A stretch of DNA of 64,000 nucleotides from contig CALJSB010000041.1 in assembly GCA_937976305.1 (NCBI GenBank), forward strand, positions 16,150 to 80,149, read 5' to 3'. Below are positions 1 through 64,000 of the stretch, piece after piece; position 1 is the stretch's first letter, and each line of letters starts with the position of its first letter. The translations under genes were made by a program, and so were the position numbers. Source of the stretch: an uncultured Acidimicrobiales bacterium. Its GTDB lineage: Bacteria; Actinomycetota; Acidimicrobiia; Acidimicrobiales; SZUA-35. The notes under the pieces are model-generated. The model saw only the letters and a program-made list of their open reading frames with translations. It was not told the DNA's origin and ran no database searches.

Positions 1-1207
1 TCGTTGCACGCACCTGCTCAGAGCCGGGTGTGATCATCAGCTGGGTCTTCACGGTCAGACCCTTGGCCGCAGCCTCTCGCGCGATCGAGGCCGCTCGGGT
101 GATGTCTTCGTACGACGAGTTGGTGCAGCTGCCGATGAGGGCTGCTGAGATCTCCGAAGGCCAGCCCTTCTCGACCGCTTCCGCGCCGAGATCTTTGACC
201 TCGCGGGCGAGGTCTGGCGTGTGCGGGCCGTTGATGTGCGGGGTGAGAGTCGACAGGTCGATCTCGATGACCTGGTCGTAGAAGTCGGCCGGGTTGGCCA
301 GCACTTCGTCGTCGGGGCGCAAGTGATGGGCAACCGCATTGGCCGCGTCGGCTGTCGCTTCACGACCCGTGCTCTTGAGATAGCGAGCCATGGCATCGTC
401 ATAGGAGAACAGCGATGTGGTTGCGCCGATCTCGGCACCCATGTTGCAAATCGTTGCCTTGCCGGTGGCGCTGAGGCTGTTGGCGCCGTCGCCGATGTAT
501 TCGACGATCGCACCGGTGCCGCCCTTCACGGTGAGAATCTCGGCCACCTTCAAGATGACGTCCTTGGGGGCAGTCCATCCGCTGAGTTCACCCGTCAGCT
601 TCACCCCGATGAGCTTCGGCCAACGCACGTTCCACGGGAAGCCGGTCATCACATCGACTGCGTCAGCGCCGCCAACGCCAATGGCGATCATGCCGAGTCC
701 GCCGCCGTTGGGGGTGTGGCTGTCGGTGCCGATCATCATGCCGCCGGGGAAGGCGTAGTTCTCGAGCACGACCTGGTGGATGATGCCGCTGCCTGGCTTC
801 CAGAAACCGCCGCCGTACTTGGCGCTGATCGATTTGAGGAAGTCGTAGACCTCTTCGTTGCTGTCGATGGCGCGCAACAGATCTTGCTTGCCCTCGACCT
901 TGGCTTGAATCAGGTGATCGCAGTGGGTTGTGGTTGGGACCTGCACCTCGGTGAGGCCCGCGGTGTCGAACTGGAGCCAGGCCATCTGCGCCGTCGCGTC
1001 TTGCATGGCCACGCGATCGGGTCGGAAGTCGACGTAGCTGACGCCTCGCTCGAGCTCGGCGTCCATGTCGTCGAGATGGTTGGCGAGGATCTTCTCGGCC
1101 AAGGTCAGCGGCCGGCCAAAGCGCTCGCGGACGGCGCCAACGCGTTCATCAAGCGTCGCGTAGACGCCATTGATGAGTTCGATGGGGGTTTCGGGACCGA
1201 CGGCCAT
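1..1207 (-). CDS. acn: Aconitate hydratase, mitochondrial-type (3' end truncated by window edge)
   Basis: Translated by hand from ATG at 1207 (absent from the ORF track because no stop lies in the window): [14 protein letters not shown]...[17 protein letters not shown]...[13 protein letters not shown]...[36 protein letters not shown]...[13 protein letters not shown]. These are classic aconitase motifs. Confidence 0.95.
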
Positions 1208-1286
1208 GATGGCTCCTCTGCTCAGGCGGACGCTCGGATCTTGTCAGATCAGCGAGGTTGGTTCGTGTCAGATTGCAACGACATAG

Positions 1287-2054
1287 ATGACAATCGACAC
1301 GACTTCTGATACAACTTTAATACAAGTGAGAACCATCCGCTACCACCAAATCGCAGAAGATCTTCGGGAACGCTTGGTTGACGGTGAGTTCGCCGCCGGT
1401 GGCCTGTTGCCGAGCGAAGCCGCGCTCGGCAAAACCTACGGGGCGAGTCGGGTCACCATACGCAAGGCTCTCGAGCTCTTGCGCGACGACAACCTGGTCG
1501 ACTCACGTCAGGGTCTCGGTTGGTTTGCGGCGGCCGACCCGGTCGCGCAAGCCCTTACGGGTTTGTCGACCATCGAGCGTCAGCTGTCCGACTCGGGCCG
1601 GACTGCGGTCCGCAGGATCACCGATTTCGGCTTTGTCGAGGCCCCGCTGCATGTGGCACAGGTGCTCGGCGTGCGAGTGCTCGAGGTCCGTCGCATCAAC
1701 TTGGCCGATGGCCACCCATTCGCTCGAGTCACCGTTTGGTGTCGCGAAGACCTCGGTGCAGAACTGTCCAAAGCCGAACTCGAACGCTCAACGTTCATCG
1801 AGCTGCTACCGATCGAGCTCGCTGGAGCCTCCCAACGCATCGGCGCTGCGCTCGTCGATGAAGCCGATGCGGCCGACCTCGGCATCCCGGAGTCTTCAGC
1901 GGTTCTGTGTGTCAACCGCACGACCCATGCAGCAGACGGCACCGCGGTCTTGATGTCGGAACATGTGTTCCCCGGACATCTCACCGAATTCGTGGTCGAT
2001 CTTCCCCCTGAGACCGCCGACGACGCTCCGACTGGCCTTCGCCTCCTCGGGTAG
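1287..2054 (+). CDS. GntR-family (HutC/UTRA) transcriptional regulator
   Basis: N-terminal wHTH (YHQIAEDLR...LPSEAALGKTYGASRVTIRKAL) plus C-terminal UTRA-like domain. The real start may be GTG at 1326. Divergent from acn. Confidence 0.92.
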   Translation: MTIDTTSDTTLIQVRTIRYHQIAEDLRERLVDGEFAAGGLLPSEAALGKTYGASRVTIRKALELLRDDNLVDSRQGLGWFAAADPVAQALTGLSTIERQLSDSGRTAVRRITDFGFVEAPLHVAQVLGVRVLEVRRINLADGHPFARVTVWCREDLGAELSKAELERSTFIELLPIELAGASQRIGAALVDEADAADLGIPESSAVLCVNRTTHAADGTAVLMSEHVFPGHLTEFVVDLPPETADDAPTGLRLLG

Positions 2055-2087
2055 GGCGCCGTCTGGGGCAACGTGACCTCAAAACGA

Positions 2088-2139
2088 CCGAACTGGAGGC
2101 TCCTACCGACGTTTCTGACGGTGGGGGCCTCCAGTTCGG
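2088..2139. repeat. 52-bp palindromic REP-like element, copy 1
   Basis: CCGAACTGGAGGC-tcctaccg-N10-cggtgggg-GCCTCCAGTTCGG: perfect 13-bp outer stem between convergent genes. A near-identical copy lies at 31593-31644. Confidence 0.8.
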
Positions 2140-2224
2140 AGCTGTGTGATGGCTCAGAGCTTGGCGGGTGCCTCTGAGCTGGTTGGAGACTCAGCGCTAA
2201 GAGATCAGCGCGAGGCAAACAGCG

Positions 2225-2872
2225 CTACGGGAGGAGCACGCTGTCGATCACGTGAATGACGCCGTTGTCAGCGATGATGTCCGCTGTCACCACGTTGGCG
2301 TCGTTGATCTTCACGCCGTCGCTCAGGTCGACGGTGATGTCGGCTCCGTTGACGGTGGCTGCAGTCAGGCCATCGCTCAAGTCGGTGCTCAGAACCTCGC
2401 CGGCAATGACGTGGTAGGTGAGGATCGAGGTGAGCGTGTCGGTATCGGCCAGGAGCTCTTCGGCGGTCAGCCCGAGATCTTCGAGCGCAGTTGCGAAGGC
2501 GTCATCAGTCGGCGCGAACACAGTGAGTGGGCCTTCTCCGGAAAGCGTCTCGACGAGTCCTGCAGCCTCGGCGGCGGCAAGCAACGTGGTGAAGCTGCCG
2601 GCCTCTGCGGCGATGTCGACGATCGTGCCGCTGTGCGACTCGTCTTCCATCGCCTCGTCTTCCATGGCGTCGTCTTCCATGGCGTCGTCGTCGTCCTCCA
2701 TGGCGTCGTCGTCTTCCATGGCTTCATCTTCATCTTCCATGGCCTCGTCGGAGACTGCCTCGGTGGTTGCGACTGCGGCGTCCTCGCCCGAGTCGTCATC
2801 GCTGGCGCAAGCTGCCGCCGTGAGCGACAGTGCGAGCGCAAGCGTTCCGAACTTGGTGATCTTCTTCGACAT
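2225..2872 (-). CDS. Fasciclin (FAS1) domain lipoprotein, MPT83-like, with acidic Met-rich linker
   Basis: GGAGG RBS before ATG 2872. Signal peptide MSKKITKFGTLALALSLTAAA|C. FAS1 motifs TVFAPTDDAF, ILTYHV and NGVIHVIDSVLLP. Confidence 0.92.
   Translation of the reverse strand: MSKKITKFGTLALALSLTAAACASDDDSGEDAAVATTEAVSDEAMEDEDEAMEDDDAMEDDDDAMEDDAMEDEAMEDESHSGTIVDIAAEAGSFTTLLAAAEAAGLVETLSGEGPLTVFAPTDDAFATALEDLGLTAEELLADTDTLTSILTYHVIAGEVLSTDLSDGLTAATVNGADITVDLSDGVKINDANVVTADIIADNGVIHVIDSVLLP
2642..2743 (-). repeat. Six tandem AMED(D/E)n units in the lipoprotein linker
   Basis: EAMEDEDEAMEDDDAMEDDDDAMEDDAMEDEAMEDE. Recurring DNA core GCCATGGA(A/G)GA on the coding strand. Confidence 0.95.
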
Positions 2873-2934
2873 GTTCTTCCTCCGTGTGGCGGTACAGGCC
2901 AGGGGGTGAGGCCTGAATGGGGGTATGGGAGGTG

Positions 2935-2962
2935 ATTCGTCGACCCACACGAACTTGGATGC
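2935..2962 (-). promoter_or_regulatory. Putative SigK-like ECF sigma promoter
   Basis: Minus strand reads GCATCC-N17-CGAAT, about 60 nt upstream of the fasciclin ATG. It resembles the mycobacterial SigK consensus (CCATCC-N15-CCGAA) that drives mpt70/mpt83, with spacing about 1 nt longer. Confidence 0.45.
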
Positions 2963-3058
2963 AGATCCTCAACGATTTTGTTGAGGGGCCGACACGAGTA
3001 GGGCAAACGGCCCATGCGACGCGTGCGAGCCCCAACTCGTTCAGGCCGTGATTTCACG

Positions 3059-3664
3059 ATGTTCTCCCCACCGCTTTCCTTCTCCCCCCGTCGCCCACCG
3101 AGGATTCGAAGAACTCCGATGTTCTTCGCGGTGTTTGCAGTCGTCGTCGGAGCCTGCTCCCCTGTGCCGACCGCGGCGCCAGCGACGCCGGACGATGCGG
3201 TCGCCGCCTTCGCCGCCGATGGTCATTCCGAGGACGTTGCCGAGTGCATCGTGGGCCTCGTCTCAGGGCGCATTGACCCTGCTGCGCTCGTCGGCGACGT
3301 TCAGCTGACCGAGGCCGAAGAGTTGGCGCTCGACGAGGCAACCACGAACTGCGAGTTGGCCTCGGAGTTGCTCTCAAGCGATCCCGAGCCGCCGACCGAC
3401 CTGGCTTTTGACGCCGAGCCCCGTGACTACGGCGACGATGCGGCGCTCGACCGTCTGTGGGACGCTTGCGAAGGCGGACTCGGTGAGGCGTGTGACGAGC
3501 TGTGGGCCGAAGCTCCGGTTGGTAGCAACTACGAGCGTTTCGGCGTGACCTGCGGCGAGCGATTCGATGTTCTCAACTGCACTGCTGACATGGACGAGTC
3601 GGATGATGAGTCGAGTGATGCTGACGAGTCGGATGACGATGATGCAGAGGCGAGCGGTTCCTGA
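3059..3664 (+). CDS. Hypothetical lipoprotein with Cys-containing helical domain
   Basis: Arg-rich n-region, hydrophobic stretch and VVGA|C lipobox. Motif YGDDAALDRLWDACEGGLGEACDELWAEAPVGSNYERFGVTCG and an acidic tail. Alternative start at 3119. Confidence 0.7.
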   Translation: MFSPPLSFSPRRPPRIRRTPMFFAVFAVVVGACSPVPTAAPATPDDAVAAFAADGHSEDVAECIVGLVSGRIDPAALVGDVQLTEAEELALDEATTNCELASELLSSDPEPPTDLAFDAEPRDYGDDAALDRLWDACEGGLGEACDELWAEAPVGSNYERFGVTCGERFDVLNCTADMDESDDESSDADESDDDDAEASGS

Positions 3665-3676
3665 GCCCAGCAGGGG

Positions 3677-4570
3677 TTACAGGTTCGGCCAGCGTTTCGC
3701 CGACGGTGATTGACGCTTTTCACTCGGACTCGGGCCGAGCGCCCAACGGCGACGCCATGCGCCCCCGTCTGGCCCGTGCAGATCTGGTGTCGTGCCGGCG
3801 TGAGCCCGCTTTCTTGCCTCCCACCAGCCCGAGCCGAACTCGTCGGCCAACTCGTTGATCTTGGATTCGATGCGCTCGGCAAAGGTGCGGGCATCTTCAC
3901 CATCGGCTGGTTCGAGGGGCTGGCCGAACACCACCGCACAGCGAGCGCGCGTTGGCCAGTTCTTCCCCTTGGGCAGAATGCGACCGGTCCCATCGATGTA
4001 GGTCGGAATGACCGAGATGTTGGTTCGCTTGGCGACGAAGGCCGCTCCAGGGCGGTGCTTGCGAGTCCAACCATCGGGGCTGCGGCCACCCTCAGGGAAG
4101 ATCAGAAGGTTGTCGCCCCGCTTGATCGCCTTCTCGGCGTTGCGTATCGACAGCTTCGAGAGCTTGGTGCGCTCGATCGGAATTGCCCCGATGAAGAGCG
4201 CCGAGAGCGCGCCAGCCCAGCGGCTCTTGAAGAAGTAGTCGGCACCGCCCAGAGGCGCCAGGTCGCGCCGCAAGTGCGCCGGAATCGTGGCCAGCAACAG
4301 CGAGGTGTCGGCGTGGCTGTGGTGGTTGGCTGCAAAGATCACGGGGCCCTCGACGTTCTTCAGGCGGTCGGCGCCGACGACGCGCGGCGAGCCGTAGATC
4401 CGAATGGCCGGCTTCATGAAGCCCCACACCGTCATGCGGCGAATCAGCTTCGCAGCTGGGCCTCTCGACCACTCGACGTCGTAGTAGACGCCGGTCTTGG
4501 GTCGCGGGGTTCGCTTCTCGACACCCTTTGGCGTTGACGGGGGATCGGCGATGAACCTCAGCCAGCTCAC
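3677..4570 (-). CDS. Lysophospholipid/glycerolipid acyltransferase (PlsC-like)
   Basis: NHHSHAD (HxxxxD) motif, FPEGGRS motif, and GAAFVAKRTNISVIPTYI. Confidence 0.93.
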   Translation of the reverse strand: MSWLRFIADPPSTPKGVEKRTPRPKTGVYYDVEWSRGPAAKLIRRMTVWGFMKPAIRIYGSPRVVGADRLKNVEGPVIFAANHHSHADTSLLLATIPAHLRRDLAPLGGADYFFKSRWAGALSALFIGAIPIERTKLSKLSIRNAEKAIKRGDNLLIFPEGGRSPDGWTRKHRPGAAFVAKRTNISVIPTYIDGTGRILPKGKNWPTRARCAVVFGQPLEPADGEDARTFAERIESKINELADEFGSGWWEARKRAHAGTTPDLHGPDGGAWRRRWALGPSPSEKRQSPSAKRWPNL

Positions 4571-4685
4571 AGCTCACCCCTCTCTTCGTTCGGGGTGTTC
4601 TGTGAGCTGATGATTCCCTTTGGGGAGCGTTGCACGCAGCTCGTCACAGCTCACCCCTCTCTTCGTTCGGGGTGTTCTGTGAGCT
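4567..4685. repeat. Two identical 42-bp palindromic direct repeats with a 35-bp spacer
   Basis: TCACAGCTCACCCCTCTCTTCGTTCGGGGTGTTCTGTGAGCT at 4567-4608 and 4644-4685. Internal CACCCC/GGGGTG hairpin. Confidence 0.95.
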
Positions 4686-6316
4686 CACGTCACGTCCGCC
4701 ATGAGGATCGGTGGGTTGTGCAGGTGAGTGATCGTTGGCTGCGGGCCGACCACGTCCTCGGCCATCTCGAGCGCATCTGACAGGGTCGAGGCCGGCTTGA
4801 ATCCAAGCCGCCTGACTGCTTTGTTGTCGCCCCCAACCACGATGACACCTCCCAGATGCTGCAACGCGTGACTGCACCAATACCACATGTAGAACGGATG
4901 AACCCCGTGGTAGGCGTAACTCGTCCGGTAGAGGTGGCGGTACCACTCGTCTTCTGCGAACTGCTTTTCGTACTTGTGCTGCATCTCGACCGGGTCGGTG
5001 GTGTCGGCCAAGACTTGCTCGAAGAAGTCGATGTAGCTCGGGTGGTGGACGGGGTGGAACTCCCAGGGCGTCGGGTGGCTCATGATCAGCACACCACCTT
5101 CACGCACGACCGGCTTGCCCCGATACAGATTGAAGAAGTAGCCGAGCCCCTGCACGGCAACCAAGATCGGATTCATGATCGAGTTGACGTTGTAGGGGCT
5201 GAGATATGGCAGCCCCATCGTCACGACGTCGGTTTGGCCGGCGACCGGGACCATGTGCTGTTTGTAGACCATCTCGGTGGTCTTCTTGTGGACGGCTTCG
5301 ACCTCACCGGCTTGCACCGACGTGAGCTCATAGGGCGCCTTCCACGAATGGAACGCCTTGCGCTTTTGCGCCGAGGTCATGCGTTTGAGACCGAGTTGCA
5401 TGCCTGAGAAGGCGGCACGATCACGCATCGACCACTCCCATTCGCGCTTCTGCAGCATCGCAAGCGGACCGTCGTAGCCGAAGGTGTTGGTGTTGAGCGT
5501 GGTCTCGATCTGGAAGATGCGAGGGCCGTGCTTCTTGATGACCTCGCCCTGGCGCCAGTTCGACCGGTGAAGTTCGGAGGCGTCTTGGTCCATGAAGCTC
5601 TTGGAGCGGGTCATGGTTTCGGGGTTGTGGTGACTGCGGACGCCGGCATAACCCGACAGGCCCGTCGCCGTGCTTTTCCAGCCGCCGTCCATGCTCACAA
5701 GGTTGATGTTGACGTAGACGACCAGATCGCTCTCGGCTGCTCGGCGTTGCATCTGGACGGTCTCTTTGTGCGGACCGTGACCCTCGTGATCGGTCTCGCC
5801 GAGAATGACCATCTCGTCTGGGTCTTCGGCGTCGAGGTTGTAGAGGAGTCCGTGCGGAGCAAACGCTTCGTACACCCGATCGCCCACGGCTTGCCGAAGC
5901 TCGGGCTCGGTCATGCGGCGGTGGAGCGCAAGCGCAGCGACAATGTGTACGTCGTCGACTCCGGCTGCGGCCGCCATGTCGAGGACTGCTTCGATGATGC
6001 GCTGGCGCACATCGGGTCGCTGCATGGGGGGCAGCGGAAGCGACAGATCGTCGAAGGCAATCGTCAGCTTCATACCGGGCGTGAGCAGCGAGGGCAGCGG
6101 ATCGTCTTCGATCGGGTTGAGCAGCGCTTCGTTGATCTCGTGGTCGGGGTCCTTCAACCCGTTCAGTGGCTCGCTGGGGTAGATGACGCGGCTTCGTCCC
6201 ACGGGGAGCTTTTCCATGCGGAAGCCCTCCCCGTGGTGAAACAGAATGGGTGGTGTTTGCCGGTCGACGTCGAGGGTGAACCCGGGGCGCGGCGAGGGGC
6301 GGTTGGCGGGGGCCAT
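4685..6316 (-). CDS. Lactate-racemase (LarA)/DUF2088-like domain protein
   Basis: 543 aa. Contains LTIAFDDLSLPLP, VAALALHRRMT (the His of the LarA-type GxH motif) and YNLDAED. Its start directly abuts the upstream stop (TAA-ATG). Confidence 0.75.
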   Translation of the reverse strand: MAPANRPSPRPGFTLDVDRQTPPILFHHGEGFRMEKLPVGRSRVIYPSEPLNGLKDPDHEINEALLNPIEDDPLPSLLTPGMKLTIAFDDLSLPLPPMQRPDVRQRIIEAVLDMAAAAGVDDVHIVAALALHRRMTEPELRQAVGDRVYEAFAPHGLLYNLDAEDPDEMVILGETDHEGHGPHKETVQMQRRAAESDLVVYVNINLVSMDGGWKSTATGLSGYAGVRSHHNPETMTRSKSFMDQDASELHRSNWRQGEVIKKHGPRIFQIETTLNTNTFGYDGPLAMLQKREWEWSMRDRAAFSGMQLGLKRMTSAQKRKAFHSWKAPYELTSVQAGEVEAVHKKTTEMVYKQHMVPVAGQTDVVTMGLPYLSPYNVNSIMNPILVAVQGLGYFFNLYRGKPVVREGGVLIMSHPTPWEFHPVHHPSYIDFFEQVLADTTDPVEMQHKYEKQFAEDEWYRHLYRTSYAYHGVHPFYMWYWCSHALQHLGGVIVVGGDNKAVRRLGFKPASTLSDALEMAEDVVGPQPTITHLHNPPILMADVT

Positions 6317-8740
6317 TTACAAGCGACTCTTTCGGAGCGAGGGGAGAGGGCTCAGCGGCAGCACTTTGTCGGTGCCTCCCTGGGCCTTCGACCAGTATTC
6401 GATGAGCCAACCCCGCTTGATCGAAATCGAAGCGAGGCGGGTTTCGGGGTTGACCGCGACGGGGAACCCCACGGCATCGAGAAGCGGAAGATCGGACGAT
6501 GAATCGGCGTAGGCGACCGATTCGGCGAGGTCGAAACCGTGGGTGTCTGCGTAGTCGCGCAGTGCCTGGGCGCGGACTTCGCCAGTTGGCGGGACCGCGA
6601 GAAGTTCTCCGGTATAGCGGCCGCCGATTTCGGACATCTCGGCGCAGATCACATCGTCGAACAGCGGCTTCAGAGGATCGACGACGATATTGAGAGCTCC
6701 GGTGATCAACACCGTGCGATGGCCCAGCTCGCGATGCTTGCGCACTCGCCGTACCGCAGCGGGGAAGGCCTTGGTCAAGATGTGGTCGGCCAACAGCTCT
6801 TGGCCGAGGCGGTCCATCTCGGCCACCGATGCCCCGTCGTAGCGCCGGTAGAAGTGCCGGAGGAAATCCGTGCGGTCTCGACGATCGAGTGCGAGCAGCT
6901 CGGGGCCCTCTTGCAGGGTCTTGAGCGTGAACTTGACCCGATCAGACGGGCCCATGTTCTTGGTGGCGAGCCAGGCGTAGCTGAACACCACGTTGCTGGC
7001 GATGATCGTGTTCTCGAGATCGAAGGCGGCGAGATGGCGCTCTGGTGCGAGCACTCGCTTGCGCAGCCGCGTGGTGCGGGCATCTGGGTCGCTTCGTTCG
7101 GGCTTTGTCTTCACCCGAGCGTGATCGACCACTGATGGCAAATGGATTTCGGTGACGTAGTGATCCCAATCGACGATCGCTGGGTCACAGCCGAAGGTTT
7201 CCTGCGCTGAACTCGTGAGACTGCCGTGCAGGTCGAGCAGATTCTCGACGCCGTAGAGCGCCTCGCACTCGGCGTAGGCGCCGTAGATCTTGACGTAGTC
7301 GCGTGCTCGTTCGACTTGGTCCTTCTTCTCTTCGACGTCGGCGTTGATCATTGCCTGCTTGCCTCGGAGCGGCAGCAGCTTGAGGGTGCGATCGGCCCGG
7401 TCGAGGCTCTTGTGGGCTCGCTCGAGCTGACGTTCAACAGCGCCCCGCCCGGGGAAGGAAAACTGGGCAACGGCGATGGGCTGACCCTTGCGGTCATAGA
7501 GCGGTTTCTCAGTGAACCAGCCGCTCACGAGTTCGACGAGTTGGCGGTACCGCAATGGGTTGCGGGTGCCCGATGCGACCTGGGTAATGGCAACGTTGTC
7601 GGGGTCGGTGACTGGTCCGGCTGCGACATTGATGATGGCCGCAACGACGAGATCGACAGGGATGACGTCGACGACGCCCTCGGGGACACCGGGAAACTCC
7701 TTCAGTAGACCCTGGGCGTAGCTGATGAGGATCGGTTCGGCCATGCGGAAGCCCTTGATCCATCCCGGTCGGGGTTCCATCCACGCCGACTCGATGATCG
7801 AAGGACGCACGATCGACACCGGGACGTTGCCCTTCGACTCGACGAGCGCTCGTTCGCCGAGGGCTTTGGTGTAGGCGTAGGAATCGGGCCAGCCGAGCGA
7901 CGCCGCACGGGCCCGGCCCGCTTCAACGAGTTGCTCGCTGACCCAGCGGACGCGATATTGCTCGGTCTTCGCCGCGAGCAGAGGGGTGCCTGCGGCGCCG
8001 AGTTCGTGGCTCGCTCGCTTACGGAACTCATCGAGGCGGTCGACGGTTCGGCTTTCGGCATCGAAGTCGGCTCGGGTTCTGCGGGCGGCCTTCACCTCCT
8101 GCTTCCAATCGACATCGATGTGGAAGGGAGAGTCCATCAGGAGTTGCTCTGGCGCTGATCCACGACGATTGCCAGCGACGTAGCAGGTGCTGACAGCAAC
8201 GAAGTGAGGCGTGACGCCGAGATCTTGCAGGGTCTCGACGATGCGTGTCGGGCCGAGAAGGTTGACTTCGACAGCGCCATCGAGAGGTGCATCGAAGCTC
8301 ACCGTCGCTGCTGAGTGAATGACGACGTCGCAGCTTGCAAGAGTCGCTCGACCGGCATCGTCGAGGCCGAGGCCGTCGGTGGACACATCACCGGAGATCA
8401 CGGTGACGCGGCGCTCGATGTCTTCCCAGAACGTGTCGGCGCTGCGTGGCGTTTCGCCTCGCTCGGAGATGTTGCGGTGGAACGCATCGTTGCGGAAAAT
8501 CTCTCGCCTGGCTCGTTCGGCCGGGCTGGACTTCTTGCCGGGCCGGACCAGAAGGACGAGCTCGCAATCGGGCACGGATCGAATCAGTCGTTCGACCAGT
8601 GCGGTTCCGAGAAACCCGGTTGAGCCGGTGATGGCAATGCGCTTGCCAGCCAGTGATCCGCAGACGTCGAGCGACCCGCTGGCCGCTGTTGCAGGGGCTG
8701 GTTCATCCGCGCTTTTCGATTCGGCTGTTTCGTCGGCCAT
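6317..8740 (-). CDS. Fatty acyl-CoA reductase (male-sterility NAD_binding_4 + Sterile-like) fused to a HAD-IB phosphatase domain
   Basis: Start MADETAE at 8740 with AGAGGA RBS. ITGSTGFLG Rossmann motif, YAYTK catalytic YxxxK, VRPSIIES, DVIPVDLV. C-terminal HAD motifs AFDLENT, LITGA, and AYADSSSDLPLL..VGFPVAVNP. Confidence 0.9.
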   Translation of the reverse strand: MADETAESKSADEPAPATAASGSLDVCGSLAGKRIAITGSTGFLGTALVERLIRSVPDCELVLLVRPGKKSSPAERARREIFRNDAFHRNISERGETPRSADTFWEDIERRVTVISGDVSTDGLGLDDAGRATLASCDVVIHSAATVSFDAPLDGAVEVNLLGPTRIVETLQDLGVTPHFVAVSTCYVAGNRRGSAPEQLLMDSPFHIDVDWKQEVKAARRTRADFDAESRTVDRLDEFRKRASHELGAAGTPLLAAKTEQYRVRWVSEQLVEAGRARAASLGWPDSYAYTKALGERALVESKGNVPVSIVRPSIIESAWMEPRPGWIKGFRMAEPILISYAQGLLKEFPGVPEGVVDVIPVDLVVAAIINVAAGPVTDPDNVAITQVASGTRNPLRYRQLVELVSGWFTEKPLYDRKGQPIAVAQFSFPGRGAVERQLERAHKSLDRADRTLKLLPLRGKQAMINADVEEKKDQVERARDYVKIYGAYAECEALYGVENLLDLHGSLTSSAQETFGCDPAIVDWDHYVTEIHLPSVVDHARVKTKPERSDPDARTTRLRKRVLAPERHLAAFDLENTIIASNVVFSYAWLATKNMGPSDRVKFTLKTLQEGPELLALDRRDRTDFLRHFYRRYDGASVAEMDRLGQELLADHILTKAFPAAVRRVRKHRELGHRTVLITGALNIVVDPLKPLFDDVICAEMSEIGGRYTGELLAVPPTGEVRAQALRDYADTHGFDLAESVAYADSSSDLPLLDAVGFPVAVNPETRLASISIKRGWLIEYWSKAQGGTDKVLPLSPLPSLRKSRL

Positions 8741-8748
8741 GCGTCCTC

Positions 8749-8760
8749 TACCATTTGGTA
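8749..8760. promoter_or_regulatory. Putative TetR operator palindrome
   Basis: TACCA-TT-TGGTA fills most of the 21-bp gap between the divergent reductase and TetR start codons. Confidence 0.55.
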
Positions 8761-8761
8761 A

Positions 8762-9355
8762 GTGAACACCAAGTCTAGGGTGGTCGAGGCCGCTTCCTCC
8801 GCATTCGCAGAACGAGGTTTTGCCGGTACCTCGCTCGACGACTTGGCCCGAATCGTCGGCCTCACCAAGCAATCAATCCTCTACCACTTTGGCTCAAAGG
8901 ACGGCCTTCTAGAGGCCGTCCTCACCCATGGCGCCAGTGAGTTGGTCGACGTGTTGGAAGCCGCGGCGGCCGAAGCACCGGCCGGCTGGCCCCGCGTCGA
9001 GGCGGTGGTGCGTGCATCGTTCGGGCTTGCGGTCAGCCAGCCCGAACTCGTTGGCTTGCTTCGCGAAGTGAGCCGGCTCGGGCCACCACGCTCTGATGTG
9101 GTCGTTCACCGGCTCACGCCCCTGATCGATCGGGCGCTCGCGGGTCTTGAGGCGGGGATGGATGCGGGTCTGTTTCGGCGGTCCGATCCGAGGATCTTGT
9201 TGGCATCGGTGTACGGCGCAGTCACCGGTGTGGTGACGGATGCCGGTGCGCTCGGAGCCGTTGGTCTCGAGCTCGATCTGCGCGTTGCAGTTCGGCTGCG
9301 GCGCACGGTGCTCGACTTCCTGCGGGTCGCTGTTGCCATGGAGCCGCACGAGTAG
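8762..9355 (+). CDS. TetR/AcrR family transcriptional regulator
   Basis: N-terminal HTH: AASSAFAERGFAGTSLDDLARIVGLTKQSILYHFGSK. Confidence 0.95.
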   Translation: MNTKSRVVEAASSAFAERGFAGTSLDDLARIVGLTKQSILYHFGSKDGLLEAVLTHGASELVDVLEAAAAEAPAGWPRVEAVVRASFGLAVSQPELVGLLREVSRLGPPRSDVVVHRLTPLIDRALAGLEAGMDAGLFRRSDPRILLASVYGAVTGVVTDAGALGAVGLELDLRVAVRLRRTVLDFLRVAVAMEPHE

Positions 9356-9435
9356 GTCAGGCGGGATGGACTGACGAGTCGTCAGTTGTGTTGCACGCCT
9401 GCCGTGCACCAAGAGGCTGTGCTTGACTGAGGTCC

Positions 9436-10245
9436 GTGACGGACGTCGGGGAGATTGTCGGGGAAGGCCGAACATCGACCGTTCGCGCCTACGGCAACGA
9501 CTCGGTCATCAAGATCCCGAAGGACCACGTTCCCGATTCGTGGATCGGACTCGAGGCCAGCTTCACCAATGCGGTCCGCTCCGTCGGAGCGCCGGCACCC
9601 GAAGTGCGAGACGTCGTCGAAGTCGGTGGCCGTCCATCCGTCGTGTTCGAGCGCATCAACGGAACGCTGATGTGGGAAGCCATTCGAGCCGAGCCCGAGA
9701 CTTGTGACTCACACATCGCCGATTTGGTCGACCTCCAGCGAGGCATCCACGAGCTCTCGCTTCCACACGACGTTCCCGACCTGGTGACCCGCATGCAGTC
9801 GAAAGCATCAGCAGTGAGTGCGCTTTCGGTGAGTGAACGCGTTGATGCTCGCGACCTGATCGCCAGCCTGCCCCGCGGAGCGGGCGTGCTGCATGGCGAT
9901 CTGCATCCGGGCAACGTCATCATCGCCGACTCCGGTCTGGTGGCCATCGATTGGTTCGACGTCTCGATCGGACATCCGCTGGCAGATGTCTTGAGATCAA
10001 CGCTGCTGATGCGTCCGCTTGCTGGCGAGACGTCGCCTGTTCACCTGCCCGGGGCTGACAAGTCGACGCTCAGCCGTTTGCAGGAGCGCTACATCGAGTT
10101 GTTCAGCGACGTCCTCGACACTGAAACCACGAGCTGGACCGCAGCGGTCGCGGTGAGCCGTCTCGCGGAGTCTGCTGACCCGGACGACAACGACCTCTGG
10201 GAGCGTTGGCGGGCCCGGCCCGAGCTGATCGAACAGTCCCGATAA
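9436..10245 (+). CDS. Aminoglycoside phosphotransferase/choline kinase family protein
   Basis: GEGRTSTV Gly-loop, VIK, HGDLHPGNV catalytic loop, AIDW metal-binding motif. Confidence 0.9.
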   Translation: MTDVGEIVGEGRTSTVRAYGNDSVIKIPKDHVPDSWIGLEASFTNAVRSVGAPAPEVRDVVEVGGRPSVVFERINGTLMWEAIRAEPETCDSHIADLVDLQRGIHELSLPHDVPDLVTRMQSKASAVSALSVSERVDARDLIASLPRGAGVLHGDLHPGNVIIADSGLVAIDWFDVSIGHPLADVLRSTLLMRPLAGETSPVHLPGADKSTLSRLQERYIELFSDVLDTETTSWTAAVAVSRLAESADPDDNDLWERWRARPELIEQSR

Positions 10246-10324
10246 CTGAGAGTTTCGCTCACCGAACAGTCCCGCTCGCCGACAGTCCCGGTCACCGATC
10301 GCGAGCTCGTTGGCCGATCGTGGG

Positions 10325-11125
10325 TCAGCTGATCGAGCCGACCAGTTGGCGCAGCTCGTCGAAGATGGCGGGGGTTGCAGCAATGTCGAGGTGGAGCTCG
10401 TTGTCCGAGGGCGGCTCGACGATGGCGCCCGCTCGCTGTGCGATCAGGTTGCCGGCGGCGTAGTCGTAGATCTTTGTGTCTTGTTCGTAGTAGCCGTCGA
10501 GCCGCCCCGCTGCCACCCAACACAGATTGAGGGCCGCCGACCCCATGCACCGAATGTCGCGACACTTCGGAAGCATGCGTCCAACGGTTGCTGCCTGCTG
10601 GGCTCGTCGTTCTGCGTCGTAGCTGAACCCGGTGCCAACAAGAGACTGGGGGAGTCGGTCCTTCCCGCTCACCGTAATGACGCGGCCGTCGAGCTTGGCC
10701 TCGGTGTCGCGACTGGCCGAGAACACCTCGCCCCGCAACACATCAGCGACGGCTCCTGCGATCACCACGTCATCGACCGTCGCCGCAATGCTCACCCCGA
10801 CGACGGGAAGGTCGTAGAGAAAGTTGACCGTGCCGTCGATGGGGTCGACGATCCACTCGATGCCGTTGTTCCCGCCGGCAGAAGGCAGCTCCTCACCTTG
10901 GATTCGCGAGCCCGGCGCTCGTTCGGTGAGCTCTCGGCGAATGAGCCGCTCGGAATCGATGTCGGTTTCAGTGACGACGTCGGTTGGCGAGCTCTTGGTG
11001 CGCGACGTTCGGGCCGCACCGGTGTGGGTGCGGACGAAGGAAGCGCTGAGCCTCACCACCTCAGCGGCGACGAGTTCGAGGTGATGGGCAGGCGATGGAT
11101 AGGCCTCACCGCTGGCTGCTGTCAC
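10325..11125 (-). CDS. Inositol monophosphatase family protein (SuhB-like)
   Basis: DVVTETD, GEE, WIVDPIDGTVNF, GSAALNLCWVAAGRLDGY..YDYAAG. Probable GTG start at 11125, 4 nt after the DeoR stop. Confidence 0.93.
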   Translation of the reverse strand: MTAASGEAYPSPAHHLELVAAEVVRLSASFVRTHTGAARTSRTKSSPTDVVTETDIDSERLIRRELTERAPGSRIQGEELPSAGGNNGIEWIVDPIDGTVNFLYDLPVVGVSIAATVDDVVIAGAVADVLRGEVFSASRDTEAKLDGRVITVSGKDRLPQSLVGTGFSYDAERRAQQAATVGRMLPKCRDIRCMGSAALNLCWVAAGRLDGYYEQDTKIYDYAAGNLIAQRAGAIVEPPSDNELHLDIAATPAIFDELRQLVGSIS

Positions 11126-11129
11126 GAGC

Positions 11130-11927
11130 TCACGCGAGGCGAACGGTGGTTCCGCTTGCTTCGATTTCGGCGGCGAGTCGCGGATCGAGGCCGGCAGTCG
11201 TGACGAGGACGTCGATGTCGGACCACTCGGCAAAGCGAATGAAATGGTCTTGGCCAAACTTTGAGTGGTCGACGAGCGCAACGACACGACGTGCAGCGCT
11301 GATCATTGCCGACTTGAGCACGGCTTCTTCGCGATAGGGAGTGGTGAGCCCGCCCGATTCGGTCGCTGCATCGCTCGAGATGAACAAGGTGTCGACCGCA
11401 AGCGGATGGACAGCTTCGACGGCCTGAGTATCGACCATGGCCATGGTGTTCTTGCGGACCTTGCCGCCGATGACGATGACGTCGAGGGTTTCGTGGTCGG
11501 CGAGATGGGTGGCAACGGTGAGGGAGTTGGTCACAACTCGAAGGGACAGATTGCGAGGGATCGACCGGGCGAACTGAGTGAGGGTCGAGCCGGAGTCGAT
11601 GATGATCGAGCCTCGATCCGGGAGCTCTTCGAGGGCAGCGACGGCCATGCGTCGTTTCTCGTCTTCGTTCTTCTGCGTTCGAACCGACAGCAGTGGCTCG
11701 AATCCGTTCGACTCCCACGGGACGGCCCCGCCGTGAACGCGGCGCAGCATCTTGCGCTTCTGGAGGTCGGAAAGATCTCGTCGGATCGTCTCGGTCGTGA
11801 CACCGAACCGCATCGCCAAGCCAGCAACTTCGGCCCGTCCGGCTTCGAGCGTGGCCTCGAAGATCGCGCGCTGGCGCTCCCGTTGGAACATCATCGGCTG
11901 TGCGCTGCGATCGGACGTTTCGCTCAC
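11130..11927 (-). CDS. DeoR/GlpR family transcriptional regulator
   Basis: FGVTTETIRRDLSDLQ...RVHGGA HTH plus IIDSGST and VVTNSL. GTGA overlap with the mannitol dehydrogenase stop. Confidence 0.95.
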   Translation of the reverse strand: MSETSDRSAQPMMFQRERQRAIFEATLEAGRAEVAGLAMRFGVTTETIRRDLSDLQKRKMLRRVHGGAVPWESNGFEPLLSVRTQKNEDEKRRMAVAALEELPDRGSIIIDSGSTLTQFARSIPRNLSLRVVTNSLTVATHLADHETLDVIVIGGKVRKNTMAMVDTQAVEAVHPLAVDTLFISSDAATESGGLTTPYREEAVLKSAMISAARRVVALVDHSKFGQDHFIRFAEWSDIDVLVTTAGLDPRLAAEIEASGTTVRLA

Positions 11928-13408
11928 GACGTTGCAAGGACCTCGTTGATTGCTGTGATCACCCCACGCTCTCGGATCGCCGAGAGAGCGGCTTCGAACG
12001 CAGAGCGTAGCCGGGGGTCACTGCGGAGAGAAGTTGGGAAGACCGCATCGAAGTCGAGAAAGGCCAACGGGTCTTGTTGTGATGCGATGGCAAACCGTTG
12101 TGCATCCTCGAGCATCGGGTCGTGCGAGACATCAATCGCTGAACCGTTCTCGTCGACGCCGCCCAGGTATTGACACCAGCCAGCGAGCGCCAACGCACTC
12201 AGGTTGATCGGACCATCAGCGCCAAGCTGGGCCTCGATGGTTGGGAAGAGGAACTTTGGAAACTTCGCCGAGCCGTCGAGGCAGAGGCGAGCAATCTGAT
12301 CGCCGATGTTTGGGTTGGAAAAGCGTTCGATGAGCGACTCGATGTAGTCGTCGAGATCAATGCCAGGCACCGACGGGACGGTTGGTCGGGCTTCGTTGAT
12401 GAGGAACGCCTTGAGGAACGACCGGATGTGCGGCGTTGCCATGGCGCCATCGACAGTCTCGGTGCCTTCGAGCGCCGACAGGTAGGCCAGGCAGCTGTGG
12501 CCAGCGTTCAACAGCCGCAACTTCATGTACTCGTAGGGCACGACGTCATGGGTGACGATGACGTCGAGGTCTTCGAGGGGGAGTCGCTTGCCGGCAAAGT
12601 TGTCTTCGACCACCCACTGCAGGAACGGCTCGGTGATCACCGGCCAACCATCGATGATGCCGTACTCATCGGAGATCCACGTGCGATCGTCGTCGGTGGT
12701 CGACGGCGTGATGCGATCGACCATGCTGTTTGGGAAACTGACGTTGTCGGTGATCCACCGGGCCAGTTCGGCGCCGTAGAACCGCTCAGCCGTACCAAGT
12801 GTTGCCGTCGATGCGGCGTGGCCGTTGCTCAAGATGTTGTCGCAGCTGAGGATGGTGATCGGCCCGCTGGCATTGATCCTGCGCCGCTCCAAGCCTGCAG
12901 CGAGCGCCCCAAAGGCGCTGTGGCGGGTGGCGGTCGGAGCATCCGGGGTGTAGGTGCCGGTGCTGTCGTCGATCGGGTAGCCGCCTTCGGTGATCGTGAG
13001 CGACACGATCTGGGTCGAGGGGTCTGCGATTTTGGAGACGAGCGGCTCGAGGTCCTCGGGGGCAAAGATGAAGTCGACCAGCGAGCCGATGATGCGAACC
13101 TCGGTGGTGTCCGCGCCCCGCACAACCAAGGAATACAGCATGTCCTGGTTCGTGAGCGTTTCGGCCATGCGGGAATCGTGGGGGAGAATGCCAGCGCCGA
13201 CGATGCTCCAGTCGGTATGGCCAGACTCGCACAGGTTGTCGATGTAGACCGCAAGGTGGGCCCGATGGAATCCGCCCACACCGATGTGAAGAATTGCTGG
13301 AGAAAGTACCGCACGGTCATATGACGGTGCTGCAACATCAGATCGCGATCCAGACAAAGCGGCAGATCGCACCTCTGGCACTGATTGTGGGGTGGGCGTG
13401 TCAGGCAC
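11924..13408 (-). CDS. Mannitol 2-dehydrogenase family (long-chain polyol dehydrogenase)
   Basis: ILHIGVGGFHRAH, SLTITEGGY, LSCDN, FPNSMVDRITP, WVVED, KLRLLNAGHS. Start uncertain (13408-13456). Confidence 0.95.
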   Translation of the reverse strand: MPDTPTPQSVPEVRSAALSGSRSDVAAPSYDRAVLSPAILHIGVGGFHRAHLAVYIDNLCESGHTDWSIVGAGILPHDSRMAETLTNQDMLYSLVVRGADTTEVRIIGSLVDFIFAPEDLEPLVSKIADPSTQIVSLTITEGGYPIDDSTGTYTPDAPTATRHSAFGALAAGLERRRINASGPITILSCDNILSNGHAASTATLGTAERFYGAELARWITDNVSFPNSMVDRITPSTTDDDRTWISDEYGIIDGWPVITEPFLQWVVEDNFAGKRLPLEDLDVIVTHDVVPYEYMKLRLLNAGHSCLAYLSALEGTETVDGAMATPHIRSFLKAFLINEARPTVPSVPGIDLDDYIESLIERFSNPNIGDQIARLCLDGSAKFPKFLFPTIEAQLGADGPINLSALALAGWCQYLGGVDENGSAIDVSHDPMLEDAQRFAIASQQDPLAFLDFDAVFPTSLRSDPRLRSAFEAALSAIRERGVITAINEVLATS

Positions 13409-13424
13409 GGCGACACGATAACGC

Positions 13425-13512
13425 AACATGTTCCAACGTGCGAGCCCTGCTTTCAAACCCGTTTCAATTGGTTGGTGTGTTGCATATCAACATGAAACCA
13501 ACTAGAAACATG
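13425..13512. promoter_or_regulatory. Candidate DeoR operator elements in the divergent promoter
   Basis: AACATG at 13425, 13489 and 13507, plus a TGTTG-N5-CAACA palindrome at 13478-13492, in an AT-richer gap between divergent polyol operons. Confidence 0.45.
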
Positions 13513-13568
13513 CTCGAACGGGGGGTGCTGTGCCCTCCCTCACAATGAACTAGTTGGGAGAGAACAAC

Positions 13569-15083
13569 ATGCTCGATGAGAGTAAACGACGCAGCCGATG
13601 GCTCACTTTGCTGAGCCTTATGGCCGCGTTCACAATTGTTGCTGCCGCATGCGGTGGCGATTCGGATGACGGTGGCGACGCCGGCTCCGATGACACGGAA
13701 GAGTCCTCCGATAGCGGTGAAGATGACGCTATGGAAGACGATGAAGACGCCATGGAAGACGACGAGGACGCCATGGAAGATGACGAAGACGCCATGGAAG
13801 ACGAAGACGCCATGGAAGACGAGGACGACATGGAAGATGGCGAAGAGCGCTCGATCACCGTTGCACTCGTCGGTAACGACAACATCACCCGGATGGGCGA
13901 GCTCGCTGAAGAGTTCTTCACTCCTGAGACCGGCATCACGGTGAACCTCACGGTTCTCGATGAGCAGACGCTCCGCGAGGTCACCACTCGTGACGTCGGC
14001 GCCGGTGGCGAGCAGTTCGACGTTGTCCAGATCGGCATGTACGAGACGCCGCAGTTCGGTGCCAATGGCTGGCTCGTTGGTCTGAACGACCTCGCAGCTT
14101 CGTCTGACACCTACGACATCGACGACCTCATCCCCGCCGTGCGCAACGGTCTGTCCGTCGACGGTGAGCTCTACTCGTCACCGTTCTACGCAGAATCATC
14201 ATTCGTGATGTACCGCGCAGACGTCATGGAAGAGAACGGCATCACGATGCCGGACGCTCCGACGTGGCAGGAAGTCGCTGACATTGCCCGTCAGATCGAC
14301 TCCGACGAGATGGCCGGCATCTGCCTCCGTGGCAAGCCTGGCTGGGGTGACCTCGGCGCTTCCTTCACCACCGTGCTCAACACCTTCGGTGGCACCTGGT
14401 GGCTCGCCAACGACGACGGCTCCATCGGCGCCGCTCAGGTTGATCAGCCCGAGTTCGCTGAGGCGCTCAACTTCTACGTTGACCTCCTCAACGACGCTGG
14501 CCAGGACGACGCTGCAAACGCCAGCTTCAATGAGTGCAAGTCACTCTACGAAGAGGGCCGAGTTGCCATGTGGTACGACGCCACCGTGGCCGCCAGCCTC
14601 TTCCCAGAGGATGTTGTCGCCAACACCGCCTTCGCCCTTGCTCCCGTTGTTGAAACCGACAACTCAGGCTGGCTCTGGGCCTGGACCCTCGCCATCCCGG
14701 TCAGCACCAGCGACGAAGACGCCGCATGGCAGTTCATCGACTGGGCAACCAACGCCGACTACCACGAGTTGCTCGCAGAGCAAGACGGTTGGCGTGCAGT
14801 TCCCCCGGGCACCCGTCAGTCGCTCTATGAGCGCCCCGAGTACCTCGAGGCTGCTGATGCATTCGCACAGCGCACCCTCGATGCCATGCTCGCCGCTCCG
14901 ATCGACAACCCGGGCACCACACCTCGCCCAGGTCTGCCGGGCGTGCAGTACGTCGGTGTTCCTGAGTTCCAGGACGTCGGCACCCGCTGCACCGAGCTCT
15001 TCTCGGCCGCAATTGCTGGTTCGATGAGCGTTGAAGATGCGCTTGCCGATTGCCAGATCATTGCCTCTGAGGCAAGCAGCTAA
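13569..15083 (+). CDS. Polyol/sugar ABC transporter substrate-binding lipoprotein
   Basis: Lipobox VAAA|C. ITVALVGN, SSPFYAESSFVMYR, GICLRGKPGWG and GWLWAWTLAIP resemble sorbitol/mannitol-binding proteins. Confidence 0.93.
   Translation: MLDESKRRSRWLTLLSLMAAFTIVAAACGGDSDDGGDAGSDDTEESSDSGEDDAMEDDEDAMEDDEDAMEDDEDAMEDEDAMEDEDDMEDGEERSITVALVGNDNITRMGELAEEFFTPETGITVNLTVLDEQTLREVTTRDVGAGGEQFDVVQIGMYETPQFGANGWLVGLNDLAASSDTYDIDDLIPAVRNGLSVDGELYSSPFYAESSFVMYRADVMEENGITMPDAPTWQEVADIARQIDSDEMAGICLRGKPGWGDLGASFTTVLNTFGGTWWLANDDGSIGAAQVDQPEFAEALNFYVDLLNDAGQDDAANASFNECKSLYEEGRVAMWYDATVAASLFPEDVVANTAFALAPVVETDNSGWLWAWTLAIPVSTSDEDAAWQFIDWATNADYHELLAEQDGWRAVPPGTRQSLYERPEYLEAADAFAQRTLDAMLAAPIDNPGTTPRPGLPGVQYVGVPEFQDVGTRCTELFSAAIAGSMSVEDALADCQIIASEASS
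13725..13838 (+). repeat. Six tandem (A/D)MED units in the SBP linker
   Basis: DAMEDDEDAMEDDEDAMEDDEDAMEDEDAMEDEDDMED, built from 21/18-bp units containing GCCATGGAAGA. Confidence 0.95.
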
Positions 15084-15110
15084 GCATTCAGTCGTAGGTA
15101 ACTTCGATTC

Positions 15111-15144
15111 GGTCGGGCGTCGCACGAAAGTGGGACGCCCGGTC
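15111..15144 (+). terminator. GC-rich GAAA-loop hairpin after the SBP gene (mRNA stabiliser or partial terminator)
   Basis: CGGGCGTC-g-CAC-GAAA-GTG-g-GACGCCCG. This position is typical in ABC operons. Confidence 0.6.
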
Positions 15145-15267
15145 GTGTCGCAAGTGCACTGCAAAACACCATCGCTTTCATCGGGCCGCTCCGTCATCAG
15201 GCCAGCAGCTTTGACCCGTGCTACAAGTGACCTGGTGCTGTAACTCGAACAGGGACCGAAGGGGACC

Positions 15268-16224
15268 ATGTCAGCTGTAACGGTTGATCAATTGAACGAT
15301 GGCGGCCGGCAGTCAGCGGAGGACCAGGCCCGAGCCGCTGAGCTGAAGCGCCTGGAGCGTCGCGACGGGTGGAGACGGCGCATACCGATTCTTCCGGCAC
15401 TGATCTACACGATCCTTGTCACCCAGATCCCGTTCCTGTTTACGCTGTTCTACAGCCTCACCGATTGGCGGATCGACACGCCCGACCCCCGCCAATTCAT
15501 TTGGTTCGAGAACTACGGCAGCCTCTCCGGGGACACCTTCTTTCTTGACTCCGCCTGGGTCAGTGTCCAGATGACCGTGATGGCCGTGTTGGGTTCGCTC
15601 ATTGTTGGGACCGGCCTTGCCATCTTGCTCGACCGCAAGTTCTTCGGGCAGGGTTTCGTCCGCACGCTGTTGATCACACCATTTCTCGTGATGCCCGTCG
15701 TCGCCGGGCTCATGTGGAAGTTGCAGATGTTCAACTCGACCTTTGGGATCATCGGCTGGGTCATGAACCAGCTCGGACTCGAGCCCGTCGAGTTCGCCAC
15801 CAGGTTCCCGCTTGCATCTGTCGTGGTCGTGCTCATCTGGCAGTGGAGCCCGTTCATGATGCTGATTGTGCTCGCCGGGCTGCAGGGCCAAGACCAGTCG
15901 GTGCTGGAGGCTGCTCGGGTCGACGGTGCCACATCGTGGGGAACCTTCCGGCAGATCACGCTGCCCCAGCTCCGTCCGTTTCTCGAGCTCGGGACGTTGC
16001 TCGGAGCGATCTACCTCATCCAGGTGTATGACCACATCGAAGTCATCGTGGGTGGTCAACCCGGAGCCAGAAACCTGCCGTTCTACATCGCTGGACGCTC
16101 GATTGGCGGTGGCAACCGCTTCGGCCTGTCGTCGGCGTATTCCATCGTCGTCGTGCTCGCCTCGATCATCATCGCAAATATCGGTTTGCGAGTGCTCTCC
16201 AACCTTCTGGAGGACGACAGCTGA
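15268..16224 (+). CDS. Carbohydrate ABC transporter permease
   Basis: Multiple TM segments and the EAA loop (LEAARVDGA). Confidence 0.95.
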   Translation: MSAVTVDQLNDGGRQSAEDQARAAELKRLERRDGWRRRIPILPALIYTILVTQIPFLFTLFYSLTDWRIDTPDPRQFIWFENYGSLSGDTFFLDSAWVSVQMTVMAVLGSLIVGTGLAILLDRKFFGQGFVRTLLITPFLVMPVVAGLMWKLQMFNSTFGIIGWVMNQLGLEPVEFATRFPLASVVVVLIWQWSPFMMLIVLAGLQGQDQSVLEAARVDGATSWGTFRQITLPQLRPFLELGTLLGAIYLIQVYDHIEVIVGGQPGARNLPFYIAGRSIGGGNRFGLSSAYSIVVVLASIIIANIGLRVLSNLLEDDS

Positions 16225-17090
16225 TGGCCCTCTTCACCAGAGCTCCGAAGCCCGAACCCATTCTCGGTCAGAACCGTGCCGTGGCCTTTTTCCTCGCCGT
16301 GCTGACCTGGATCATCGGGTTGCTGTTTTTCTTTCCGCTCTTCTGGCTAGTGCTGAACGGGTTCAAGGAGGAAGCGGTTGCAAGCTCGAGTCCGACCCTG
16401 ATCTTCGACCCGACTCTCGACCGGTTCCGCGAAGTCACCGAGACCACCAATTTGTTGACCTTCGCCGAAGCGTTCTGGAATTCGTTCTGGATCGTTCTGA
16501 TCTCGACCTTCATCGTGATGACGCTCGCCATTCCAGCCGCCTACTCGCTGGCGATCCGTCCGATGCGCAAGTGGCGAGACGTCCTGTTCTTCTTCATTTC
16601 GACCAAGTTCCTTCCCATCGTTGGCATCATCATGCCGGTCTGGATCATCGCTCGCGATCTCAATTTGCTCGGTACGCGAACGGTGCTCGTGATCCTCTAC
16701 ACGGCAATGAATCTGCCTCTTGCGGTGTGGATGTTGCGCTCATTCTTTGCCGAAGTACCCAAAGAACTCGTCGAAGCCTCCCAGATCGACGGGTGTAGCT
16801 TGCTGGGGCAGATCCGTCAGGTGATTCTCCCGATCGTGGCCCCGGGGCTGGCTGCCACAGCTCTTCTGTGCGTGATCTTTGCCTGGAACGAGTTCTTCTT
16901 CGCTCTGCAGTTGAATAACGTCGGAGCCTCCACCATTCCTGTCTGGGTCAATTCACAGCAAAAGTTCCAGGGCCAGTTCCTCGCCGGACTCAGCGCCGCT
17001 TCTGTTCTGGCGACGTTGCCCGTTGTGCTCGCCGGCTGGGTTGCCCAGAAACGAATGATTCGCGGCTTGGCGCTGGGAGCGATCAAGTGA
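16224..17090 (+). CDS. Carbohydrate ABC transporter permease
   Basis: TM segments and EAA loop (VEASQIDGCS). TGATG coupling with the upstream gene. Confidence 0.95.
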   Translation: MALFTRAPKPEPILGQNRAVAFFLAVLTWIIGLLFFFPLFWLVLNGFKEEAVASSSPTLIFDPTLDRFREVTETTNLLTFAEAFWNSFWIVLISTFIVMTLAIPAAYSLAIRPMRKWRDVLFFFISTKFLPIVGIIMPVWIIARDLNLLGTRTVLVILYTAMNLPLAVWMLRSFFAEVPKELVEASQIDGCSLLGQIRQVILPIVAPGLAATALLCVIFAWNEFFFALQLNNVGASTIPVWVNSQQKFQGQFLAGLSAASVLATLPVVLAGWVAQKRMIRGLALGAIK

Positions 17091-17142
17091 TCCGGCGCCT
17101 GTCGCCTCGCTCGATCGTGCCACTCCAATCCCCAGCAAGCAC

Positions 17143-17178
17143 CCGTTGTTCGTCCACTGCCCGTTGTTCGTCCACTGC
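17143..17178. repeat. Perfect 18-bp tandem duplication, intergenic
   Basis: CCGTTGTTCGTCCACTGC x2, followed by a degenerate third GTCCACTG. Confidence 0.9.
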
Positions 17179-17230
17179 GCGGTGCTTGTCCACTGTCCAA
17201 TCGCTTCGTTGCACGAGGGAGTCCCACTAG

Positions 17231-18301
17231 ATGGCTGAAGTTCAATACAAAGACGCGAGCCGGATCTATCCGGGCACCGACGAACCCGCCGTCAACAAAC
17301 TCAACATCGACATTCCAGATGGCGAGTTGCTGGTTCTGGTTGGTCCCTCAGGCTCAGGTAAATCGACGGCGCTTCGTATGCTCGCCGGCCTCGAAACCGT
17401 GAACCAAGGTGCCGTTTACATCGGCGGCACCGACGTGACGCTCAAGCCGCCGCAGGATCGTGACATCGCCATGGTGTTCCAGAACTATGCGCTGTACCCG
17501 AGCATGACCGTCGGCGAAAACATGGGTTTTGCGCTCAAGCAGGCAAAGGTGCCGAAGGATGAGCGGGCCAAGCGAGTGCAAGAGGCCGCCCGCATTCTCG
17601 ACCTCGAGGAGTACCTCGACCGCAAGCCGAAGAATCTCTCCGGTGGTCAGCGTCAGCGTGTTGCCATGGGCCGCGCCATCGTCCGTCAACCCCAGGTGTT
17701 CCTGATGGACGAGCCGCTGTCGAACCTCGATGCCAAGCTGCGTGTGCAAACCCGTACTGAGCTGTCCGACTTGCAGGCTCGCCTCGGTGTCACGACGGTG
17801 TATGTCACCCACGACCAGGTCGAAGCCATGACCATGGGTGATCGCGTGGCCGTGCTCAACTTCGGTGTGCTGCAGCAGGTTGATGCGCCGAAGACGCTGT
17901 ATTCGAAGCCCGCCAACAAGTTCGTCGCCGGCTTCATCGGCTCTCCGGCCATGAATCTCTTCGATGCTGAGAGCATCGATGGCCGACCTGCCATTGGTGG
18001 TGTCGCAGCGCCGATCAGCGATTCGGTCGCTGGCCAACTCGGCCGGGTCGACGGTGCTGCGATCGGCGTTCGCCCCGAGCACCTCAAGCTTGCATCGAGC
18101 GGTATCCAGGGCGAAGTCACGGTGATCGAAGAGCTTGGTTCTGAGTCATTCGTGCACGTGGCCATCCAGCACATGGGTGAGAGAACGACCATCGTTGTTC
18201 GAGACGAGGGTGAGACCGAGACCACACGTGGCCAAAACGTGCACGTGGACTTCGACGGACCGATTCATGTGTTCGATGCAGACGGTGAACGGGTCGACTG
18301 A
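17231..18301 (+). CDS. Sugar ABC transporter ATP-binding protein (MalK/UgpC type)
   Basis: GPSGSGKST Walker A, LSGGQRQR signature, FLMDEPLSNLD Walker B, YVTHDQ, C-terminal TOBE-like domain. Confidence 0.97.
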   Translation: MAEVQYKDASRIYPGTDEPAVNKLNIDIPDGELLVLVGPSGSGKSTALRMLAGLETVNQGAVYIGGTDVTLKPPQDRDIAMVFQNYALYPSMTVGENMGFALKQAKVPKDERAKRVQEAARILDLEEYLDRKPKNLSGGQRQRVAMGRAIVRQPQVFLMDEPLSNLDAKLRVQTRTELSDLQARLGVTTVYVTHDQVEAMTMGDRVAVLNFGVLQQVDAPKTLYSKPANKFVAGFIGSPAMNLFDAESIDGRPAIGGVAAPISDSVAGQLGRVDGAAIGVRPEHLKLASSGIQGEVTVIEELGSESFVHVAIQHMGERTTIVVRDEGETETTRGQNVHVDFDGPIHVFDADGERVD

Positions 18302-18322
18302 TCAGCTCGGGGACTTCACACC

Positions 18323-19114
18323 ATGAGCACTTCGCCGCCCGTTCTGTTGATTACCGGCGCGGCGGGGAACATCGGGCGGGCTGTTGCCACCCACGCTGCG
18401 GCTGACTTCCGTCTGGTGTTGGCCGATCACCCCGATGCGTCTGTCGAACTCCAGGCGACAGCGGAGGCCTGTGGGGCCAGCGTCGATGTTCGCCTTGCCA
18501 GCTTTGACGTCACCGATGCCGAAGCCGTGGGTCGTGAATTGTCGGCGTCAACGGTGGCGATGGGTGCGCCGAATGCAGTCTTCAACAATGCGGGCTATCA
18601 AGGCTTGTTTCAAAACATCGCCGACTACGACGTCGCCGACCTCAAGAACGTGCTCGCTGTCAACGTCGAGGGCGTCTTCAACGTGCTGCAGGCGGCAGCA
18701 CGCGAGATGCGGTCGGCTGGTTCCGGTGGCTCGATCGTCAACATGGCCTCGATGGCGGGTGTGAGCGGGGCGCCCAACATGCCCGCCTACTCGGCGTCCA
18801 AAGCTGCCGTCATCGGTCTCACCAAGGCAACGTCGAAAGATCTCGCAGCCGACGGCATCCGTGTGAACGCCGTGAGTCCTGGTTTCATCGGTCCCGGCGT
18901 CATGTGGGACAAACAAGTGAACGCTCAGGCGGAGACCGCAAGCATCTACTTCGATGACGATCCACATGTCGTCGCTCAGCAGATGATCGGTTCGGTGCCT
19001 CTGCGTCGTTACGGTTCGCTGGCCGAGGTCGCTCAGACAGTGATGTTTTTGCTCTCCGACGCGTCGTCGTTCCTCACCGGTATCAATATCGAGATCTCCG
19101 GCGGCGGGGCATAG
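18323..19114 (+). CDS. SDR oxidoreductase, xylitol dehydrogenase-like
   Basis: TGAAGNIG, NNAGYQG, YSASK. The C-terminal PG..GPGVMWDKQV...YFDDDPHVVAQQMIGSVPLRRYG closely matches my recollection of Gluconobacter xylitol dehydrogenase. Confidence 0.8.
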   Translation: MSTSPPVLLITGAAGNIGRAVATHAAADFRLVLADHPDASVELQATAEACGASVDVRLASFDVTDAEAVGRELSASTVAMGAPNAVFNNAGYQGLFQNIADYDVADLKNVLAVNVEGVFNVLQAAAREMRSAGSGGSIVNMASMAGVSGAPNMPAYSASKAAVIGLTKATSKDLAADGIRVNAVSPGFIGPGVMWDKQVNAQAETASIYFDDDPHVVAQQMIGSVPLRRYGSLAEVAQTVMFLLSDASSFLTGINIEISGGGA

Positions 19115-19142
19115 CGTCCCAGTCTCGCCTCCCGCCATTACC

Positions 19143-21458
19143 GTGTCGTTGGTGGGTACACGGGCCGCGATCGTGGGCGAATCGATTCTCCGGGGTGCAG
19201 CGCTGGCTATCTTCGCCGTCGTCAGCGTCTTTGCGGTTCCGGCAGCTGCTCAGGACAACGTTTCGTGCGAATCCGTGTGGACGGATCGTGGCGATGTCGA
19301 CGTCGATGCCATTCGTGCCGCAATCAGCGATCTTCCGCCCGAGGCCGACTGGGTGGTTCGGGCCTACGACGACACCAGTTCTGACGGCATCGACATCGTG
19401 CTCGACGATCTCATCGCGGCCTGTTTCGCCGACGGGCCGAGCGGCCGACAAGCCGACCTCGTCGTCATCGCTGTGAGCGTTGGCGAGCGAGAGACGCGCA
19501 TCGTCTGGGGCGGTCTGTGGGACGTCGAGCTCTCAAACGGAGCGCAAGCCGTCAGCGATGGGCCAATGGCCGATCAGTTCCGCAACGGCGACTTCACGGC
19601 GGGGCTGGTTGCTGGGCTGGACGGAACCGCCGAGTTGCTGCGGCCGGCCATCGACGGGGTTGACGAACCGTCGGTTCCGCTCGACGACGGCGAGTCTGGT
19701 GAAACGTCGACCCCTGCGGCCGGCGACGACGGGAGCGCGACCGAGCTGCCGGCCGGCGTGGTGCTCGGAGGCCTCGGTGCCGCAGCATTGCTGGGCGTCG
19801 GTGGCGTGGCGGTGAACAAGCGCCGCAAGCTCACGGCGCTTCGAAATGACCTCGAGGCCAAGGCCGAGCGTCCTCGGGTCGATGTTGGTGTTGCTCGAGA
19901 GCGATCGGCTCTGTTGATGAAGCAGAGTGAGCTCTGGGAGCCGGTCCTCGCCGGCCGGACATTGGACGATGTGCGGCAGGGGCGACACGAAGTGCGGTCC
20001 GGGAGCATCGAACTCGAGCGGGCAGCATCGCTGTTCCGTCAGTCCGTGCCGAACGGGATCGCTCATGCTGACCGAACGCAAATCAGCGAGGGTCATTCCC
20101 GTCTCGACGAGTTGGCATCGACGATCGAGCAGTTCGACGAGTCGCTTGCTCGGCTCACGCACCTCGGAGATCGGCTTGATCGGCTGCGAGTCTCTCTGCC
20201 CGAGAAGCACGATCTTCTGGCCGAGGAGCTCATCGATGTCGTCCAGCTCGGAGAGAGCCGCCGCTCCGAAGGCTGGGTGGTCGATCCGATCGTCGCCGAG
20301 GTGACAGCGGCGTCGGCTCGTCACGCCGGCGTCCACCTCGACGAGTTCGCGCTCGATCTCATCTCACTGTCCGAAGAAGTCGAGTCGATCGAGAATCAGC
20401 TGTTCAGTGCTCGTCACGATCTGCAGACCCTGCCCGATCGTCTTGTTGGGATTCGGGACTGGGCGGAGCGGTTGTCGCAGGCCGAGGCTGCGGAAGTCGA
20501 GCGCACGACAGCCACACACCGCCGGTTCTCTGATCTTGCCCAGGTGCACGCACCGGAGAGTTGGAACGCCCTGTCGGAGCACACCAGCGAAGCAGCACGG
20601 CTGCTCGAGGTTGCATCACGCCACCGAGCTTCCGCAATCGACGATGTCGTACCCCGGCAAGACTGGGATGCGGCGTCTGCTCTCCTCGAAGAGTCGGGTT
20701 TGGCTCAGATGGAGGCTGATCGGCTGCTGGACGAACTAGACGTGCTGTTTGTCGACCTCGAAGCTGCTCACGCGGAGGCTGATGGTCTGCTCGCCAACGC
20801 GACGTCGGAATTGCGAGGGTTTGCCTCGTTCGTCGATCAGCACCGCACCGATCTCGATACGTCCTATCGGGGCATGGTGAGCGAGGCCGAGAATGCGATT
20901 CGTGGCCTGACCCAAGAGTTGCGGCAACGGCGACCCAACTACTTGTTGGTTGCCCAGACTGCCACCCGGCTCTCCCACAACATCGACGCCCGGTTGTACG
21001 AGGCGCAGGTCGAACAAGAGCAGGTCGAAGCACTTCGCCGCGAGGTAGCCCGCCAGACCGCACGTGCGGCCCGTGCCGTCCGTCGAGCGGGCTCGGCGAA
21101 GGGGTTTGAACTCATCGCGTCGAGGGAGGGCCGCCTCTTGGAGGAGCTCGAGGCCGACCTGCGCTCGCTACAGCGGACGAACGTCGCCAACGTGACAGCC
21201 GAGAACCTCGAACAGCTTGTGCGTCGCGCCGAAGACGTCGCTGATGACGCAGTGCGTATTCGCGAACGCATCATCGCTCGTCGACGTCGGAACAACACCT
21301 GGATCATCGTCGGCGGAAGCGGTGGCTTCGGCGGCGGCAGTGGCGGAAGCAGCCGTTCCAGCGGCGGCTTTGGTGGCGGCGGTGGTGGTGGTTTCGGCGG
21401 ATTCGGTGGCGGTGGTGGCGGCAGCTTCGGCGGTGGCTCGGCCGGCGGTAGCTGGTAA
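19143..21458 (+). CDS. TPM (DUF477-like) domain membrane protein with long coiled-coil and Gly-rich tail
   Basis: Signal peptide, then LVVIAVSVGERETRI..G...MADQFRNGDFTAGL (TPM-like), one TM, a long helical region, and a GGFGGG...AGGSW terminus. Confidence 0.8.
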   Translation: MSLVGTRAAIVGESILRGAALAIFAVVSVFAVPAAAQDNVSCESVWTDRGDVDVDAIRAAISDLPPEADWVVRAYDDTSSDGIDIVLDDLIAACFADGPSGRQADLVVIAVSVGERETRIVWGGLWDVELSNGAQAVSDGPMADQFRNGDFTAGLVAGLDGTAELLRPAIDGVDEPSVPLDDGESGETSTPAAGDDGSATELPAGVVLGGLGAAALLGVGGVAVNKRRKLTALRNDLEAKAERPRVDVGVARERSALLMKQSELWEPVLAGRTLDDVRQGRHEVRSGSIELERAASLFRQSVPNGIAHADRTQISEGHSRLDELASTIEQFDESLARLTHLGDRLDRLRVSLPEKHDLLAEELIDVVQLGESRRSEGWVVDPIVAEVTAASARHAGVHLDEFALDLISLSEEVESIENQLFSARHDLQTLPDRLVGIRDWAERLSQAEAAEVERTTATHRRFSDLAQVHAPESWNALSEHTSEAARLLEVASRHRASAIDDVVPRQDWDAASALLEESGLAQMEADRLLDELDVLFVDLEAAHAEADGLLANATSELRGFASFVDQHRTDLDTSYRGMVSEAENAIRGLTQELRQRRPNYLLVAQTATRLSHNIDARLYEAQVEQEQVEALRREVARQTARAARAVRRAGSAKGFELIASREGRLLEELEADLRSLQRTNVANVTAENLEQLVRRAEDVADDAVRIRERIIARRRRNNTWIIVGGSGGFGGGSGGSSRSSGGFGGGGGGGFGGFGGGGGGSFGGGSAGGSW

Positions 21459-21463
21459 GCCGA

Positions 21464-22600
21464 CTAGGAACGCTTGGTTGTGCGCTTCGCCAGACGACGC
21501 TGGTTGCGTTCGATCGCCAGGTCGACGAGTTCGTCAATGAGGTCGGAGTAGCTCAGCCCTGAGGCCTCCCACAGCTTCGGATACATCGAGATCGGTGTGA
21601 ATCCGGGAATGGTGTTGACCTCGTTGAGCAGCGGACCGCGACCGTCGTCCTCATAGAAGAAGTCGACCCGAGCCATTCCCTCGACCCGAAGGTGTCGATA
21701 CACCGCAAGAGCGAGCTGCTGAAGTTCGGCTGCGACACCATCAGGGAGATCGGCAGGGATCCGGTTGGTCGACTTGCCGTCGAGGTACTTGTCCTCGTAG
21801 CTGTAGAAATCGTCGGCTGGGATGATCTCGCCGGGGACGGACACTCGTGGCTCGTGGTTGCCGAGCACAGCCAGCTCGATCTCTCGGCCGGTCACGTTCT
21901 CTTCGATGACAACCCATTCGTCGAAACGGAGTGCAAGATCGATCGCCGCGAGCAACTCGTCCTTTGTGGTTGCCTTGCTGACGCCCACCGACGAACCCAT
22001 GTTGGCGGGCTTGACGAAACACGGCAGACCGAGGTCGTCGATGATCGCATCGAGCTCGGCGCCGATGTCATTTTCTTGGCTGGTGTCAGTGTCGTTCGTC
22101 GGCCACTGGTATTCATTGAATGCTCGCCAACGAGCCTGAGGTACGCCGAATGCGGCCAGGAGTTCTTTCGACTTGGCCTTGTCCATGCTGAGGGCCGAGC
22201 TCAGTACCCCGGCTCCGACGTACGGCACGCCGGAGAGTTCGAGAAGTCCCTGCATGGTGCCGTCCTCGCCGAGGGGGCCGTGAAACAGCGGCAGAACGAC
22301 AACTTGCTGGGACGGGTCATCGGTTGACGTGACGGGCGCCAGATCGGTTGCGGTGCCCTCGGGGCTGAGCTGGGGCGGGAGAGATCTGTTGCCGTCGTCG
22401 AGGATGGCGCGGGCTTCATCAGCAAGGGCCCACTGTCCATCGCGGCTGATGCCAACCGGGACGAGTTCGTAACGATCAGGGTTCGCGGCACCGAGCACAT
22501 GGGTCGCCGTCGTGCACGAGACGTCATGTTCAGCCGATTGACCGCCAAAGAGCACGACGAGTCGGATCCGAGGCTCGTTGGAATCGCCAGGCTCAGTCAC
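21464..22600 (-). CDS. ddl: D-alanine--D-alanine ligase
   Basis: LFGGQSAEHDVS, HGPLGEDG, SMDK, FVKPANMGSSVG, FYSYEDKY, NEVNTIPGFT. Confidence 0.98.
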   Translation of the reverse strand: MTEPGDSNEPRIRLVVLFGGQSAEHDVSCTTATHVLGAANPDRYELVPVGISRDGQWALADEARAILDDGNRSLPPQLSPEGTATDLAPVTSTDDPSQQVVVLPLFHGPLGEDGTMQGLLELSGVPYVGAGVLSSALSMDKAKSKELLAAFGVPQARWRAFNEYQWPTNDTDTSQENDIGAELDAIIDDLGLPCFVKPANMGSSVGVSKATTKDELLAAIDLALRFDEWVVIEENVTGREIELAVLGNHEPRVSVPGEIIPADDFYSYEDKYLDGKSTNRIPADLPDGVAAELQQLALAVYRHLRVEGMARVDFFYEDDGRGPLLNEVNTIPGFTPISMYPKLWEASGLSYSDLIDELVDLAIERNQRRLAKRTTKRS

Positions 22601-22665
22601 GACAGCTGAGGATACTGCTGGTTGGTTGGCACCGCCCGCCGGTAAATCCCGACTACACCAGTGTT

Positions 22666-23982
22666 GTGCAGTTCACGTTGTCCGATATCGCAACCGCCCT
22701 CGGCGGCGAACTCTGTGGTGCCGCCGACCTGACTGTGACGTCGACGAGCATCGATTCCCGCAATGTCGCCGCCGGGGCTTTGTTTGTCCCGATTGTTGCT
22801 GAGCGAGACGGCCACGAGTTCATCGAAGCCGCGCTGCAGTCCGGGGCAGCCGCCCACCTCACGAGCACCCGTGAGCACATCACCGGTCCCGCCGTGTTGG
22901 TTGACGACACCAGCGAGGCACTACTGCAGCTCGGGCGAGCAGCCCGACATCGGGTGCCCGATCGAGTCATTGGGATCACGGGTTCGGTCGGCAAGACATC
23001 GGTGAAAGACCTTGTCGCGTCAGCGATCGGTGCCGGAGCAAGAACGCACGCCAATCCAGCGTCGTTCAACAACGAGCTGGGGTGCCCACTCACACTGGCC
23101 AATGCCCCCGACGACGTCGAGGTGGTGGTTGTCGAGATGGGGGCTCGTGGTCTCGGGCACATCTCGTCGCTTTGCGAGGTTGCCAGGCCAACAGTTGGCA
23201 TCGTCACCCGGGTTGCGGAGGCCCATACCGAGCTCTTCGGCTCCATCGACGGCGTGGCGGAGGGAAAGGGCGAGCTCATCGAGGCGTTGCCCGCAAACGG
23301 AACTGCGATTCTCAATGCCGACGACGACAGGGTCGCCGCCATGGCCAGCCGGGCGCAGTGCCGGGTGATGACCTTCGGCATGTCAAAGGGCGACTTGCGC
23401 GTCGCGAACCTCGAGCTCGACGACCAGCTCCGTCCCGCGTTTGTCCTCGAGACTCCGCTCGGCTCGCGAGCGGTCCATTTGCAGGTCGCAGGGGCTCACA
23501 TGGCCGTCAACAGCGCCGCCGCCGTGGCCTCAGCGCTTGCCGTCGGGCTCGATCTCGACACGGCACTCCTCGGGCTCGAACGAGCAACGCTCTCAGATCA
23601 TCGCATGCAAATGGTCGAGCTCTCGAGTGGAGCGATCGTGATCAACGATGCGTACAACGCCAACCCGACCTCGATGCGGGCCGGAATCGAAGGGCTCCTT
23701 GCTCTCCCAAACGAACGCAAGACCATGGTCGTTGGCCTGATGGCCGAGCTCGGCGAAAACGGCGATGAGTCCCACCGAGAGATCGCGGCCGAGGCAACAG
23801 CGGCCGGTATCCGAGTGATCGCGGTCGCCGCGCCGGTATATGGCCCTGAGGTCGAACACGTCGCCGACACAGCCGAGGTAGTGGCGATGATCGGCGAACT
23901 CGGGCCTGAGGATGGCCTGCTGGTCAAGGGAAGCCGAGTGGCTGCGCTTGAACGGGTTGTTGCTGCGTTGCAGGGCGGTTGA
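22666..23982 (+). CDS. murF: UDP-N-acetylmuramoyl-tripeptide--D-alanyl-D-alanine ligase
   Basis: IDSR, DGHEF, GITGSVGKTSVK, SFNNELG, VEMG, INDAYNANP, LVKGSR. Confidence 0.97.
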   Translation: MQFTLSDIATALGGELCGAADLTVTSTSIDSRNVAAGALFVPIVAERDGHEFIEAALQSGAAAHLTSTREHITGPAVLVDDTSEALLQLGRAARHRVPDRVIGITGSVGKTSVKDLVASAIGAGARTHANPASFNNELGCPLTLANAPDDVEVVVVEMGARGLGHISSLCEVARPTVGIVTRVAEAHTELFGSIDGVAEGKGELIEALPANGTAILNADDDRVAAMASRAQCRVMTFGMSKGDLRVANLELDDQLRPAFVLETPLGSRAVHLQVAGAHMAVNSAAAVASALAVGLDLDTALLGLERATLSDHRMQMVELSSGAIVINDAYNANPTSMRAGIEGLLALPNERKTMVVGLMAELGENGDESHREIAAEATAAGIRVIAVAAPVYGPEVEHVADTAEVVAMIGELGPEDGLLVKGSRVAALERVVAALQGG

Positions 23983-24109
23983 GATCCCACGTTCGGAGGT
24001 CCACCGCGCCTAGGTTCGGCCCCCATGCACGGCGCCACATCTCGACCTCACTTTTCTGATTCGGCTGTTTCGACTTCCGCCGTTACAACGTCAACCGCGG
24101 GTCCGAAGG

Positions 24110-24129
24110 CTCAGGGGTGCACCCCTGAG
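24110..24129. promoter_or_regulatory. Perfect 20-bp palindrome upstream of the microprotein-menA operon
   Basis: CTCAGGGGTGCACCCCTGAG, with no spacer. Flanked by TCCGAAG/CTTCGGA. Confidence 0.6.
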
Positions 24130-24144
24130 TACAGCCGCTTCGGA

Positions 24145-24243
24145 GTGTTCGAGGAGTGTCCACATTGTGGCGGTTCGATGTCTCCCGAACATGCTCACTA
24201 CCGTTGCACGTCGTGTGGATGGCGAGACTCCTGCTGCGACTGA
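24145..24243 (+). CDS. 32-aa CPxCG zinc-finger microprotein
   Basis: GTG start gives MFEECPHCGGSMSPEHAHYRCTSCGWRDSCCD (two CxxC plus CC). Stop is 1 nt before the menA start. The upstream extension in the ORF track is probably non-coding. Confidence 0.7.
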   Translation: MFEECPHCGGSMSPEHAHYRCTSCGWRDSCCD

Positions 24244-24244
24244 C

Positions 24245-25105
24245 GTGAAGCGATGGATTCTTGGCGCCCGCCCCAAGACGCTGCCGGCTGCTGTGGTCCC
24301 CGTCGCGGTTGGCACGGCCGCCGTTGCTGACAACGACATCATCTGGTGGCGAGCTGCGGCAGCCCTGCTTGTGTCGCTGGCACTGCAAATCGCTACCAAC
24401 TACGTGAACGACTATGCCGATGGCGAGCGGGGCACCGACGATGATCGTGTCGGGCCGGTTCGGCTCGTCGGCTCCGGGCTGGCCTCGGCCAAGTCGGTCA
24501 AGATTGCCGCATTGATGGCGTTCGGTGTTGCCGGTGCTGCTGGGGGACTCCTTGCCCTGGCTGTCGGGCCTGAGTTGTTTGTCGTTGGTGCCGTCTCGAT
24601 GCTTGCCGGCTGGGCCTACACCGGAGGACCGAAGCCATACGGATACCTCGGCCTTGGTGAGGTGTTTGTGTTTGTGTTCTTCGGTGTTGTGGCAACGGCG
24701 GGAAGCGCATACGTGCAGACCGAGACACTCGATGGCCTGGCGCTCTTGGCGTCTGTCCCTGTCGGAGTTCTCGCCGTCGCACTGCTTGTCATCAACAATC
24801 TCCGAGATATCCCAGGCGACACCACGTCTGGCAAACAGACGCTCGCAGTGCGTATCGGTGATGCCAAGACACGACAGCTCTACGTCGGGTTGTACCTCCT
24901 CGCTGCGGCGGTGACGGTGGCGGTGGCAGCGACTCGCCCATTCGCGGCCTTGGCTCTGCTGGGTCTTGCGACTGCGGTCGTGCCCGCCAAGACGGTTCGC
25001 TCTGGCGCATTGGGCGCCGACCTGATTCCCGTGCTTGGTCAGACCGGCAGGACGCAGATGGTGACCGGCCTCCTGCTGGCGTTGGGGCTGGCGCTGGCCG
25101 CCTAG
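24245..25105 (+). CDS. menA: 1,4-dihydroxy-2-naphthoate polyprenyltransferase
   Basis: WILGARPKTL, NYVNDYADGERGTD, YTGGPKPYGYLGLGE, NNLRDIPGD..SGKQTLAV. Confidence 0.96.
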   Translation: MKRWILGARPKTLPAAVVPVAVGTAAVADNDIIWWRAAAALLVSLALQIATNYVNDYADGERGTDDDRVGPVRLVGSGLASAKSVKIAALMAFGVAGAAGGLLALAVGPELFVVGAVSMLAGWAYTGGPKPYGYLGLGEVFVFVFFGVVATAGSAYVQTETLDGLALLASVPVGVLAVALLVINNLRDIPGDTTSGKQTLAVRIGDAKTRQLYVGLYLLAAAVTVAVAATRPFAALALLGLATAVVPAKTVRSGALGADLIPVLGQTGRTQMVTGLLLALGLALAA

Positions 25106-25160
25106 GGCGTTGCTGAGAGCCGCATTGCCCACACGGTCATTTCTGGCTTGAACCTGCCGA

Positions 25161-26075
25161 TTGAGCAATGTGGTGTCAACGCATGCACACGAACCAGTGG
25201 GAACCAGCGGTAGCTCTGGCCCATCGCGCATGCGCAACAAAAAGCAGGAGGAGATCCTGCGGATGATCGAGGGATACGACTCGATCGAGACCCTCTCTGC
25301 TGCGATGTCAACTGTGTTCTTGGTGTGGTTGTTGCCGGCGTTGGGTGCGCTGTTCATCGCCTTCGCCGGGTTCAGCGCCGGTACGGATCCAGATGCTGCA
25401 GTAAACGTCCAACAGATGACGCAGACGCTCCAAGTGGCCGAGGGAGTGCTCGGCTTCTTCACGGTGTGTCTGTTCGTCTACTGGGCAATTCGAGCCCGCG
25501 AGAACATTCGACGCCTTGGCAAGTCAAGCAAGATTGGTCTCGGCCGAATTTTCCTTCGCCACTGCGGCGCAGTCCTTGTCGCGGTTGCAGCTTTCGTGGT
25601 GGCCGTACTCGTCCCGTCGCTCCAGGTGGCCGGCTTTGTCGTCGGTGTCCTTGCGTTGGTGTGGTTCAGCCTGATGTTCAACATGATGGCGTTTGCGACC
25701 ATGCAGAAGCTGTGGCGTACCTCATCGCAGCCGACGGGATCCGAAGACGAACTTCCAAGTCTCGGGTTCGCTTGGCTCGTGTCGTGGGTGGTGGCCGGTT
25801 GGACGCTCGGTTCCGCTCGACCCCACGACGACGGAATGGCGATGGACATTGGAACCGAGGCGATCCTGCTTGCCGTGCACGGGTTTGCCCTTGGTATCGC
25901 TGCGGTGTCAGTCGCATTGCTCGTGAGGCAGGTGGCGGCCCGGCAAGAGAGCCGTCTGGGTGCCATCATCGCCTACGTCGATGTCGATGTCGCAGGTGGG
26001 TCGAGGGCAGTCACCACCGATCAGATCAACAACGCTTGGGAGGCCAGCGGCAATCTGGTCGATTTCAATCGCTAG
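25161..26075 (+). CDS. Membrane protein, DUF4328-like
   Basis: Several TM segments. YWAIRARENIRRLG and ...QKLWRTS resemble DUF4328 motifs. Start uncertain. Confidence 0.55.
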   Translation: MSNVVSTHAHEPVGTSGSSGPSRMRNKKQEEILRMIEGYDSIETLSAAMSTVFLVWLLPALGALFIAFAGFSAGTDPDAAVNVQQMTQTLQVAEGVLGFFTVCLFVYWAIRARENIRRLGKSSKIGLGRIFLRHCGAVLVAVAAFVVAVLVPSLQVAGFVVGVLALVWFSLMFNMMAFATMQKLWRTSSQPTGSEDELPSLGFAWLVSWVVAGWTLGSARPHDDGMAMDIGTEAILLAVHGFALGIAAVSVALLVRQVAARQESRLGAIIAYVDVDVAGGSRAVTTDQINNAWEASGNLVDFNR

Positions 26076-27234
26076 TCGCTCGCAAGGGTGATCGTGCGAG
26101 TTGCTGCACCGACAGCAACGCAGCCAGGCTGCTGGCAACGACGATCACCGAGACCCACCTTCGGTCACCCGTGGCCTCGGCGAGCATCCCAGCGGAGAAC
26201 GGGCCAATTGAGCCAGCTAGCAGTAAGGCAGCTCCGTAGAAGCCCATCGTCGCGCCGAGATCGTCTGTGTCGAAGAGTTGGGCGGCCCGCATTCCTTGCA
26301 GCGGACTGAACGCGCCGACGCCAAAGCCGGCAATGAGGGCAAAGGTCACTGCGGTTACAACTTGACCCGACACGACGAGAAGAGCGCCACCGGTTGCCAT
26401 TGACCCGAACGCGAGCATGAGGGAGCGATCAGCGCCGAGTCGTGCGACGAGCGGTGTGAGCGGAAGACGTCCACCGAGCTGGGCCAAACCACGGAAGCCA
26501 GCCATTGCCGCTGCAGTGGTTGCCGGCAGCCCGGCGGTCACCATGATCGGCACCTGGTAGACAAGCATCGTCGACATGGCCACACCGCCAAAGGCGATGG
26601 CGAGAGTGAGCCAGCGAGGCGCTCCCGGGCTGATCGCTCGTCGAACGACGATCGTGAGACTCGGACGTGCGGTTTGAGGAGGCCGCTTGCTCGGCAACAG
26701 CAGTGCTGCGGCCCAGAACGCAATGACGACCGAGGCGGACAGAATTCGGACGGTGCTGCGCCAACCGACCGCGTCGACGAGCCAAGCCGTGATCGGCAGG
26801 AAGATCGCCGAGGCGAGCGCGCCCCAAATGGTGAGCTGGGCAATGGCTCGATCAGAGCCGCCCGGATTCAGGCGGACAGCTGTCGCCATCGTCACGTGAT
26901 AGAAGCCGAGCGCACCACTTGCCCCGAGCCCCACTGCAGCGCCGACAAAGAACACGGTCACCGACGTGGCTGATGCCGCAGCGAGCAGCCCTGCGCCCGA
27001 GATCAAGCCACCGAGCGCGAAAACAACCTGCTGGCCGAATCGGTCGAGCAGTCGACCGCCCGCAAGCGCTGTGAGTCCCACGACGATGGTGCCAGCAGAG
27101 AACGAGGCCGCGAGCGTCGACTCAGACCAGTCGGTATCGGTTCGAATCGGATCGAGGAGAACCCCAAAGGCGTAGTACCACGAGCCGTAGGCGCAGATGG
27201 TCAGGATGCCGAGGAGGGGAACTCCACGGCTCAA
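26065..27234 (-). CDS. MFS transporter
   Basis: About 12 TM and a GRLLDRFG motif A. A TTG start overlaps the upstream TGA (TTGA). Confidence 0.9.
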   Translation of the reverse strand: MSRGVPLLGILTICAYGSWYYAFGVLLDPIRTDTDWSESTLAASFSAGTIVVGLTALAGGRLLDRFGQQVVFALGGLISGAGLLAAASATSVTVFFVGAAVGLGASGALGFYHVTMATAVRLNPGGSDRAIAQLTIWGALASAIFLPITAWLVDAVGWRSTVRILSASVVIAFWAAALLLPSKRPPQTARPSLTIVVRRAISPGAPRWLTLAIAFGGVAMSTMLVYQVPIMVTAGLPATTAAAMAGFRGLAQLGGRLPLTPLVARLGADRSLMLAFGSMATGGALLVVSGQVVTAVTFALIAGFGVGAFSPLQGMRAAQLFDTDDLGATMGFYGAALLLAGSIGPFSAGMLAEATGDRRWVSVIVVASSLAALLSVQQLARSPLRATSD

Positions 27235-28256
27235 CTGACGGCGCCGGCCATCATCTCGAGCAGAGGAGGAGGTCCAGAAACCACAAGTGTGTTGACGACC
27301 GACTCGTCCCACTTTGCCAGTTCGTCTCGGATCTTCTCCGGCGGGCCGACGAGGGCGACATCTTCAACCATCGAGGTGGGAACAGCAGCGATGGCTGCCT
27401 TCTTGTCTCCGGCCAAGTAGAGATTCTGGATCTTGTTGCAGGCGTCTTCGTAGCCCATGCGGCTGAACACGTTGAGGTGAAAGTTCGCCTCCTTTGCGCC
27501 CATGCCGCCGGCGTACAGCGCCAACATTGGGCGAATGGCGTCAGCTGCGACCTCGACGTCGTCATTCGGGACAACAGGCACGACAGCAGCAATGTCGAAG
27601 TTGTCCATCGTGGCGTGAGCGCCCTCGCGGGCAAACCCTTCGTTGAGAGCGTCTTCGTAGAAGGTGTTGTCTTTCGGAGCAAAAAACAACGGGAGCCAGC
27701 CGTCTGCGATCTCGGCCGTCATGGCCACGTTCTTTGGCCCCTCGGCACCGAGGTAGATCGGTATGTCGCTGCGGTAGGGATGCACGGTCGACTTCAGCGG
27801 CTTGCCGAGATCAGCACCGCCTTTGTAGGGAAGGTGGTAGTGCTCGCCGTGGAACTCAACGGGCACGTCGCGGGCAAGAATGGCCCGAATGATCTCGACG
27901 TACTCCCGGGTGCGGGCCAGCGGCTTGGGGTAGGGCATGCCATACCACCCCTCGACCACCTGCGGTCCGGACGCTCCGAGCCCGAGTCGAAATCGGCCGC
28001 CCGAGAGGTGGTCCATGGTCATGGCCGCCATCGCCATCGCTGCAGGCGTGCGAGCCGAGATTTGGCAGATCGAGGTGCCGAGGCCGATGCGCTCGGTCGC
28101 TGCACCCCACCAGGCCAGTGGTGTCAGGGCATCAGAGCCGTACGCCTCCGCTGTCCAGATCGAGTCGTAGCCGAGCTCCTCGGCGGCGGCGATCTGATCG
28201 ACCGCTCCAGCCGGTGGACCTGACGACCAATAACCAACACCGAGCGCAAGTTTCAT
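27231..28256 (-). CDS. LLM-class F420-dependent oxidoreductase (Rv3520c-like)
   Basis: WTAEAYGSDA, QISARTP, RFRLGLGASGPQVVEGWYG, YLGAEGPKN, ADGWLP. Confidence 0.93.
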   Translation of the reverse strand: MKLALGVGYWSSGPPAGAVDQIAAAEELGYDSIWTAEAYGSDALTPLAWWGAATERIGLGTSICQISARTPAAMAMAAMTMDHLSGGRFRLGLGASGPQVVEGWYGMPYPKPLARTREYVEIIRAILARDVPVEFHGEHYHLPYKGGADLGKPLKSTVHPYRSDIPIYLGAEGPKNVAMTAEIADGWLPLFFAPKDNTFYEDALNEGFAREGAHATMDNFDIAAVVPVVPNDDVEVAADAIRPMLALYAGGMGAKEANFHLNVFSRMGYEDACNKIQNLYLAGDKKAAIAAVPTSMVEDVALVGPPEKIRDELAKWDESVVNTLVVSGPPPLLEMMAGAVS

Positions 28257-28318
28257 GTGTCTGGTCTACCAGCCCGACGACACCGCCACCATCGAGCCGG
28301 TCAGCTCTCCGCTGTCTG

Positions 28319-29341
28319 TCACGGGGAGAATGGGATTGCCTTGGTGTAGACCGCTTCGTAGCTGACCATCTCGAAGCCGAGCTTGGTGTAGAGCTGGAAG
28401 GCGCCGCCAGCGTTGTTTGTGTCGACCCCGAGCATCGCTTCGGTCATGCCGCGATCCTTCAGTGCCAGCATTGACATTGCGAGCAGAGCACCAGCGATGC
28501 CCTGGTTACGCCACTCGTGGTGGGTGGAGATGAATTCGGTGTAGCCACGCAGGCGTCCGTACTTCTCATTCTCTGGCTCGTTGATGAACGGCTTGACCTG
28601 ACCAACGATCGTGTCGCCGGCCCAGGCGATCTGCCACAGCGTCTCGTCCCGATGGGGGTTGTCGAGGATCCACGAGTAGATCGACTCGTCGATCTCGACG
28701 AAGTCCCACTCTCCCCGGAAGCACTCGTGGTGGGCGGCGACGATGTCGCGCAGCTGAGATTGGTCGACTGGTCGGACCTCAACCCCACGTGGGAGCGGTA
28801 GCTCGGGAATGTCGTCGAGATTCGGGCGCCGTAACGTCGCCCCGAACTCTGTCGCTTCGTAGCCGAGTTGCTCGAGCCACGCTCCCTCACCAGCCGACGC
28901 CAAGCCGGGGCCTGGATGCGACGCGTAGGCCCGGTATCGGGCGAGGGGAACTGCAGCATCGCGATCGGCCAGATGTGCCTCCTGGCCGAGGACGAGCGGG
29001 ACAAACAGCTGTTCACTGATGTGCCCGGGCAGCGCAGGGGCAAACACGACGCAATCGCGCTGGCCGTCGGCGAGGTCGTGAATAGACACCCGACCGTACG
29101 CCACCGTCGCCGTTGCGCCGTCTGTGTCGACGTGGTCGATCAGATAGATGTCGAGCCCGGGGTCACAATCGGTCAGCGCTGCGTAGGTGACGTCGAACTC
29201 AGCCTCTGTTGGTTGACCGGGATCGTCGAACGACTCGCGGTAGGCCGACAAGATGCGTGACATGGCTGCGTGATCGGCTTGGCCGTCGTATCGGCGGGCC
29301 GAGTACGGAGCGGGAAGCTGAAAGCGATCTGCGAGGTGCAT
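28319..29341 (-). CDS. Tandem-domain GNAT acetyltransferase
   Basis: C-terminal ISTHHEWRNQGIAGALL...LGVDTNN..GAFQLYTKLGF. Confidence 0.85.
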   Translation of the reverse strand: MHLADRFQLPAPYSARRYDGQADHAAMSRILSAYRESFDDPGQPTEAEFDVTYAALTDCDPGLDIYLIDHVDTDGATATVAYGRVSIHDLADGQRDCVVFAPALPGHISEQLFVPLVLGQEAHLADRDAAVPLARYRAYASHPGPGLASAGEGAWLEQLGYEATEFGATLRRPNLDDIPELPLPRGVEVRPVDQSQLRDIVAAHHECFRGEWDFVEIDESIYSWILDNPHRDETLWQIAWAGDTIVGQVKPFINEPENEKYGRLRGYTEFISTHHEWRNQGIAGALLAMSMLALKDRGMTEAMLGVDTNNAGGAFQLYTKLGFEMVSYEAVYTKAIPFSP

Positions 29342-29448
29342 GAACCCACGACGCTAGTGCCGGTGAGTGATCTCACGGGATGGATGTGCGCCCTCTACGC
29401 TGGCACACGCGCTACTTCTGACCGATCTCGACTCCGGAACCTCTGAGC

Positions 29449-30129
29449 TTGCCCACGCACTACGAAACCCTTGGGGTCAGCCCCGCTGCGGGCCATGACG
29501 AGATTCGTCGTGCCTACCTCAAGGCGGCGCGCGCGTATCACCCAGACAAGTTCGTCAACGAGCCGGCAGCTCGGTCCGGTCAAGCCGAAGACTCGATGCG
29601 CCAGGCCAACGAAGCCTGGCGGGTGCTCGGTGACAACAGTCGGCGAGCCCGCTACGACGAGGCGATTCGACTCGGTGCCACAGCGGGTGCTCGACCCAGC
29701 CGAGTCGACTCCATCCGGACCGACGATGGCATTACGCGGGTCGACCCTCGTCTCCTCGACCCACAGTTTCTGGCCAACCGGCGCACGAGCCAGGTCGAAG
29801 AGCTCGACAAGCAGCACTCGTCCGTTCTTCGCGTCATTCCTGTCCTGGCCTTTTTTGGTCTCCTCATCGGCATCTTCATCTTCACTGCTTACGCCAACGG
29901 CTCTTCCAACACCTCACCACCCGAGACGACGGTCCCGGGGCCAGCCATCGGGGTCGACGCGGGCGTGTGTGTCCGCATTCAGCAGGGGCCGACGCTCATC
30001 GAGGTTCCGTGTACCGGGGTGATCGACGGACGAGTGCTCGGTGCGTACGAGCCTGGCGGCCAGTGTCCCGACCTCACGATTCGCGAGGTCGAACTCGCCA
30101 ACGGTGTCACGGCATGTCTCGGAACGTGA
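29449..30129 (+). CDS. J-domain (DnaJ-like) membrane protein
   Basis: THYETLGV...IRRAY...HPD...NEAWRVL, then one TM and a small 4-Cys extracellular domain. Confidence 0.88.
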   Translation: MPTHYETLGVSPAAGHDEIRRAYLKAARAYHPDKFVNEPAARSGQAEDSMRQANEAWRVLGDNSRRARYDEAIRLGATAGARPSRVDSIRTDDGITRVDPRLLDPQFLANRRTSQVEELDKQHSSVLRVIPVLAFFGLLIGIFIFTAYANGSSNTSPPETTVPGPAIGVDAGVCVRIQQGPTLIEVPCTGVIDGRVLGAYEPGGQCPDLTIREVELANGVTACLGT

Positions 30130-30182
30130 CCTCATCTACCCACTGGGCCGACGACTCTCGACCAGCCGACTAGGTTTCGAGC

Positions 30183-31580
30183 ATGGACTTCCGGGGTCAT
30201 CGGCTCATCGATCTTGCGTCTGACGTGCGAGCCCGCAATCGCACAGCGGTCGAGTTGGTCGAGGGTTCGCTGGCCCGCATCGCCGACGTCGAAGGTGATC
30301 TCAACGCCTTCGTGGTGGTTGATGGCGACCGAGCGTTGGAAGACGCAGCCGATATCGATGCTCGACTCGACAACGCTGAGGGCGTCGGGCCGCTTGCTGG
30401 GATCCCGTTGGCAGTGAAGGACCTCGAGGATGCAGCCGGGTTGCCAACCCGCTACGGCTCGCTTGTCTCCGACCCCACGCCAGCCATCGGTGATTCGGTC
30501 CTTGTGGCTCGGTTGCGAGCGGCAGGGTGTGTGATCGTCGGCAAGACCACCACCCCCGAGATGGGGCACAAAGGGGTCACCGAAAGCCCGCTGAGTGGGG
30601 TGACCAAGAATCCATGGTCAACCGACCGCTCACCCGGTGGATCATCGGGTGGGTCCGCGGCCGCCTTGGCGTCCGGCATGGTGCCCCTGGCGACTGGTTC
30701 AGACGGTGGCGGCTCGATCCGCATACCGGCGGCACTCTGCGGATACTCAGGGATCAAGACAACGCAAGGGCGTGTTGCCAACGGCGGCCCGAACGCTCCT
30801 GGCTCCGGCCTCTTCACGGTAAAAGGGCCAATGGCGCTCAACACCACCGACACGGCGTTTGCCCTCGACGTGTGCGTCGGACCGCACCCAACTGATCCCT
30901 TCTCGCTACCTCGGTCTGGTGCCCCGTGGTACGACGCCGTTTCGAGCTCGTTTCGTCTTCCCGATCGCGTGGTGTATTCGCCGACGCTCGGATTCGCCGA
31001 GGTCGATCGTGAGATCGCAGAGGTGGTCGAGGCTGGAGTCGGCCGGCTGGAGTCGGCAGGTATTGAGGTCGTGCGGCTCGATGACATCTGGCCGGAGGAT
31101 CCCGTCGGCCCGTGGTTCACCGGGTGGGCCGTGATGCGGGCTCGGGCTCAAGGACATTTGCAAGACACCGACCAGTGGGAGCAGATCGACGAGAGCCTTC
31201 GCTTTCAGATCTTGATGGGGTTGGACGTCAGTGGTGTTGATCTGGCCAAGGCCCAAGATGCGATGTACCACTACAGCCTTGCCCTCGACCGGGCCTTCGA
31301 GCAGGCCCCGATTCTTCTGACGCCCATGGTTGCCGGGCAAACGCCTGTTGTGGGTCACGAGGGCACGATCAACGGCGAAGCCCAAGTGAGTTGGGTGTCG
31401 TTTAGTTACGGCTTCAACATGACTCGCAATCCCGCCGGCACCGTGCCGTGCGGGTTGACGGCCGATGGCATGCCGGTCGGCCTGCAGGTGGTTGGTCGCC
31501 AACTCGACGACATCTCGGTCTTGCAAGCCATGGTTGCCTTCGAACAGGTGCTGGGCTCAATCGGCCACGCCCCCATCTGA
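30183..31580 (+). CDS. Amidase-signature family hydrolase
   Basis: AVKDL, GKTTTPE, PGGSSGGS, GSDGGGSIRIP (Lys-cisSer-Ser triad). Confidence 0.95.
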   Translation: MDFRGHRLIDLASDVRARNRTAVELVEGSLARIADVEGDLNAFVVVDGDRALEDAADIDARLDNAEGVGPLAGIPLAVKDLEDAAGLPTRYGSLVSDPTPAIGDSVLVARLRAAGCVIVGKTTTPEMGHKGVTESPLSGVTKNPWSTDRSPGGSSGGSAAALASGMVPLATGSDGGGSIRIPAALCGYSGIKTTQGRVANGGPNAPGSGLFTVKGPMALNTTDTAFALDVCVGPHPTDPFSLPRSGAPWYDAVSSSFRLPDRVVYSPTLGFAEVDREIAEVVEAGVGRLESAGIEVVRLDDIWPEDPVGPWFTGWAVMRARAQGHLQDTDQWEQIDESLRFQILMGLDVSGVDLAKAQDAMYHYSLALDRAFEQAPILLTPMVAGQTPVVGHEGTINGEAQVSWVSFSYGFNMTRNPAGTVPCGLTADGMPVGLQVVGRQLDDISVLQAMVAFEQVLGSIGHAPI

Positions 31581-31592
31581 CGGCAACTTCCC

Positions 31593-31644
31593 CCGAACTG
31601 GAGGCCTGTACCGGCGAAAACGCCGGTGGGAGCCTCCAGAACGG
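31593..31644. repeat. 52-bp palindromic REP-like element, copy 2
   Basis: CCGAACTGGAGGC-ctgtaccg-N10-cggtggga-GCCTCCAGAACGG between convergent genes. Same length and architecture as 2088-2139. Confidence 0.8.
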
Positions 31645-31659
31645 GCGTGTTTTGCGGTT

Positions 31660-32583
31660 CTAGGGGTTCAGGGCTTGGCGCAGGGCTGCGCCGGCGTCGT
31701 CATGGGCGCCAACGGCAGACGGGATCTGATCCCACCGTGATGCGAAGCCGTGGATTTGTCCTTCGTAGTTGGTGACGGTGGTGGGTACGCCGGCCCCCGT
31801 CAAACGTTCGCCCCAGGCAACTCCTTCGTCTCGCAACGGATCGAACTCGGCCACCTGAATGAAGGCCGGTGCCAGGTTGTCGACCGTGGTGGCTCGCATC
31901 GGCACGGCGTAGGGATTCTCGCGATGCTCGACCGGCACGTACTGGTCCCAAAACCACTCCATGTCGCTGCGCCGCAGGAAGTAGCCCTCGCCGTTGTCGA
32001 TCATCGATGGTCGGGTGAAGTCCGTATCAATGCACGGATAGATCAGCAGTTGAAAGGCAAGTGGGAGCCCAGCGTCACGAGCCCGCAGCGCAACCCCGGC
32101 CGCGAGGTTCCCACCCGCCGAATCTCCGGCTACCGCAAGGCGGGCCGCGTCGCCTCCGAACGCTGTCGCATGCTCGGCGACCCACCTCGTGACGGCCCAA
32201 CAGTCCTCGTGAGGGGCTGGAAACGGATGCTCGGGGGCGAGCCGATAGTCAACAGACACGACAATGCAGCTGCTGCGCTGAGCGATTCGTCGAGCCAGGC
32301 TGTCGTGACCGTCAATGTTCGAGAGCACCCAACCGCCACCGTGGAAGAACACCACAACGGGGAGTGGGTCTGGGCTCTCAACGGGGTGGTACACCCGGAT
32401 GGGAATCGGACCGTCCGGACCCGGAACGCTCTGATCGCTGACCGAGGCCATCTCGTCGCCAACGGGCTTTGGGGCGGCGTCGTACCCCGCTCGAGCAGCC
32501 TCAGGTGTTCCGGCTGCAAGGGGAGGGGCATTGCTCGCCGCGAGAGCTTCGAGCAGAGCAGCAACATCGGGGAGAAGTGGCAT
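31660..32583 (-). CDS. Alpha/beta hydrolase, HSL-family esterase/lipase
   Basis: HGGGW oxyanion motif, GDSAGGN nucleophile, DPLRDE, IHGF. Start MPLLPD at 32583. Confidence 0.95.
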   Translation of the reverse strand: MPLLPDVAALLEALAASNAPPLAAGTPEAARAGYDAAPKPVGDEMASVSDQSVPGPDGPIPIRVYHPVESPDPLPVVVFFHGGGWVLSNIDGHDSLARRIAQRSSCIVVSVDYRLAPEHPFPAPHEDCWAVTRWVAEHATAFGGDAARLAVAGDSAGGNLAAGVALRARDAGLPLAFQLLIYPCIDTDFTRPSMIDNGEGYFLRRSDMEWFWDQYVPVEHRENPYAVPMRATTVDNLAPAFIQVAEFDPLRDEGVAWGERLTGAGVPTTVTNYEGQIHGFASRWDQIPSAVGAHDDAGAALRQALNP

Positions 32584-32641
32584 GCGCTGAGCTTCGCAGA
32601 CCCGGTCTCGACTCACCAGCGAGTGTGGTAGACCGACCGGC

Positions 32642-34075
32642 GTGCCCAACCGACCGAATCTGCTGTTCGTGATGAGTGACGACCACGCCGCTCATGCCAT
32701 CTCGGCCTACGGAAGCAAGATCAACACCACGCCCAATCTCGATCGCATCGCCGAGAACGGCATGCGGCTCGACGCCGCCTTCTGTACGAACTCGATCTGC
32801 GCTCCGAGCCGGGCTGCGATCCTCACGGGAACCTTCAACCATGTCAACGGCGTCACCACGCTCGACACATCACTCGACAACTCGCTTTGGAACGTCGCCA
32901 AAGAGCTTCAGGCTGCCGGCTACGTCACGGCCCTGATCGGCAAGTGGCATCTCGGTCACGGTCCGGGTGCTGATCCGTCCGGGTTCGACTTTTGGCGGGT
33001 CCTGCCGGGCCAAGGCCACTACCACAACCCCGTGATGCTGGAGGAGGGAGGTCGGATCGTCGAACGCGGCGGCTATGTCACTGATCTCATCACCGACGAT
33101 TGCATTGCGTTTCTCGAACAGCACCAAGCGGACGAAGAGGGTAAGCCGTTCGCGCTGTTTTGTCACCACAAGGCTCCGCACCGATCGTGGGAACCCGCTC
33201 CTCGGCACTTCACGAAGTACGACGATGTTGAGATCCCTGAACCGCACACGTTTCGGGACGACCTCGTCGGGCGAGCGGAGGTGATTCAAGCGGTGCGGAT
33301 GCGCATGATGGATCTCGATCCCATCGTTGATCTCAAGGCAGCGGTCCCAGACGGCCTTTCCGAAGACGAAGAGATCGCCTGGCGTTACCAGCGCTACATC
33401 AAGGACTACCTGCGGGTGGTTGATGCGATCGACGAGAACATGGGCCGGCTGCTCGACCATCTGGAGGTAACAGGAGACAGCGACGACACCGTGGTGATGT
33501 ACACCTCTGATCAGGGCTTTTTCCTCGGCGACCACGGTTGGTTCGACAAGCGCCTGATGTACGAGGAGTCACTGAGGATGCCGCTTCTCATCCAGTTTCC
33601 GAGTCGCATCGCCCCCGGTTCGAGCAGCGACGAGATCGTCACGAACGTCGACTTCACACCAACCATTCTGGAACTGCTCGGCGTCGAACGTCCCGAGCAC
33701 CTGCAGGGTCGCTCGTTTGTTCCGCTCCTCGAAGGTGCGCCGCCAGCCGACTGGCCCTCGTCGATGTACTACCGCTACTGGATGCATCGAGACGGATCGC
33801 ACCTGTGCCCTGCTCACTACGGCGTCCGCACTCGAACCCACAAGTTGATCTGCTACTACAACGACCCCCTCGACCAGCCGGGAGCCCATGGTCCGGCCGA
33901 CCCCGTTGAGTGGGAGCTCTTCGATCTTGTCGCTGATCCGTATGAGGTCAACAACGTGTTCGGCCACCCCGAGCATGCCGCCGTGCAGGCGGAGCTCCTG
34001 ACGGAGCTCGCTCGGCTTCAGGCCAAGGTCGGTGACGAGCCCTTCGACCACTCAGGTGCACCGCCAAGCGCTTGA
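32642..34075 (+). CDS. Formylglycine-dependent sulfatase (cytoplasmic)
   Basis: PNLLFVMSDDH, CAPSRA (CxPxR), GKWHL, HKAPHR, SDQGF.LGDHGWFDKR. No signal peptide. Confidence 0.95.
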   Translation: MPNRPNLLFVMSDDHAAHAISAYGSKINTTPNLDRIAENGMRLDAAFCTNSICAPSRAAILTGTFNHVNGVTTLDTSLDNSLWNVAKELQAAGYVTALIGKWHLGHGPGADPSGFDFWRVLPGQGHYHNPVMLEEGGRIVERGGYVTDLITDDCIAFLEQHQADEEGKPFALFCHHKAPHRSWEPAPRHFTKYDDVEIPEPHTFRDDLVGRAEVIQAVRMRMMDLDPIVDLKAAVPDGLSEDEEIAWRYQRYIKDYLRVVDAIDENMGRLLDHLEVTGDSDDTVVMYTSDQGFFLGDHGWFDKRLMYEESLRMPLLIQFPSRIAPGSSSDEIVTNVDFTPTILELLGVERPEHLQGRSFVPLLEGAPPADWPSSMYYRYWMHRDGSHLCPAHYGVRTRTHKLICYYNDPLDQPGAHGPADPVEWELFDLVADPYEVNNVFGHPEHAAVQAELLTELARLQAKVGDEPFDHSGAPPSA

Positions 34076-34159
34076 GATGCGGTGCGGGGCTCGGTAGTAC
34101 GGTGCCCGTTACGAGCTGGCGGCTGTAGGCCGCTCGCGGTCCACGCCAAAGGAATTCAC

Positions 34160-35263
34160 GTGAGCGCATCCCCAAATCGACCACCGCTACGGATTCTCGA
34201 CGCGGCAGGCTCGCCCAGTGACCTCGGTCGGGCCCACGGCGAGGCCTACGCCGAAGAAATTCAGCACTACGCCAACGACCGGGTCGGACTCGTTGCCTCC
34301 GGTCTGTGGAGCGGTGGTCCTCTCGATCGATCAGAAGTGTTGGCGATCGCCGATTCGATGCTCGATGCCCACGAGGCATTCGACGCTGACCTCTTCACCG
34401 AACTGCTTGCGCTTGCCGATGCCGCGGGAATCTCGCCTGCGGAGGCGATCGTTGTTGGTGGCTTCACCGACTTTGTCGACACCGTTCGGGCTGTGGTTGG
34501 CGGGCCAATGCCACTCAGCGTTGTCGAAGATGACTGCACCGCAGCGATCGTTCCGAACCATCGAGCCGGCGGGGCCGGTCTGTTTGGCCAGACCTGGGAT
34601 ATGCACGACACCGCAACCGACCACGTCACCCTGCTCCGGCTGCGGCCCAACGATGCGCCAGACGCCATCGTGTTCACTACAACCGGTTGCCTGGGCCAGA
34701 TTGGTATGAACGCCGAGGGTGTGTGTGTCGGGATCAACAATCTGGTGGGCATCGACGGCCAGCGTGGTGTGGCCTGGCCATCGGTCGTGCGAGGAATGCT
34801 CAAGACCGAGACCGCGGACGACGCCCTCGCCGTTCTGCTCGACGCCGATCTCGCAGGGGCTCACAATTTTCTGATCTTTGATCGCGCTGGGGTCGGCCAC
34901 AACGTCGAGGCGATGCCGTCAGAGCGGGCCGTCACAGCGCTCGCTTCTGACCCGATCGTTCATACGAATCACACTCTCGACCCCGCCACGACCGCAGTCC
35001 AGGCACCGAAGGACGACGGCTTGATGGCCAGCTCGGCGACCCGGCTCGAAACGGCTCGGAAGTTCCTGGCTGAGGGGCCAATCGACGAAGAACGCCTCTT
35101 CGAGATGACTCGCGAGCCGGAAGCAATCTGCCAAGTTGCCGCAGCGCCGTACCACATCGAATCGAGCGGAGCGGCGGTGATGCGGCCGGCAACCGGGGAC
35201 TTCTGGGCGTGCTGGGGCCGTCCTGCCGACAACGAGTACGAGCATGTGAGCTTCGATGCCTGA
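34160..35263 (+). CDS. Peptidase C45 / acyl-CoA:6-APA acyltransferase-like Ntn hydrolase
   Basis: DLGRAHG pro-domain, DD|CT autocleavage site, GQTWD, IGMNAEG, HTNH. Confidence 0.88.
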   Translation: MSASPNRPPLRILDAAGSPSDLGRAHGEAYAEEIQHYANDRVGLVASGLWSGGPLDRSEVLAIADSMLDAHEAFDADLFTELLALADAAGISPAEAIVVGGFTDFVDTVRAVVGGPMPLSVVEDDCTAAIVPNHRAGGAGLFGQTWDMHDTATDHVTLLRLRPNDAPDAIVFTTTGCLGQIGMNAEGVCVGINNLVGIDGQRGVAWPSVVRGMLKTETADDALAVLLDADLAGAHNFLIFDRAGVGHNVEAMPSERAVTALASDPIVHTNHTLDPATTAVQAPKDDGLMASSATRLETARKFLAEGPIDEERLFEMTREPEAICQVAAAPYHIESSGAAVMRPATGDFWACWGRPADNEYEHVSFDA

Positions 35264-35969
35264 TCCAACAGGCCAGGCCGAGACGCCGGCGGACGTCGTT
35301 GCTGTCGGACCTACTTCAGGGCTGCAATACACACGGCTCACCCCTGCGATGGCCGACGCTGTTGCGCAGATGGAGTTGATGGCGTTTCCCACCGCCGAAC
35401 CCGCTGATCTGTACTCCGCCGCAAGCCTCGTTGCCCTTGCCACCGAGTTCTCGCAGGGAACCTTCGTCGGATTCGACGGTGACCAACGCGACACTCCGGT
35501 CGCGTGTGGGTTCGGGGTTCGGGTTCGTTTCGACTTGTCCTCGCCGCAGCACAACCTCAAGGAATTCATGGAGGGGATGCCCTCGGTGAGCGGCGATGAC
35601 CCAGCAGGGGAGTGGTACTACGGTACCGACATCATCGTTCACCCCGACTATCGCCGGCGGGGAATCGGCGGCGAACTGTATGACCTGCGCAAAGATGCGG
35701 CTCGTGAGCTCGGGCTGCGGGGCATCATCGCTGGTGGCGTGATCCCTGGTTATGCCGAGCACAAGGCATCGATGAGCGCCGATGAGTACATCGACGCAGT
35801 TCGGGCCGGCGAACTCTATGACCCGACGCTCACCTTTCAGCTCGCCAACGGCTTCGAGGTGCTTTGTGCGCTCGGGAACTACATGGCCGATCCCGCAGTC
35901 GACGACTACGCAGCCATGATCGTGTGGCGGGTTGCTGACAATCACGCGGAAGCAGGCAACGACTCGTGA
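35256..35969 (+). CDS. GNAT family acetyltransferase (YkwB-like)
   Basis: YYGTDIIVHPDYRRRGIGGELYDLRK, GGVIPGY, DPTLTFQLANGF. Overlaps the upstream stop by 8 bp. Confidence 0.88.
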   Translation: MPDPTGQAETPADVVAVGPTSGLQYTRLTPAMADAVAQMELMAFPTAEPADLYSAASLVALATEFSQGTFVGFDGDQRDTPVACGFGVRVRFDLSSPQHNLKEFMEGMPSVSGDDPAGEWYYGTDIIVHPDYRRRGIGGELYDLRKDAARELGLRGIIAGGVIPGYAEHKASMSADEYIDAVRAGELYDPTLTFQLANGFEVLCALGNYMADPAVDDYAAMIVWRVADNHAEAGNDS

Positions 35970-35998
35970 GCGAAATCCGGTAGGGTTCGGGGTTCTTC

Positions 35999-36072
35999 GG
36001 ACCGTTAGCTCAGCTGGCTAGAGCGCTCGCCTCACACGCGAGAGGTCACTGGTTCAAGTCCAGTACGGTCCA
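35999..36072 (+). tRNA. tRNA-Val (anticodon CAC)
   Basis: Acceptor GGACCGT/ACGGTCC, D-arm AGCTCAGCTGGCTAGAGC, anticodon arm CTCGC-CT-CAC-AC-GCGAG, T-loop GGTTCAAGTCC. CCA is not encoded. Confidence 0.97.
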
Positions 36073-36076
36073 CGTC

Positions 36077-36101
36077 GTGAGGCTCGCAGGACGAGCCTCA
36101 C
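36077..36101. terminator. Hairpin downstream of the tRNA
   Basis: GTGAGGCTCG-cagga-CGAGCCTCAC, a perfect 10-bp stem followed by a T-containing tract. Confidence 0.7.
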
Positions 36102-36198
36102 TTACCGCCTTTTCGCGCTGGGGCGCCAAAACGCTCTTGCGTGGGTCAACTTGCGCTCGCAACGTCGAAGAGAAATCTCCACGTCGTGAAGACAACGC

Positions 36199-37110
36199 CT
36201 ACGCCAGCTTGTTGGCCAGCTGGGTGAGGAGTTTTTCGATCTGTCCGGGGTGGCGGTCGAGCGCTGCTGGGGGATCACGGAGCCACACGTCGAGCTTGAT
36301 CAGGTCGGTGAGCGCTAGGCCGGCATCGACGGCGGGGGAGTGCATCGACTCGCCCCACGCGGCGACATAGTGGTGCACCGCCTTGTGGCCGAATCCGTCG
36401 AGGATCGTGCCACAGCTCATCAGCGGGTGAGTGAGAACTGCGTCGCCCCAGTCGAAGAGGCGCACGGGTGGCCCGACAAACACGTGGCTTGGCTTGAGAT
36501 CGGAGTTGCTGATGACCATGTCCATCGAGCCAAGCTGGGCGATGAGCTCGACAACTCGTGATCTCCACGATGCACAGCCCTCGGCGACGTTGCCAGCAAG
36601 TGGGTGGGCAACAGCTCGATCGAACAGTTCCAGCAGCATCGAGGGTTCGCGGCTTGGGACACCGGCTGTTTGCAGCTCGCGAACCACATCGACACTGGCT
36701 CGTTGAGATCGCAGATAGACATCGACCACATCGATGGGATCGGGGGCGCACTCCGGCTGTTCAGCGGCCGTCGGCCCGCCATCGTCTGCGAGAAACCAGC
36801 CATGTTCAGGGTGGTGGGCGACGGGTGACAACACCGTGTCTGGTGCGAGTCCGTCAATGAGGGTGAGCACGGTGGCCTCGTAGCGGAAGGCCTCGTGGTT
36901 TGCCTTGAACCACATCGTGCTGTGGTCGGTCTCGAGCGATGCAACAAGGGCCCACGGACGAGCTCGGCGTATCGTCACCGGACCTTGGCGTAGACGGCCG
37001 CATGCGCTCAGCTCGCGGTCAATCCATGGGGTTGCCAGGGTGATGAGATCGTTCTCTGCCGCGGCCATGAACAACATCGTTTCACAGCAGCCGCCCTGCT
37101 CCGGTTGCAT
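36199..37110 (-). CDS. Phosphotransferase (APH-like) fold protein with degenerate catalytic loop
   Basis: MWFKA, GWFLADDGG, NSDLKPSHVF (HxDLxxxN equivalent), LFDWGDA. Start uncertain (37068-37110). Confidence 0.72.
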   Translation of the reverse strand: MQPEQGGCCETMLFMAAAENDLITLATPWIDRELSACGRLRQGPVTIRRARPWALVASLETDHSTMWFKANHEAFRYEATVLTLIDGLAPDTVLSPVAHHPEHGWFLADDGGPTAAEQPECAPDPIDVVDVYLRSQRASVDVVRELQTAGVPSREPSMLLELFDRAVAHPLAGNVAEGCASWRSRVVELIAQLGSMDMVISNSDLKPSHVFVGPPVRLFDWGDAVLTHPLMSCGTILDGFGHKAVHHYVAAWGESMHSPAVDAGLALTDLIKLDVWLRDPPAALDRHPGQIEKLLTQLANKLA

Positions 37111-37242
37111 GACGTGGCGTTTGGGAGCTTTTCGCAGCACCAAAGGGATCTCATGGGCCAATTGGCCCACATGCTTCAACAACTGCCCTCATTTGAGTGG
37201 GTCCTCTTCACTTTGAGTGGCGGCGGCCGACCGAGCCCGGGT

Positions 37243-40200
37243 ATGGGCAGTTTGCGTGCGTTGTCCCGAGAGGGATCGTTGAAGTCATGTGCCAAGGTTT
37301 TCGCTGCGTGGTTGGTGATGTTGACCGCCTTCCTCGCGGTGCCCGGCCAGGCCGGCGCGCTTCCTGGCGGGATCGACGGCTGCTTCTTCCGCGACCTGAA
37401 TGGTTCGAGCACCCAGGGCGACAACATGAACCCGGGCGCCGGCGGCGAAACTCCATTCACCGCTCCCATCACCGTCTCGCTCGTCGAATCTGGCGTCTCC
37501 GGATCGATCGTCGTCACGACTGATCCAGTGACCGGCTGCTTCGAGTTCCCGTCGCTCACCGACGGATCGAATTATCAGATCAACGTCACCTACCCACCCG
37601 AGTACTACTCATCGCCCACCGGCGGCGACACCGACTTCGTCCCCGGTGCCCCGCCCTCAGTTGCCGGTGATCCCTTCACGTCCTCGTACAACTTCACGTA
37701 CAACACCGGCGACGATCTCTCGGTCACCGGTGGCGTCAGCGGCCTTCCCGAGCTCAGCTTGGGCTATTTCATCACGCCGAGCGGCGACCAGATGATCGAG
37801 ACCGGCACCGGTCCGTTCAACACCACAGGCAACTGCCCGACCCAGGTGCCCGGCGACGATTGCGATACCTACGACAACGTGGTGCGCACGAACGACGTGA
37901 CCACCATCGGCTACACGATCACCGCCGACAACATTCCGGACGGCAACATCAACCCGCTCAACGATGTTGTCCTCGAACAGACCATTACCCCCAACCCCGG
38001 TGCGGTCGTCGACGTCCCCTCGCTTCACCCGAGCTGCTTGACCACCGGCGTCTCTCCGGTCTCTTCCATTGCGGTCGACCCGGTCACCGGTGTCATCACC
38101 GTCACCTGCAACCTCGGACCAAAAGACAACGGCACGTCGATCGTGCCCTTGTTCATTCGCACGGACGGCGCATCAGACGACGGCTCGTCATTCACCGTCG
38201 ACGCTCGGGTGTACTCCGGTGACGATCGGGCCCAGGTCGACGACGACAGCTCGAAGCTGGAGCCGGAAGAGATCTTCGTTTCAGCCGCACCTCGTTTCGA
38301 CATCACCAAGGGCAACGATGCGTCGAACCCCTTCAACCGTGTGGTGTATCTCCAGACCACCCAGCGAGTGAATCCAGAGACCGGTGTGCTCGAATACGGC
38401 GCCAACTACCACTGGGACATCTCGGTCATCTACGACGGCGGCACAAAGGGCCAGGCCGCGCTGGCCGACCCGATCACGTTCTCTGACGTCATCCCGCCGC
38501 AGTTCAGCGGTTGGGTTCTCACGAACTGCCTGAGCCAGCCCTGGCCGAACGGCGGCCTGCCCAACGACGACCGGCCCGAGGAAGACTGGGGCGCTCGTGG
38601 CACCTGGAGCTGCGTGGAAGATCGGGCCAACAACGAAATCGACATCACCGTCACCGGCGCAGACACCGACGGCGATCCAACTCCCACCGAGGGATCCAAC
38701 GGCAACAACTTGGCCTCAGGTCCCTACATCGCATTCGCCGGCTCCGTCCGTATCTGGTACCCCCTGAGCGACTTCTACCGGTCCGTCGACCCCACGTGGG
38801 ACTACGGCGACCCGCCCATCCAGGGCGACTACAACCTCGACAATGTGATCGCGAACTTCGATCCCGACTCTTCGACCGGCCAGAGCAACTACGGCGATGA
38901 AGAAGAGCCGACAGAAAACAATGACCGCAGCGTGAACGTACCCGTCTACGAACGTGGCGGCTTCTCGAAGCATCTCGGCTCATATGAGTGGGCCGATGCC
39001 CGCATTCCTGACGGCTCCGTCACCGGCACGGCCGCCACCTGGCCCTGTGGTGCCAACTCGATCACCGCCGGATCGCTCATGAGCGGTCAGACGCAGGTCT
39101 GCTCGTCTGGTGATGCTCCAGTGCAACCGGGCGAGAAGGCCCACTTCTGGTTCTGGCTTCGCAACGATGGCACGTTCCCGTGGGCCTCAGAAACGGTCGA
39201 GTTGTGCGATGCGTTCGACAACTCAACGATGTCGCTCACCACCTGGACGGGCGGAGAGCCCGTGTACGTGCGCAACGGTTCGATTCCAGCAGGCGCAGTG
39301 ATCGTCGAATACGCAACCGCCGGATTCAACGACAACGTTGCCGGCAACAGCTGGGCCAACCAAGTGACTGCCATCCAGACGTGTACCGCGCCCAACAATG
39401 ACTGGTCGACCGATCCGCTCAGTTTCGACCCCGACCCGACCACGTCCCTCGAACAGATCGGGATGATCCGCATCAGGGTCGATGAGACGGTGAAGGCCGA
39501 AGTGCTTCCGTCGGAGTTTCTGCAGGTTTCGTTCCCGGTCGAGATCCGCGACACCTTCAATGGTGGCCCGAACGACGGGCAGCCGATTCCTGTTGGAACC
39601 ATTCTGGCCAACAACGCGAACCGTCAGTTCGGAACGTTCCCTTACTCGGCGACTCACTTCGAAGCCGAGTCGTACGGCAACTCTCCCTGGGGTGAACGTC
39701 TCTTCTTGAACCGTCACCAGGTCCGGGTATCGAAGGCGACGTCGATTGATCCGACCTCACCGACCGACGACGATCTGTTCAACGTGCAGGGCTCCGACAC
39801 CGTCGTGTGGTGGCTGCAACCTGCCGTCACGGCAGTCACGCCGGCCACCGCGCCGAACGTTCAAGTAATCGACACTCTGCCCGCTGGTGTCTCGTTCGAT
39901 TCGCTGTGTCAGGCCGGTCAGGCCTACCCCGACGCCGGCGTGGTGCTGAGCTCGGTGACCGTGAACCCCGATGGCACCACGTCAATCGTCTTCGATCTCG
40001 GTGATCGCCCGACCAACGTCGCAATCGGGCCAATCCCTGTCTGCACGACCGTCGACAACTTCCTCGACCCGGGCACCGACCTCACGAACCACGTCGAGAT
40101 CACCTCAGACGGCGACGTCTCGCCCGAGAGCACCCGCACCGATGAGCGCACCGTCTCGGTGATCGCGGCCGGCGAGTTCCAGCTGGCCAAGTCGGTCGAC

Positions 40201-43200
40201 GCGCCGCTCGAGCTGCAACTCGACACCCAGACCTACGAAATCGGCTGGTCGAACCTCTCGACTGCCTTCGACTTCGCCCCACCAGACGTCATCGACGTGT
40301 GGCCCTACAACGGTGATGGCGTCAACCCGCTCAACCTCAGAACCGAGTTCGACTCGAAGTACAGCGGTTCCTATGAACTGACCAGCTGGATGCCGCAACC
40401 GACGACGACGTTGGCCGACGGCACGACACAGGTCACGGGTGGAACCTGGTACTACTCAGCCGACGACCCGAACACGATTCCCTACGACGCTGACGATCCC
40501 GTCAACGACCTCGTGACCGGTTCGGTGACGTGGTGTACCCAGGCTGATCTGGTGGCGGGTATCGCGCCCTGTAACTTCACCTTCTCGGACTCGACCGCTG
40601 TTCGGTTCGTGCAGACAGACATCCTCGTGGCTCAGAGCACGGTCACCGTTAGCTACACGTTCCAGGCCGGCACGGTGGCCAACCCCAACCAGCCAGCCGA
40701 CCGCTACGTCAACCGCTTCGCTGCTCGCACCGACAGCGTTGATGACCTCATCCGTTCAAACGAGGTGCTCGTTCAGGTCTTGTCGATGAATCTCGGCGAC
40801 CTGGTGTTCCTCGATGCTGATGTCGATGGCAAGTTCACCTCCGGCATCGACGTGCCGATCCCCGGCACCGTCGTCGAGTTGTGGCGTGACGACGGCACCG
40901 GCACGTTCGTCTTCTTCGCAACAACCAACACCGATGCCAACGGCCGCTACGTCTTCGACGACTTGTTGCAGGGAACCTACGAAGTGCGTATCCCCGACAG
41001 CGAGCTCAGCGGCGGCACCCTCGACACTTGGACTCAAACCGTCATTCCGCTGCCTGCGGATAACGACGACAACGAAGATGTTGACCAGCAGGCCTTCGAC
41101 TCGGGCCTCGGGTACACCAGCAGTGGACCCGTCACCCTGCAGGCCAACACCGTTGTTGACCCACCACTCGGCCTCGAGCCGACTGGTGAGAACCTGTTCA
41201 ACCTCGGCAATCCGTTTACCTTCGACAACCTGTCGAACATGAGCGTCGACCTCGGCTTCCGGGGTGATCCCGAGATCGAGATCATCAAAGAGGTTTGCGA
41301 CGCTGCCCTCGGCAGTTGTGACCTCACGACCGACCCCCTCGATCCGGCTGATGGCTGGGTCGAGATCGCCGAAGTTCCGTTCACCGACACCGCCGTGTGG
41401 CGAATCACTGTCGTAAACACCGGTGATGAGATGCTCACCGACATCGTCGTCGACGATCCGGCTGAAGCTGCCTGTAACCAAGCTTCCGGAACGATTCCCG
41501 ACCTCGGAATCGGTGAGTCGTACTCCTACACCTGCTCGACCACGAACGTGCTGGCTGACATCCTCAACACCGCAGGCGTGACGGCAGCCGGTATCGGCTC
41601 CGGTGTCGAAGTCGAAGACGACGATTCAGCTGCAGTCGAGACCCCGCCGGCGGACCCCGACATCAACGTCGTGAAGTACGTGAACGGCGATGATGCCAAC
41701 ACCGCCCCGGGCATCTACATCGACCCGGGCGATCCCGTGATCTTCACCTACGAAGTCACCACCGGCGTCGGTACTGTCCCCCTGGAAGACGTCGAAGTCA
41801 GCGACGACAACGGCACGCCGCTCGACGCAACTGACGACTTCACCGCAACCTACGTAAGCGGCGACACCGACTCTGACGCTATTCTTGACCTTGGCGAGAC
41901 GTGGCTGTTCGAGGCCACTGGTTTCACCGCGATCGATGGTCAATACGCCAACTGGGCAACGGCCACCGGTCAGCCCGTCACCACGGGCACTGATCCCGTC
42001 AGCGACCTTGACCCAGCGCACTACTTCGGCGTCGAAGGCGGCCTCGAGCTCACCAAGTTCGTCAACGGCGACGATGCTGACGCAGCTCCTGGTGTTCTGG
42101 TCGAGACCGGCGCTCCGGTGACGTTCACCTACCAGGTGCGCAACACCGGCAATATCGCTTTGACGATCACTGACTTCACTGATGACGCAGGCACCGCTGC
42201 GGCCGGTGACGACTGGACCCCAACGTATGCCTCGGGCGACACCGACAGCGACGGCGAGCTCGATGTCAACGAGGTGTGGTTCTACGAGCACACCGGCGAG
42301 GTCGCAATCGAAGGTCAGTACACGAACGTGGCTGACATCACGGCTGAGGACCCCATCGGCAATGAGTTCGTCGATGACGATCTGGCTAACTATTTCGGAT
42401 CGAGCCCGTCGTTTGATCTCGAGAAGTCGACCAACACGGTCGACGCTGATGTCGACCCTGTGCTGATCGCAGACGGCGGCACGGTCATCTGGGAATACGT
42501 GCTCGTCAATACCGGCAACGTCCCGATCTCGAATCCTCGAGTGCAGGACGACAACGGAACTCCGGCCGATCCAACAGACGATTTCTTCGCCGCCTACTTC
42601 GCTGGTGACCTTGGCAACGACGGCATTCTCGGCGTGGGCGAGACCTGGATCTTCCGAGTGACCGGAATTGCGACCGAGGACGCCTACACAAACAACGCAA
42701 CAGCGACCGGCACCGGTCCTGGGACGTTTGATGAAGACGGCAATAGCGTTCCCGGCGAGGCCCTCGAGTCTGAGGATCCATCGAGCTACATCACTTCGAA
42801 CCCCGGGATTGGCATCGTGAAGTCGACCAATACGGTCGACAGCAGCGCAGCGCCTGGTGTGTTCGTGGCGGTTGGCGATGCGGTGACGTGGACCTATGAG
42901 GTCTCCAACACCGGTGACGTGCCCCTGTCTTCTGTGATCGTCGTTGATGACAACGGTACGCCGGCTGATCTGGCTGATGATCTGACGGCGACGTATGTGT
43001 CTGGTGACACGAACGGCGATGGCCTGCTCGACATCGATGAGACGTGGGTGTTCCAGGCCACTGGCGTGGCTACGGCTGGTCAGTATGAGAACAACGCTGA
43101 GACCTCTGGTACGCCACCCGAGGTGACGAACCCTGACGGTACGACATCGACGCCAGATCCGGTGACGGACGATGATGACGACTTCTACTTCGGTTCTGAG

Positions 43201-46200
43201 GCTGAGATTGCCATCACGAAGTCGACCAACGGCGTCGACAACAGCGCTGCGCCTGGTGTGTACGTCGCTGTCGGCGACTCCGTGACCTGGACCTATCAGG
43301 TCACGAACCCGGGCAACGTTGAGTTGTCGGACGTGACCGTGGTTGACGATGCGGGCACCCCGGCTGATGCGACGGACGACATCACGGCTACCTATGTGTC
43401 TGGTGACACCGACGGTGACAGCCTGCTCGATACAGACGAAACGTGGTTGTTCGAGGCCACTGGTGTTGCCGTTGCTGGTCAGTATGAGAACAGTGCTGTG
43501 GTGTCTGGTGCGCCGCCTGAGGTGACGAATCCTGATGGTTCGACGTCGACGCCTGATCCGGTGACGGACGATGACGATGACTTCTACTTTGGTTCTGAGC
43601 CGGCTATTGATGTGGTGAAGTCGACCAATACGGTCGATAGCGCTGCTGCGCCTGGTGTGTTCATCACGCCGGGCGATCCGGTCACCTGGACCTACGAGGT
43701 CACCAACCCCGGCAACGTTGCCCTTTCAGATGTCACCATCGTGGACGACAACGGTACGCCCGCCGTCCCGACCGATGATCTCGCACCGGTCTACGTGTCT
43801 GGTGACACCAATGGTGACGGGCTCCTGGATCTCGACGAGACGTGGGTCTTCGAAGCCACTGGCGTGGCTACGGCTGGTCAGTATGAGAACAGCGCTGAGG
43901 TGTCTGGTACGCCGCCGACCGAGACCGGTCCTGATGGGGCCGAGTCCGATCCGGATCCGGTGACGGACGATGATGACGATTTCTACTTCGGCTCCACACC
44001 TGGCATCGGCGTGGTGAAGTCGACCAATACGGTCGACAACTCCGCTGCGCCTGGTGTCTTGATCGCTCCGGGTGATTCGGTCACCTGGACGTATGCGGTC
44101 TCCAACACGGGCGACGTTCCGCTCTCGTCGGTGGGCGTCGTTGATGACAACGGTACGCCTGCTGATCCGGCTGATGATCTGACGGCGACGTATGTGTCTG
44201 GTGACACGAACGGTGATGGTCTCCTCGATCTCGATGAGACGTGGGTTTTCCAGGCCACTGGCGTCGCTACGGCCGGTCAGTATGAGAACAACGCTGAGGT
44301 GTCTGGTACGCCGCCTGAGGTGACGAATCCTGATGGTTCGACCTCGACGCCTGACCCGGTCACTGATGACGACGATGATTTCTATTACGGCTTCAGCCCG
44401 GAGATTGCTGTCACGAAGTCGACCAACACGGTCGACAACGCAGCAGCTCCTGGTGTGTACATCGCGCCGGGTGATCCGGTGACGTGGACCTATGAGGTCA
44501 CGAACCCTGGCGACGTCGTTCTTTCGGACGTTGGTGTTGTTGATGACAATGGCACGCCTGCTGACCCTGCTGACGACATCACGGCCACCTTTGTGTCTGG
44601 TGATACCGACGGCGATGGTCTGCTCGATTTGGATGAGACGTGGGTCTTTGAGGCCACTGGTGTGGCGACTGCTGGTCAGTACGAGAACAACGCGGAAGCA
44701 TCTGGTACGCCGCCTGTGGTGACGAACCCTGATGGTTCGACCTCGACGCCGGATCCGGTGACTGATGACGACGATGATTTCTATTACGGCTTCAGCCCGG
44801 AGATCGCGGTGACGAAGTCGACCAACACGGTCGACAACGCAGCCGCCCCTGGCGTGTACATCACGCCCGGCGACCCAGTGACCTGGACCTACGAAGTGAC
44901 CAATCCCGGTGACGTGGTCCTGTCTGACGTAACGGTTGTCGATGACGCCGGCACCCCGGCAGATGCCTCTGACGACATCACCGCTACCTACGTGTCTGGT
45001 GACACGAACGGTGACGGGCTCCTCGATCTCGACGAGACGTGGGTCTTTGAGGCCGCTGGTGTGGCGACTGCTGGTCAGTACGAGAACAACGCGGAAGCAT
45101 CTGGTACGCCGCCTGTGGTGACGAATCCAGATGGTTCGACGTCGACCCCTGACCCCGTGACTGACGATGACGACGACTTCTACTTCGGCTCCACACCTGG
45201 CATCGGCGTGGTGAAGTCGACCAATACGGTCGACAACGCTGCCGCCCCCGGTGTGTACGTCGCTCCGGGCGATCCGGTGACGTGGACCTATGAGGTCTCC
45301 AACACGGGTGATGTTCCGCTCTCGTCGGTGGGTGTTGTTGATGATGCCGGTACGCCGGCTAATCCGGCCGACGACATCACGGCCACCTTTGTGTCTGGTG
45401 ATACCGACGGCGATGGTCTGCTCGATCTCGATGAGACCTGGATCTTCCAGGCAACCGGAGCGGCCACTGTTGGTCAGTACGAGAACAACGCTGAAGCATC
45501 GGGCACGCCGCCTGAGGTGACGAACCCCGATGGTTCGACATCGACGCCTGATCCGGTGACCGATGATGACGATGATTTCTATTACGGCTTCAGCCCGGAG
45601 ATTGCTGTCACGAAGTCGACCAACACGGTCGACAACTCAGCAGCTCCTGGTGTGTACATCGCGCCGGGTGATCCGGTGACGTGGACCTATGAGGTGACCA
45701 ATCCCGGTGACGTGGTTCTTTCCGACGTTGGTGTTGTTGACGACAACGGCACCCCGGCTGATCCGGCCGATGATCTGACCGCAAGCTACGTGTCTGGTGA
45801 CACGAACGGTGACGGTCTGTTGGATCTGGATGAGACGTGGATCTTCGAGGCCACGGGTGTCGCCGTCGTCGGTCAGTACGAGAACAGTGCTGAGGTGTCT
45901 GGTACGCCGCCTGAGGTGACGAATCCTGATGGTTCGACGTCGACGCCTGATCCGGTGACTGATGACGACGTCGATTTCTACTTTGGTTCTGAGCCGGCCA
46001 TTGATGTGGTGAAGTCGACCAATACGGTCGATAGCGCTGCTGCGCCTGGTGTGTTCATCACGCCGGGCGATCCGGTGACATGGACCTACGAAGTGACCAA
46101 CCCCGGCAACGTTGCCCTTTCAGATGTCGGGGTTGTTGATGACAACGGCACCCCGGCCGACCCGGCTGACGATCTGACGGCGACGTACGTGTCTGGTGAC

Positions 46201-48441
46201 ACGAATGGCGATGGTCTTTTGGATCTCGATGAGACCTGGATCTTCGAGGCCACTGGTGTGGCCACCGCTGGCCAGTACGAGAACAACGCTGAGGTGTCCG
46301 GCAACCCGCCGACCGAGACCGGTCCCGATGGCACCGAGTCCGACCCGGACCTGGTGACCGATGACGATGACGACTTCTACTTCGGTTCTGGTCCGAGCAT
46401 CGACCTCGTGAAGTCGACCAACACGGTTGACAACGCTGAGGCCCCCGGTGTCTACGTGCCGCTGGGCGGTGCCGTGACCTGGACCTACGAGGTCTCGAAC
46501 ACCGGCGATGTTGTGCTCTCCGATGTCGGAGTGGTCGATGATGCGGGAACGCCTGCTGACCCGGCTGACGACATCACTGCCACCTACGTGTCTGGTGACA
46601 CGAACAGTGACGGGATCCTCGATCTCGACGAGACGTGGATCTTCGAAGCCTCTGGCGTGGCGACCGCTGGTCAATACGAGAACAACGCAGAAGCCTCGGG
46701 CACACCCCCGATCGTGACCAACCCTGACGGCTCGACGACCACGCCTGACCCGGTGACCGCAGATGATCCGGATTTCTACTTCGGTTCCGATCCTGCCATT
46801 GCTGTCACGAAGTCGACGAACGGCATCGACAGCACTGAGGCCACCGGCCCCTTCGTTCTCGTGGGCGATCCGGTCACTTGGACCTACGAAGTCACCAACC
46901 CTGGCAACGTTCCTCTGAGCGATGTCGGTGTTGTCGACGACAACGGCACGCCTGCCGACCCGGCAGACGACCTGACCGGCACCTACGTATCTGGTGACAC
47001 CAACGACGACGGCATCCTCGATCTCGACGAGACCTGGATCTTCGAAGCCACGGGTGTTGCGATCGAAGGTCAGTATCAGAACGCAGTCACGGCCACCGGC
47101 ACGCCGCCGACGGAAACAACCCCAGACGGCACCGAGACCGATCCCGACCCCGTCGAAGATGGTGACGACGACTACTACTGGGGCGCAGTGCCTTCGGTTG
47201 ACATCGTGAAGACCGTGAACGGCGAGGATGCCAACGTTGCTCCGGGCGTCTTCGTGCCAACGGGTGAGGATGTGTCGTGGACCTACACCGTGACGAACAC
47301 GGGTAACACGCCGCTCATCGACATCGCAGTGACCGACGATCAAGGCGTTGTTGTGACCTGCCCAGCGACGTCGCTCGACGTCGGTGAGTCGATGGACTGC
47401 ACCGGTCCGGCTGAACCAGCCGAGCTTGGTCAGTACACAAACATCGGTACCGTCACCGGCACCCCAGCCGAGCCGGCCGGCGATCCGGACGATCCGTTCT
47501 CAGCGGTTGTCGACCCGACGACCGGCGGTCCTGTTGCACCCGTGACCGCAGATGATCCGGCAAACCACTTCGGTACCGGACCGGGCATCGAGATCCAGAA
47601 AGAGGTCTGTGACCTCGATGACATCAGCGCCTGTGATGCAGACAACGATGATCACTGGACCGAGGCCACCGTTGTGTCTGACGGCGACACCGCCGTCTGG
47701 CGCATGACGGTGACAAACATCGGCAACATCGATCTGCAAGACGTCGTTGTTGACGATCCGCTTGCTCCTGCATGCGACTCGACGTTGGCATTGCTGCCGG
47801 CTGGCGACGTGTGGGTGTACACCTGTGAGCTCGAAAACGTCACTGAACCGACCACCAACACTGCGTCGGTCACCGGCGTGCCGACCTCGGACCCTGACGG
47901 CCCGACGGTCAGTGACGACGACACCGCAGAGACGATCGCTCCGCCTGAGCTGACGATCGAGAAGAACGTCGACCAGAGCGCAGTGACAGTTGGCGACACG
48001 GTCACCTACACCTTGGAAATCACCAACAGCGGCATCTCTGACGCCTTCGACGTCGAGATCGTCGACACCTTGCCATCCAGCCTGACCGACATCGTCGTTC
48101 CGGCTGGCGAGGGCTTGGTGCACACGGACTCTGCTGGAACCATCACGTGGTCAATCCCATCGCTCCCCGTCGGTGTCACCAGAACGGTGAGCTACACCGC
48201 AAAGGTCACGGGCACGGGAACGATTGTCAACGAGGTAGCGATTCTCTCGGACCACGAAGAGAACGACCTCACTGACAATGAGGACACGGCGTCGACATCG
48301 GCTGCCCCGGTGCCGACGCCGACACCGCTTGCCTTCACCGGCTCGAGCTCGACCGACATTGCGCTCGCTGCCCTCTTGATGGTGACGCTCGGTGCTGGGT
48401 TTGTGTTCTTCGCTCGCCGACGTCGACCCAACAGGGCCTGA
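37243..48441 (+). CDS. Giant (~3,730 aa) sortase-anchored surface adhesin with SdrD-B-like, DUF11/DUF7507-like Ig repeats
   Basis: Signal peptide ending PGQAGA|LP (start 37243 or TTG 37279). SdrD-B-like domains (LGDLVFLDADVDG...TDANGRYVF), 14 domains with a GDxxxDxxLDxxExW-type loop, DUF11 (LTIEK...GDTVTYTLEITN), and C-terminal LAFTG + TM + RRRR. Confidence 0.93.
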   Translation: MGSLRALSREGSLKSCAKVFAAWLVMLTAFLAVPGQAGALPGGIDGCFFRDLNGSSTQGDNMNPGAGGETPFTAPITVSLVESGVSGSIVVTTDPVTGCFEFPSLTDGSNYQINVTYPPEYYSSPTGGDTDFVPGAPPSVAGDPFTSSYNFTYNTGDDLSVTGGVSGLPELSLGYFITPSGDQMIETGTGPFNTTGNCPTQVPGDDCDTYDNVVRTNDVTTIGYTITADNIPDGNINPLNDVVLEQTITPNPGAVVDVPSLHPSCLTTGVSPVSSIAVDPVTGVITVTCNLGPKDNGTSIVPLFIRTDGASDDGSSFTVDARVYSGDDRAQVDDDSSKLEPEEIFVSAAPRFDITKGNDASNPFNRVVYLQTTQRVNPETGVLEYGANYHWDISVIYDGGTKGQAALADPITFSDVIPPQFSGWVLTNCLSQPWPNGGLPNDDRPEEDWGARGTWSCVEDRANNEIDITVTGADTDGDPTPTEGSNGNNLASGPYIAFAGSVRIWYPLSDFYRSVDPTWDYGDPPIQGDYNLDNVIANFDPDSSTGQSNYGDEEEPTENNDRSVNVPVYERGGFSKHLGSYEWADARIPDGSVTGTAATWPCGANSITAGSLMSGQTQVCSSGDAPVQPGEKAHFWFWLRNDGTFPWASETVELCDAFDNSTMSLTTWTGGEPVYVRNGSIPAGAVIVEYATAGFNDNVAGNSWANQVTAIQTCTAPNNDWSTDPLSFDPDPTTSLEQIGMIRIRVDETVKAEVLPSEFLQVSFPVEIRDTFNGGPNDGQPIPVGTILANNANRQFGTFPYSATHFEAESYGNSPWGERLFLNRHQVRVSKATSIDPTSPTDDDLFNVQGSDTVVWWLQPAVTAVTPATAPNVQVIDTLPAGVSFDSLCQAGQAYPDAGVVLSSVTVNPDGTTSIVFDLGDRPTNVAIGPIPVCTTVDNFLDPGTDLTNHVEITSDGDVSPESTRTDERTVSVIAAGEFQLAKSVDAPLELQLDTQTYEIGWSNLSTAFDFAPPDVIDVWPYNGDGVNPLNLRTEFDSKYSGSYELTSWMPQPTTTLADGTTQVTGGTWYYSADDPNTIPYDADDPVNDLVTGSVTWCTQADLVAGIAPCNFTFSDSTAVRFVQTDILVAQSTVTVSYTFQAGTVANPNQPADRYVNRFAARTDSVDDLIRSNEVLVQVLSMNLGDLVFLDADVDGKFTSGIDVPIPGTVVELWRDDGTGTFVFFATTNTDANGRYVFDDLLQGTYEVRIPDSELSGGTLDTWTQTVIPLPADNDDNEDVDQQAFDSGLGYTSSGPVTLQANTVVDPPLGLEPTGENLFNLGNPFTFDNLSNMSVDLGFRGDPEIEIIKEVCDAALGSCDLTTDPLDPADGWVEIAEVPFTDTAVWRITVVNTGDEMLTDIVVDDPAEAACNQASGTIPDLGIGESYSYTCSTTNVLADILNTAGVTAAGIGSGVEVEDDDSAAVETPPADPDINVVKYVNGDDANTAPGIYIDPGDPVIFTYEVTTGVGTVPLEDVEVSDDNGTPLDATDDFTATYVSGDTDSDAILDLGETWLFEATGFTAIDGQYANWATATGQPVTTGTDPVSDLDPAHYFGVEGGLELTKFVNGDDADAAPGVLVETGAPVTFTYQVRNTGNIALTITDFTDDAGTAAAGDDWTPTYASGDTDSDGELDVNEVWFYEHTGEVAIEGQYTNVADITAEDPIGNEFVDDDLANYFGSSPSFDLEKSTNTVDADVDPVLIADGGTVIWEYVLVNTGNVPISNPRVQDDNGTPADPTDDFFAAYFAGDLGNDGILGVGETWIFRVTGIATEDAYTNNATATGTGPGTFDEDGNSVPGEALESEDPSSYITSNPGIGIVKSTNTVDSSAAPGVFVAVGDAVTWTYEVSNTGDVPLSSVIVVDDNGTPADLADDLTATYVSGDTNGDGLLDIDETWVFQATGVATAGQYENNAETSGTPPEVTNPDGTTSTPDPVTDDDDDFYFGSEAEIAITKSTNGVDNSAAPGVYVAVGDSVTWTYQVTNPGNVELSDVTVVDDAGTPADATDDITATYVSGDTDGDSLLDTDETWLFEATGVAVAGQYENSAVVSGAPPEVTNPDGSTSTPDPVTDDDDDFYFGSEPAIDVVKSTNTVDSAAAPGVFITPGDPVTWTYEVTNPGNVALSDVTIVDDNGTPAVPTDDLAPVYVSGDTNGDGLLDLDETWVFEATGVATAGQYENSAEVSGTPPTETGPDGAESDPDPVTDDDDDFYFGSTPGIGVVKSTNTVDNSAAPGVLIAPGDSVTWTYAVSNTGDVPLSSVGVVDDNGTPADPADDLTATYVSGDTNGDGLLDLDETWVFQATGVATAGQYENNAEVSGTPPEVTNPDGSTSTPDPVTDDDDDFYYGFSPEIAVTKSTNTVDNAAAPGVYIAPGDPVTWTYEVTNPGDVVLSDVGVVDDNGTPADPADDITATFVSGDTDGDGLLDLDETWVFEATGVATAGQYENNAEASGTPPVVTNPDGSTSTPDPVTDDDDDFYYGFSPEIAVTKSTNTVDNAAAPGVYITPGDPVTWTYEVTNPGDVVLSDVTVVDDAGTPADASDDITATYVSGDTNGDGLLDLDETWVFEAAGVATAGQYENNAEASGTPPVVTNPDGSTSTPDPVTDDDDDFYFGSTPGIGVVKSTNTVDNAAAPGVYVAPGDPVTWTYEVSNTGDVPLSSVGVVDDAGTPANPADDITATFVSGDTDGDGLLDLDETWIFQATGAATVGQYENNAEASGTPPEVTNPDGSTSTPDPVTDDDDDFYYGFSPEIAVTKSTNTVDNSAAPGVYIAPGDPVTWTYEVTNPGDVVLSDVGVVDDNGTPADPADDLTASYVSGDTNGDGLLDLDETWIFEATGVAVVGQYENSAEVSGTPPEVTNPDGSTSTPDPVTDDDVDFYFGSEPAIDVVKSTNTVDSAAAPGVFITPGDPVTWTYEVTNPGNVALSDVGVVDDNGTPADPADDLTATYVSGDTNGDGLLDLDETWIFEATGVATAGQYENNAEVSGNPPTETGPDGTESDPDLVTDDDDDFYFGSGPSIDLVKSTNTVDNAEAPGVYVPLGGAVTWTYEVSNTGDVVLSDVGVVDDAGTPADPADDITATYVSGDTNSDGILDLDETWIFEASGVATAGQYENNAEASGTPPIVTNPDGSTTTPDPVTADDPDFYFGSDPAIAVTKSTNGIDSTEATGPFVLVGDPVTWTYEVTNPGNVPLSDVGVVDDNGTPADPADDLTGTYVSGDTNDDGILDLDETWIFEATGVAIEGQYQNAVTATGTPPTETTPDGTETDPDPVEDGDDDYYWGAVPSVDIVKTVNGEDANVAPGVFVPTGEDVSWTYTVTNTGNTPLIDIAVTDDQGVVVTCPATSLDVGESMDCTGPAEPAELGQYTNIGTVTGTPAEPAGDPDDPFSAVVDPTTGGPVAPVTADDPANHFGTGPGIEIQKEVCDLDDISACDADNDDHWTEATVVSDGDTAVWRMTVTNIGNIDLQDVVVDDPLAPACDSTLALLPAGDVWVYTCELENVTEPTTNTASVTGVPTSDPDGPTVSDDDTAETIAPPELTIEKNVDQSAVTVGDTVTYTLEITNSGISDAFDVEIVDTLPSSLTDIVVPAGEGLVHTDSAGTITWSIPSLPVGVTRTVSYTAKVTGTGTIVNEVAILSDHEENDLTDNEDTASTSAAPVPTPTPLAFTGSSSTDIALAALLMVTLGAGFVFFARRRRPNRA
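42796..47184 (+). repeat. 11 tandem 399-bp (133-aa) near-identical domain repeats
   Basis: AAGTCGACC recurs at 42820 and 43219 (399-bp period). The array ends exactly at TACTGGGGC 47184. Confidence 0.95.
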
Positions 48442-48491
48442 CCTGACCAGACCTGATCTGACCAGACCTGATCGGAACAGACCCGGCCAGA
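48437..48491. repeat. Degenerate pentanucleotide array (consensus CCWGA x11)
   Basis: cctga cctga ccaga cctga tctga ccaga cctga tcgga acaga cccgg ccaga, beginning at the adhesin stop codon. Confidence 0.85.
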
Positions 48492-48514
48492 TCGTCTCGA
48501 ACTACGATCTGGCC
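48485..48514. terminator. Perfect 11-bp hairpin directly before the ybaK start
   Basis: GGCCAGATCGT-N8-ACGATCTGGCC, followed immediately by GTG. Confidence 0.6.
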
Positions 48515-48997
48515 GTGTCTGATTCAGTAGTTGAACAACTCGATGCGCTTGGTTTGACCTACGAGGTAGTCCCGTGCGATCCCGACCTTGCTGACACGGC
48601 GGCCTTCTGTGAGGCCTACGGGTATGCGGCTGAAGACTCGGCCAATGCCATCGTGGTTGCGAGCAAGACCGATTCACCAGAGTTCGTGATGTGTCTCGTG
48701 TTGGCCAACTGTCGCCTCGATGTGAACAAGGCAGTACGCAAGAGGATGGGGGTTCGCAAGGCCTCCTTTGCATCTGCGGACCAAACCATGGACCTGACGG
48801 GCATGCAGATTGGTGGCGTCACGCCGTTTGGTACCGCAACAGATCTTCGCTTGTGGATCGACGCTGCGGTGATGGAGCGAGAGCAGCTCATCATCGGTGG
48901 CGGATCACGCGATCGGAAGCTCTTGGTGCCGCCGGCGACGCTCGCCGGTCATCCAGGTGCTGAAGTGGTTGATGGCCTAGCCAACCCGATCGGCTAG
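48515..48997 (+). CDS. YbaK/EbsC family aminoacyl-tRNA deacylase
   Basis: ADTAAFCEAYG, NAIVVASK, TGMQIGGVTPFG, IIGGGSR..KL. Confidence 0.9.
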   Translation: MSDSVVEQLDALGLTYEVVPCDPDLADTAAFCEAYGYAAEDSANAIVVASKTDSPEFVMCLVLANCRLDVNKAVRKRMGVRKASFASADQTMDLTGMQIGGVTPFGTATDLRLWIDAAVMEREQLIIGGGSRDRKLLVPPATLAGHPGAEVVDGLANPIG

Positions 48998-50376
48998 TTG
49001 GCTTCCTTGGCGGAGGCCGACGTGTCCTGCGTCGGTGCCTGGCTCTGTAGACCACCGACAGGTCGTTCGTCCCGAAAGCGCAACACGAGCAGTATTGGGC
49101 TGATGGCCATGATGGCGGTCATCGTCCACCAGCCGATTCGGAACTCATCGAGTCGCTCGCCGACCACAGCGTTCCCGATGATCGCGGTCGTGATAGCGAC
49201 GCCAAACGTCGAGCAGGCCATGCGAGCCATGTTGTAGGCCGCATTCGCCGAGCCGAGTTGGGCCCCCGGGATGCTGCGGAGTGCCGCTGCGTTTGCCGGG
49301 CCGAGCATGAATGCCATGCCAAAGCCGATGGCGCACGTACCGGGGAAGAAGGCCGTGAAGTACGTCTCATCTGGTCGAAGTCGCCACGCCATCCATGCGG
49401 TGCCGATCGTGGCCATGGTCGCCCCCATGATCAGCAGCTCGCGGTAGCCGTAGCGATCTACAAGCCTTCCGGCGAGTGGGGCAAACAACACAAGGGCCGC
49501 TGGTCCGGGCGTCATCGCCAGCCCGATCTGGAGGTTGGAGTAGCCCCACACATCGCTCATGAAGAGGGGGTACAGGAACCACGTTGCGGAAGTGGAGGTC
49601 GACAGGATGGCGCTTGCCAAGGTGACGACGCGGAAGCTCGGGATTTTCAGCAGCTCGAGGTCGAAGAGCGGTTCGCTGTGGCTGAGCGACGAACGAACGA
49701 ACGCCGCACCGCTGACCACCGCAGCGATGCCAATAGCGAGGATGCGAGGGTCGGTGAAGCCCCACGCTCGGCCCTGCACGATCACGAACGTGATGCCCCC
49801 GACAGCGAGGGTTCCGGTGGCGGCGCCGAGAAGGTCAAGTGGCTGAGGGTCCTCGACCACTTGGCCAGGGCTGATCACTTTGCGGGCGCCGATGATCGCC
49901 AGCAGGGCGACCGGGATCGCTGCGAGAAAGACGATGCGCCAACTCGAAACCTCGAGCAACACCGCAGCGACGGTCGGCGCTGAGGCGGCGCCCAGAACAC
50001 CCATCGACGACCACAGCGACACCACCGAACCGTGGCGCTCTGGCGGAAACTCGGGCAGCACGGCGGCGAGTGACGCCGGAATCATCATGGCAACGCCGAT
50101 CGCCTGCACGATGCGAGCAGCGATGATCAAGTCAACGGTTGGCGCGATGCCAGAGAGCGCCGCTCCGAAGGCGAACACGCCGAGCCCGGCAATGAAGACA
50201 CGGCGCCGACCGATTCGGTCAGCGACACGGCCGCCAAGGAGCATGAAGGTCACCTGCGCCACGTTGAAGGCCGAGATCACCCACGAGATCTTTGTCAGGC
50301 CGGCACCAGGAAACTCCTCTTCGAGTACCGGGACGGCGATGTTCGTAGCAGTGCCCACAAATGCAGCGAGGAGCAT
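48994..50376 (-). CDS. MFS transporter, DHA2/EmrB-like
   Basis: About 14 TM. WVISAFNV...GGRVADRIGRRR, ARIVQAIG, PLDLLG, EPLFDL. Confidence 0.92.
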   Translation of the reverse strand: MLLAAFVGTATNIAVPVLEEEFPGAGLTKISWVISAFNVAQVTFMLLGGRVADRIGRRRVFIAGLGVFAFGAALSGIAPTVDLIIAARIVQAIGVAMMIPASLAAVLPEFPPERHGSVVSLWSSMGVLGAASAPTVAAVLLEVSSWRIVFLAAIPVALLAIIGARKVISPGQVVEDPQPLDLLGAATGTLAVGGITFVIVQGRAWGFTDPRILAIGIAAVVSGAAFVRSSLSHSEPLFDLELLKIPSFRVVTLASAILSTSTSATWFLYPLFMSDVWGYSNLQIGLAMTPGPAALVLFAPLAGRLVDRYGYRELLIMGATMATIGTAWMAWRLRPDETYFTAFFPGTCAIGFGMAFMLGPANAAALRSIPGAQLGSANAAYNMARMACSTFGVAITTAIIGNAVVGERLDEFRIGWWTMTAIMAISPILLVLRFRDERPVGGLQSQAPTQDTSASAKEAN

Positions 50377-50584
50377 CGCTGCGGCTGCGACGCCAAGCGC
50401 CTGATTCGGTCGAGAGAAGATCGGCGCAAGTTAGCAGCGCGGGTGGCAAACGATCCCTTTCGCACCGGCGCTGCAAGGGCGGCGTGACGATCGGCACCGC
50501 CGTTGTGTCTGCGGCCTGACGGAACAGTCGTCGCAGAAGCGGCACGATCTCTTCAGAAGCCACGAGTCAGACGGAGGTCTCGAC

Positions 50585-51235
50585 GTGACGGCGACGATTG
50601 TGCTCAACCTCACGTACCTGGTCCTCGTGAGTTCGACCTTTACTCGAACGGCGATCTGGCTTCGGCTGTTCGTGTGCGTCGGGTCGGTCGGATTCATCAC
50701 GTTCGGGGTGATGACCGATGTCCCATCGATGGTGATCTGGAACGCACTCATCGGTTCCATGCACATCGTGGCGGTCGCACGGATCTTGCGACGTCGCCGA
50801 GAGACGACCGCCGGGCCCCAAGCTGATTGGATTCGGCGGGTGGTGTTTGCGGATCTCGAACCGGCGCTCTTCAACCTGCTGTGGACCGCGAGCTGGGCTG
50901 CCGAGTACGACGACCACACCCTGACGGTGCAAGGAACGGCCCATGACCGGTTGGCGATTGTGCTTTCCGGTGTCGTTGACGTGCGAATCGACGGCGTTCT
51001 GATCAACCGATTGGGACCGGGTGCCATGATTGGCGAGATGAGCATGATGTCTGGCTCGGTGGCCACCGCTGACACCAGGGCAGCCGGACCGGTCGTCCTT
51101 CGTGAGTGGAACCGGGCCGAGCTCCTGGCACTCGGCGACGCCGAAGCAGCGATCGGGCGATCGGTGGAACAAGCCGCCTTGCGATCAATCATCTACAAGA
51201 CACAGGTTGGCGTATCGCCAGCCGCGGCCGGATAG
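50585..51235 (+). CDS. Membrane protein with Popeye-like TM region and cyclic-nucleotide-binding domain
   Basis: Three short TMs (IWLRL...VIWNAL), then LAIVLSGVVDVRIDG...GAMIGEMSMMSG...ATAD (cNMP phosphate-binding cassette). Confidence 0.8.
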   Translation: MTATIVLNLTYLVLVSSTFTRTAIWLRLFVCVGSVGFITFGVMTDVPSMVIWNALIGSMHIVAVARILRRRRETTAGPQADWIRRVVFADLEPALFNLLWTASWAAEYDDHTLTVQGTAHDRLAIVLSGVVDVRIDGVLINRLGPGAMIGEMSMMSGSVATADTRAAGPVVLREWNRAELLALGDAEAAIGRSVEQAALRSIIYKTQVGVSPAAAG

Positions 51236-51264
51236 GTGACCCTGGCTGGCGTTGCTGTGCTGGG

Positions 51265-52284
51265 TCAGGCAACTGCGTTTTTGGCGGCGACCATGTCGAG
51301 TGCGACGTCGACGATCATGTCTTCCTGGCCACCGACCATGCGCCGCTCGCCAAGCTCGATCAGAATGTCTCGGGTGTCGAGCCCATACATCTCGGCCGCT
51401 TTCTCTGCGTGGCGTAGGAAGCTCGAGTACACACCTGCGTAGCCGAGGCTCAGGGTCTCTCGATCGACTTGAACAGGGCGGTCCTGCAACGGCCGCACGA
51501 GCTCCTCGGCCGCGTCCATGAGTTTGAACACATCGCAGCCGTGCTCCCAGCCCTCGAGGTTTGCGACCGCGATGAACGGCTCGAGTGGGGCGTTGCCAGC
51601 GCCGGCTCCCATGCCGGCGAGGCTGGCGTCAACCCGGTAGCAACCCTCTTCGACGGCAACGACTGAGTTGGCGACGCCAAAGGTGAGGTTGTCGTGGGCG
51701 TGGATGCCGATCTGCGTCTTCGGGTCGAGCACCTCTCGGTATGCCCGCATGCGGGCCCGCACGTCGCCCATGGTGAGACGGCCGCCTGAGTCGGTGATGT
51801 AGACGCACTCAGCTCCGGAGTCCTCCATGATCTTGGCTTGTTGAGCCAGCGGCTCGGGCTCGTTCATGTGGCTCATCATGAGAAATCCGGCGACGTCCAT
51901 GCCGAGGTCGCGGGCTTTGCCGATGTGTTGGAAGGCAATGTCGGCTTCGGTGCAGTGGGTGGCGACGCGGACGGAGGTGACGCCGAGGTCGAATGCTCGT
52001 TGCAGATCGTCGATGGTGCCGATGCCGGGGAGCAGCAGCGTGGCGAGCTTGGCGTTTGTGAGCACACCGGCGACTTCTTCGAGCCACTCCCAGTCGGTGT
52101 GGGCGCCAAAGCCGTAGTTGAAGCTCGATCCAGACAAGCCATCGCCGTGAGCAACCTCGATGGCATCGACCCCGGCCTCGTCGAGCGCCTTTGCTATCTC
52201 GCGCACCGAGTCGATGGAGTACTGATGACGGATGGCATGCATGCCGTCTCGAAGGGTGACGTCTTGTACGTAGATCTTCGTCAT
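51265..52284 (-). CDS. dmpG: 4-hydroxy-2-oxovalerate aldolase
   Basis: [62 protein letters not shown]. Confidence 0.98.
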
Positions 52285-53228
52285 GACGTTGCCCCGGCAG
52301 ATCCGGCATTGATGCGGCTGTCGAGAGCCTCGGCCGTCTTGAGCGCCGCGGAGGTCATGATGTCGAGGTTGCCGGCGTAGGCGGGTAGGTAGTGGGCGGC
52401 TCCCTCCACTTCGAGGAAGATCGACACCTTCCAACCGGTGAACTTCCGGTCGAGATCGGGGATACGAACGGGTGATCCACTGTCGAGCCGTTCGAACTGC
52501 ACCGACTGCTTCAGCCGATAACCGGGAACGTACGACTGGACGGTCTCAACCATCGACACAACCGACGCTTCGATGGCCTCGGGCTCTCCCGACTCGACCA
52601 GGCAGAACACGGTGTTGCGCATGATGAGCGGGGGTTCAGCAGGGTTCAACACGATGATGGCCTTGCCCATCTGAGCGCCGCCGACCTGTTCGATCGCCGC
52701 CGAGGTGGTTTCAGTGAACTCGTCGATGTTGGCCCGGGTGCCTGGCCCGGCCGACCGCGAGGAGATCGACGACACGATTTCGCCGTAGACCACCGGCGCC
52801 ACCTTGTGCACCGCAGCAACCATCGGCACGGTGGCCTGTCCGCCACAGGTGACCATGTTGAGGTTCGGTTCATCGAGATGCTCGTCGAGGTTGACGGGCG
52901 GGATCACGTAGGGGCCAACGGCGGCTGGTGTGAGGTCGAGAATTCGCTTGCCGTCGCGGCGCAGAACCTCGTCGTGTTTTGCGTGAGCGCCAGCAGACGT
53001 TGCATCAAAGACCAGATCGATGTCGTCGTACACGTCGAGCTTGGTGAGGCCCTCGATGCCCTCAGACGTTGTGGCAACGCCCATGTCGCGAGCCTTGGCC
53101 AGGCCGTCGGAGTCGGGATCGATACCGACCATCGCCACGAGATCGACGATCTCCGACGTTCGCTTCGACTTGATCAACAGGTCGGTTCCAATGTTGCCCG
53201 AACCGATCACGGCAGCCTTGATGGTCAC
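52281..53228 (-). CDS. dmpF: Acetaldehyde dehydrogenase (acylating)
   Basis: [51 protein letters not shown] overlap with dmpG. Confidence 0.98.
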
Positions 53229-53308
53229 AGCTCACACAGTAGATCCGGCGCCCAAGGCTGGGGCAAGTGCGTTCCGGCCGGCGGGACGGCGACTGGTAGG
53301 TTCTCGCC

Positions 53309-54589
53309 GTGTCTGAGCCTCGGCCACCGCTTCCGAACTACATGCGAGCCTTGCTGGCGTCGCGGTTGTTCGATGCGGGGGCTGCCGTTGGCCTCGTGAC
53401 GATTGTCGGCAAGCAAGCGTTCGACATGACGCAGAACGAGTTGACGCTCGGGTTGCTTGGTCTCGCTGAGTTCTTCCCGACGCTGATCCTCGCCCCGTTT
53501 GCGGGCTCAGTAGCCGACCGTTTCGACCGGCGGCTTGTCGCCGGTGTGACCACCGGCGGGTTCGCGCTCATCTGCCTTGCCCTGTACTTCTACGTGCAGG
53601 GCGATCCGACCTCGGTCGGGCCGATCTACGCACTGATGGCCACATTCGGCACGATTCGTGCCTTTCAGCGGCCCGCAGTGCGAGCCCTCCCTATTGATCT
53701 CGCCCCGGAGGCGGTCGTCGAGCGGGTGGTTGCGCTGAGCTCAGCAAGTTGGCAGGCCGGCATCATTGTCGGGCCGGTGATTGCGGGCTTTGTCTTCACC
53801 GTCGCGATCGAGCTGCCCTACCTGGTGCTTGCCGGCATGTTTGCCATCTCGATCGCTGCGCTGTTCAACACCCCACCCACGGGTGTCACGAAGTTGAGCA
53901 GCCGGCCGGGCGGACGCCAAGCCATCAGCGACGCGTTCGAGGGTCTGCGCTTCATCCGCCAGGCACCGGTGGTCGGAGGCGCAATCGTGCTCGATCTGTT
54001 TGCCGTCCTGCTCGGCGGGGCCGTTGCCCTGCTCCCAGCGATCGCCGAAGAACGCCTCGGCGTTGGCGCCGTGGGGTTGGGCTGGTTGCGGGCCGCGGTT
54101 GGTATCGGGGCGTCGTCTGTGACGCTGATGTTGGCCGTCCGCCCAGTGGCCCGGCGGGTAGGAACGATCTTGCTCGCGTCCATCGGCATCTTTGGCGTCG
54201 CCACAATCGTGCTCGGGCTCACCACCAATTTCGTTGTTGCCATGCTGGCCCTCGGAATCATCGGTGGGTCGGATTCTGTCAGTGTGTTCATTCGGGCGAC
54301 CCTGGTGCCACTGGCCACGCCCGAGCACATGCGGGGCCGGGTACTGGCGCTCGAGAGTGTGTTCATTGGTGCGAGCAACGAGCTCGGAGCGTTCGAGTCG
54401 GGAGTGACGGCGGCAGCCTTCGGGTTGGTTCCTGCCGTCATCTTCGGAGGTACCGGCACGCTTGTTGTCGTGGCGGGCTTCTGGTTCTTGTTCCCGGTGA
54501 TGCGTCGGATCGACCGCTTCGCTGATGCCCGGGTGGCCCCGGTCAGCGGGTCGGCGGAAGCCGCAGATAGGGCCACGGACTCGGAATGA
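53309..54589 (+). CDS. MFS transporter (EntS/DHA3-like)
   Basis: GSVADRFDRR motif A, LDLFAVLLGGAVALLP, MRGRV...FIGASNELGAFESG. Confidence 0.92.
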   Translation: MSEPRPPLPNYMRALLASRLFDAGAAVGLVTIVGKQAFDMTQNELTLGLLGLAEFFPTLILAPFAGSVADRFDRRLVAGVTTGGFALICLALYFYVQGDPTSVGPIYALMATFGTIRAFQRPAVRALPIDLAPEAVVERVVALSSASWQAGIIVGPVIAGFVFTVAIELPYLVLAGMFAISIAALFNTPPTGVTKLSSRPGGRQAISDAFEGLRFIRQAPVVGGAIVLDLFAVLLGGAVALLPAIAEERLGVGAVGLGWLRAAVGIGASSVTLMLAVRPVARRVGTILLASIGIFGVATIVLGLTTNFVVAMLALGIIGGSDSVSVFIRATLVPLATPEHMRGRVLALESVFIGASNELGAFESGVTAAAFGLVPAVIFGGTGTLVVVAGFWFLFPVMRRIDRFADARVAPVSGSAEAADRATDSE

Positions 54590-56147
54590 GATCGGGCATC
54601 GACGCCACGACCAACGACGGGCCGCGGTGGGCAAATGCTGTCTCGAGGGCAGACCGCAGCTGTGTGACGTCATCGACTCGCTGGCTCTGCACGCCGAAGC
54701 TCTCACCAAAGGCGACGAAGTCCGGATTCTGAAGGTCAGAGGCAATGGTGCGGTCTGGACCGTAGCGCTCGACCTGGAATCGCTTGACGTTGCCGTATGA
54801 GCCGTTGTCATGCAGCAGGATGGTGACGCCGATGTTGTACTGCACCGCCGTGGCCAGCTCGGCTGCGGTGAAGAGGAAACCACCGTCGCCAACGAGGTTC
54901 AACACGGTTCGATCAGGCGCGGCGGCTTGGGCTCCAATGGCGTGGGCCACACCGGCGCCGAGCGTTCCGGCCGCACTCGTGGTGAGAAAGGTGCGGGGAT
55001 GGCGAAAGTCGAACGCGAGGTGCGACGCGAACCCCATTTGGGTCACGTCTTCAACGATGACCCCATCGTCTGGCAGCACATCGCGTATGGCGCTGAGGGT
55101 CGACAGCTGGGGCTCGAGGTGCGCAACCTTGGCTGCAAACGCCTCACGGCGCTCGGCGAGTTCGTCGTGGCGGTTGGGTCGCGCCGGGTTCAGCGGGGCC
55201 AATGCGTCGATCAGCGCCCGGGTGCCGGTGGAGGCGTCCGCATGAATGCCGATGGTGCCGATGCCTCGGCGATCAAGCTCGTCCTCGTCGACGTTGATCT
55301 GGATGAGGTTCAGACCCTCGGTGCCCCAGTCGAGTGGGAACTCCAGGCGGCTCCCGATGCCAACGACGGCATCACACTCGGCCCAGAGTTCGTGGCCGAC
55401 CGTGATCGGAATCCACAACGGGTGTTGGCTGGGCAGCACGCCGTGGCCTTGGCGTCTGGTGAAGGTTGGTGCCTGCAGCATTTCGGCGAGTTCGCGGACC
55501 TCTGCCGACGCCTCGTGGGCACCTCCACCAACGATCACAAGCGGCCGTTCGGCCGAAGCCAACAGTTCGGCTGCGGCAGCAATCTGGTCATCCGCCGGTG
55601 TCGGAAAGGTCGCCGTCGGAGGAACGAGGACACCGTCGACTTCTTGTTTCCACGCCGTGACTGGAATCTCGACGCTGACCGGGCGCGGAATACCAGACAC
55701 CACCGAGTCGACGGCCTGTTGGAGCGACGCAACAGCTGACTCACCCGTTGGGATGTAGTGCGACTCCTTGGTGATCTGTTCGAGCACCGCGGTTTGATCT
55801 GGCAGCTCGTGGAGAACGCCGATGCCCTGGCCTTTGACATGGTCGGGGATGGCGCCGATGAGCGCCAGCACTCGGCCGCCGGCCCAGTAGGCGCTGGTCA
55901 GCGCGGCGCCGGCGTTGAGCATTCCGGGGCCGGGCACCACGCAAAAGGCGGCAGGGGCGTTGGTGATCTGCGATGCCCCAAGGGCCATGTAGGCGGCACC
56001 TTGTTCGTGTCGGGTGACGATCGGGGTGATGTCTCGGGCGTCGACGAGCCGGTCGAAGAAGTCGTCGTTCTGCACGCCAGGGAGGCAGAAGAGTTGGCGG
56101 ATGCCGAGGGCTCTGAGGGCCTCGATGGTGAGATCGGCGACGGTCAT
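54543..56147 (-). CDS. Thiamine-diphosphate-dependent enzyme (ALS-large-subunit-like fold, substrate unknown)
   Basis: FCLPG, RHEQGAAYMA catalytic Glu, and GDGGFLF...NGSYG ThDP/Mg motif. Confidence 0.93.
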   Translation of the reverse strand: MTVADLTIEALRALGIRQLFCLPGVQNDDFFDRLVDARDITPIVTRHEQGAAYMALGASQITNAPAAFCVVPGPGMLNAGAALTSAYWAGGRVLALIGAIPDHVKGQGIGVLHELPDQTAVLEQITKESHYIPTGESAVASLQQAVDSVVSGIPRPVSVEIPVTAWKQEVDGVLVPPTATFPTPADDQIAAAAELLASAERPLVIVGGGAHEASAEVRELAEMLQAPTFTRRQGHGVLPSQHPLWIPITVGHELWAECDAVVGIGSRLEFPLDWGTEGLNLIQINVDEDELDRRGIGTIGIHADASTGTRALIDALAPLNPARPNRHDELAERREAFAAKVAHLEPQLSTLSAIRDVLPDDGVIVEDVTQMGFASHLAFDFRHPRTFLTTSAAGTLGAGVAHAIGAQAAAPDRTVLNLVGDGGFLFTAAELATAVQYNIGVTILLHDNGSYGNVKRFQVERYGPDRTIASDLQNPDFVAFGESFGVQSQRVDDVTQLRSALETAFAHRGPSLVVASMPDLIPSPWPYLRLPPTR

Positions 56148-57613
56148 GCTTCGTACCCCGGCGCTGGTTGGAAGCCGCCGATCTCTGTCTCCATCATCGC
56201 AGCGAAGGCAATGCTCTCTCGATCACGCAGATGGCCGGCAACGATCTGTAACCCGCACGGCAGGCCATCGGCGGTGAGCCCGGCGGGGGCAACGGTGCCG
56301 GGCAGGTACACGCCGCACGACCACCCGGCCCAGAACAGCTGATCGGTGGTCGGCTCTTCGTTGCCGTTGACGGTGATGGTTCGCTCGGGGCGCGTCTTGG
56401 CGTGGTCATGGGGGTAAGCGGTCGACGCTGCCGTCGGGCACAGCAGCACGTCGTATTCCTCGAAGAAGCGGTGCCAGGCGAGGCGGGATGCCTCTCGCTC
56501 GGCGTTCCAGCTGGACCACTCCCAGTACGACATCGTGATGGCTTTCGAAGCGACTGCTTGGTAGTCGCGGTCGCCGTTGTCGAAGCGCTCGGAATCGGGG
56601 TGTTGGGCGGCGAAGACCTCCGGGGTTGCTTCGCTGCCCGTCGTCGAGCGCAGCAACATCAAGTAGGTCTCGTGGCTTCGCTCGATGTCGATCTCGGGTC
56701 GAGCCTCAAAGTCGAGTTGCACTCCGAGCTCACCGAGTTTGTCGACCGTTGCGGCGAGCTGGTCGATCAAAGCACTGTCGGTTTGCAGCACCGGGCTCTC
56801 GAACATGACGGCAGCCTTGAGTGTGTCGGGTCGGGTCTTGCGAGGGGGCGGTAGTTCGAGGTTCCAGGCCACCGAATCGAGCACGCCAGGGCCGGCAACG
56901 ATGTCGAGACCGAGGGTGAGATCCTCTGCGTAGCGGGCCATTGGGCCTCCGACACCGATATCGAGCGGAACGATTGACCCTGGGTTGCCGTGGCCCTCGA
57001 CCGGCACCAGGCCATAGGTCGGCTTGTGGCCAAAGATGCCGCAGTAGTGGGCCGGGTTTCTGATCGAGGCGCCAATGTCACTCCCGAGTTCGAGAGCCGT
57101 CATGCCAGAAGCCAAGGCCGCAGCGGCGCCGCCCGAGGAGCCACCCGGTGTCAAACCACCCTCGACGTTGTCAGGGTTCCAGGTGTTCGACGTCGTTCCA
57201 TACACGGGGTTGAACGTCTGCCAGTCGGCCATCGACACTGGCAAGTTGGTCTTTCCGTAGATCACTGCACCCGCGTCGAGCAGCCGTTGAATCGGGATCG
57301 AGTTCTGCTCAGGGCGCCAGTCCTTGCGGCTTTCGTGGCCAGACGTCGACGGCGATCCGATCCAATCCCACGCCTCCTTGATCGTCATCGGAACACCGTG
57401 AAGCGGTCCCCATGATTCGCCGTTCGCCGTTGCGGTGTCGGCAGCGACAGCTCGTTCTCTGGCCAGGTCAAGCTGGGTGAAGATCACTGCGTTGAGCGTC
57501 GGATTGAATCGCTCGTATCGGGCGAGGGTCGCGTCGAGCAGTTCGACGGCAGAGATGTCGCCCGAGCGGATGGCGCCAGCTTGATCGGTTGCAGAGGCGA
57601 GGGTGATGTCCAT
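56144..57613 (-). CDS. Amidase-signature family hydrolase
   Basis: Start MDITLAS at 57613 (the upstream part of the 666-aa ORF is antisense to the lipoprotein gene). TIKE, PGGSSGG, GSDIGASIRNP. ATGA coupling to the ThDP gene. Confidence 0.93.
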   Translation of the reverse strand: MDITLASATDQAGAIRSGDISAVELLDATLARYERFNPTLNAVIFTQLDLARERAVAADTATANGESWGPLHGVPMTIKEAWDWIGSPSTSGHESRKDWRPEQNSIPIQRLLDAGAVIYGKTNLPVSMADWQTFNPVYGTTSNTWNPDNVEGGLTPGGSSGGAAAALASGMTALELGSDIGASIRNPAHYCGIFGHKPTYGLVPVEGHGNPGSIVPLDIGVGGPMARYAEDLTLGLDIVAGPGVLDSVAWNLELPPPRKTRPDTLKAAVMFESPVLQTDSALIDQLAATVDKLGELGVQLDFEARPEIDIERSHETYLMLLRSTTGSEATPEVFAAQHPDSERFDNGDRDYQAVASKAITMSYWEWSSWNAEREASRLAWHRFFEEYDVLLCPTAASTAYPHDHAKTRPERTITVNGNEEPTTDQLFWAGWSCGVYLPGTVAPAGLTADGLPCGLQIVAGHLRDRESIAFAAMMETEIGGFQPAPGYEA

Positions 57614-57701
57614 GGCTTGCCGACCGTAGTCGGTGGGCTGAGTGCGGCCCATGTGAACCGAACGCGGGTGCTTCAAGACCGCTCCGTTCTGCCGATGGAG
57701 C

Positions 57702-58535
57702 GTGATGTCGAATTCTCGTTCTCTGCGCGTTCGCCTTCTTTCGATCTTGTTTGGATTCAGCCTGCTGGCCACAGCTTGCGGTGGCGAAGCCGAGGATGCG
57801 GGCCCGTCTGTCACCGTTGCTCGGACCAGCACACCAGTCACAACGGCTTCGACAACCACTGAGTCGACGACGACCACCACGACCGAGCCAACGACAACCG
57901 AGGAAGAGACAGAAGCTGACGACGAGGCAGAAGATCTCGAAGAGTCGACCACGACCGCAGCGCCGACCACCACAGCGACGCCGACGACGCTCGCCTTTGC
58001 CGACGACGACTCGGCTGCTGGCGGCGGCTCAGGCTCAGGTAACGGTGACACAGCAACCGCAACGACCGTTGCCGGTGGCGCTGACACGACGGCTGTTGCC
58101 GGTGACGCAGCCGAAACAACAACCACCATCGCAACCACAACCACGATTGACCCGTTTGCGCCGCTCGAGAATTTCGATCAGATCGTGTTGCCCTTCGGCG
58201 ACGCCGTGTCCTCGGTGTCGGTGCAGAGCGTCAATCTGAAATGCGACAGCAACGGCGTGAGCCCGCAGGTGCTCATCTTCGCTCCCTTCGATCTCAGCGG
58301 CGCAGACCAGCAGGTGACGTTCTACGGGCCCTCCGGCGCTGCCTACGTTGCGACGGGCCAGGCCGGTTCGGGCAACATCGAGACCTTCACCACGTGGCTC
58401 AGCGATCCAGTAGTCGCAGACTCGTTCGACTGGGTGGCGATCTGCTCGCAGCCGTCGTGGAAGGTGCTCATCGAGCTCTCCGACGAAGAAGGCCCGTTGT
58501 TCACCGCTGCCGCCTTCGCATCAATCTCGGGCTGA
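57702..58535 (+). CDS. Hypothetical lipoprotein with Thr-rich linker
   Basis: Lipobox LATA|C, a long T/E/A low-complexity stalk, and a ~120-aa C-terminal domain with two Cys. Confidence 0.75.
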   Translation: MMSNSRSLRVRLLSILFGFSLLATACGGEAEDAGPSVTVARTSTPVTTASTTTESTTTTTTEPTTTEEETEADDEAEDLEESTTTAAPTTTATPTTLAFADDDSAAGGGSGSGNGDTATATTVAGGADTTAVAGDAAETTTTIATTTTIDPFAPLENFDQIVLPFGDAVSSVSVQSVNLKCDSNGVSPQVLIFAPFDLSGADQQVTFYGPSGAAYVATGQAGSGNIETFTTWLSDPVVADSFDWVAICSQPSWKVLIELSDEEGPLFTAAAFASISG

Positions 58536-58537
58536 GT

Positions 58538-59362
58538 TCAGCCGGCGAGGTCGTACGTCGCAATCGTGCAGCTGACGGCGAAGATCGGGATCGGTTCACA
58601 AAAGTGCACGGTGCCGATGGCGCCCTGTGCTGCGGCAGCAACGGTCAAGAAGGTTCTGATTTCGAAGCCCCCTTGCCCGGCATCGGCGTAGACCGACTCA
58701 TCGGTGTAATCGAGCAAGTCGTCTCGGTCGTTTCGGCACCAGCGGTCGAGAAAGTCTCGATCCCACGCTTCGTTGATCTTTCCGGAGTCCGGAGTTGCAG
58801 GCCAATGTGAGATTCCTCCCGTCCCGACGATTGCGATGCGCTCTGGAACCGCATCGCACGCTCGGCGTAACGCTTCGCCGAAGTTCCATGCTCGGGCCAA
58901 CGGTGTGAGTGGGGGGCCTTGGCAGTTGATGTTCACCGGAATGACGGGCAGATCGAAGTTGGGTGTGAGGAAGTGCAGTGGGACGGCAATGCCGTGATCA
59001 AACTTCCACTCCTCGCAGTAGGACACGTCGGCAGTCTCCATCACCTCGGCGATGAGACGGGTCGAGATGTCTCGGCTGCCGGGGGCCCGGAACTTGTCGA
59101 TGGCGAGCCAATCGGGGTCTTCGATGGGACCGTCGTAGAAGTCGGCCATCCCGATGGCAAAACTCGGCATGTTGTTCATGAAGAAGTTCGCGAAGTGCTC
59201 GGCCGCAACAATTACTACCGCGTCGGGCTTCGTCGTCTCGAGATCGTGTCGCATCTGTTCGAACGCGGCGTAGAACCCGTCGCGCACCACTGGGTCGGCC
59301 TGGTCGGCCCGCCCGGTGATGCCGGGGGCGTGGCTGCACACTCCGGCAAAGACAAGCGGCAT
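58538..59362 (-). CDS. Class III (LigB-family) extradiol ring-cleavage dioxygenase, catalytic subunit
   Basis: SHAPG, AEHFANFF, DHG..VPL, GTGGISHWP, GFEIRTF. TGATG coupling. Confidence 0.93.
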   Translation of the reverse strand: MPLVFAGVCSHAPGITGRADQADPVVRDGFYAAFEQMRHDLETTKPDAVVIVAAEHFANFFMNNMPSFAIGMADFYDGPIEDPDWLAIDKFRAPGSRDISTRLIAEVMETADVSYCEEWKFDHGIAVPLHFLTPNFDLPVIPVNINCQGPPLTPLARAWNFGEALRRACDAVPERIAIVGTGGISHWPATPDSGKINEAWDRDFLDRWCRNDRDDLLDYTDESVYADAGQGGFEIRTFLTVAAAAQGAIGTVHFCEPIPIFAVSCTIATYDLAG

Positions 59363-59754
59363 CAGCGATCTCCGTTGGTGTTTTGTTGGCCCACCGCAGA
59401 GTTCTGGCCGAGGGCCGTGCTGTGGGCGTCTGTTCCTTCGTAGCCCGTCATGGCATACACGCCTTCGCGCACCGGCCCGTGTTCGTCGATGCCGTCGCGC
59501 ATGCGCTGCAGATAGTCCTGCCACTCGATCTGATGGAACGCAGCGAAGTGCATCAGGATCTGGCCGTTGCAGCCGAGGTGGAACAGCTTGCCGATGTCCG
59601 GCATGACCAGCGCAGCAACTTCTTCTTCGGAGAGGTCGGCCCCTTCAGACACAAACGACTCCACCGTTGCCGTCGCATCGGCTCGGAACGCCGCTTGGAC
59701 CTGCTCGCTTCGATTGAGTTCGTAGAGAAACTTCTGTACGTAATAGAGGCTCAC
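59362..59754 (-). CDS. LigA-like small subunit of the extradiol dioxygenase
   Basis: MSLYYVQKFLYELNR...LSEEEVAAL..PDIGKLFHLGCNGQILMHFA. Directly precedes the LigB-like gene. Confidence 0.85.
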   Translation of the reverse strand: MSLYYVQKFLYELNRSEQVQAAFRADATATVESFVSEGADLSEEEVAALVMPDIGKLFHLGCNGQILMHFAAFHQIEWQDYLQRMRDGIDEHGPVREGVYAMTGYEGTDAHSTALGQNSAVGQQNTNGDR

Positions 59755-59766
59755 TGGTCGATGACC

Positions 59767-61068
59767 TCAGTCCCACTCGACCCAGAGGTTGTCCGGGCCT
59801 CGAAAGGTGATGTTGGGAAAGTAGGTGTTCTGCTGATCGTCGGCCAAGCGCAACGTGGGGATGCGCTCGGTCAACAGTTCGAGGGCGATGACGGCCTCGA
59901 TCTTGGCCAGGTTGGCGCCGAGGCAGTAGTGAATGCCCTTTCCGAAACTGATGTGGCGGCTCGCATCTTCACGGTGGATGTTGAACGTGTTCGGATCATC
60001 GAATCGGTCGGGCTGGCGGTTGGCGCTGGCAAAGTTGAGGAAGATCCGCGTGCCGGCCGGCAAGTCGACACCGGCGAGGGAGGTTGGTTCGGTCGTCACC
60101 CGCCGCCACGCGATCTGGCTCGACTCAAAGCGAAGTGTCTCCTCGACTGCGTTGGGGATAAGTGACGGATCATCAATCAGCGCCTGCCACTGGTCGCGAC
60201 GAGGGAGGAGGCACAGGAGGGTGTTGCAGAGCAGGTTGGTGACTGGGTCGTGACCTGCGAACGAGAGCCCGTAGATGATCGATTCGACTTCGACGTAGCT
60301 GAGCTCGTTGTTGTCGGCGTCGTGTGCATCGAGCAGCTCCGAAGCGAAGTCGTCAGCCCGGTTGTCGCGCCGGCCAGCGGTGAACTCCCGGCAGTAGCGC
60401 CAGTAGGTGAGCATGTGCTCGGCGATTCGGATCTGCTCGTCCGGCGTCGGACGGCCCCACGAGAACGCCTTCCGTTCGACGCACCATTGCTTGATCATCT
60501 CATCGTCGCTCTGGGGGAACCCGATGAAGCGGAAGACAATCTCGGCTGGTAGCGGGAAGGCAAGCGATGAGACGTACTCGGCCCGGTTACCAGCGGTTGC
60601 GCCGTTGGCGAGCATGGCATCGATGAGCACATTGGCTCGCTCTCGCATGTAGTCCTCGAGCGTGCGGAGTCGACGTTTCGAGAAACCCTTGCGGGTGTAC
60701 ACGCGGATGCGGGCGTGATCAGGCTCGGCCCGGTTCGACATCACTGCGGTTGGGTTGAAGTCGGGAGCGGCGAGCACGTCGGTGGCCCGCTCGTCGAGCG
60801 GGTAGAGCGGATCTTGGACGTTCGAAGAGGCATAGATGTCGGGATTGGTGAAGACCTCTTCGATGTCTTCCATTTTCGTCACGACGACATAGCCAACTTC
60901 TTCGGCGTAGAACACCGGGTGGTCGTCGCGCAGCTTGGCTGCGATGGGGTAGGGGTCGGCCAAATAGTCGTCGCCCAGCGGGTTCCAGCTCTGATGAACC
61001 GGGCAACCGCTTGGAGCACCCAGGATCTCGTCGGGAGCTTGGTGGTAGGTGTTCTCGGTTTCGGTCAT
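59767..61068 (-). CDS. Cytochrome P450, CYP116-like stand-alone heme domain
   Basis: EETLR (ExxR), PDRF, FGKGIHYCLG. SWGRPTPDEQ resembles the CYP116 F-G region. The I-helix reads AGHDP instead of A(G/A)xET. Confidence 0.95.
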   Translation of the reverse strand: MTETENTYHQAPDEILGAPSGCPVHQSWNPLGDDYLADPYPIAAKLRDDHPVFYAEEVGYVVVTKMEDIEEVFTNPDIYASSNVQDPLYPLDERATDVLAAPDFNPTAVMSNRAEPDHARIRVYTRKGFSKRRLRTLEDYMRERANVLIDAMLANGATAGNRAEYVSSLAFPLPAEIVFRFIGFPQSDDEMIKQWCVERKAFSWGRPTPDEQIRIAEHMLTYWRYCREFTAGRRDNRADDFASELLDAHDADNNELSYVEVESIIYGLSFAGHDPVTNLLCNTLLCLLPRRDQWQALIDDPSLIPNAVEETLRFESSQIAWRRVTTEPTSLAGVDLPAGTRIFLNFASANRQPDRFDDPNTFNIHREDASRHISFGKGIHYCLGANLAKIEAVIALELLTERIPTLRLADDQQNTYFPNITFRGPDNLWVEWD

Positions 61069-61105
61069 GTGTCCCCTTCAGTGCGTCCAGTCCAATGTGG
61101 CCGGG

Positions 61106-61918
61106 TCAGGTGAAGTCGATCGTGAATGAGCCCAGCGGGCCGTAGTCGGCCACGAATGAATCACCAGCTCGCACATCAATTGGTCTGGTGAACGATCCGG
61201 CGAGAATGGTCTGCCCGGCAGCGAGCGTCATGCCTTGCTCGACGTAGCGCTTGGCCAGCCAGACGATGCCGGTCGCAGGGTGGCCGAGAACGCCGGCGGC
61301 AAGGCCAGTCTCTTCGATGGTTCCGTTGCGGCTCAGGAGGGCGCCAGTCCAGCGAAGGTCGGTATCGCGGGGCCCGATCCGTTCGCCGCCGGTGATGATG
61401 CCTGCATTGGCCGCGTTGTCAGAGATGGTGTCGACAACGGTTCGAGTCCGGCCGGTGTCGGGGTTACGTCGGAAACTCCGAGCTGCGATGAGCTCGAGCG
61501 CCGGCACGACGTAGTCGGTCGCATCAAGCACTGTCTCGATGCCGAACCCATCAGCGGACACGGTTGCAGCGTCGAGATCGTCCGCAAGCACAAAGGCCAG
61601 CTCGACTTCGATCTTCGGGTCGAGGTGATCGGCGGCCGGTATCTCGCCACCAGCTTCGAACACCATGGCATCGGTGATGAACCCCGAGTCGGGCGTTTCG
61701 ATGTTCATCGCCATCTGCATGGCGCGTGACGTGAGGCCGATCTTGTGGCCAACGAGCGATTCGCCACGGCCGAGCTTGAGATCTTGCCAAGCGGCCTGAA
61801 TCCGATACGCATCATCGATTGTGGCGTCGGGGAAAAACTCGGTCGTCGGTACAACCTGGGTGCGGTTCTGCTCGGCTTCGTCGAGTCGTTGAGCTTCGGC
61901 AATCACGTCGAGGGTCAT
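61106..61918 (-). CDS. hpaH: 2-oxo-hept-4-ene-1,7-dioate hydratase-like
   Basis: [52 protein letters not shown]. Confidence 0.9.
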
Positions 61919-62394
61919 GCGCTCTCCTTGAGTTCATGCGATTCATGGTCCGCATTGGGCGCGGTGTCGATCAATCGCTCCAGCAGATCGAACAGGCGGT
62001 AGAGGTCGTCCGTGCCGACAATCGATTCGAGGTCGGCGTACTGCTCCTCGGACAATGGCGCGATGCGGGCGACGAGTCGGCGCCCTTTCGCAGTGAGCGA
62101 TGCCAGCGACTTGCGTTGGTCGTGTTTGTCAGTGCGGCGACGAATGAGTCCGCGCTGTTCGAGGTTGCTGAGAATCCGGGACAGGCTCGGCCCAAGCAGA
62201 CAAGTGGCTTCCGCCACGTCACCGACGTCAAGTGCTTCGGCCGTCTGGTCAAGCGCTCGCAGCACCCGCCATTGTTGTTCGGTGAGATCGTGGGCCGAGA
62301 GAATCGGCCGGAATCGACGCATTGTCGCCTCGCGGGCTCGCATCAACGCCATGGGAAGCGACTGATCAAACGGGCGAAGGACGGGGTCGGTCAC
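61915..62394 (-). CDS. hpaR: Homoprotocatechuate operon repressor (MarR family)
   Basis: SLPMALMRAREATMRRFRPIL..HDLTEQQWRVLRAL...LGPSLSRIL. Confidence 0.92.
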   Translation of the reverse strand: MTDPVLRPFDQSLPMALMRAREATMRRFRPILSAHDLTEQQWRVLRALDQTAEALDVGDVAEATCLLGPSLSRILSNLEQRGLIRRRTDKHDQRKSLASLTAKGRRLVARIAPLSEEQYADLESIVGTDDLYRLFDLLERLIDTAPNADHESHELKESA

Positions 62395-63296
62395 TGCGGC
62401 TCCGGGGTGACGACGGGGTTGGCTTCGAGTTCAACGGGGCTGAACTCATCGACCACCGGGTTGCTGAGCGTTCCGATTTCTGGCACGTGCACGTCAATCA
62501 CGTCGCCAGGCGCCAGCCATTGTGGCGGATCGAGCCTGGCCCCGGCACCGGTCGGTGTGCCAGTGAAGATGACATCGCCGGGGTGGAGTTCGGTGAAGGT
62601 CGACAAGTAATGAATCTGGTACTCGATCGAGTACTTCATCGTCTTCGGCGAATCGGCCTGGCGAAGCTCGCCGTTGACGTGGGTGGTGATTCTCAGATCG
62701 TCGAAGGGTGGTATCTCGTCCATGGTCACGAGGTGGGGGCCGATCGCTCCACTCGACATCCAGTTCTTTCCCTGCGTCACGTTGAACTTGGCATGCCGGA
62801 CCCAGTCACGAATGGTGCCTTCGTTGCCTAACGACAGCCCGGCGAGGTGGCTTCGGGCATCGGCCACGGCAATTCGTCTGCCAGGCGTACCGATCACGGC
62901 GACGATCTCGCCTTCGTAATCGAGTTGGGGGCTTTCGGGCGGCCGCACGAGCGGCTGACCATGGCCGGTGAAACCATCGGGAAAGCGGGGGAACACGCTT
63001 GGGTAGGCGGCGTCGCTCGTGTCGGCGTACTCATCGGCTCGACCGCCGTAGTTGACGCCGATGCAAAAGATCTTTCGGGGCCACGGAAGCAGGCGTTCAT
63101 GGGTGACCTCGGCAAGGGCATAGTCAGCTGGTTCGTCGACGAACGCCGTAGCCTCGCCGAGTCGCTGGCTCGAAACCAGTGCTCCGAGATCGGCGACATC
63201 ACTCATTCGGCGGCCGAGATCGATCACGCCAAGGCCATCCTGTGTGTGGGCGCCAAAGCTCGATTGTCCGCCCGTTGAATAGGAGAGCAACCGCAT
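62391..63296 (-). CDS. Fumarylacetoacetate-hydrolase family protein (HpaG-like isomerase/decarboxylase)
   Basis: KIFCIGVNY, LDYEGEI, NEGTIRDW, QGKNW..SGAIGP, PGDVIFTGTP. Confidence 0.92.
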   Translation of the reverse strand: MRLLSYSTGGQSSFGAHTQDGLGVIDLGRRMSDVADLGALVSSQRLGEATAFVDEPADYALAEVTHERLLPWPRKIFCIGVNYGGRADEYADTSDAAYPSVFPRFPDGFTGHGQPLVRPPESPQLDYEGEIVAVIGTPGRRIAVADARSHLAGLSLGNEGTIRDWVRHAKFNVTQGKNWMSSGAIGPHLVTMDEIPPFDDLRITTHVNGELRQADSPKTMKYSIEYQIHYLSTFTELHPGDVIFTGTPTGAGARLDPPQWLAPGDVIDVHVPEIGTLSNPVVDEFSPVELEANPVVTPEPQ

Positions 63297-63299
63297 CGA

Positions 63300-63340
63300 C
63301 ACATGTTACGCACCCTCGGACACAATTTGCCTAACATGTG
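63300..63340. promoter_or_regulatory. Putative HpaR operator pair
   Basis: CACATGTTA (63300-63308) and its exact reverse complement TAACATGTG (63332-63340) in the 49-bp divergent gap. Confidence 0.7.
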
Positions 63341-63345
63341 AAGCA

Positions 63346-63750
63346 ATGCCTCATGTGACGATCGAGTATTCAAGCAACGTGCAGCTCCACCACGACATCG
63401 ATGCGTTGGTGAACGCCGTGCACGCTGCCGCCCTCGACGATGGCCTCCCGCCTCTCGCTGGACTTCGAACACGAGCGGTGTCGCGAGAGCACTACCAAGT
63501 GGCAACGGGCGATGACGAATTGGCCTTTGTTGCCATCACAGCCCGTATCGGCCCCGGCCGCAGCGACGAGCAGAAGACGCGGTTTCTGACTGCGTTGCTC
63601 GACGCCACCGAAACGATGTTGCAGCCAGGCCCGCTGCACATCGCCTTCAGTGCAGAGATCCAAGAGATCGATATCGAGTTCCGGATCAACAGAAACCACG
63701 TTCGGCCCTACCTCGAAGGCCGCGATCAACAGGAGACGACCGATGGCTGA
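63346..63750 (+). CDS. hpaF: 5-carboxymethyl-2-hydroxymuconate isomerase
   Basis: N-terminal MPH (catalytic Pro), IEYSSNV, GLRTRA, RIGPGRS, SAEIQEI. Confidence 0.9.
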   Translation: MPHVTIEYSSNVQLHHDIDALVNAVHAAALDDGLPPLAGLRTRAVSREHYQVATGDDELAFVAITARIGPGRSDEQKTRFLTALLDATETMLQPGPLHIAFSAEIQEIDIEFRINRNHVRPYLEGRDQQETTDG

Positions 63751-64000
63751 CGCCGCTGATCTCGAGACAAACACGCGTGCGGCGACCGAGCATCTCGCCC
63801 GATTCGCTTCGACGCCGACCCATCACCTCATTGCCGGTGAATCGGTGCCGAGTGCCGACGGTGCAACGTTCGAGAACGTGTCGCCGATCGATGCCATGCG
63901 GCTCGGCGATGTCTCGTCAGGGGACGCCGCCGACGTCGATCGAGCGGCTGCTGCTGCCGCCGATGCCTTTCGGGAGTGGTCCACGACGCCGGGGGTCAAG
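63743..64000 (+). CDS. hpaE: Aldehyde dehydrogenase, probably 5-carboxymethyl-2-hydroxymuconate semialdehyde dehydrogenase (5' fragment)
   Basis: Hand translation: MADAADLETNTRAATEHLARF...HHLIAGESVPSADGATFENVSPID...DVDRAAAAAADAFREW. AGGAG RBS. The hpaE call rests on context. Confidence 0.75.
   Translation, partial: MADAADLETNTRAATEHLARFASTPTHHLIAGESVPSADGATFENVSPIDAMRLGDVSSGDAADVDRAAAAAADAFREWSTTPGVK

Follow-up and report, generated by a model that had tools for sequence, protein, structure and literature searches.

Two ether-lipid gene clusters of Myxococcus xanthus are among the closest described systems to the locus analyzed here. The elb cluster consists of ElbC, a FAR-A-ACP-acyltransferase protein, an SDR, and a HAD protein, whereas the second ether operon (MXAN_1676-1674) consists of AGPS, a FAR-acyltransferase, and an SDR (PMC9131029); from this difference in composition it follows that ElbC occupies the AGPS position. 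The elbD gene (MXAN_1528) has as its neighbors elbC, described as being of "unknown function," and elbE, which encodes an SDR, and insertions in elbD and elbE reduce ether lipids in this organism (PMC9131029). MXAN_1529 is listed as a member of LarAH Group 15 (Desguin 2020 Dataset S2); because it adjoins elbD, which is flanked by elbC and elbE, we identify it as ElbC. In the nickel-pincer papers, MXAN_1529 and its actinobacterial relatives make up LarA Groups 14 and 15, again of "unknown function," and within the literature that we searched the elb and nickel-pincer fields have so far been unconnected.

The locus described here lies in a window of 64,000 nucleotides (the whole stretch of DNA that was analyzed) from an uncultured Acidimicrobiales bacterium. 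On balance, and with modest confidence, we regard its operon as an actinobacterial form of the elb ether-lipid cluster of myxobacteria and acidobacteria, reduced and re-partitioned, in which a LarA homologue would act as a non-racemase "hidden redox" enzyme.

Organization of the locus

An earlier note on this DNA had described three linked minus-strand genes together with a TetR gene, and all four open reading frames were recovered. One minus-strand gene encodes a fusion of a fatty acyl reductase (FAR) with a HAD phosphatase. Its open frame spans positions 6317..8872 (851 amino acids; domains NAD_binding_4, Sterile, and HAD), and homology of its relatives starts at approximately residue 61 of this frame; the gene itself probably starts at ATG 8740 (M45 of the open frame), occupying 6317..8740 and encoding 807 amino acids. 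With this start the overlap with tetR is gone and a divergent spacer of 21 nt is left (8741..8761, as read from the sequence), in which a simple scan found no sigma-70-like promoter. Beyond the spacer, on the plus strand and divergent from the operon, is the gene for a TetR-family regulator (8762..9355; 197 amino acids) with an N-terminal TetR HTH (TetR_N at 9.5e-14). Between the stop codon of the fusion gene and the ATG of the LarA homologue (4685..6316, minus strand; 543 amino acids; Lar_N PF09861 at 1.5e-30; NF052592) there is no gap, and 114 nt separate the latter from the gene for a PlsC/GNPAT-type acyltransferase (3677..4570, minus strand; 297 amino acids; PF01553 at 9e-19).

The operon is syntenic in approximately 160 Actinomycetota loci, often with an added gene for a Zn-dependent alcohol dehydrogenase (ADH). 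Of 80 Acidimicrobiales loci, 78-79 show the same gene order, as do most loci of a second set of 80 from Actinomycetota, and it extends to Nocardioidaceae, Angustibacter, Streptomyces, Frankia, and Nitriliruptorales; in the two sets, the gene immediately downstream of the LarA homologue encodes the acyltransferase in 79/80 and 78/80 loci, respectively. Because the order recurs across Acidimicrobiales and other Actinomycetota, the arrangement is not due to chance. In 56 of the 80 Acidimicrobiales loci a TetR homologue is likewise encoded divergently, whereas other Actinomycetota loci have a TetR or MarR gene downstream in its place. In many relatives the Zn-dependent ADH gene is within the operon; the source genome encodes a 55.6% identical ADH on contig C7, unlinked to the operon, which is likely the orthologue.

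Counterparts of the elb proteins

Canonical loci of Myxococcota and Acidobacteriota SD4 have the order HAD, Lar_N, a protein combining NAD_binding_4, AMP-binding, PP-binding, and Acyltransferase domains, and SDR. The parallel that the earlier note drew between ElbD and the acyl reduction and acylation activities encoded here is borne out: as judged by sequence comparison, the four catalytic modules of the operon are homologous to ElbD-N, ElbB, ElbC, and ElbD-C. The FAR domain (7145..8632, minus strand; PF07993 NAD_binding_4 at 1.8e-56 and PF03015 Sterile) contains GSTGFLG and YAYTK motifs and is 28.6% identical (E 6e-47) to residues 40-639 of a 1527-amino-acid ElbD-like protein from a canonical elb locus; it is the counterpart of the FAR1-like N-terminal domain of ElbD. 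The HAD domain in the C-terminal part of the fusion (6437..7033, minus strand; PF12710 at 1e-28) exceeds the cut-off of the HAD-IB model TIGR01490 with 111.7 bits. D618, the nucleophile of motif I, is invariant; position D+2 holds E or D, and both the TGA and the DSxSD motif are retained. With 28.5% identity (E 1e-25) to the ElbB-like HAD of a canonical elb locus, this HAD-IB domain is the counterpart of ElbB. The acyltransferase, with its HX4D (HHSHAD) and FPEGGRS motifs, aligns with residues 1264-1441 of a 1527-amino-acid ElbD-like protein (29% identity, E 4e-20) and corresponds to the acyltransferase domain at the C-terminus of ElbD.

Over 390 residues, the LarA homologue and MXAN_1529 share 50% identity (E 5e-133), which makes the former an orthologue-level relative and the counterpart of ElbC. 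The possibility, raised in the earlier note, that it would share no homology with elb proteins can thus be set aside, and its suggestion that elb clusters encode HAD and DUF2088-type proteins was accurate: ElbB is a HAD protein and MXAN_1529 (ElbC) is a LarAH Group 15 protein. "Reduced variant" likewise proved an apt description for an operon without an adenylation/ACP module, since no AMP-binding or PP-binding domains were found in the operon proteins or the flanking genes scanned. There is no ElbE/ElbA-type NAD-dependent epimerase/dehydratase oxidoreductase (SDR) in the operon.

The LarA homologue

The protein scores 852 bits against NF052592 (LarAH14/15/16; cut-off 740), a family that NCBIfam names "hydroxyacid isomerase," and belongs to Group 14 of Desguin 2020. 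In the LarA tree it falls in the Actinomycetota (Group 14) clade, which is cleanly split from the Myxococcota and Acidobacteriota clade (each 100/100); Groups 14 and 15 show the same cofactor and catalytic residue pattern (Desguin 2020 Dataset S2). Its AlphaFold model (pLDDT 92.4) predicts the two-domain LarA fold: among PDB entries it most closely resembles the single-His LarA homologues 9q3k/9q3j (TM 0.75/0.85), and the top 19 matches are all LarA-family proteins.

In LarA, Lys184 is the thioamide tether of the cofactor, His200 is a Ni ligand, and His108 and His174 form the catalytic pair for racemization. Alignment to L. plantarum LarA places the cofactor and catalytic residues of the N-domain at 5627..6049 (minus strand), with D90 corresponding to Asp72, H132 to His108, K214 to Lys184, and H230 to His200, so that the tethering Lys, the Ni ligand, and the first catalytic His are all kept. 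These four residues are retained in 80/80 Acidimicrobiales sequences and in every Acidobacteriota and Myxococcota sequence having the column. The second catalytic His (His174) is lost; its position is N205 in our alignment and a gap in the alignment of Desguin 2020. Leu93 occupies the Arg75 position in 80/80 Acidimicrobiales sequences, and in Group 14 the residues corresponding to Gln295 and Lys298 are absent or Asn (Desguin 2020 Dataset S2); we read these three residues as holding the substrate carboxylate. Together with the inactivity of a Frankia family member in 7/7 NPN-based assays, these substitutions suggest that the LarA homologue is not a hydroxy-acid racemase.

The same substitutions bear on whether the operon might instead produce non-ether fatty-alcohol or diol lipids (wax-ester-like or acyl-diol), with the LarA homologue as a true epimerase whose substrate is a 2-hydroxy lipid intermediate, such as a 2-hydroxyacyl chain or a lysolipid at its sn-2 hydroxyl. 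On the one hand, every characterized LarA homologue inverts a 2-hydroxy center, the NCBIfam family name is that of a hydroxyacid isomerase, and acylated fatty alcohols need only a FAR, an acyltransferase, and a phosphatase; moreover, the source genome has two WS/DGAT genes that could use fatty alcohol for wax ester, which counts against ether lipids as the product. On the other hand, the WS/DGAT genes are unlinked to the operon, the second catalytic His required for inversion is missing, the hydroxy-acid-site positions are lost, and the homologous elb cluster is tied genetically to ether lipids (PMC9131029). We therefore consider an epimerase rather unlikely. It is highly improbable, in our view, that the protein inverts the glycerol-phosphate backbone (sn-G3P to sn-G1P and back, or the matching lysolipid) via a DHAP-level intermediate to give lipids of unusual stereochemistry. 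Two-faced proton transfer requires two acid/base residues, whereas a single His is retained here, and the carriers have no known lipid of such stereochemistry, even though LarA enzymes do precisely this, inverting a secondary alcohol by way of a ketone, a carboxylate-free substrate would fit the loss of Arg75, Gln295, and Lys298, and M. xanthus TG-1 is given as "rac" in a review legend (PMC9131029).

Nickel-pincer cofactor genes

The earlier note had seen no larB, larC, or larE, which is correct for the window but not for the genome: a genome search finds all three on other contigs. LarE (291 bits) and LarB (231 bits), both above cut-off, are encoded on contig C114, and LarC is split between the end of that contig and contig C14. 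The LarA homologue is the only Lar_N protein in the source genome. Across 301 Acidimicrobiia genomes, LarC and the LarA homologue co-occur (Fisher p = 3e-57): 67 genomes have both, 6 only the LarA homologue, 2 only LarC, and 226 neither. LarC without the LarA homologue is thus rare, as 67 of the 69 LarC-positive genomes have both. In this class sample LarC is missing from 6 of 73 genomes with the LarA homologue, and larB, larC, and larE are all missing from seven closed Acidimicrobiales chromosomes that keep the operon, where the LarA homologue retains the Lys and His residues. Both absences count against our main reading.

Taken together, the invariant residues, the predicted LarA fold, the genomic larBCE genes, and the co-occurrence with LarC suggest that the LarA homologue depends on the nickel-pincer nucleotide (NPN). 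The genomes that lack larC or all three genes would be easier to understand if the protein were NPN-independent (a scaffold, a lipid-binding subunit, or a user of another cofactor) and the FAR, HAD, and acyltransferase did all the chemistry; the loss of the cofactor Lys in Group 16 relatives (Desguin 2020 Dataset S2) and the inactive Frankia protein point the same way. However, D90/H132/K214/H230 are invariant in three phyla, nearly all LarC-positive genomes carry the LarA homologue, which is the sole Lar_N client in larBCE-positive genomes, and the nearest solved relative binds NPN covalently, which makes an NPN-independent role decidedly unlikely.

A proposed ether-lipid pathway

Under the reading that we prefer, a reduced elb-type cluster, the expected product is a fatty-alcohol-derived glycerolipid, most likely of the 1-O-alkyl (ether) type. 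The FAR domain would act directly on acyl-CoA, reducing it to a fatty aldehyde or alcohol, which would make an adenylation/ACP loading step unnecessary, and the acyltransferase would acylate glycerol-3-phosphate or DHAP in a GNPAT-like manner. The LarA homologue, loaded with NPN by the products of the genomic larE, larB, and larC, would then carry out the acyl/alkyl exchange in a "hidden redox" role rather than as a racemase: it may temporarily withdraw the hydride from C2 of the glycerol backbone to give a transient acyl-DHAP-like ketone, the ketone at C2 would activate C1 so that the acyl group is exchanged for fatty alcohol as in AGPS, and return of the hydride to the same face would yield 1-O-alkyl-glycerol-3-phosphate. 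The HAD domain would remove the phosphate, and TetR would gate the operon, presumably on a lipid ligand. No LarA family member is known to perform the proposed hidden-redox chemistry, and no clean ElbC knockout has ever been made; both count against the proposal.

A broader suggestion, which we make only tentatively and regard as doubtful, is that ElbC and the actinobacterial protein (Groups 14/15) supply the missing step of ether-bond formation in the aerobic bacterial pathway that is independent of AGPS, through transient oxidation of C2 by the lysine-tethered NPN. A polar elbB insertion in M. xanthus is partly rescued by elbD alone (PMC9131029), so ElbB and ElbC may be dispensable there. 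Pontiella has ElbD homologues, yet showed no ether lipids, and no report of ether lipids from Acidimicrobiia or other actinobacterial carriers was found in the literature searched; the insertion phenotype and these two observations weigh against our main reading.

The ether could alternatively arise by reductive etherification, with no AGPS-like exchange: the LarA homologue would deliver hydride to the oxocarbenium or hemiacetal that arises when the fatty aldehyde made by the FAR reacts with a hydroxyl of glycerol, or it would reduce an ester in steps, in the manner of Ger/PlsA-type enzymes. This would agree with the elbD dependence of the i15:0 aldehyde, not alcohol, in M. xanthus (PMC9131029) and with the intermolecular hydride shuttling known for an unrelated NPN enzyme, and the accompanying oxidoreductase (Zn-ADH or the SDR ElbE) could supply or remove reducing equivalents. 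An external hydride donor for a covalently bound cofactor is not evident, however, and the uncertainties of the exchange reading apply here as well; we think this route very unlikely.

Implications

Connecting elb with LarA would provide a concrete class of lipid substrates for the single-His LarA homologues and a candidate enzyme for the unexplained ether-forming step of the Elb pathway, and it predicts a nickel requirement for ether-lipid synthesis by the Elb route. If ElbC-type proteins do form the ether bond, they would be the first non-racemase, lipid-acting LarA enzymes in a nickel-dependent route to ether lipids. The three-gene actinobacterial operon, without an NRPS-like module, should be far easier to reconstitute than ElbD. 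Biomarker screens by BLAST with full-length ElbD call Microtrichaceae negative, yet of the Acidimicrobiales genomes that the class sample lists, about three in four carry the split cluster; non-isoprenoid ether lipids could therefore have gone unnoticed in the carriers, abundant bacteria of soil, marine, and wastewater habitats.

Comparison with known systems

With M. xanthus elbA-E (Lorenzen et al. 2014, via PMC9131029) the operon shares a HAD phosphatase, a LarA-superfamily protein, a FAR1-like reductase, and an AGPAT/GNPAT-like acyltransferase, and in both the LarA gene has the HAD gene on one side and the acyltransferase-bearing gene on the other. Whereas the reductase and the acyltransferase are both inside ElbD in M. 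xanthus, the FAR of the window is fused to the HAD, not to the acyltransferase. The operon is without the adenylation and ACP modules of ElbD and without the SDR (ElbA/ElbE), where relatives have the Zn-ADH that is unlinked in the source genome. It differs further in its TetR gene and in its host phylum, Actinomycetota.

The AGPS route, with eukaryotic GNPAT, FAR1, AGPS, and acyl/alkyl-DHAP reductase, has in common with our system a FAR, a GNPAT-like acyltransferase, an oxidoreductase, and a phosphatase. The operon has no AGPS-type flavoenzyme; the LarA homologue stands where the parallel M. xanthus operon has AGPS, and the exchange proposed for it would be nickel-pincer-based and redox-neutral.

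Finally, the Group 17 single-His LarA enzymes (9Q3K/9Q3J; PMC12611868) share with the window protein the predicted fold, the Lys tether, the Ni-ligand His, Asp72, the first catalytic His, and the replacement of the second catalytic His by Asn. They differ from it in sequence (approximately 20% identity); the window protein has Leu in place of Arg75, its C-domain site has its own invariant His/Trp/Tyr set, and its gene lies among lipid genes rather than carbohydrate genes.

Gene organization of the operon

The window lies on contig C41 of a 4.42-Mb Acidimicrobiales assembly comprising 160 contigs, with 91.6% completeness. Its ORF list and translations agree with the earlier note, which placed a tetR gene and minus-strand genes for a reductase-HAD fusion, a LarA-like protein, and an acyltransferase at positions 3677-9355. 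The first open frame of the operon (minus strand, within 3677-9355) is 851 aa long and encodes a FAR-HAD protein, in which a fatty acyl reductase (NAD_binding_4, 1.8e-56, and a "Sterile" C-terminal domain; motifs GSTGFLG and YAYTK) is followed by a C-terminal HAD-IB phosphatase domain (PF12710, 1e-28; TIGR01490, above the cut-off) with the motifs D618-L-E-N-T, TGA, and DSxSD. The second gene encodes the 543-aa LarA homologue (LarA N-terminal domain, 1.5e-30) and the third a 297-aa PlsC-type acyltransferase (9e-19; motifs HHSHAD and FPEGGRS), both on the minus strand; the TetR protein (197 aa) is encoded divergently on the plus strand. The stop codon of gene 1 directly adjoins the ATG of gene 2, and 114 nt separate genes 2 and 3. 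The FAR-HAD start is most likely the ATG at 8740 rather than the TTG at 8872, so that only 21 nt would separate the divergent starts of this gene and tetR. Simple promoter and terminator scans gave no signal over background.

An APH-family phosphotransferase (kinase) gene lies 80 nt past tetR (9436-10245, plus strand); it is kept only in the nearest relative (locus L006) and is probably not a member of the system. On the other flank, a 216-aa ORF without a Pfam match (3014-3664, plus strand) is convergent with the acyltransferase gene and was found in only six related loci.

Conservation and phyletic distribution

The gene order is strongly conserved: among 80 Acidimicrobiales loci, the acyltransferase is found 3' of the LarA gene in 79, the HAD domain 5' of it in 79, the reductase in 78, and a divergent TetR in 56; the few loci that fail this synteny are at contig ends. 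In 29 of these 80 loci, an extra gene separates the fusion gene from the LarA gene; it matches the Zn-dependent alcohol dehydrogenase (Zn-ADH; ADH_N and ADH_zinc_N) of the actinomycete locus L086. The usual order is FAR-HAD, Zn-ADH, LarA homologue, and acyltransferase in another set of 80 Actinomycetota loci, which covers Nocardioidaceae, Angustibacter, Aquipuribacter, Streptomyces spp., Frankia, and Nitriliruptorales. The Zn-ADH is gone from the operon in the window's lineage. An unlinked Zn-ADH, 55.6% identical to the in-operon copy of relatives, is encoded elsewhere in the genome (C7:66608-67771, L258:7612-8775), next to a QueG-like gene, a GT4 glycosyltransferase gene, and a radical-SAM/SPASM gene. 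At L086, which lies outside Acidimicrobiia, the four-gene operon adjoins a ppa-dacB-tilS-hpt block and is followed by a MarR regulator gene (L086:10300-10812) in place of the divergent TetR. Carriers available in culture include Aquihabitans spp., Ilumatobacter coccineus YM16-304 (YM304_22240), Acidimicrobium ferrooxidans (Afer_1430), Salinilacustrithrix flava, Nocardioides marinquilinus JCM 18459, Angustibacter, and Frankia EAN1pec.

In a class sample of 301 Acidimicrobiia genomes with completeness of at least 90%, the LarA family was detected in 73 genomes, as a single copy in every carrier; 70 of the 73 belong to the window's own order, and several small-genome genera lack the family. In a maximum-likelihood tree, the LarA homologues fall into two clades with full support, one comprising Actinomycetota, with sub-clades of Acidimicrobiia and Actinomycetes, and the other comprising Myxococcota and Acidobacteriota, with M. 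xanthus MXAN_1529 inside. This pattern points to long vertical inheritance.

Family assignment and active site of the LarA homologue

The LarA homologue scores 852 bits against the NCBIfam model NF052592 ("LarAH14/15/16 family"; cut-off 740). In Dataset S2 of Desguin et al. (2020), Group 14 includes Acidimicrobium ferrooxidans Afer_1430, Ilumatobacter YM304_22240, and Frankia Franean1_4168, and Group 15 has Myxococcota proteins, MXAN_1529 among them; both groups carry the label "unknown function". The Frankia protein (LarAH14) had no activity in seven of seven assays. NCBIfam calls the family "hydroxyacid isomerase", a name that is probably too specific. In a JBC paper from 2024, "LarAH15" denotes a gluconate 2-epimerase of Phytophthora, which does not belong to Group 15 of the 2020 paper.

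We aligned the protein to L. plantarum LarA and assessed the equivalent residues in 80 Acidimicrobiales sequences, adding Acidobacteriota and Myxococcota for the Asp, Lys, and His positions. LarA Asp72 (window D90), His108 (H132), Lys184 (K214), and His200 (H230) are conserved in all 80 sequences and are likewise invariant in Acidobacteriota and Myxococcota. LarA Arg75 is replaced by Leu (L93) and His174 by Asn (N205), both in 80 of 80 sequences; equivalents of Gln295 and Lys298 are also missing (table in Desguin et al. 2020). By alignment, then, the LarA homologue retains the predicted residues holding the nickel-pincer nucleotide (NPN) and one catalytic His, and it lacks the second His required by a racemase as well as three tabulated substrate-site positions (Arg75, Gln295, and Lys298). 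We take these three to be the carboxylate-holding residues of LarA, and their loss would make hydroxy acids less likely substrates. The protein could also invert a backbone center or that of a 2-hydroxy-lipid, but the absence of the second His speaks against this. A single acid/base His suits a cycle that returns hydride to the same face and is insufficient for a racemase, which favors a non-inverting "hidden redox" role.

A confident structure model based on a 36-sequence alignment (pLDDT 92.4, pTM 0.91) matches LarA family structures only, the best being the single-His Group 17 enzymes 9Q3K/9Q3J (TM 0.75/0.85); covalently bound NPN is seen in one of these two structures. In the C-domain of the LarA homologue, H343, H414, H425, H470, H473, and W478-Y479-W480 are invariant.

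Some homologues have unusual architectures. Two apparent LarA-acyltransferase fusions (P0054 and P0058) come from cut contigs, and ~45 residues are missing at the end of their LarA portion, where the acyltransferase joins; they probably result from frameshifts and were not counted as evidence for fusion. The long extensions of P0023, P0052, and P0094 contain no Pfam domain. P0077, a 947-aa marine metagenome protein (L090:2400-5243, L091:784-3627), combines a Group 14/15-like LarA homologue (35% identity) with a chlorophyll a/b-binding domain and may be of algal origin or a gene-model artefact.

Relationship to the elb ether-lipid cluster

The earlier note suggested, subject to a check, that elb clusters also encode HAD and DUF2088-type proteins, and this holds for M. 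xanthus. ElbB is a HAD phosphohydrolase (review, PMC9131029), and the DUF2088-type protein is ElbC: elbD is MXAN_1528, elbC adjoins elbD, and MXAN_1529 is a LarA protein of Group 15; therefore, MXAN_1529 is ElbC. The window's LarA homologue is 50% identical to MXAN_1529 over 390 residues (E 5e-133). A second route led to the same cluster. Starting from a 36%-identical family member, we retrieved 80 loci that belong either to Myxococcota (Polyangiaceae, Nannocystaceae, and Haliangium) or to Acidobacteriota subdivision 4 (Pyrinomonadaceae, Blastocatellaceae, and Chloracidobacterium), both already known to carry elb clusters. In these loci, a HAD gene is followed by a gene for a protein with the LarA N-domain (Lar_N) and then by a single long gene. 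At locus L104, the long gene encodes 1527 aa with NAD_binding_4, AMP-binding, PP-binding, and Acyltransferase domains and is followed by an NAD-dependent epimerase/dehydratase gene; this layout is the published ElbB-ElbC-ElbD-ElbE architecture. The other parts of the window's operon match the same cluster: the reductase region matches the ElbD-like N-terminus (E 6e-47), the HAD region an ElbB-like protein (E 1e-25), and the acyltransferase the ElbD-like C-terminal domain (E 4e-20).

Our literature search found no paper joining elbC with DUF2088 or lactate racemase. A preprint on sponge ether lipids describes elb-like clusters in Poribacteria and Acidobacteriota and none in Acidimicrobiia.

Genes for synthesis of the nickel-pincer cofactor

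The earlier note saw no larB, larC, or larE in the window, and indeed none of the lar cofactor genes is present in these 64 kb; the genome search that it called for found them elsewhere. Genes for LarE (291 bits) and LarB (231 bits) overlap on the 3.3-kb contig C114 (L001:1489-2998). The TIGR00299 model initially suggested that larC was absent, and a Pfam search found it split: LarC positions 1-59 are encoded in the last 180 bases of C114, running off the contig end, and positions 205-373 on contig C14 (C14:5318-5821). Thus, larC is interrupted by an assembly gap, not missing. In the genome of L148 (Pyrinomonadaceae), larC lies ~16 kb from the elbC-type gene (1209770-1210948 versus 1227121-1228686).

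The operon's LarA homologue is the only Lar_N protein in the genome, and the other six larBCE-positive genomes that were examined show the same. Because further NPN clients have been reported, including aldo-keto-reductase-type enzymes, it is best described as the sole known client. Among the 301 genomes, 67 have both the LarA homologue and LarC, 6 the LarA homologue only, 2 LarC only, and 226 neither (Fisher p = 3e-57, a value inflated by shared ancestry). LarC almost never occurs without the LarA homologue in this sample, and several genera within the same order lack both. LarC is also present in 10 of 12 genomes among elb-bearing Myxococcota and Acidobacteriota. In a 14-genome set, just half of the carriers seemed to possess larBCE; the proportion is 92% in the representative class sample, the closed-genome set being lineage-biased. 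Still, the larBCE-negative carriers are genuine exceptions: seven closed Acidimicrobiales chromosomes (L030, L031, L039, L043, L048, L052, and L054) retain the operon, with the invariant Lys and His of its LarA homologue, in the absence of larB, larC, and larE. These carriers suggest that the LarA homologue could act without NPN.

A proposed pathway and its parallel in M. xanthus

With homology, synteny, a kept cofactor site, lost racemase and substrate-site residues, and co-occurrence with NPN synthesis all documented here, we propose a reduced elb-type pathway. The reductase domain would act directly on acyl-CoA, and for this reason the adenylation/ACP module would be dispensable. The acyltransferase would form 1-acyl-glycerol-3-phosphate or acyl-DHAP. 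The LarA homologue with NPN would then run a hidden redox cycle without inversion, in which the C2 hydride is taken off, the acyl group is swapped for the alcohol at the activated C1, and the hydride is put back on the same face. Finally, the HAD domain would dephosphorylate the product. Reductive etherification, a variant of this route in which the substrate is a hemiacetal formed from the aldehyde, has comparable support.

In M. xanthus, elbD and elbE insertions reduce alkyl and vinyl ether lipids, the i15:0 aldehyde is elbD-dependent, and elbD alone partly rescued a polar elbB insertion (all PMC9131029); by the last result, ElbB and ElbC may not be essential there. Pontiella has ElbD homologues but showed no ether lipids, so such homologues are no guarantee of them. 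The searched literature contained no report of ether lipids in Acidimicrobiia or other actinobacterial carriers. The product could also be a non-ether fatty-alcohol lipid, and the genome does encode two WS/DGAT proteins of the wax ester synthase / diacylglycerol acyltransferase type (C44:60061-60888 and C95:6934-7656), unlinked to the operon.

The elb cluster type was already known, and the protein family of the LarA homologue had been catalogued. Three points go beyond the searched literature: ElbC is assigned, from homology and gene position, to the nickel-pincer-type LarA homologues; a compact variant of the cluster, made up of FAR-HAD, LarA homologue, and acyltransferase, is widespread in Actinomycetota; and NPN synthesis is coupled almost exclusively to the LarA homologue in Acidimicrobiia. 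Microtrichaceae were called ElbD-negative in one study, and a split cluster escapes ElbD-based BLAST screens.

A known parallel to the proposed ether-forming pathway is the AGPS system. In AGPS chemistry, the substrate is an enolisable acyl-DHAP, the fatty acid is lost, and the alcohol attacks. In favor of the exchange role proposed for the LarA homologue, ElbC takes the slot in the elb cluster that AGPS has in a parallel operon of M. xanthus, where AGPS is encoded together with a FAR-acyltransferase fusion and an SDR (PMC9131029).

Follow-up and report, generated by a model that had tools for sequence, protein, structure and literature searches.

A homoprotocatechuate-type gene cluster of Acidimicrobiia combining hpa genes with a two-subunit LigAB-type dioxygenase and a stand-alone cytochrome P450

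The hpa (hpc) genes of E. coli W and C are under the control of two regulators, with hpaGEDFHI being repressed by HpaR and hpaBC being activated by HpaA. The E. coli dioxygenase HpaD/HpcB is itself a member of the LigB superfamily. As to P450 enzymes, CreJ oxidises the side chains of phosphorylated alkylphenols, and O-dealkylation, as carried out by P450 RhF, is a known activity of the CYP116 family. A TTAA-N4-TTAA site for HpaR has been footprinted in Yersinia pseudotuberculosis, where it is said to resemble that of E. coli W (PMC7180172). The protocatechuate 4,5-dioxygenase LigAB, the gallate dioxygenase DesB and MhpB belong to the protocatechuate family of the LigB superfamily (PMC4250580, PMC3962378). 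The CYP116B enzyme OhpA is a 2-hydroxyphenylacetate 5-hydroxylase (PMC8449657), as are CYP116B1 and CYP116B234, all of the homogentisate pathway and often encoded beside the ring-cleaving dioxygenase gene hmgA; the homogentisate produced by OhpA and CYP116B234 is the ring-cleavage substrate (PMC8449657, PMC11889516).

The locus described here is located at the end of a 64,000 nucleotide stretch of DNA (the window) from an uncultured aquatic actinobacterium (Acidimicrobiia), which is Ilumatobacteraceae-like. Judging from its genes, the locus may be a lineage-specific regulon for meta-cleavage of homoprotocatechuate (3,4-dihydroxyphenylacetate, HPC), in which a P450 makes HPC and LigAB opens its ring, a reading to which we give about an even chance.

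Gene content and control region of the locus

The minus strand carries six genes in the order hpaG-like, hpaR, hpaH, P450, ligA and ligB, whose neighbours overlap by 4 bp or lie no more than 37 bp apart and which run opposite to hpaF and hpaE; this layout, already given in the sequence-only reading, was confirmed by profile matches and coordinates. The first gene (62391-63302, minus strand) encodes a FAH-family protein (PF01557, 197.7 bits), presumably the OPET decarboxylase/isomerase, whose best NCBIfam match is HpaG-C-term (TIGR02303, 141 bits, below the cutoff of 276) and whose orthologs (53-80% identity) adjoin hpaR in most related loci. The hpaR gene (61915-62394, minus strand) for the MarR-family repressor of the homoprotocatechuate operon matches the TIGR02337 equivalog over HMM positions 1-130 (153.9 bits, cutoff 121.2). 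Its start is ambiguous, with the GTG at 62394 giving 159 amino acids and the later start of the gene caller 135; provided that hpaR begins at this GTG, it overlaps both the FAH gene and hpaH by 4 bp. The hpaH gene (61106-61918, minus strand) for the 2-oxo-hept-4-ene-1,7-dioate hydratase (TIGR02312 equivalog, 359.8 bits, cutoff 351.5) shares 54% identity with the gene annotated as hpaH in Deinococcus deserti. After a gap of 37 bp follows the gene for a 433 amino acid stand-alone cytochrome P450 (59767-61068, minus strand; PF00067) related to CreJ and CYP116, and 12 bp further on the ligA-like gene for a small subunit of 130 amino acids (59362-59754, minus strand; PF07746, 40.4 bits, cutoff 25.3). 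The ligA stop overlaps the start of the ligB-like gene in a common TGATG, the latter encoding a catalytic subunit of 274 amino acids (58538-59362, minus strand; PF02900, 122 bits). The operon is closed by a convergent lipoprotein gene (57702-58535, plus strand) 3 bp past the ligB stop.

On the opposite strand hpaF (63346-63750, plus strand) encodes the 5-carboxymethyl-2-hydroxymuconate isomerase (CHMI), above the Pfam cutoff (PF02962, 101 bits, cutoff 26.5). It is followed by the 5' part of the CHMS dehydrogenase gene hpaE (63650-64000, plus strand), which extends past the window edge and probably has its start about 50 codons after the GTG at 63650. The whole hpaE on the contig (L002:800-2416) matches TIGR02299 with 782 bits (cutoff 638), so that HpaE, like HpaR and HpaH, is above its NCBIfam equivalog cutoff.

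The 43-bp region between the divergent operons carries two predicted HpaR-type operator boxes, ACACATGTTA (63299-63308) and TAACATGTGA (63332-63341), both of which fit the published TTAA-N4-TTAA pattern (PMC7180172). The sequence-only reading had described here a perfect inverted-repeat operator; a conserved operator region is indeed present, but the 13-nucleotide arms (63300-63312 and 63328-63340) agree in 12 of 13 nucleotides and have a perfect core of 9 bp, and the repeat is better described as two copies of one palindromic box. When TAACATGTTA was searched with at most one mismatch in the 4.42-Mb assembly, the site at 63332 was the sole match. Across related loci totalling 522 kb, the hpaG-hpaF intergenic region holds all perfect box sites (14/14) and all those with at most one mismatch (22/22), an occurrence far beyond chance. 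HpaR would bind these boxes and keep the two divergent operons repressed as long as no arylacetate effector is present.

The enzymes of the canonical route for making and opening HPC are missing. No homologue of HpaB was found in the 26.8 kb downstream nor elsewhere in the assembly, which being a metagenome-assembled genome, 92% complete, does not make this absence absolute. In this same assembly the best tblastn match of the D. deserti HpaB had an E value of 2, and in about 100 related loci there was no match except for one distant locus. Nor does the 92% complete assembly contain a close HpaD of either type. The claim of an HpaR-controlled, homoprotocatechuate-type cluster without hpaBC and hpaD is borne out, neither being found in the 26.8 kb downstream or in the assembly. 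Likewise hpaI is not in the cluster, and the sole HpcH-family homologue, 29-32% identical, is on another contig; the final aldolase gene would lie elsewhere.

Ring cleavage and conservation of the arrangement in Acidimicrobiia

Among NCBIfam models LigB matches NF009901, a class III extradiol family, best (146 bits, cutoff 290); DesB, MhpB and LigB are its closest relatives of solved structure, with weak matches of 72-90 bits. The iron ligands and catalytic histidines are conserved, with His11, His56, His123, His186 and Glu234 aligning with His12, His59, His124, His192 and Glu239 of DesB. The match to HpaD_Fe (TIGR02298) is 24 bits, with a cutoff of 316. Within the LigB superfamily this LigB is a member of the protocatechuate branch and not an E. 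coli-type HpaD, so that LigAB looks like a non-orthologous replacement of HpaD. The contrast drawn previously between LigAB and a single-chain HpaD/HpcB had to be corrected, the E. coli enzyme being of the same superfamily; the real difference is the separate LigA and the protocatechuate branch. As LigB is below every curated NCBIfam cutoff its substrate is not readable from homology, and it is from the setting that we infer a homoprotocatechuate extradiol dioxygenase. The LigA/LigB heteromer would convert HPC to 5-carboxymethyl-2-hydroxymuconate semialdehyde in place of HpaD, and HpaE, HpaF, the FAH-family enzyme and HpaH would carry out the next steps on this product.

We surveyed 80 Acidimicrobiia species genomes with a LigB ortholog (at least 71% identity), with P450 orthologs defined by at least 50% identity. 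In all but one of these (79/80) ligA adjoins ligB, and hpa genes are present within 8 kb of ligB in 63, which identifies the two-subunit LigAB as the conserved ring-cleavage partner of hpaE/hpaF. In 27 genomes ligA is directly preceded by hpaE, and in 24 by the P450. Of the 80 LigB loci, 39 have a P450 ortholog, and the P450 is joined to hpa/LigAB genes in 35 of 39 loci. Its gene either separates ligA from hpaH (or from hpaR) or comes last in the operon hpaG-hpaR-hpaH. By unbiased clustering of neighbour genes the P450 is the sole recurring oxygenase besides LigAB. The P450/LigAB/hpa arrangement is a lineage trait recurring in dozens of related species; where the sequence-only reading would have been undone by hpaBC and hpaD downstream and a P450 never found with hpa genes, the P450 turned out to be a recurrent member of the hpa regulon (39/80). 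No P450 is encoded within 8 kb in about half of the LigAB-hpa loci, so that the pathway can stand without a linked P450, for example starting from HPC.

The cluster could also be a mosaic of two functions, in which the catechol opened by LigAB is not HPC, or the P450 has no part in the hpa pathway and is a passenger, which we regard as very unlikely. The scores of LigB below all curated cutoffs would fit with this, as would the P450 orthologs found without hpa genes (L006, L011, L018, L022-L024) and the 17 of 80 LigAB loci without any hpa gene in the flank, but many of the latter are short contigs. The position of ligA right after hpaE in 27 species speaks against a mosaic, together with the translational coupling of ligA and ligB inside hpa operons with one conserved HpaR box, while CHMI and an HpaE above its equivalog cutoff argue for the 5-carboxymethyl product of HPC 2,3-cleavage.

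The P450 and its candidate reactions

The P450 has no fused reductase, and its heme ligand is Cys382 within FGKGIHYCLG. Among solved structures it comes closest to CreJ (5gwe/5xjn; 35.7% identity, 280 bits) and CYP116B46 (33.3%, 259 bits), and its identity to characterised P450 enzymes is no higher than 33-36%. The I-helix has FAGH-D274-P275 in place of the acid-Thr pair, a feature kept in 116 of 120 orthologs; with Asp274-Pro275 and no conserved Thr, oxygen activation of the ordinary kind is not certain. None of the surveyed neighbourhoods contains a gene for a ferredoxin or a reductase, and electrons would come from an unlinked ferredoxin system. Since CYP116B enzymes have been proven to hydroxylate 2-hydroxyphenylacetate to homogentisate, ring hydroxylation is the best reading for the P450, which most likely would convert 4- or 3-hydroxyphenylacetate to HPC in place of the missing flavin enzyme HpaBC. 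Of the two ways of forming the catechol in the sequence-only reading, this one has a precedent in OhpA (PMC8449657), while nothing specific was found for O-demethylation of homovanillate.

For the P450 to be such an O-demethylase, releasing HPC for LigAB and formaldehyde from homovanillate (4-hydroxy-3-methoxyphenylacetate) or a similar methoxy-arylacetate, is in our view quite unlikely. Synteny supports it equally to ring hydroxylation, and P450 RhF provides the O-dealkylation within the CYP116 family. In L017, L020 and L007 the P450 adjoins a Zn alcohol dehydrogenase gene, whose best NCBIfam matches are class III/mycothiol-dependent formaldehyde dehydrogenase-like, below cutoff (TIGR03451, 233 versus 513 bits), but no formaldehyde-handling gene is present in the operon of the window or in most related loci. 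In addition, O-demethylation would leave 4-hydroxyphenylacetate without entry to the pathway in a genome without HpaB, and among the relatives the nearest native function that has been proven is hydroxylation of the ring of a hydroxyphenylacetate (PMC8449657).

The relatives of the P450 include other contexts, with the solo and kinase-linked ones nested within the hpa-linked clade of the P450 tree. Orthologs in L022 and L023 are found with an FMN-dependent hydroxyacid dehydrogenase, PrpF and an amidohydrolase, and in L017 and L020 the neighbours are a PEP-utilising kinase plus an alcohol dehydrogenase. The nearest outgroup, from Brevibacterium epidermidis (L013, 37% identity), is in a cre-type cluster (IclR, P450, PPDK_N, PEP-utilizers, SDR, ferredoxin reductase). 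This outgroup and CreJ as the best solved match would fit a CreJ-like action, by which a phosphorylated alkylphenol or alkylcatechol would be oxidised at its alkyl side chain (e.g. ethyl to alcohol), dehydrogenases would yield the arylacetate and a phosphatase would free the ring-cleavage substrate. This possibility, not considered in the sequence-only reading, appears unlikely to us. It is consistent with the L017 operon (ABC transporter, PEP-utilizers, PPDK_N, HAD, ALDH, ADH, P450, LigA, LigB), which adjoins hpa genes, with L020 (PEP-utilizers, ADH, P450), and with a PPDK_N/PEP-utilizers/His-phosphatase cluster about 13 kb past hpaE on the contig of the window. However, the 80 LigB loci are all without a kinase homologue within 8 kb, the kinase-linked P450s are one small subclade, and the HAD phosphatases near the P450 are not mutually homologous. 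Arg132, Arg133 and Arg199, which the P450 shares with CreJ-type enzymes and which are absent from CYP116B, would also fit with a CreJ-like action but could equally bind a carboxylate or ferredoxin, and side-chain oxidation of a monophenol still leaves no catechol-forming step.

Comparison with described systems

With HPC formation by ring hydroxylation as the preferred reading, the locus would represent a textbook hydroxyphenylacetate-type route rebuilt, in which a two-subunit LigAB ring opener and probably a P450 replace the usual enzymes. With OhpA, CYP116B1 and CYP116B234 the P450 shares the related sequence group (33% to CYP116B46), but an identity to CYP116B of less than 40% places it in a different family by CYP naming rules. 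Those enzymes have a fused PFOR reductase, a Glu-Thr pair in the I-helix and a link to the homogentisate pathway, while the P450 of the operon is a heme domain only, has Asp-Pro and is linked to the homoprotocatechuate pathway. CreJ, of the p-cresol pathway of Corynebacterium glutamicum, is like it a stand-alone class I-type P450 of actinobacterial aromatic catabolism with the same three arginines, and two related loci have the P450 clade with a CreHI-type kinase and dehydrogenases. In distinction to CreJ, which retains the Glu-Thr pair and feeds 4-hydroxybenzoate and protocatechuate, the P450 is linked to an hpa pathway, and the operon of the window is without kinase, phosphatase and CreEF redox partner.

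LigB has the LigB domain, the His/His/Glu iron ligands and the two catalytic histidines in common with LigAB, DesB and MhpB, and as in LigAB the LigA-type small subunit is a separate protein whose gene is translationally coupled. In LigB an Ala replaces Asn57 of DesB, and the genes are embedded in hpa genes instead of ligCIJK-type genes.

In common with the hpa system of E. coli W and C there are HpaR with a TTAA-N4-TTAA-type palindromic operator, HpaE, HpaF (CHMI), HpaH and a FAH-family HpaG-like enzyme, with regulator and meta-pathway genes at one locus. In contrast to E. coli, the cluster has neither HpaBC nor HpaA and contains no HpaI, HpaG is a single FAH domain and not a two-domain fusion, a two-subunit LigAB of the protocatechuate branch takes the place of HpaD, and a P450 is present inside the HpaR-controlled operon.

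Gene order and the predicted HpaR operator

The operon is composed of six genes on the minus strand: an hpaG-like gene of the FAH family (62391-63302), hpaR (61915-62394; TIGR02337, 153.9 bits with a cutoff of 121.2), hpaH (61106-61918; TIGR02312, 359.8 with a cutoff of 351.5), a cytochrome P450 gene (59767-61068; PF00067), ligA (59362-59754; PF07746, 40.4 with a cutoff of 25.3) and ligB (58538-59362; PF02900, 122 bits). All six, as well as hpaF and hpaE on the opposite strand, had been proposed from the sequence-only reading and are borne out, the six by the ORF listing, Pfam and NCBIfam. In order, the first two junctions each overlap by 4 bp, the next two are gaps of 37 and 12 bp, and ligA and ligB overlap by 1 base; the ligB ORF as listed was over-extended, its real ATG having one base in common with the ligA stop codon (TGATG). 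The HpaG-like protein is a single-domain member of the FAH family, scoring 141 bits on TIGR02303 (cutoff 276). Both hpaF and hpaE diverge from hpaG: the product of hpaF (CHMI) has a Pfam match of 101 against a cutoff of 26.5, and the complete hpaE, read from the contig, reaches 782 bits on TIGR02299 (cutoff 638).

The window corresponds to C41:16150-80149 of an assembly that comprises 4.42 Mb in 160 contigs and is 91.6% complete. Judging from the P450 and LigB homologues, the source belongs to the Acidimicrobiia, near the Ilumatobacteraceae. The GC content across the operon region (0.61-0.62) is equal to that of the flanks, and an origin as a foreign island was rejected.

Downstream, a predicted lipoprotein gene (57702-58535, plus strand) converges on ligB, the two stop codons being 3 bp apart. 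Its product has a signal peptide with the lipobox LLATAC followed by a Thr-rich low-complexity region, and a search for a family match to it found none. Further on, at 54543-57619 on the minus strand, an amidase gene (NF004816, above cutoff) overlaps a gene for a TPP-dependent enzyme (PRK08266-like, 568 bits with a cutoff of 571), beside an MFS transporter gene (53309-54589, plus strand). The amidase and TPP-enzyme genes were considered as operon members and rejected, since the convergent lipoprotein gene closes the operon and makes them a separate unit, and since, of the relatives, only the closest one (L003) keeps the arrangement, including the transporter. The three proteins could be feeders producing arylacetates.

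The 43-bp control region between hpaG and hpaF contains two boxes, ACACATGTTA (63299) and TAACATGTGA (63332). The inverted-repeat operator described from the sequence is present and is formed by both boxes, but it is not perfect as had been stated, with 12 of 13 positions matching. When the stretches between hpaG and hpaF of 36 related genomes are aligned, the palindrome TAACATGTTA is seen in nearly all of them; this box is perfect in 14 regions, has at most one mismatch in 22 and at most two mismatches in 33 of 37. In 522 kb of these related loci, sites that are perfect or have at most one mismatch are confined to the hpaG-hpaF intergenic region, and the genome of the window has a single match at that threshold, the 63332 site. 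The HpaR footprint of Yersinia pseudotuberculosis is TTAA-N4-TTAA, reported to be similar to the site of E. coli W (PMC7180172), and the box of the window and its relatives fits this pattern. The conservation of the box, its confinement to this region, its uniqueness in the genome and its fit to the published pattern are good evidence that the predicted HpaR operator is genuine and controls both divergent operons and little else.

The LigAB dioxygenase and the enzymes absent from the pathway

The best NCBIfam match of LigB is the class III extradiol family NF009901 (146 bits, cutoff 290), and the protein reaches none of the curated cutoffs. It is below those of the named enzymes protocatechuate 4,5-dioxygenase (85, cutoff 837), gallate dioxygenase (97, cutoff 412) and MhpB (115, cutoff 467), and on TIGR02298, the model of the E. 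coli-type HpaD_Fe, it has only 24 bits (cutoff 316). The nearest solved structures are DesB, MhpB and LigB, which belong to the protocatechuate family of the LigB superfamily and not to the homoprotocatechuate family (PMC4250580). Alignment to DesB shows that the iron ligands His11, His56 and Glu234 (DesB His12, His59 and Glu239) and the catalytic histidines His123 and His186 (DesB His124 and His192) are kept.

Scanning species-representative genomes with LigB gave more than 585 relatives. The top 80, which share at least 71% identity and almost all carry the label Acidimicrobiia, were then mapped using the proteins of the window. In this set of 80, LigA is adjacent to LigB in 79 genomes, and within 8 kb of LigB at least one hpa gene is found in 63 and three or more in 41; the two-subunit LigAB in an hpa context, with a separate LigA beside LigB, is thus upheld. 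Immediately before ligA lies hpaE in 27 of these 80 and the P450 gene in 24. Two layouts dominate: hpaG-hpaR-(hpaH)-P450-ligA-ligB, as in the window, and hpaF-hpaE-ligA-ligB divergent from hpaG-hpaR-hpaH-P450. On the strength of the conserved LigA-LigB adjacency and the hpa neighbourhood across the 80 genomes, LigAB is best read as the enzyme that would cleave homoprotocatechuate (HPC; 3,4-dihydroxyphenylacetate) in this lineage, a non-orthologous replacement of HpaD whose substrate we infer from context. It merits characterisation as a dioxygenase that would have been recruited for a new substrate.

No hpaB, hpaC, hpaD or hpaI is found on the 26.8 kb of the contig that follow the window; the picture that would have spoken against the sequence-only reading, with a canonical hpaBC and hpaD just downstream and P450 homologues never beside hpa genes, is therefore not the one found. 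The whole assembly was searched by tblastn with hpaB, hpaD, hpaH and hpaI as annotated on a Deinococcus deserti plasmid. The HpaB query gave nothing better than E = 2 in this 91.6% complete assembly, and the search for a VOC-type HpaD returned only two catechol-2,3-dioxygenase-like genes with 25-28% identity; these two genes, about 10 kb away and the only VOC relatives, score 214-216 bits on TIGR02295 (cutoff 321). No HpaI aldolase is found in the cluster or on the contig, and the sole HpcH-family homologue in the assembly, 29-32% identical, lies on another contig (C51) among housekeeping genes. A few related loci do have hpaI (L017, L070, L088 and L091). The sole HpaB homologue among all loci fetched (L030, 6856-8280) is directly upstream of a distant P450 gene (33% identical).

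At 51265-53228 on the minus strand, 5 kb from ligB, are a DmpG-type 4-hydroxy-2-oxovalerate aldolase (TIGR03217, 571 bits) and a DmpF-type acylating acetaldehyde dehydrogenase (TIGR03215, 457 bits). The pair may serve the catechol meta-pathway on the contig, or might substitute for the missing HpaI aldolase. About 9-17 kb beyond the window (9643-17965 of L002, the continuation of the contig; C41 88642-96964), there are an IclR gene and, divergent from it, a tandem pair of catechol-2,3-dioxygenase-like genes (TIGR03211, above cutoff). After the pair come genes for a histidine phosphatase, a PPDK_N protein (388 aa), a PEP-utilizers protein (600 aa; NF006150, 805 bits) and a Rieske/LigXa-like oxygenase. 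From its gene content this looks like a phenol-phosphorylating catabolic cluster of the cre/hpe type, with the Rieske oxygenase in the place of CreJ. More copies of hpaH/dmpE-like hydratase genes are found further along the contig.

Family, context and proposed role of the P450

Metagenome bins of Acidimicrobiia contain more than 100 orthologs of the P450, with about 70% identity, and the predicted fold of the protein is fixed by sequence matches at E = 1e-82. Among solved structures, CreJ (35.7% identity) and the CYP116B heme domains (33.3% identity for CYP116B46 over 412 aligned residues) match it best; both identities are below the 40% threshold of CYP naming and place the protein outside the CreJ and CYP116 families. 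The fused PFOR reductase (FMN, 2Fe-2S) of the CYP116B type is absent, the 433 aa protein having a PF00067 match only. The motif of the heme-ligand Cys is intact (FGKGIHYCLG). In the I-helix the P450 has FAGH-Asp274-Pro275, lacking Thr, where CreJ and CYP116B have His-Glu-Thr; the Asp-Pro pair is kept in 116 of 120 orthologs, the other four having Glu-Ala. In a comparison of conserved basic residues, Arg132, Arg133 and Arg199 are common to CreJ-type enzymes and not to CYP116B, which as a pointer to function is only suggestive.

A P450 ortholog is present in 39 of the 80 LigB loci, and in 35 of these 39 it co-occurs with hpa genes. A metagenome scan with the P450 as query gave only 10 loci. Of nine orthologs from a P450-based scan, six have hpa/LigAB genes as neighbours, and another is truncated by a contig end. 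In a maximum-likelihood tree the few copies without hpa genes beside them and the kinase-linked copies nest inside the hpa-linked clade, and thus do not represent a separate paralogue; an HpaR box that would tie the former to the regulon was sought upstream of them and not found. Clustering of all neighbouring ORFs revealed no recurrent oxygenase other than the P450 and LigAB, and no recurrent ferredoxin, reductase or phosphatase. The small ORFs adjoining the P450 are without Cys motifs, none of the loci has a redox partner close to it, and the HAD genes near it in different loci are mutually unrelated.

Two metagenome contigs (L022 and L023) carry a P450 ortholog and no hpa genes, the L022 copy (8139-9452) being 69% identical. 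The flanks encode an FMN-dependent hydroxyacid (mandelate-type) dehydrogenase, a D-2-hydroxyacid dehydrogenase, PrpF, a LigI-like Amidohydro_2 protein and a SerB-like HAD, a context which may point to a wider, or another, aromatic-acid role of some members. Beyond the window and convergent with hpaE is a GlcD-like FAD-linked oxidase gene (L002:2442-3947, minus strand; PF01565 and PF02913), homologues of which come after the P450 in two related loci (L042 and L056); the protein may be a 2-hydroxyacid dehydrogenase acting as a feeder.

The most economical reading is that the P450 would hydroxylate the ring of 4- or 3-hydroxyphenylacetate (4-HPA, 3-HPA) to HPC. Some enzyme has to supply the pathway with a catechol, and HpaB is missing from the genome, while the P450 is the sole conserved oxygenase besides LigAB, is usually located directly before ligA and is under the HpaR box. 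Ring hydroxylation is proposed by analogy with members of the CYP116B group, whose native reaction is the hydroxylation of 2-hydroxyphenylacetate to give homogentisate and whose genes are often neighbours of hmgA (PMC8449657, PMC11889516). As a rather unlikely alternative, the P450 would be an O-demethylase acting on homovanillate: in three loci it is adjoined by class III-like Zn alcohol dehydrogenases, which could mean handling of formaldehyde but could equally signal alcohol oxidation.

The similarity to CreJ raises another, rather unlikely, function. CreJ reportedly oxidises the side chains of phosphorylated alkylphenols, and the nearest outgroup P450 (37% identical), from the cultured Brevibacterium epidermidis NBRC 14811, is part of a true cre-type cluster (L013, 6932-13738) composed of IclR, the P450, the kinase subunits PPDK_N and PEP-utilizers, an SDR and a ferredoxin reductase, with a VOC extradiol dioxygenase upstream. 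Within the clade itself the related locus L017 has an operon which places the P450 with a kinase, HAD, ALDH and ADH ahead of ligAB, L020 carries a kinase, an ADH and the P450, and a phenol-kinase-type cluster is found on the window's own contig about 13 kb beyond hpaE. Only L017 and L020, however, show a kinase next to the P450; in the tree the kinase-linked copies make up one small subclade, and a kinase is found within 8 kb in none of the 80 LigB loci. The operon of the window shows no Cre-type setting of a PEP-utilising phenol kinase and redox partners, and side-chain oxidation alone would leave the catechol-forming step unfilled.

The conserved Asp-Pro of the I-helix and the consistent absence of a linked ferredoxin or reductase could indicate that the clade is not an ordinary monooxygenase. 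As a long shot, less probable still than a CreJ-like function, it could be a natural peroxide-driven (peroxygenase-like) or substrate-assisted phenol ortho-hydroxylase, converting 4-HPA to HPC across a class of abundant aquatic Actinobacteria. To our knowledge this hydroxylation step has so far been found only with flavin enzymes, and such a P450 would be a third, heme-based solution to it.

Comparison with the classical hpa system

Members of the Ilumatobacter group of Acidimicrobiia occur widely in the sea, in fresh water, in sediments and in sponges, yet they are almost uncultured, so that their carbon sources are deduced from genomes alone. Standard annotation would score the pathway as incomplete, since HpaBC, HpaD and HpaI are lacking; the survey points instead to a coherent and conserved alternative with one common operator, which would change how the turnover of hydroxyphenylacetate and tyrosine-derived aromatics is scored in metagenomes. 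The gene architecture is firmly supported; the functions of the enzymes are inferred. The P450 is also worth characterising: it represents a new family, its active-site helix is unusual, and it possibly has 4-HPA 3-hydroxylase activity. Enzymes of this kind serve to make catechols, including hydroxytyrosol, caffeate and L-DOPA analogues. The cre-type cluster of B. epidermidis NBRC 14811 would offer a useful experimental comparator.

Literature searches returned no paper in which an hpa cluster has a P450 or a two-subunit LigAB, and none on such a pathway in Acidimicrobiia. A P450 feeding the ring cleavage of a hydroxyphenylacetate is known for homogentisate but not for homoprotocatechuate. The cluster of the window has the same lower pathway and regulation as the classical hpa system, whereas its ring-cleavage enzyme and its presumed hydroxylase belong to different protein families and its aldolase is unlinked.
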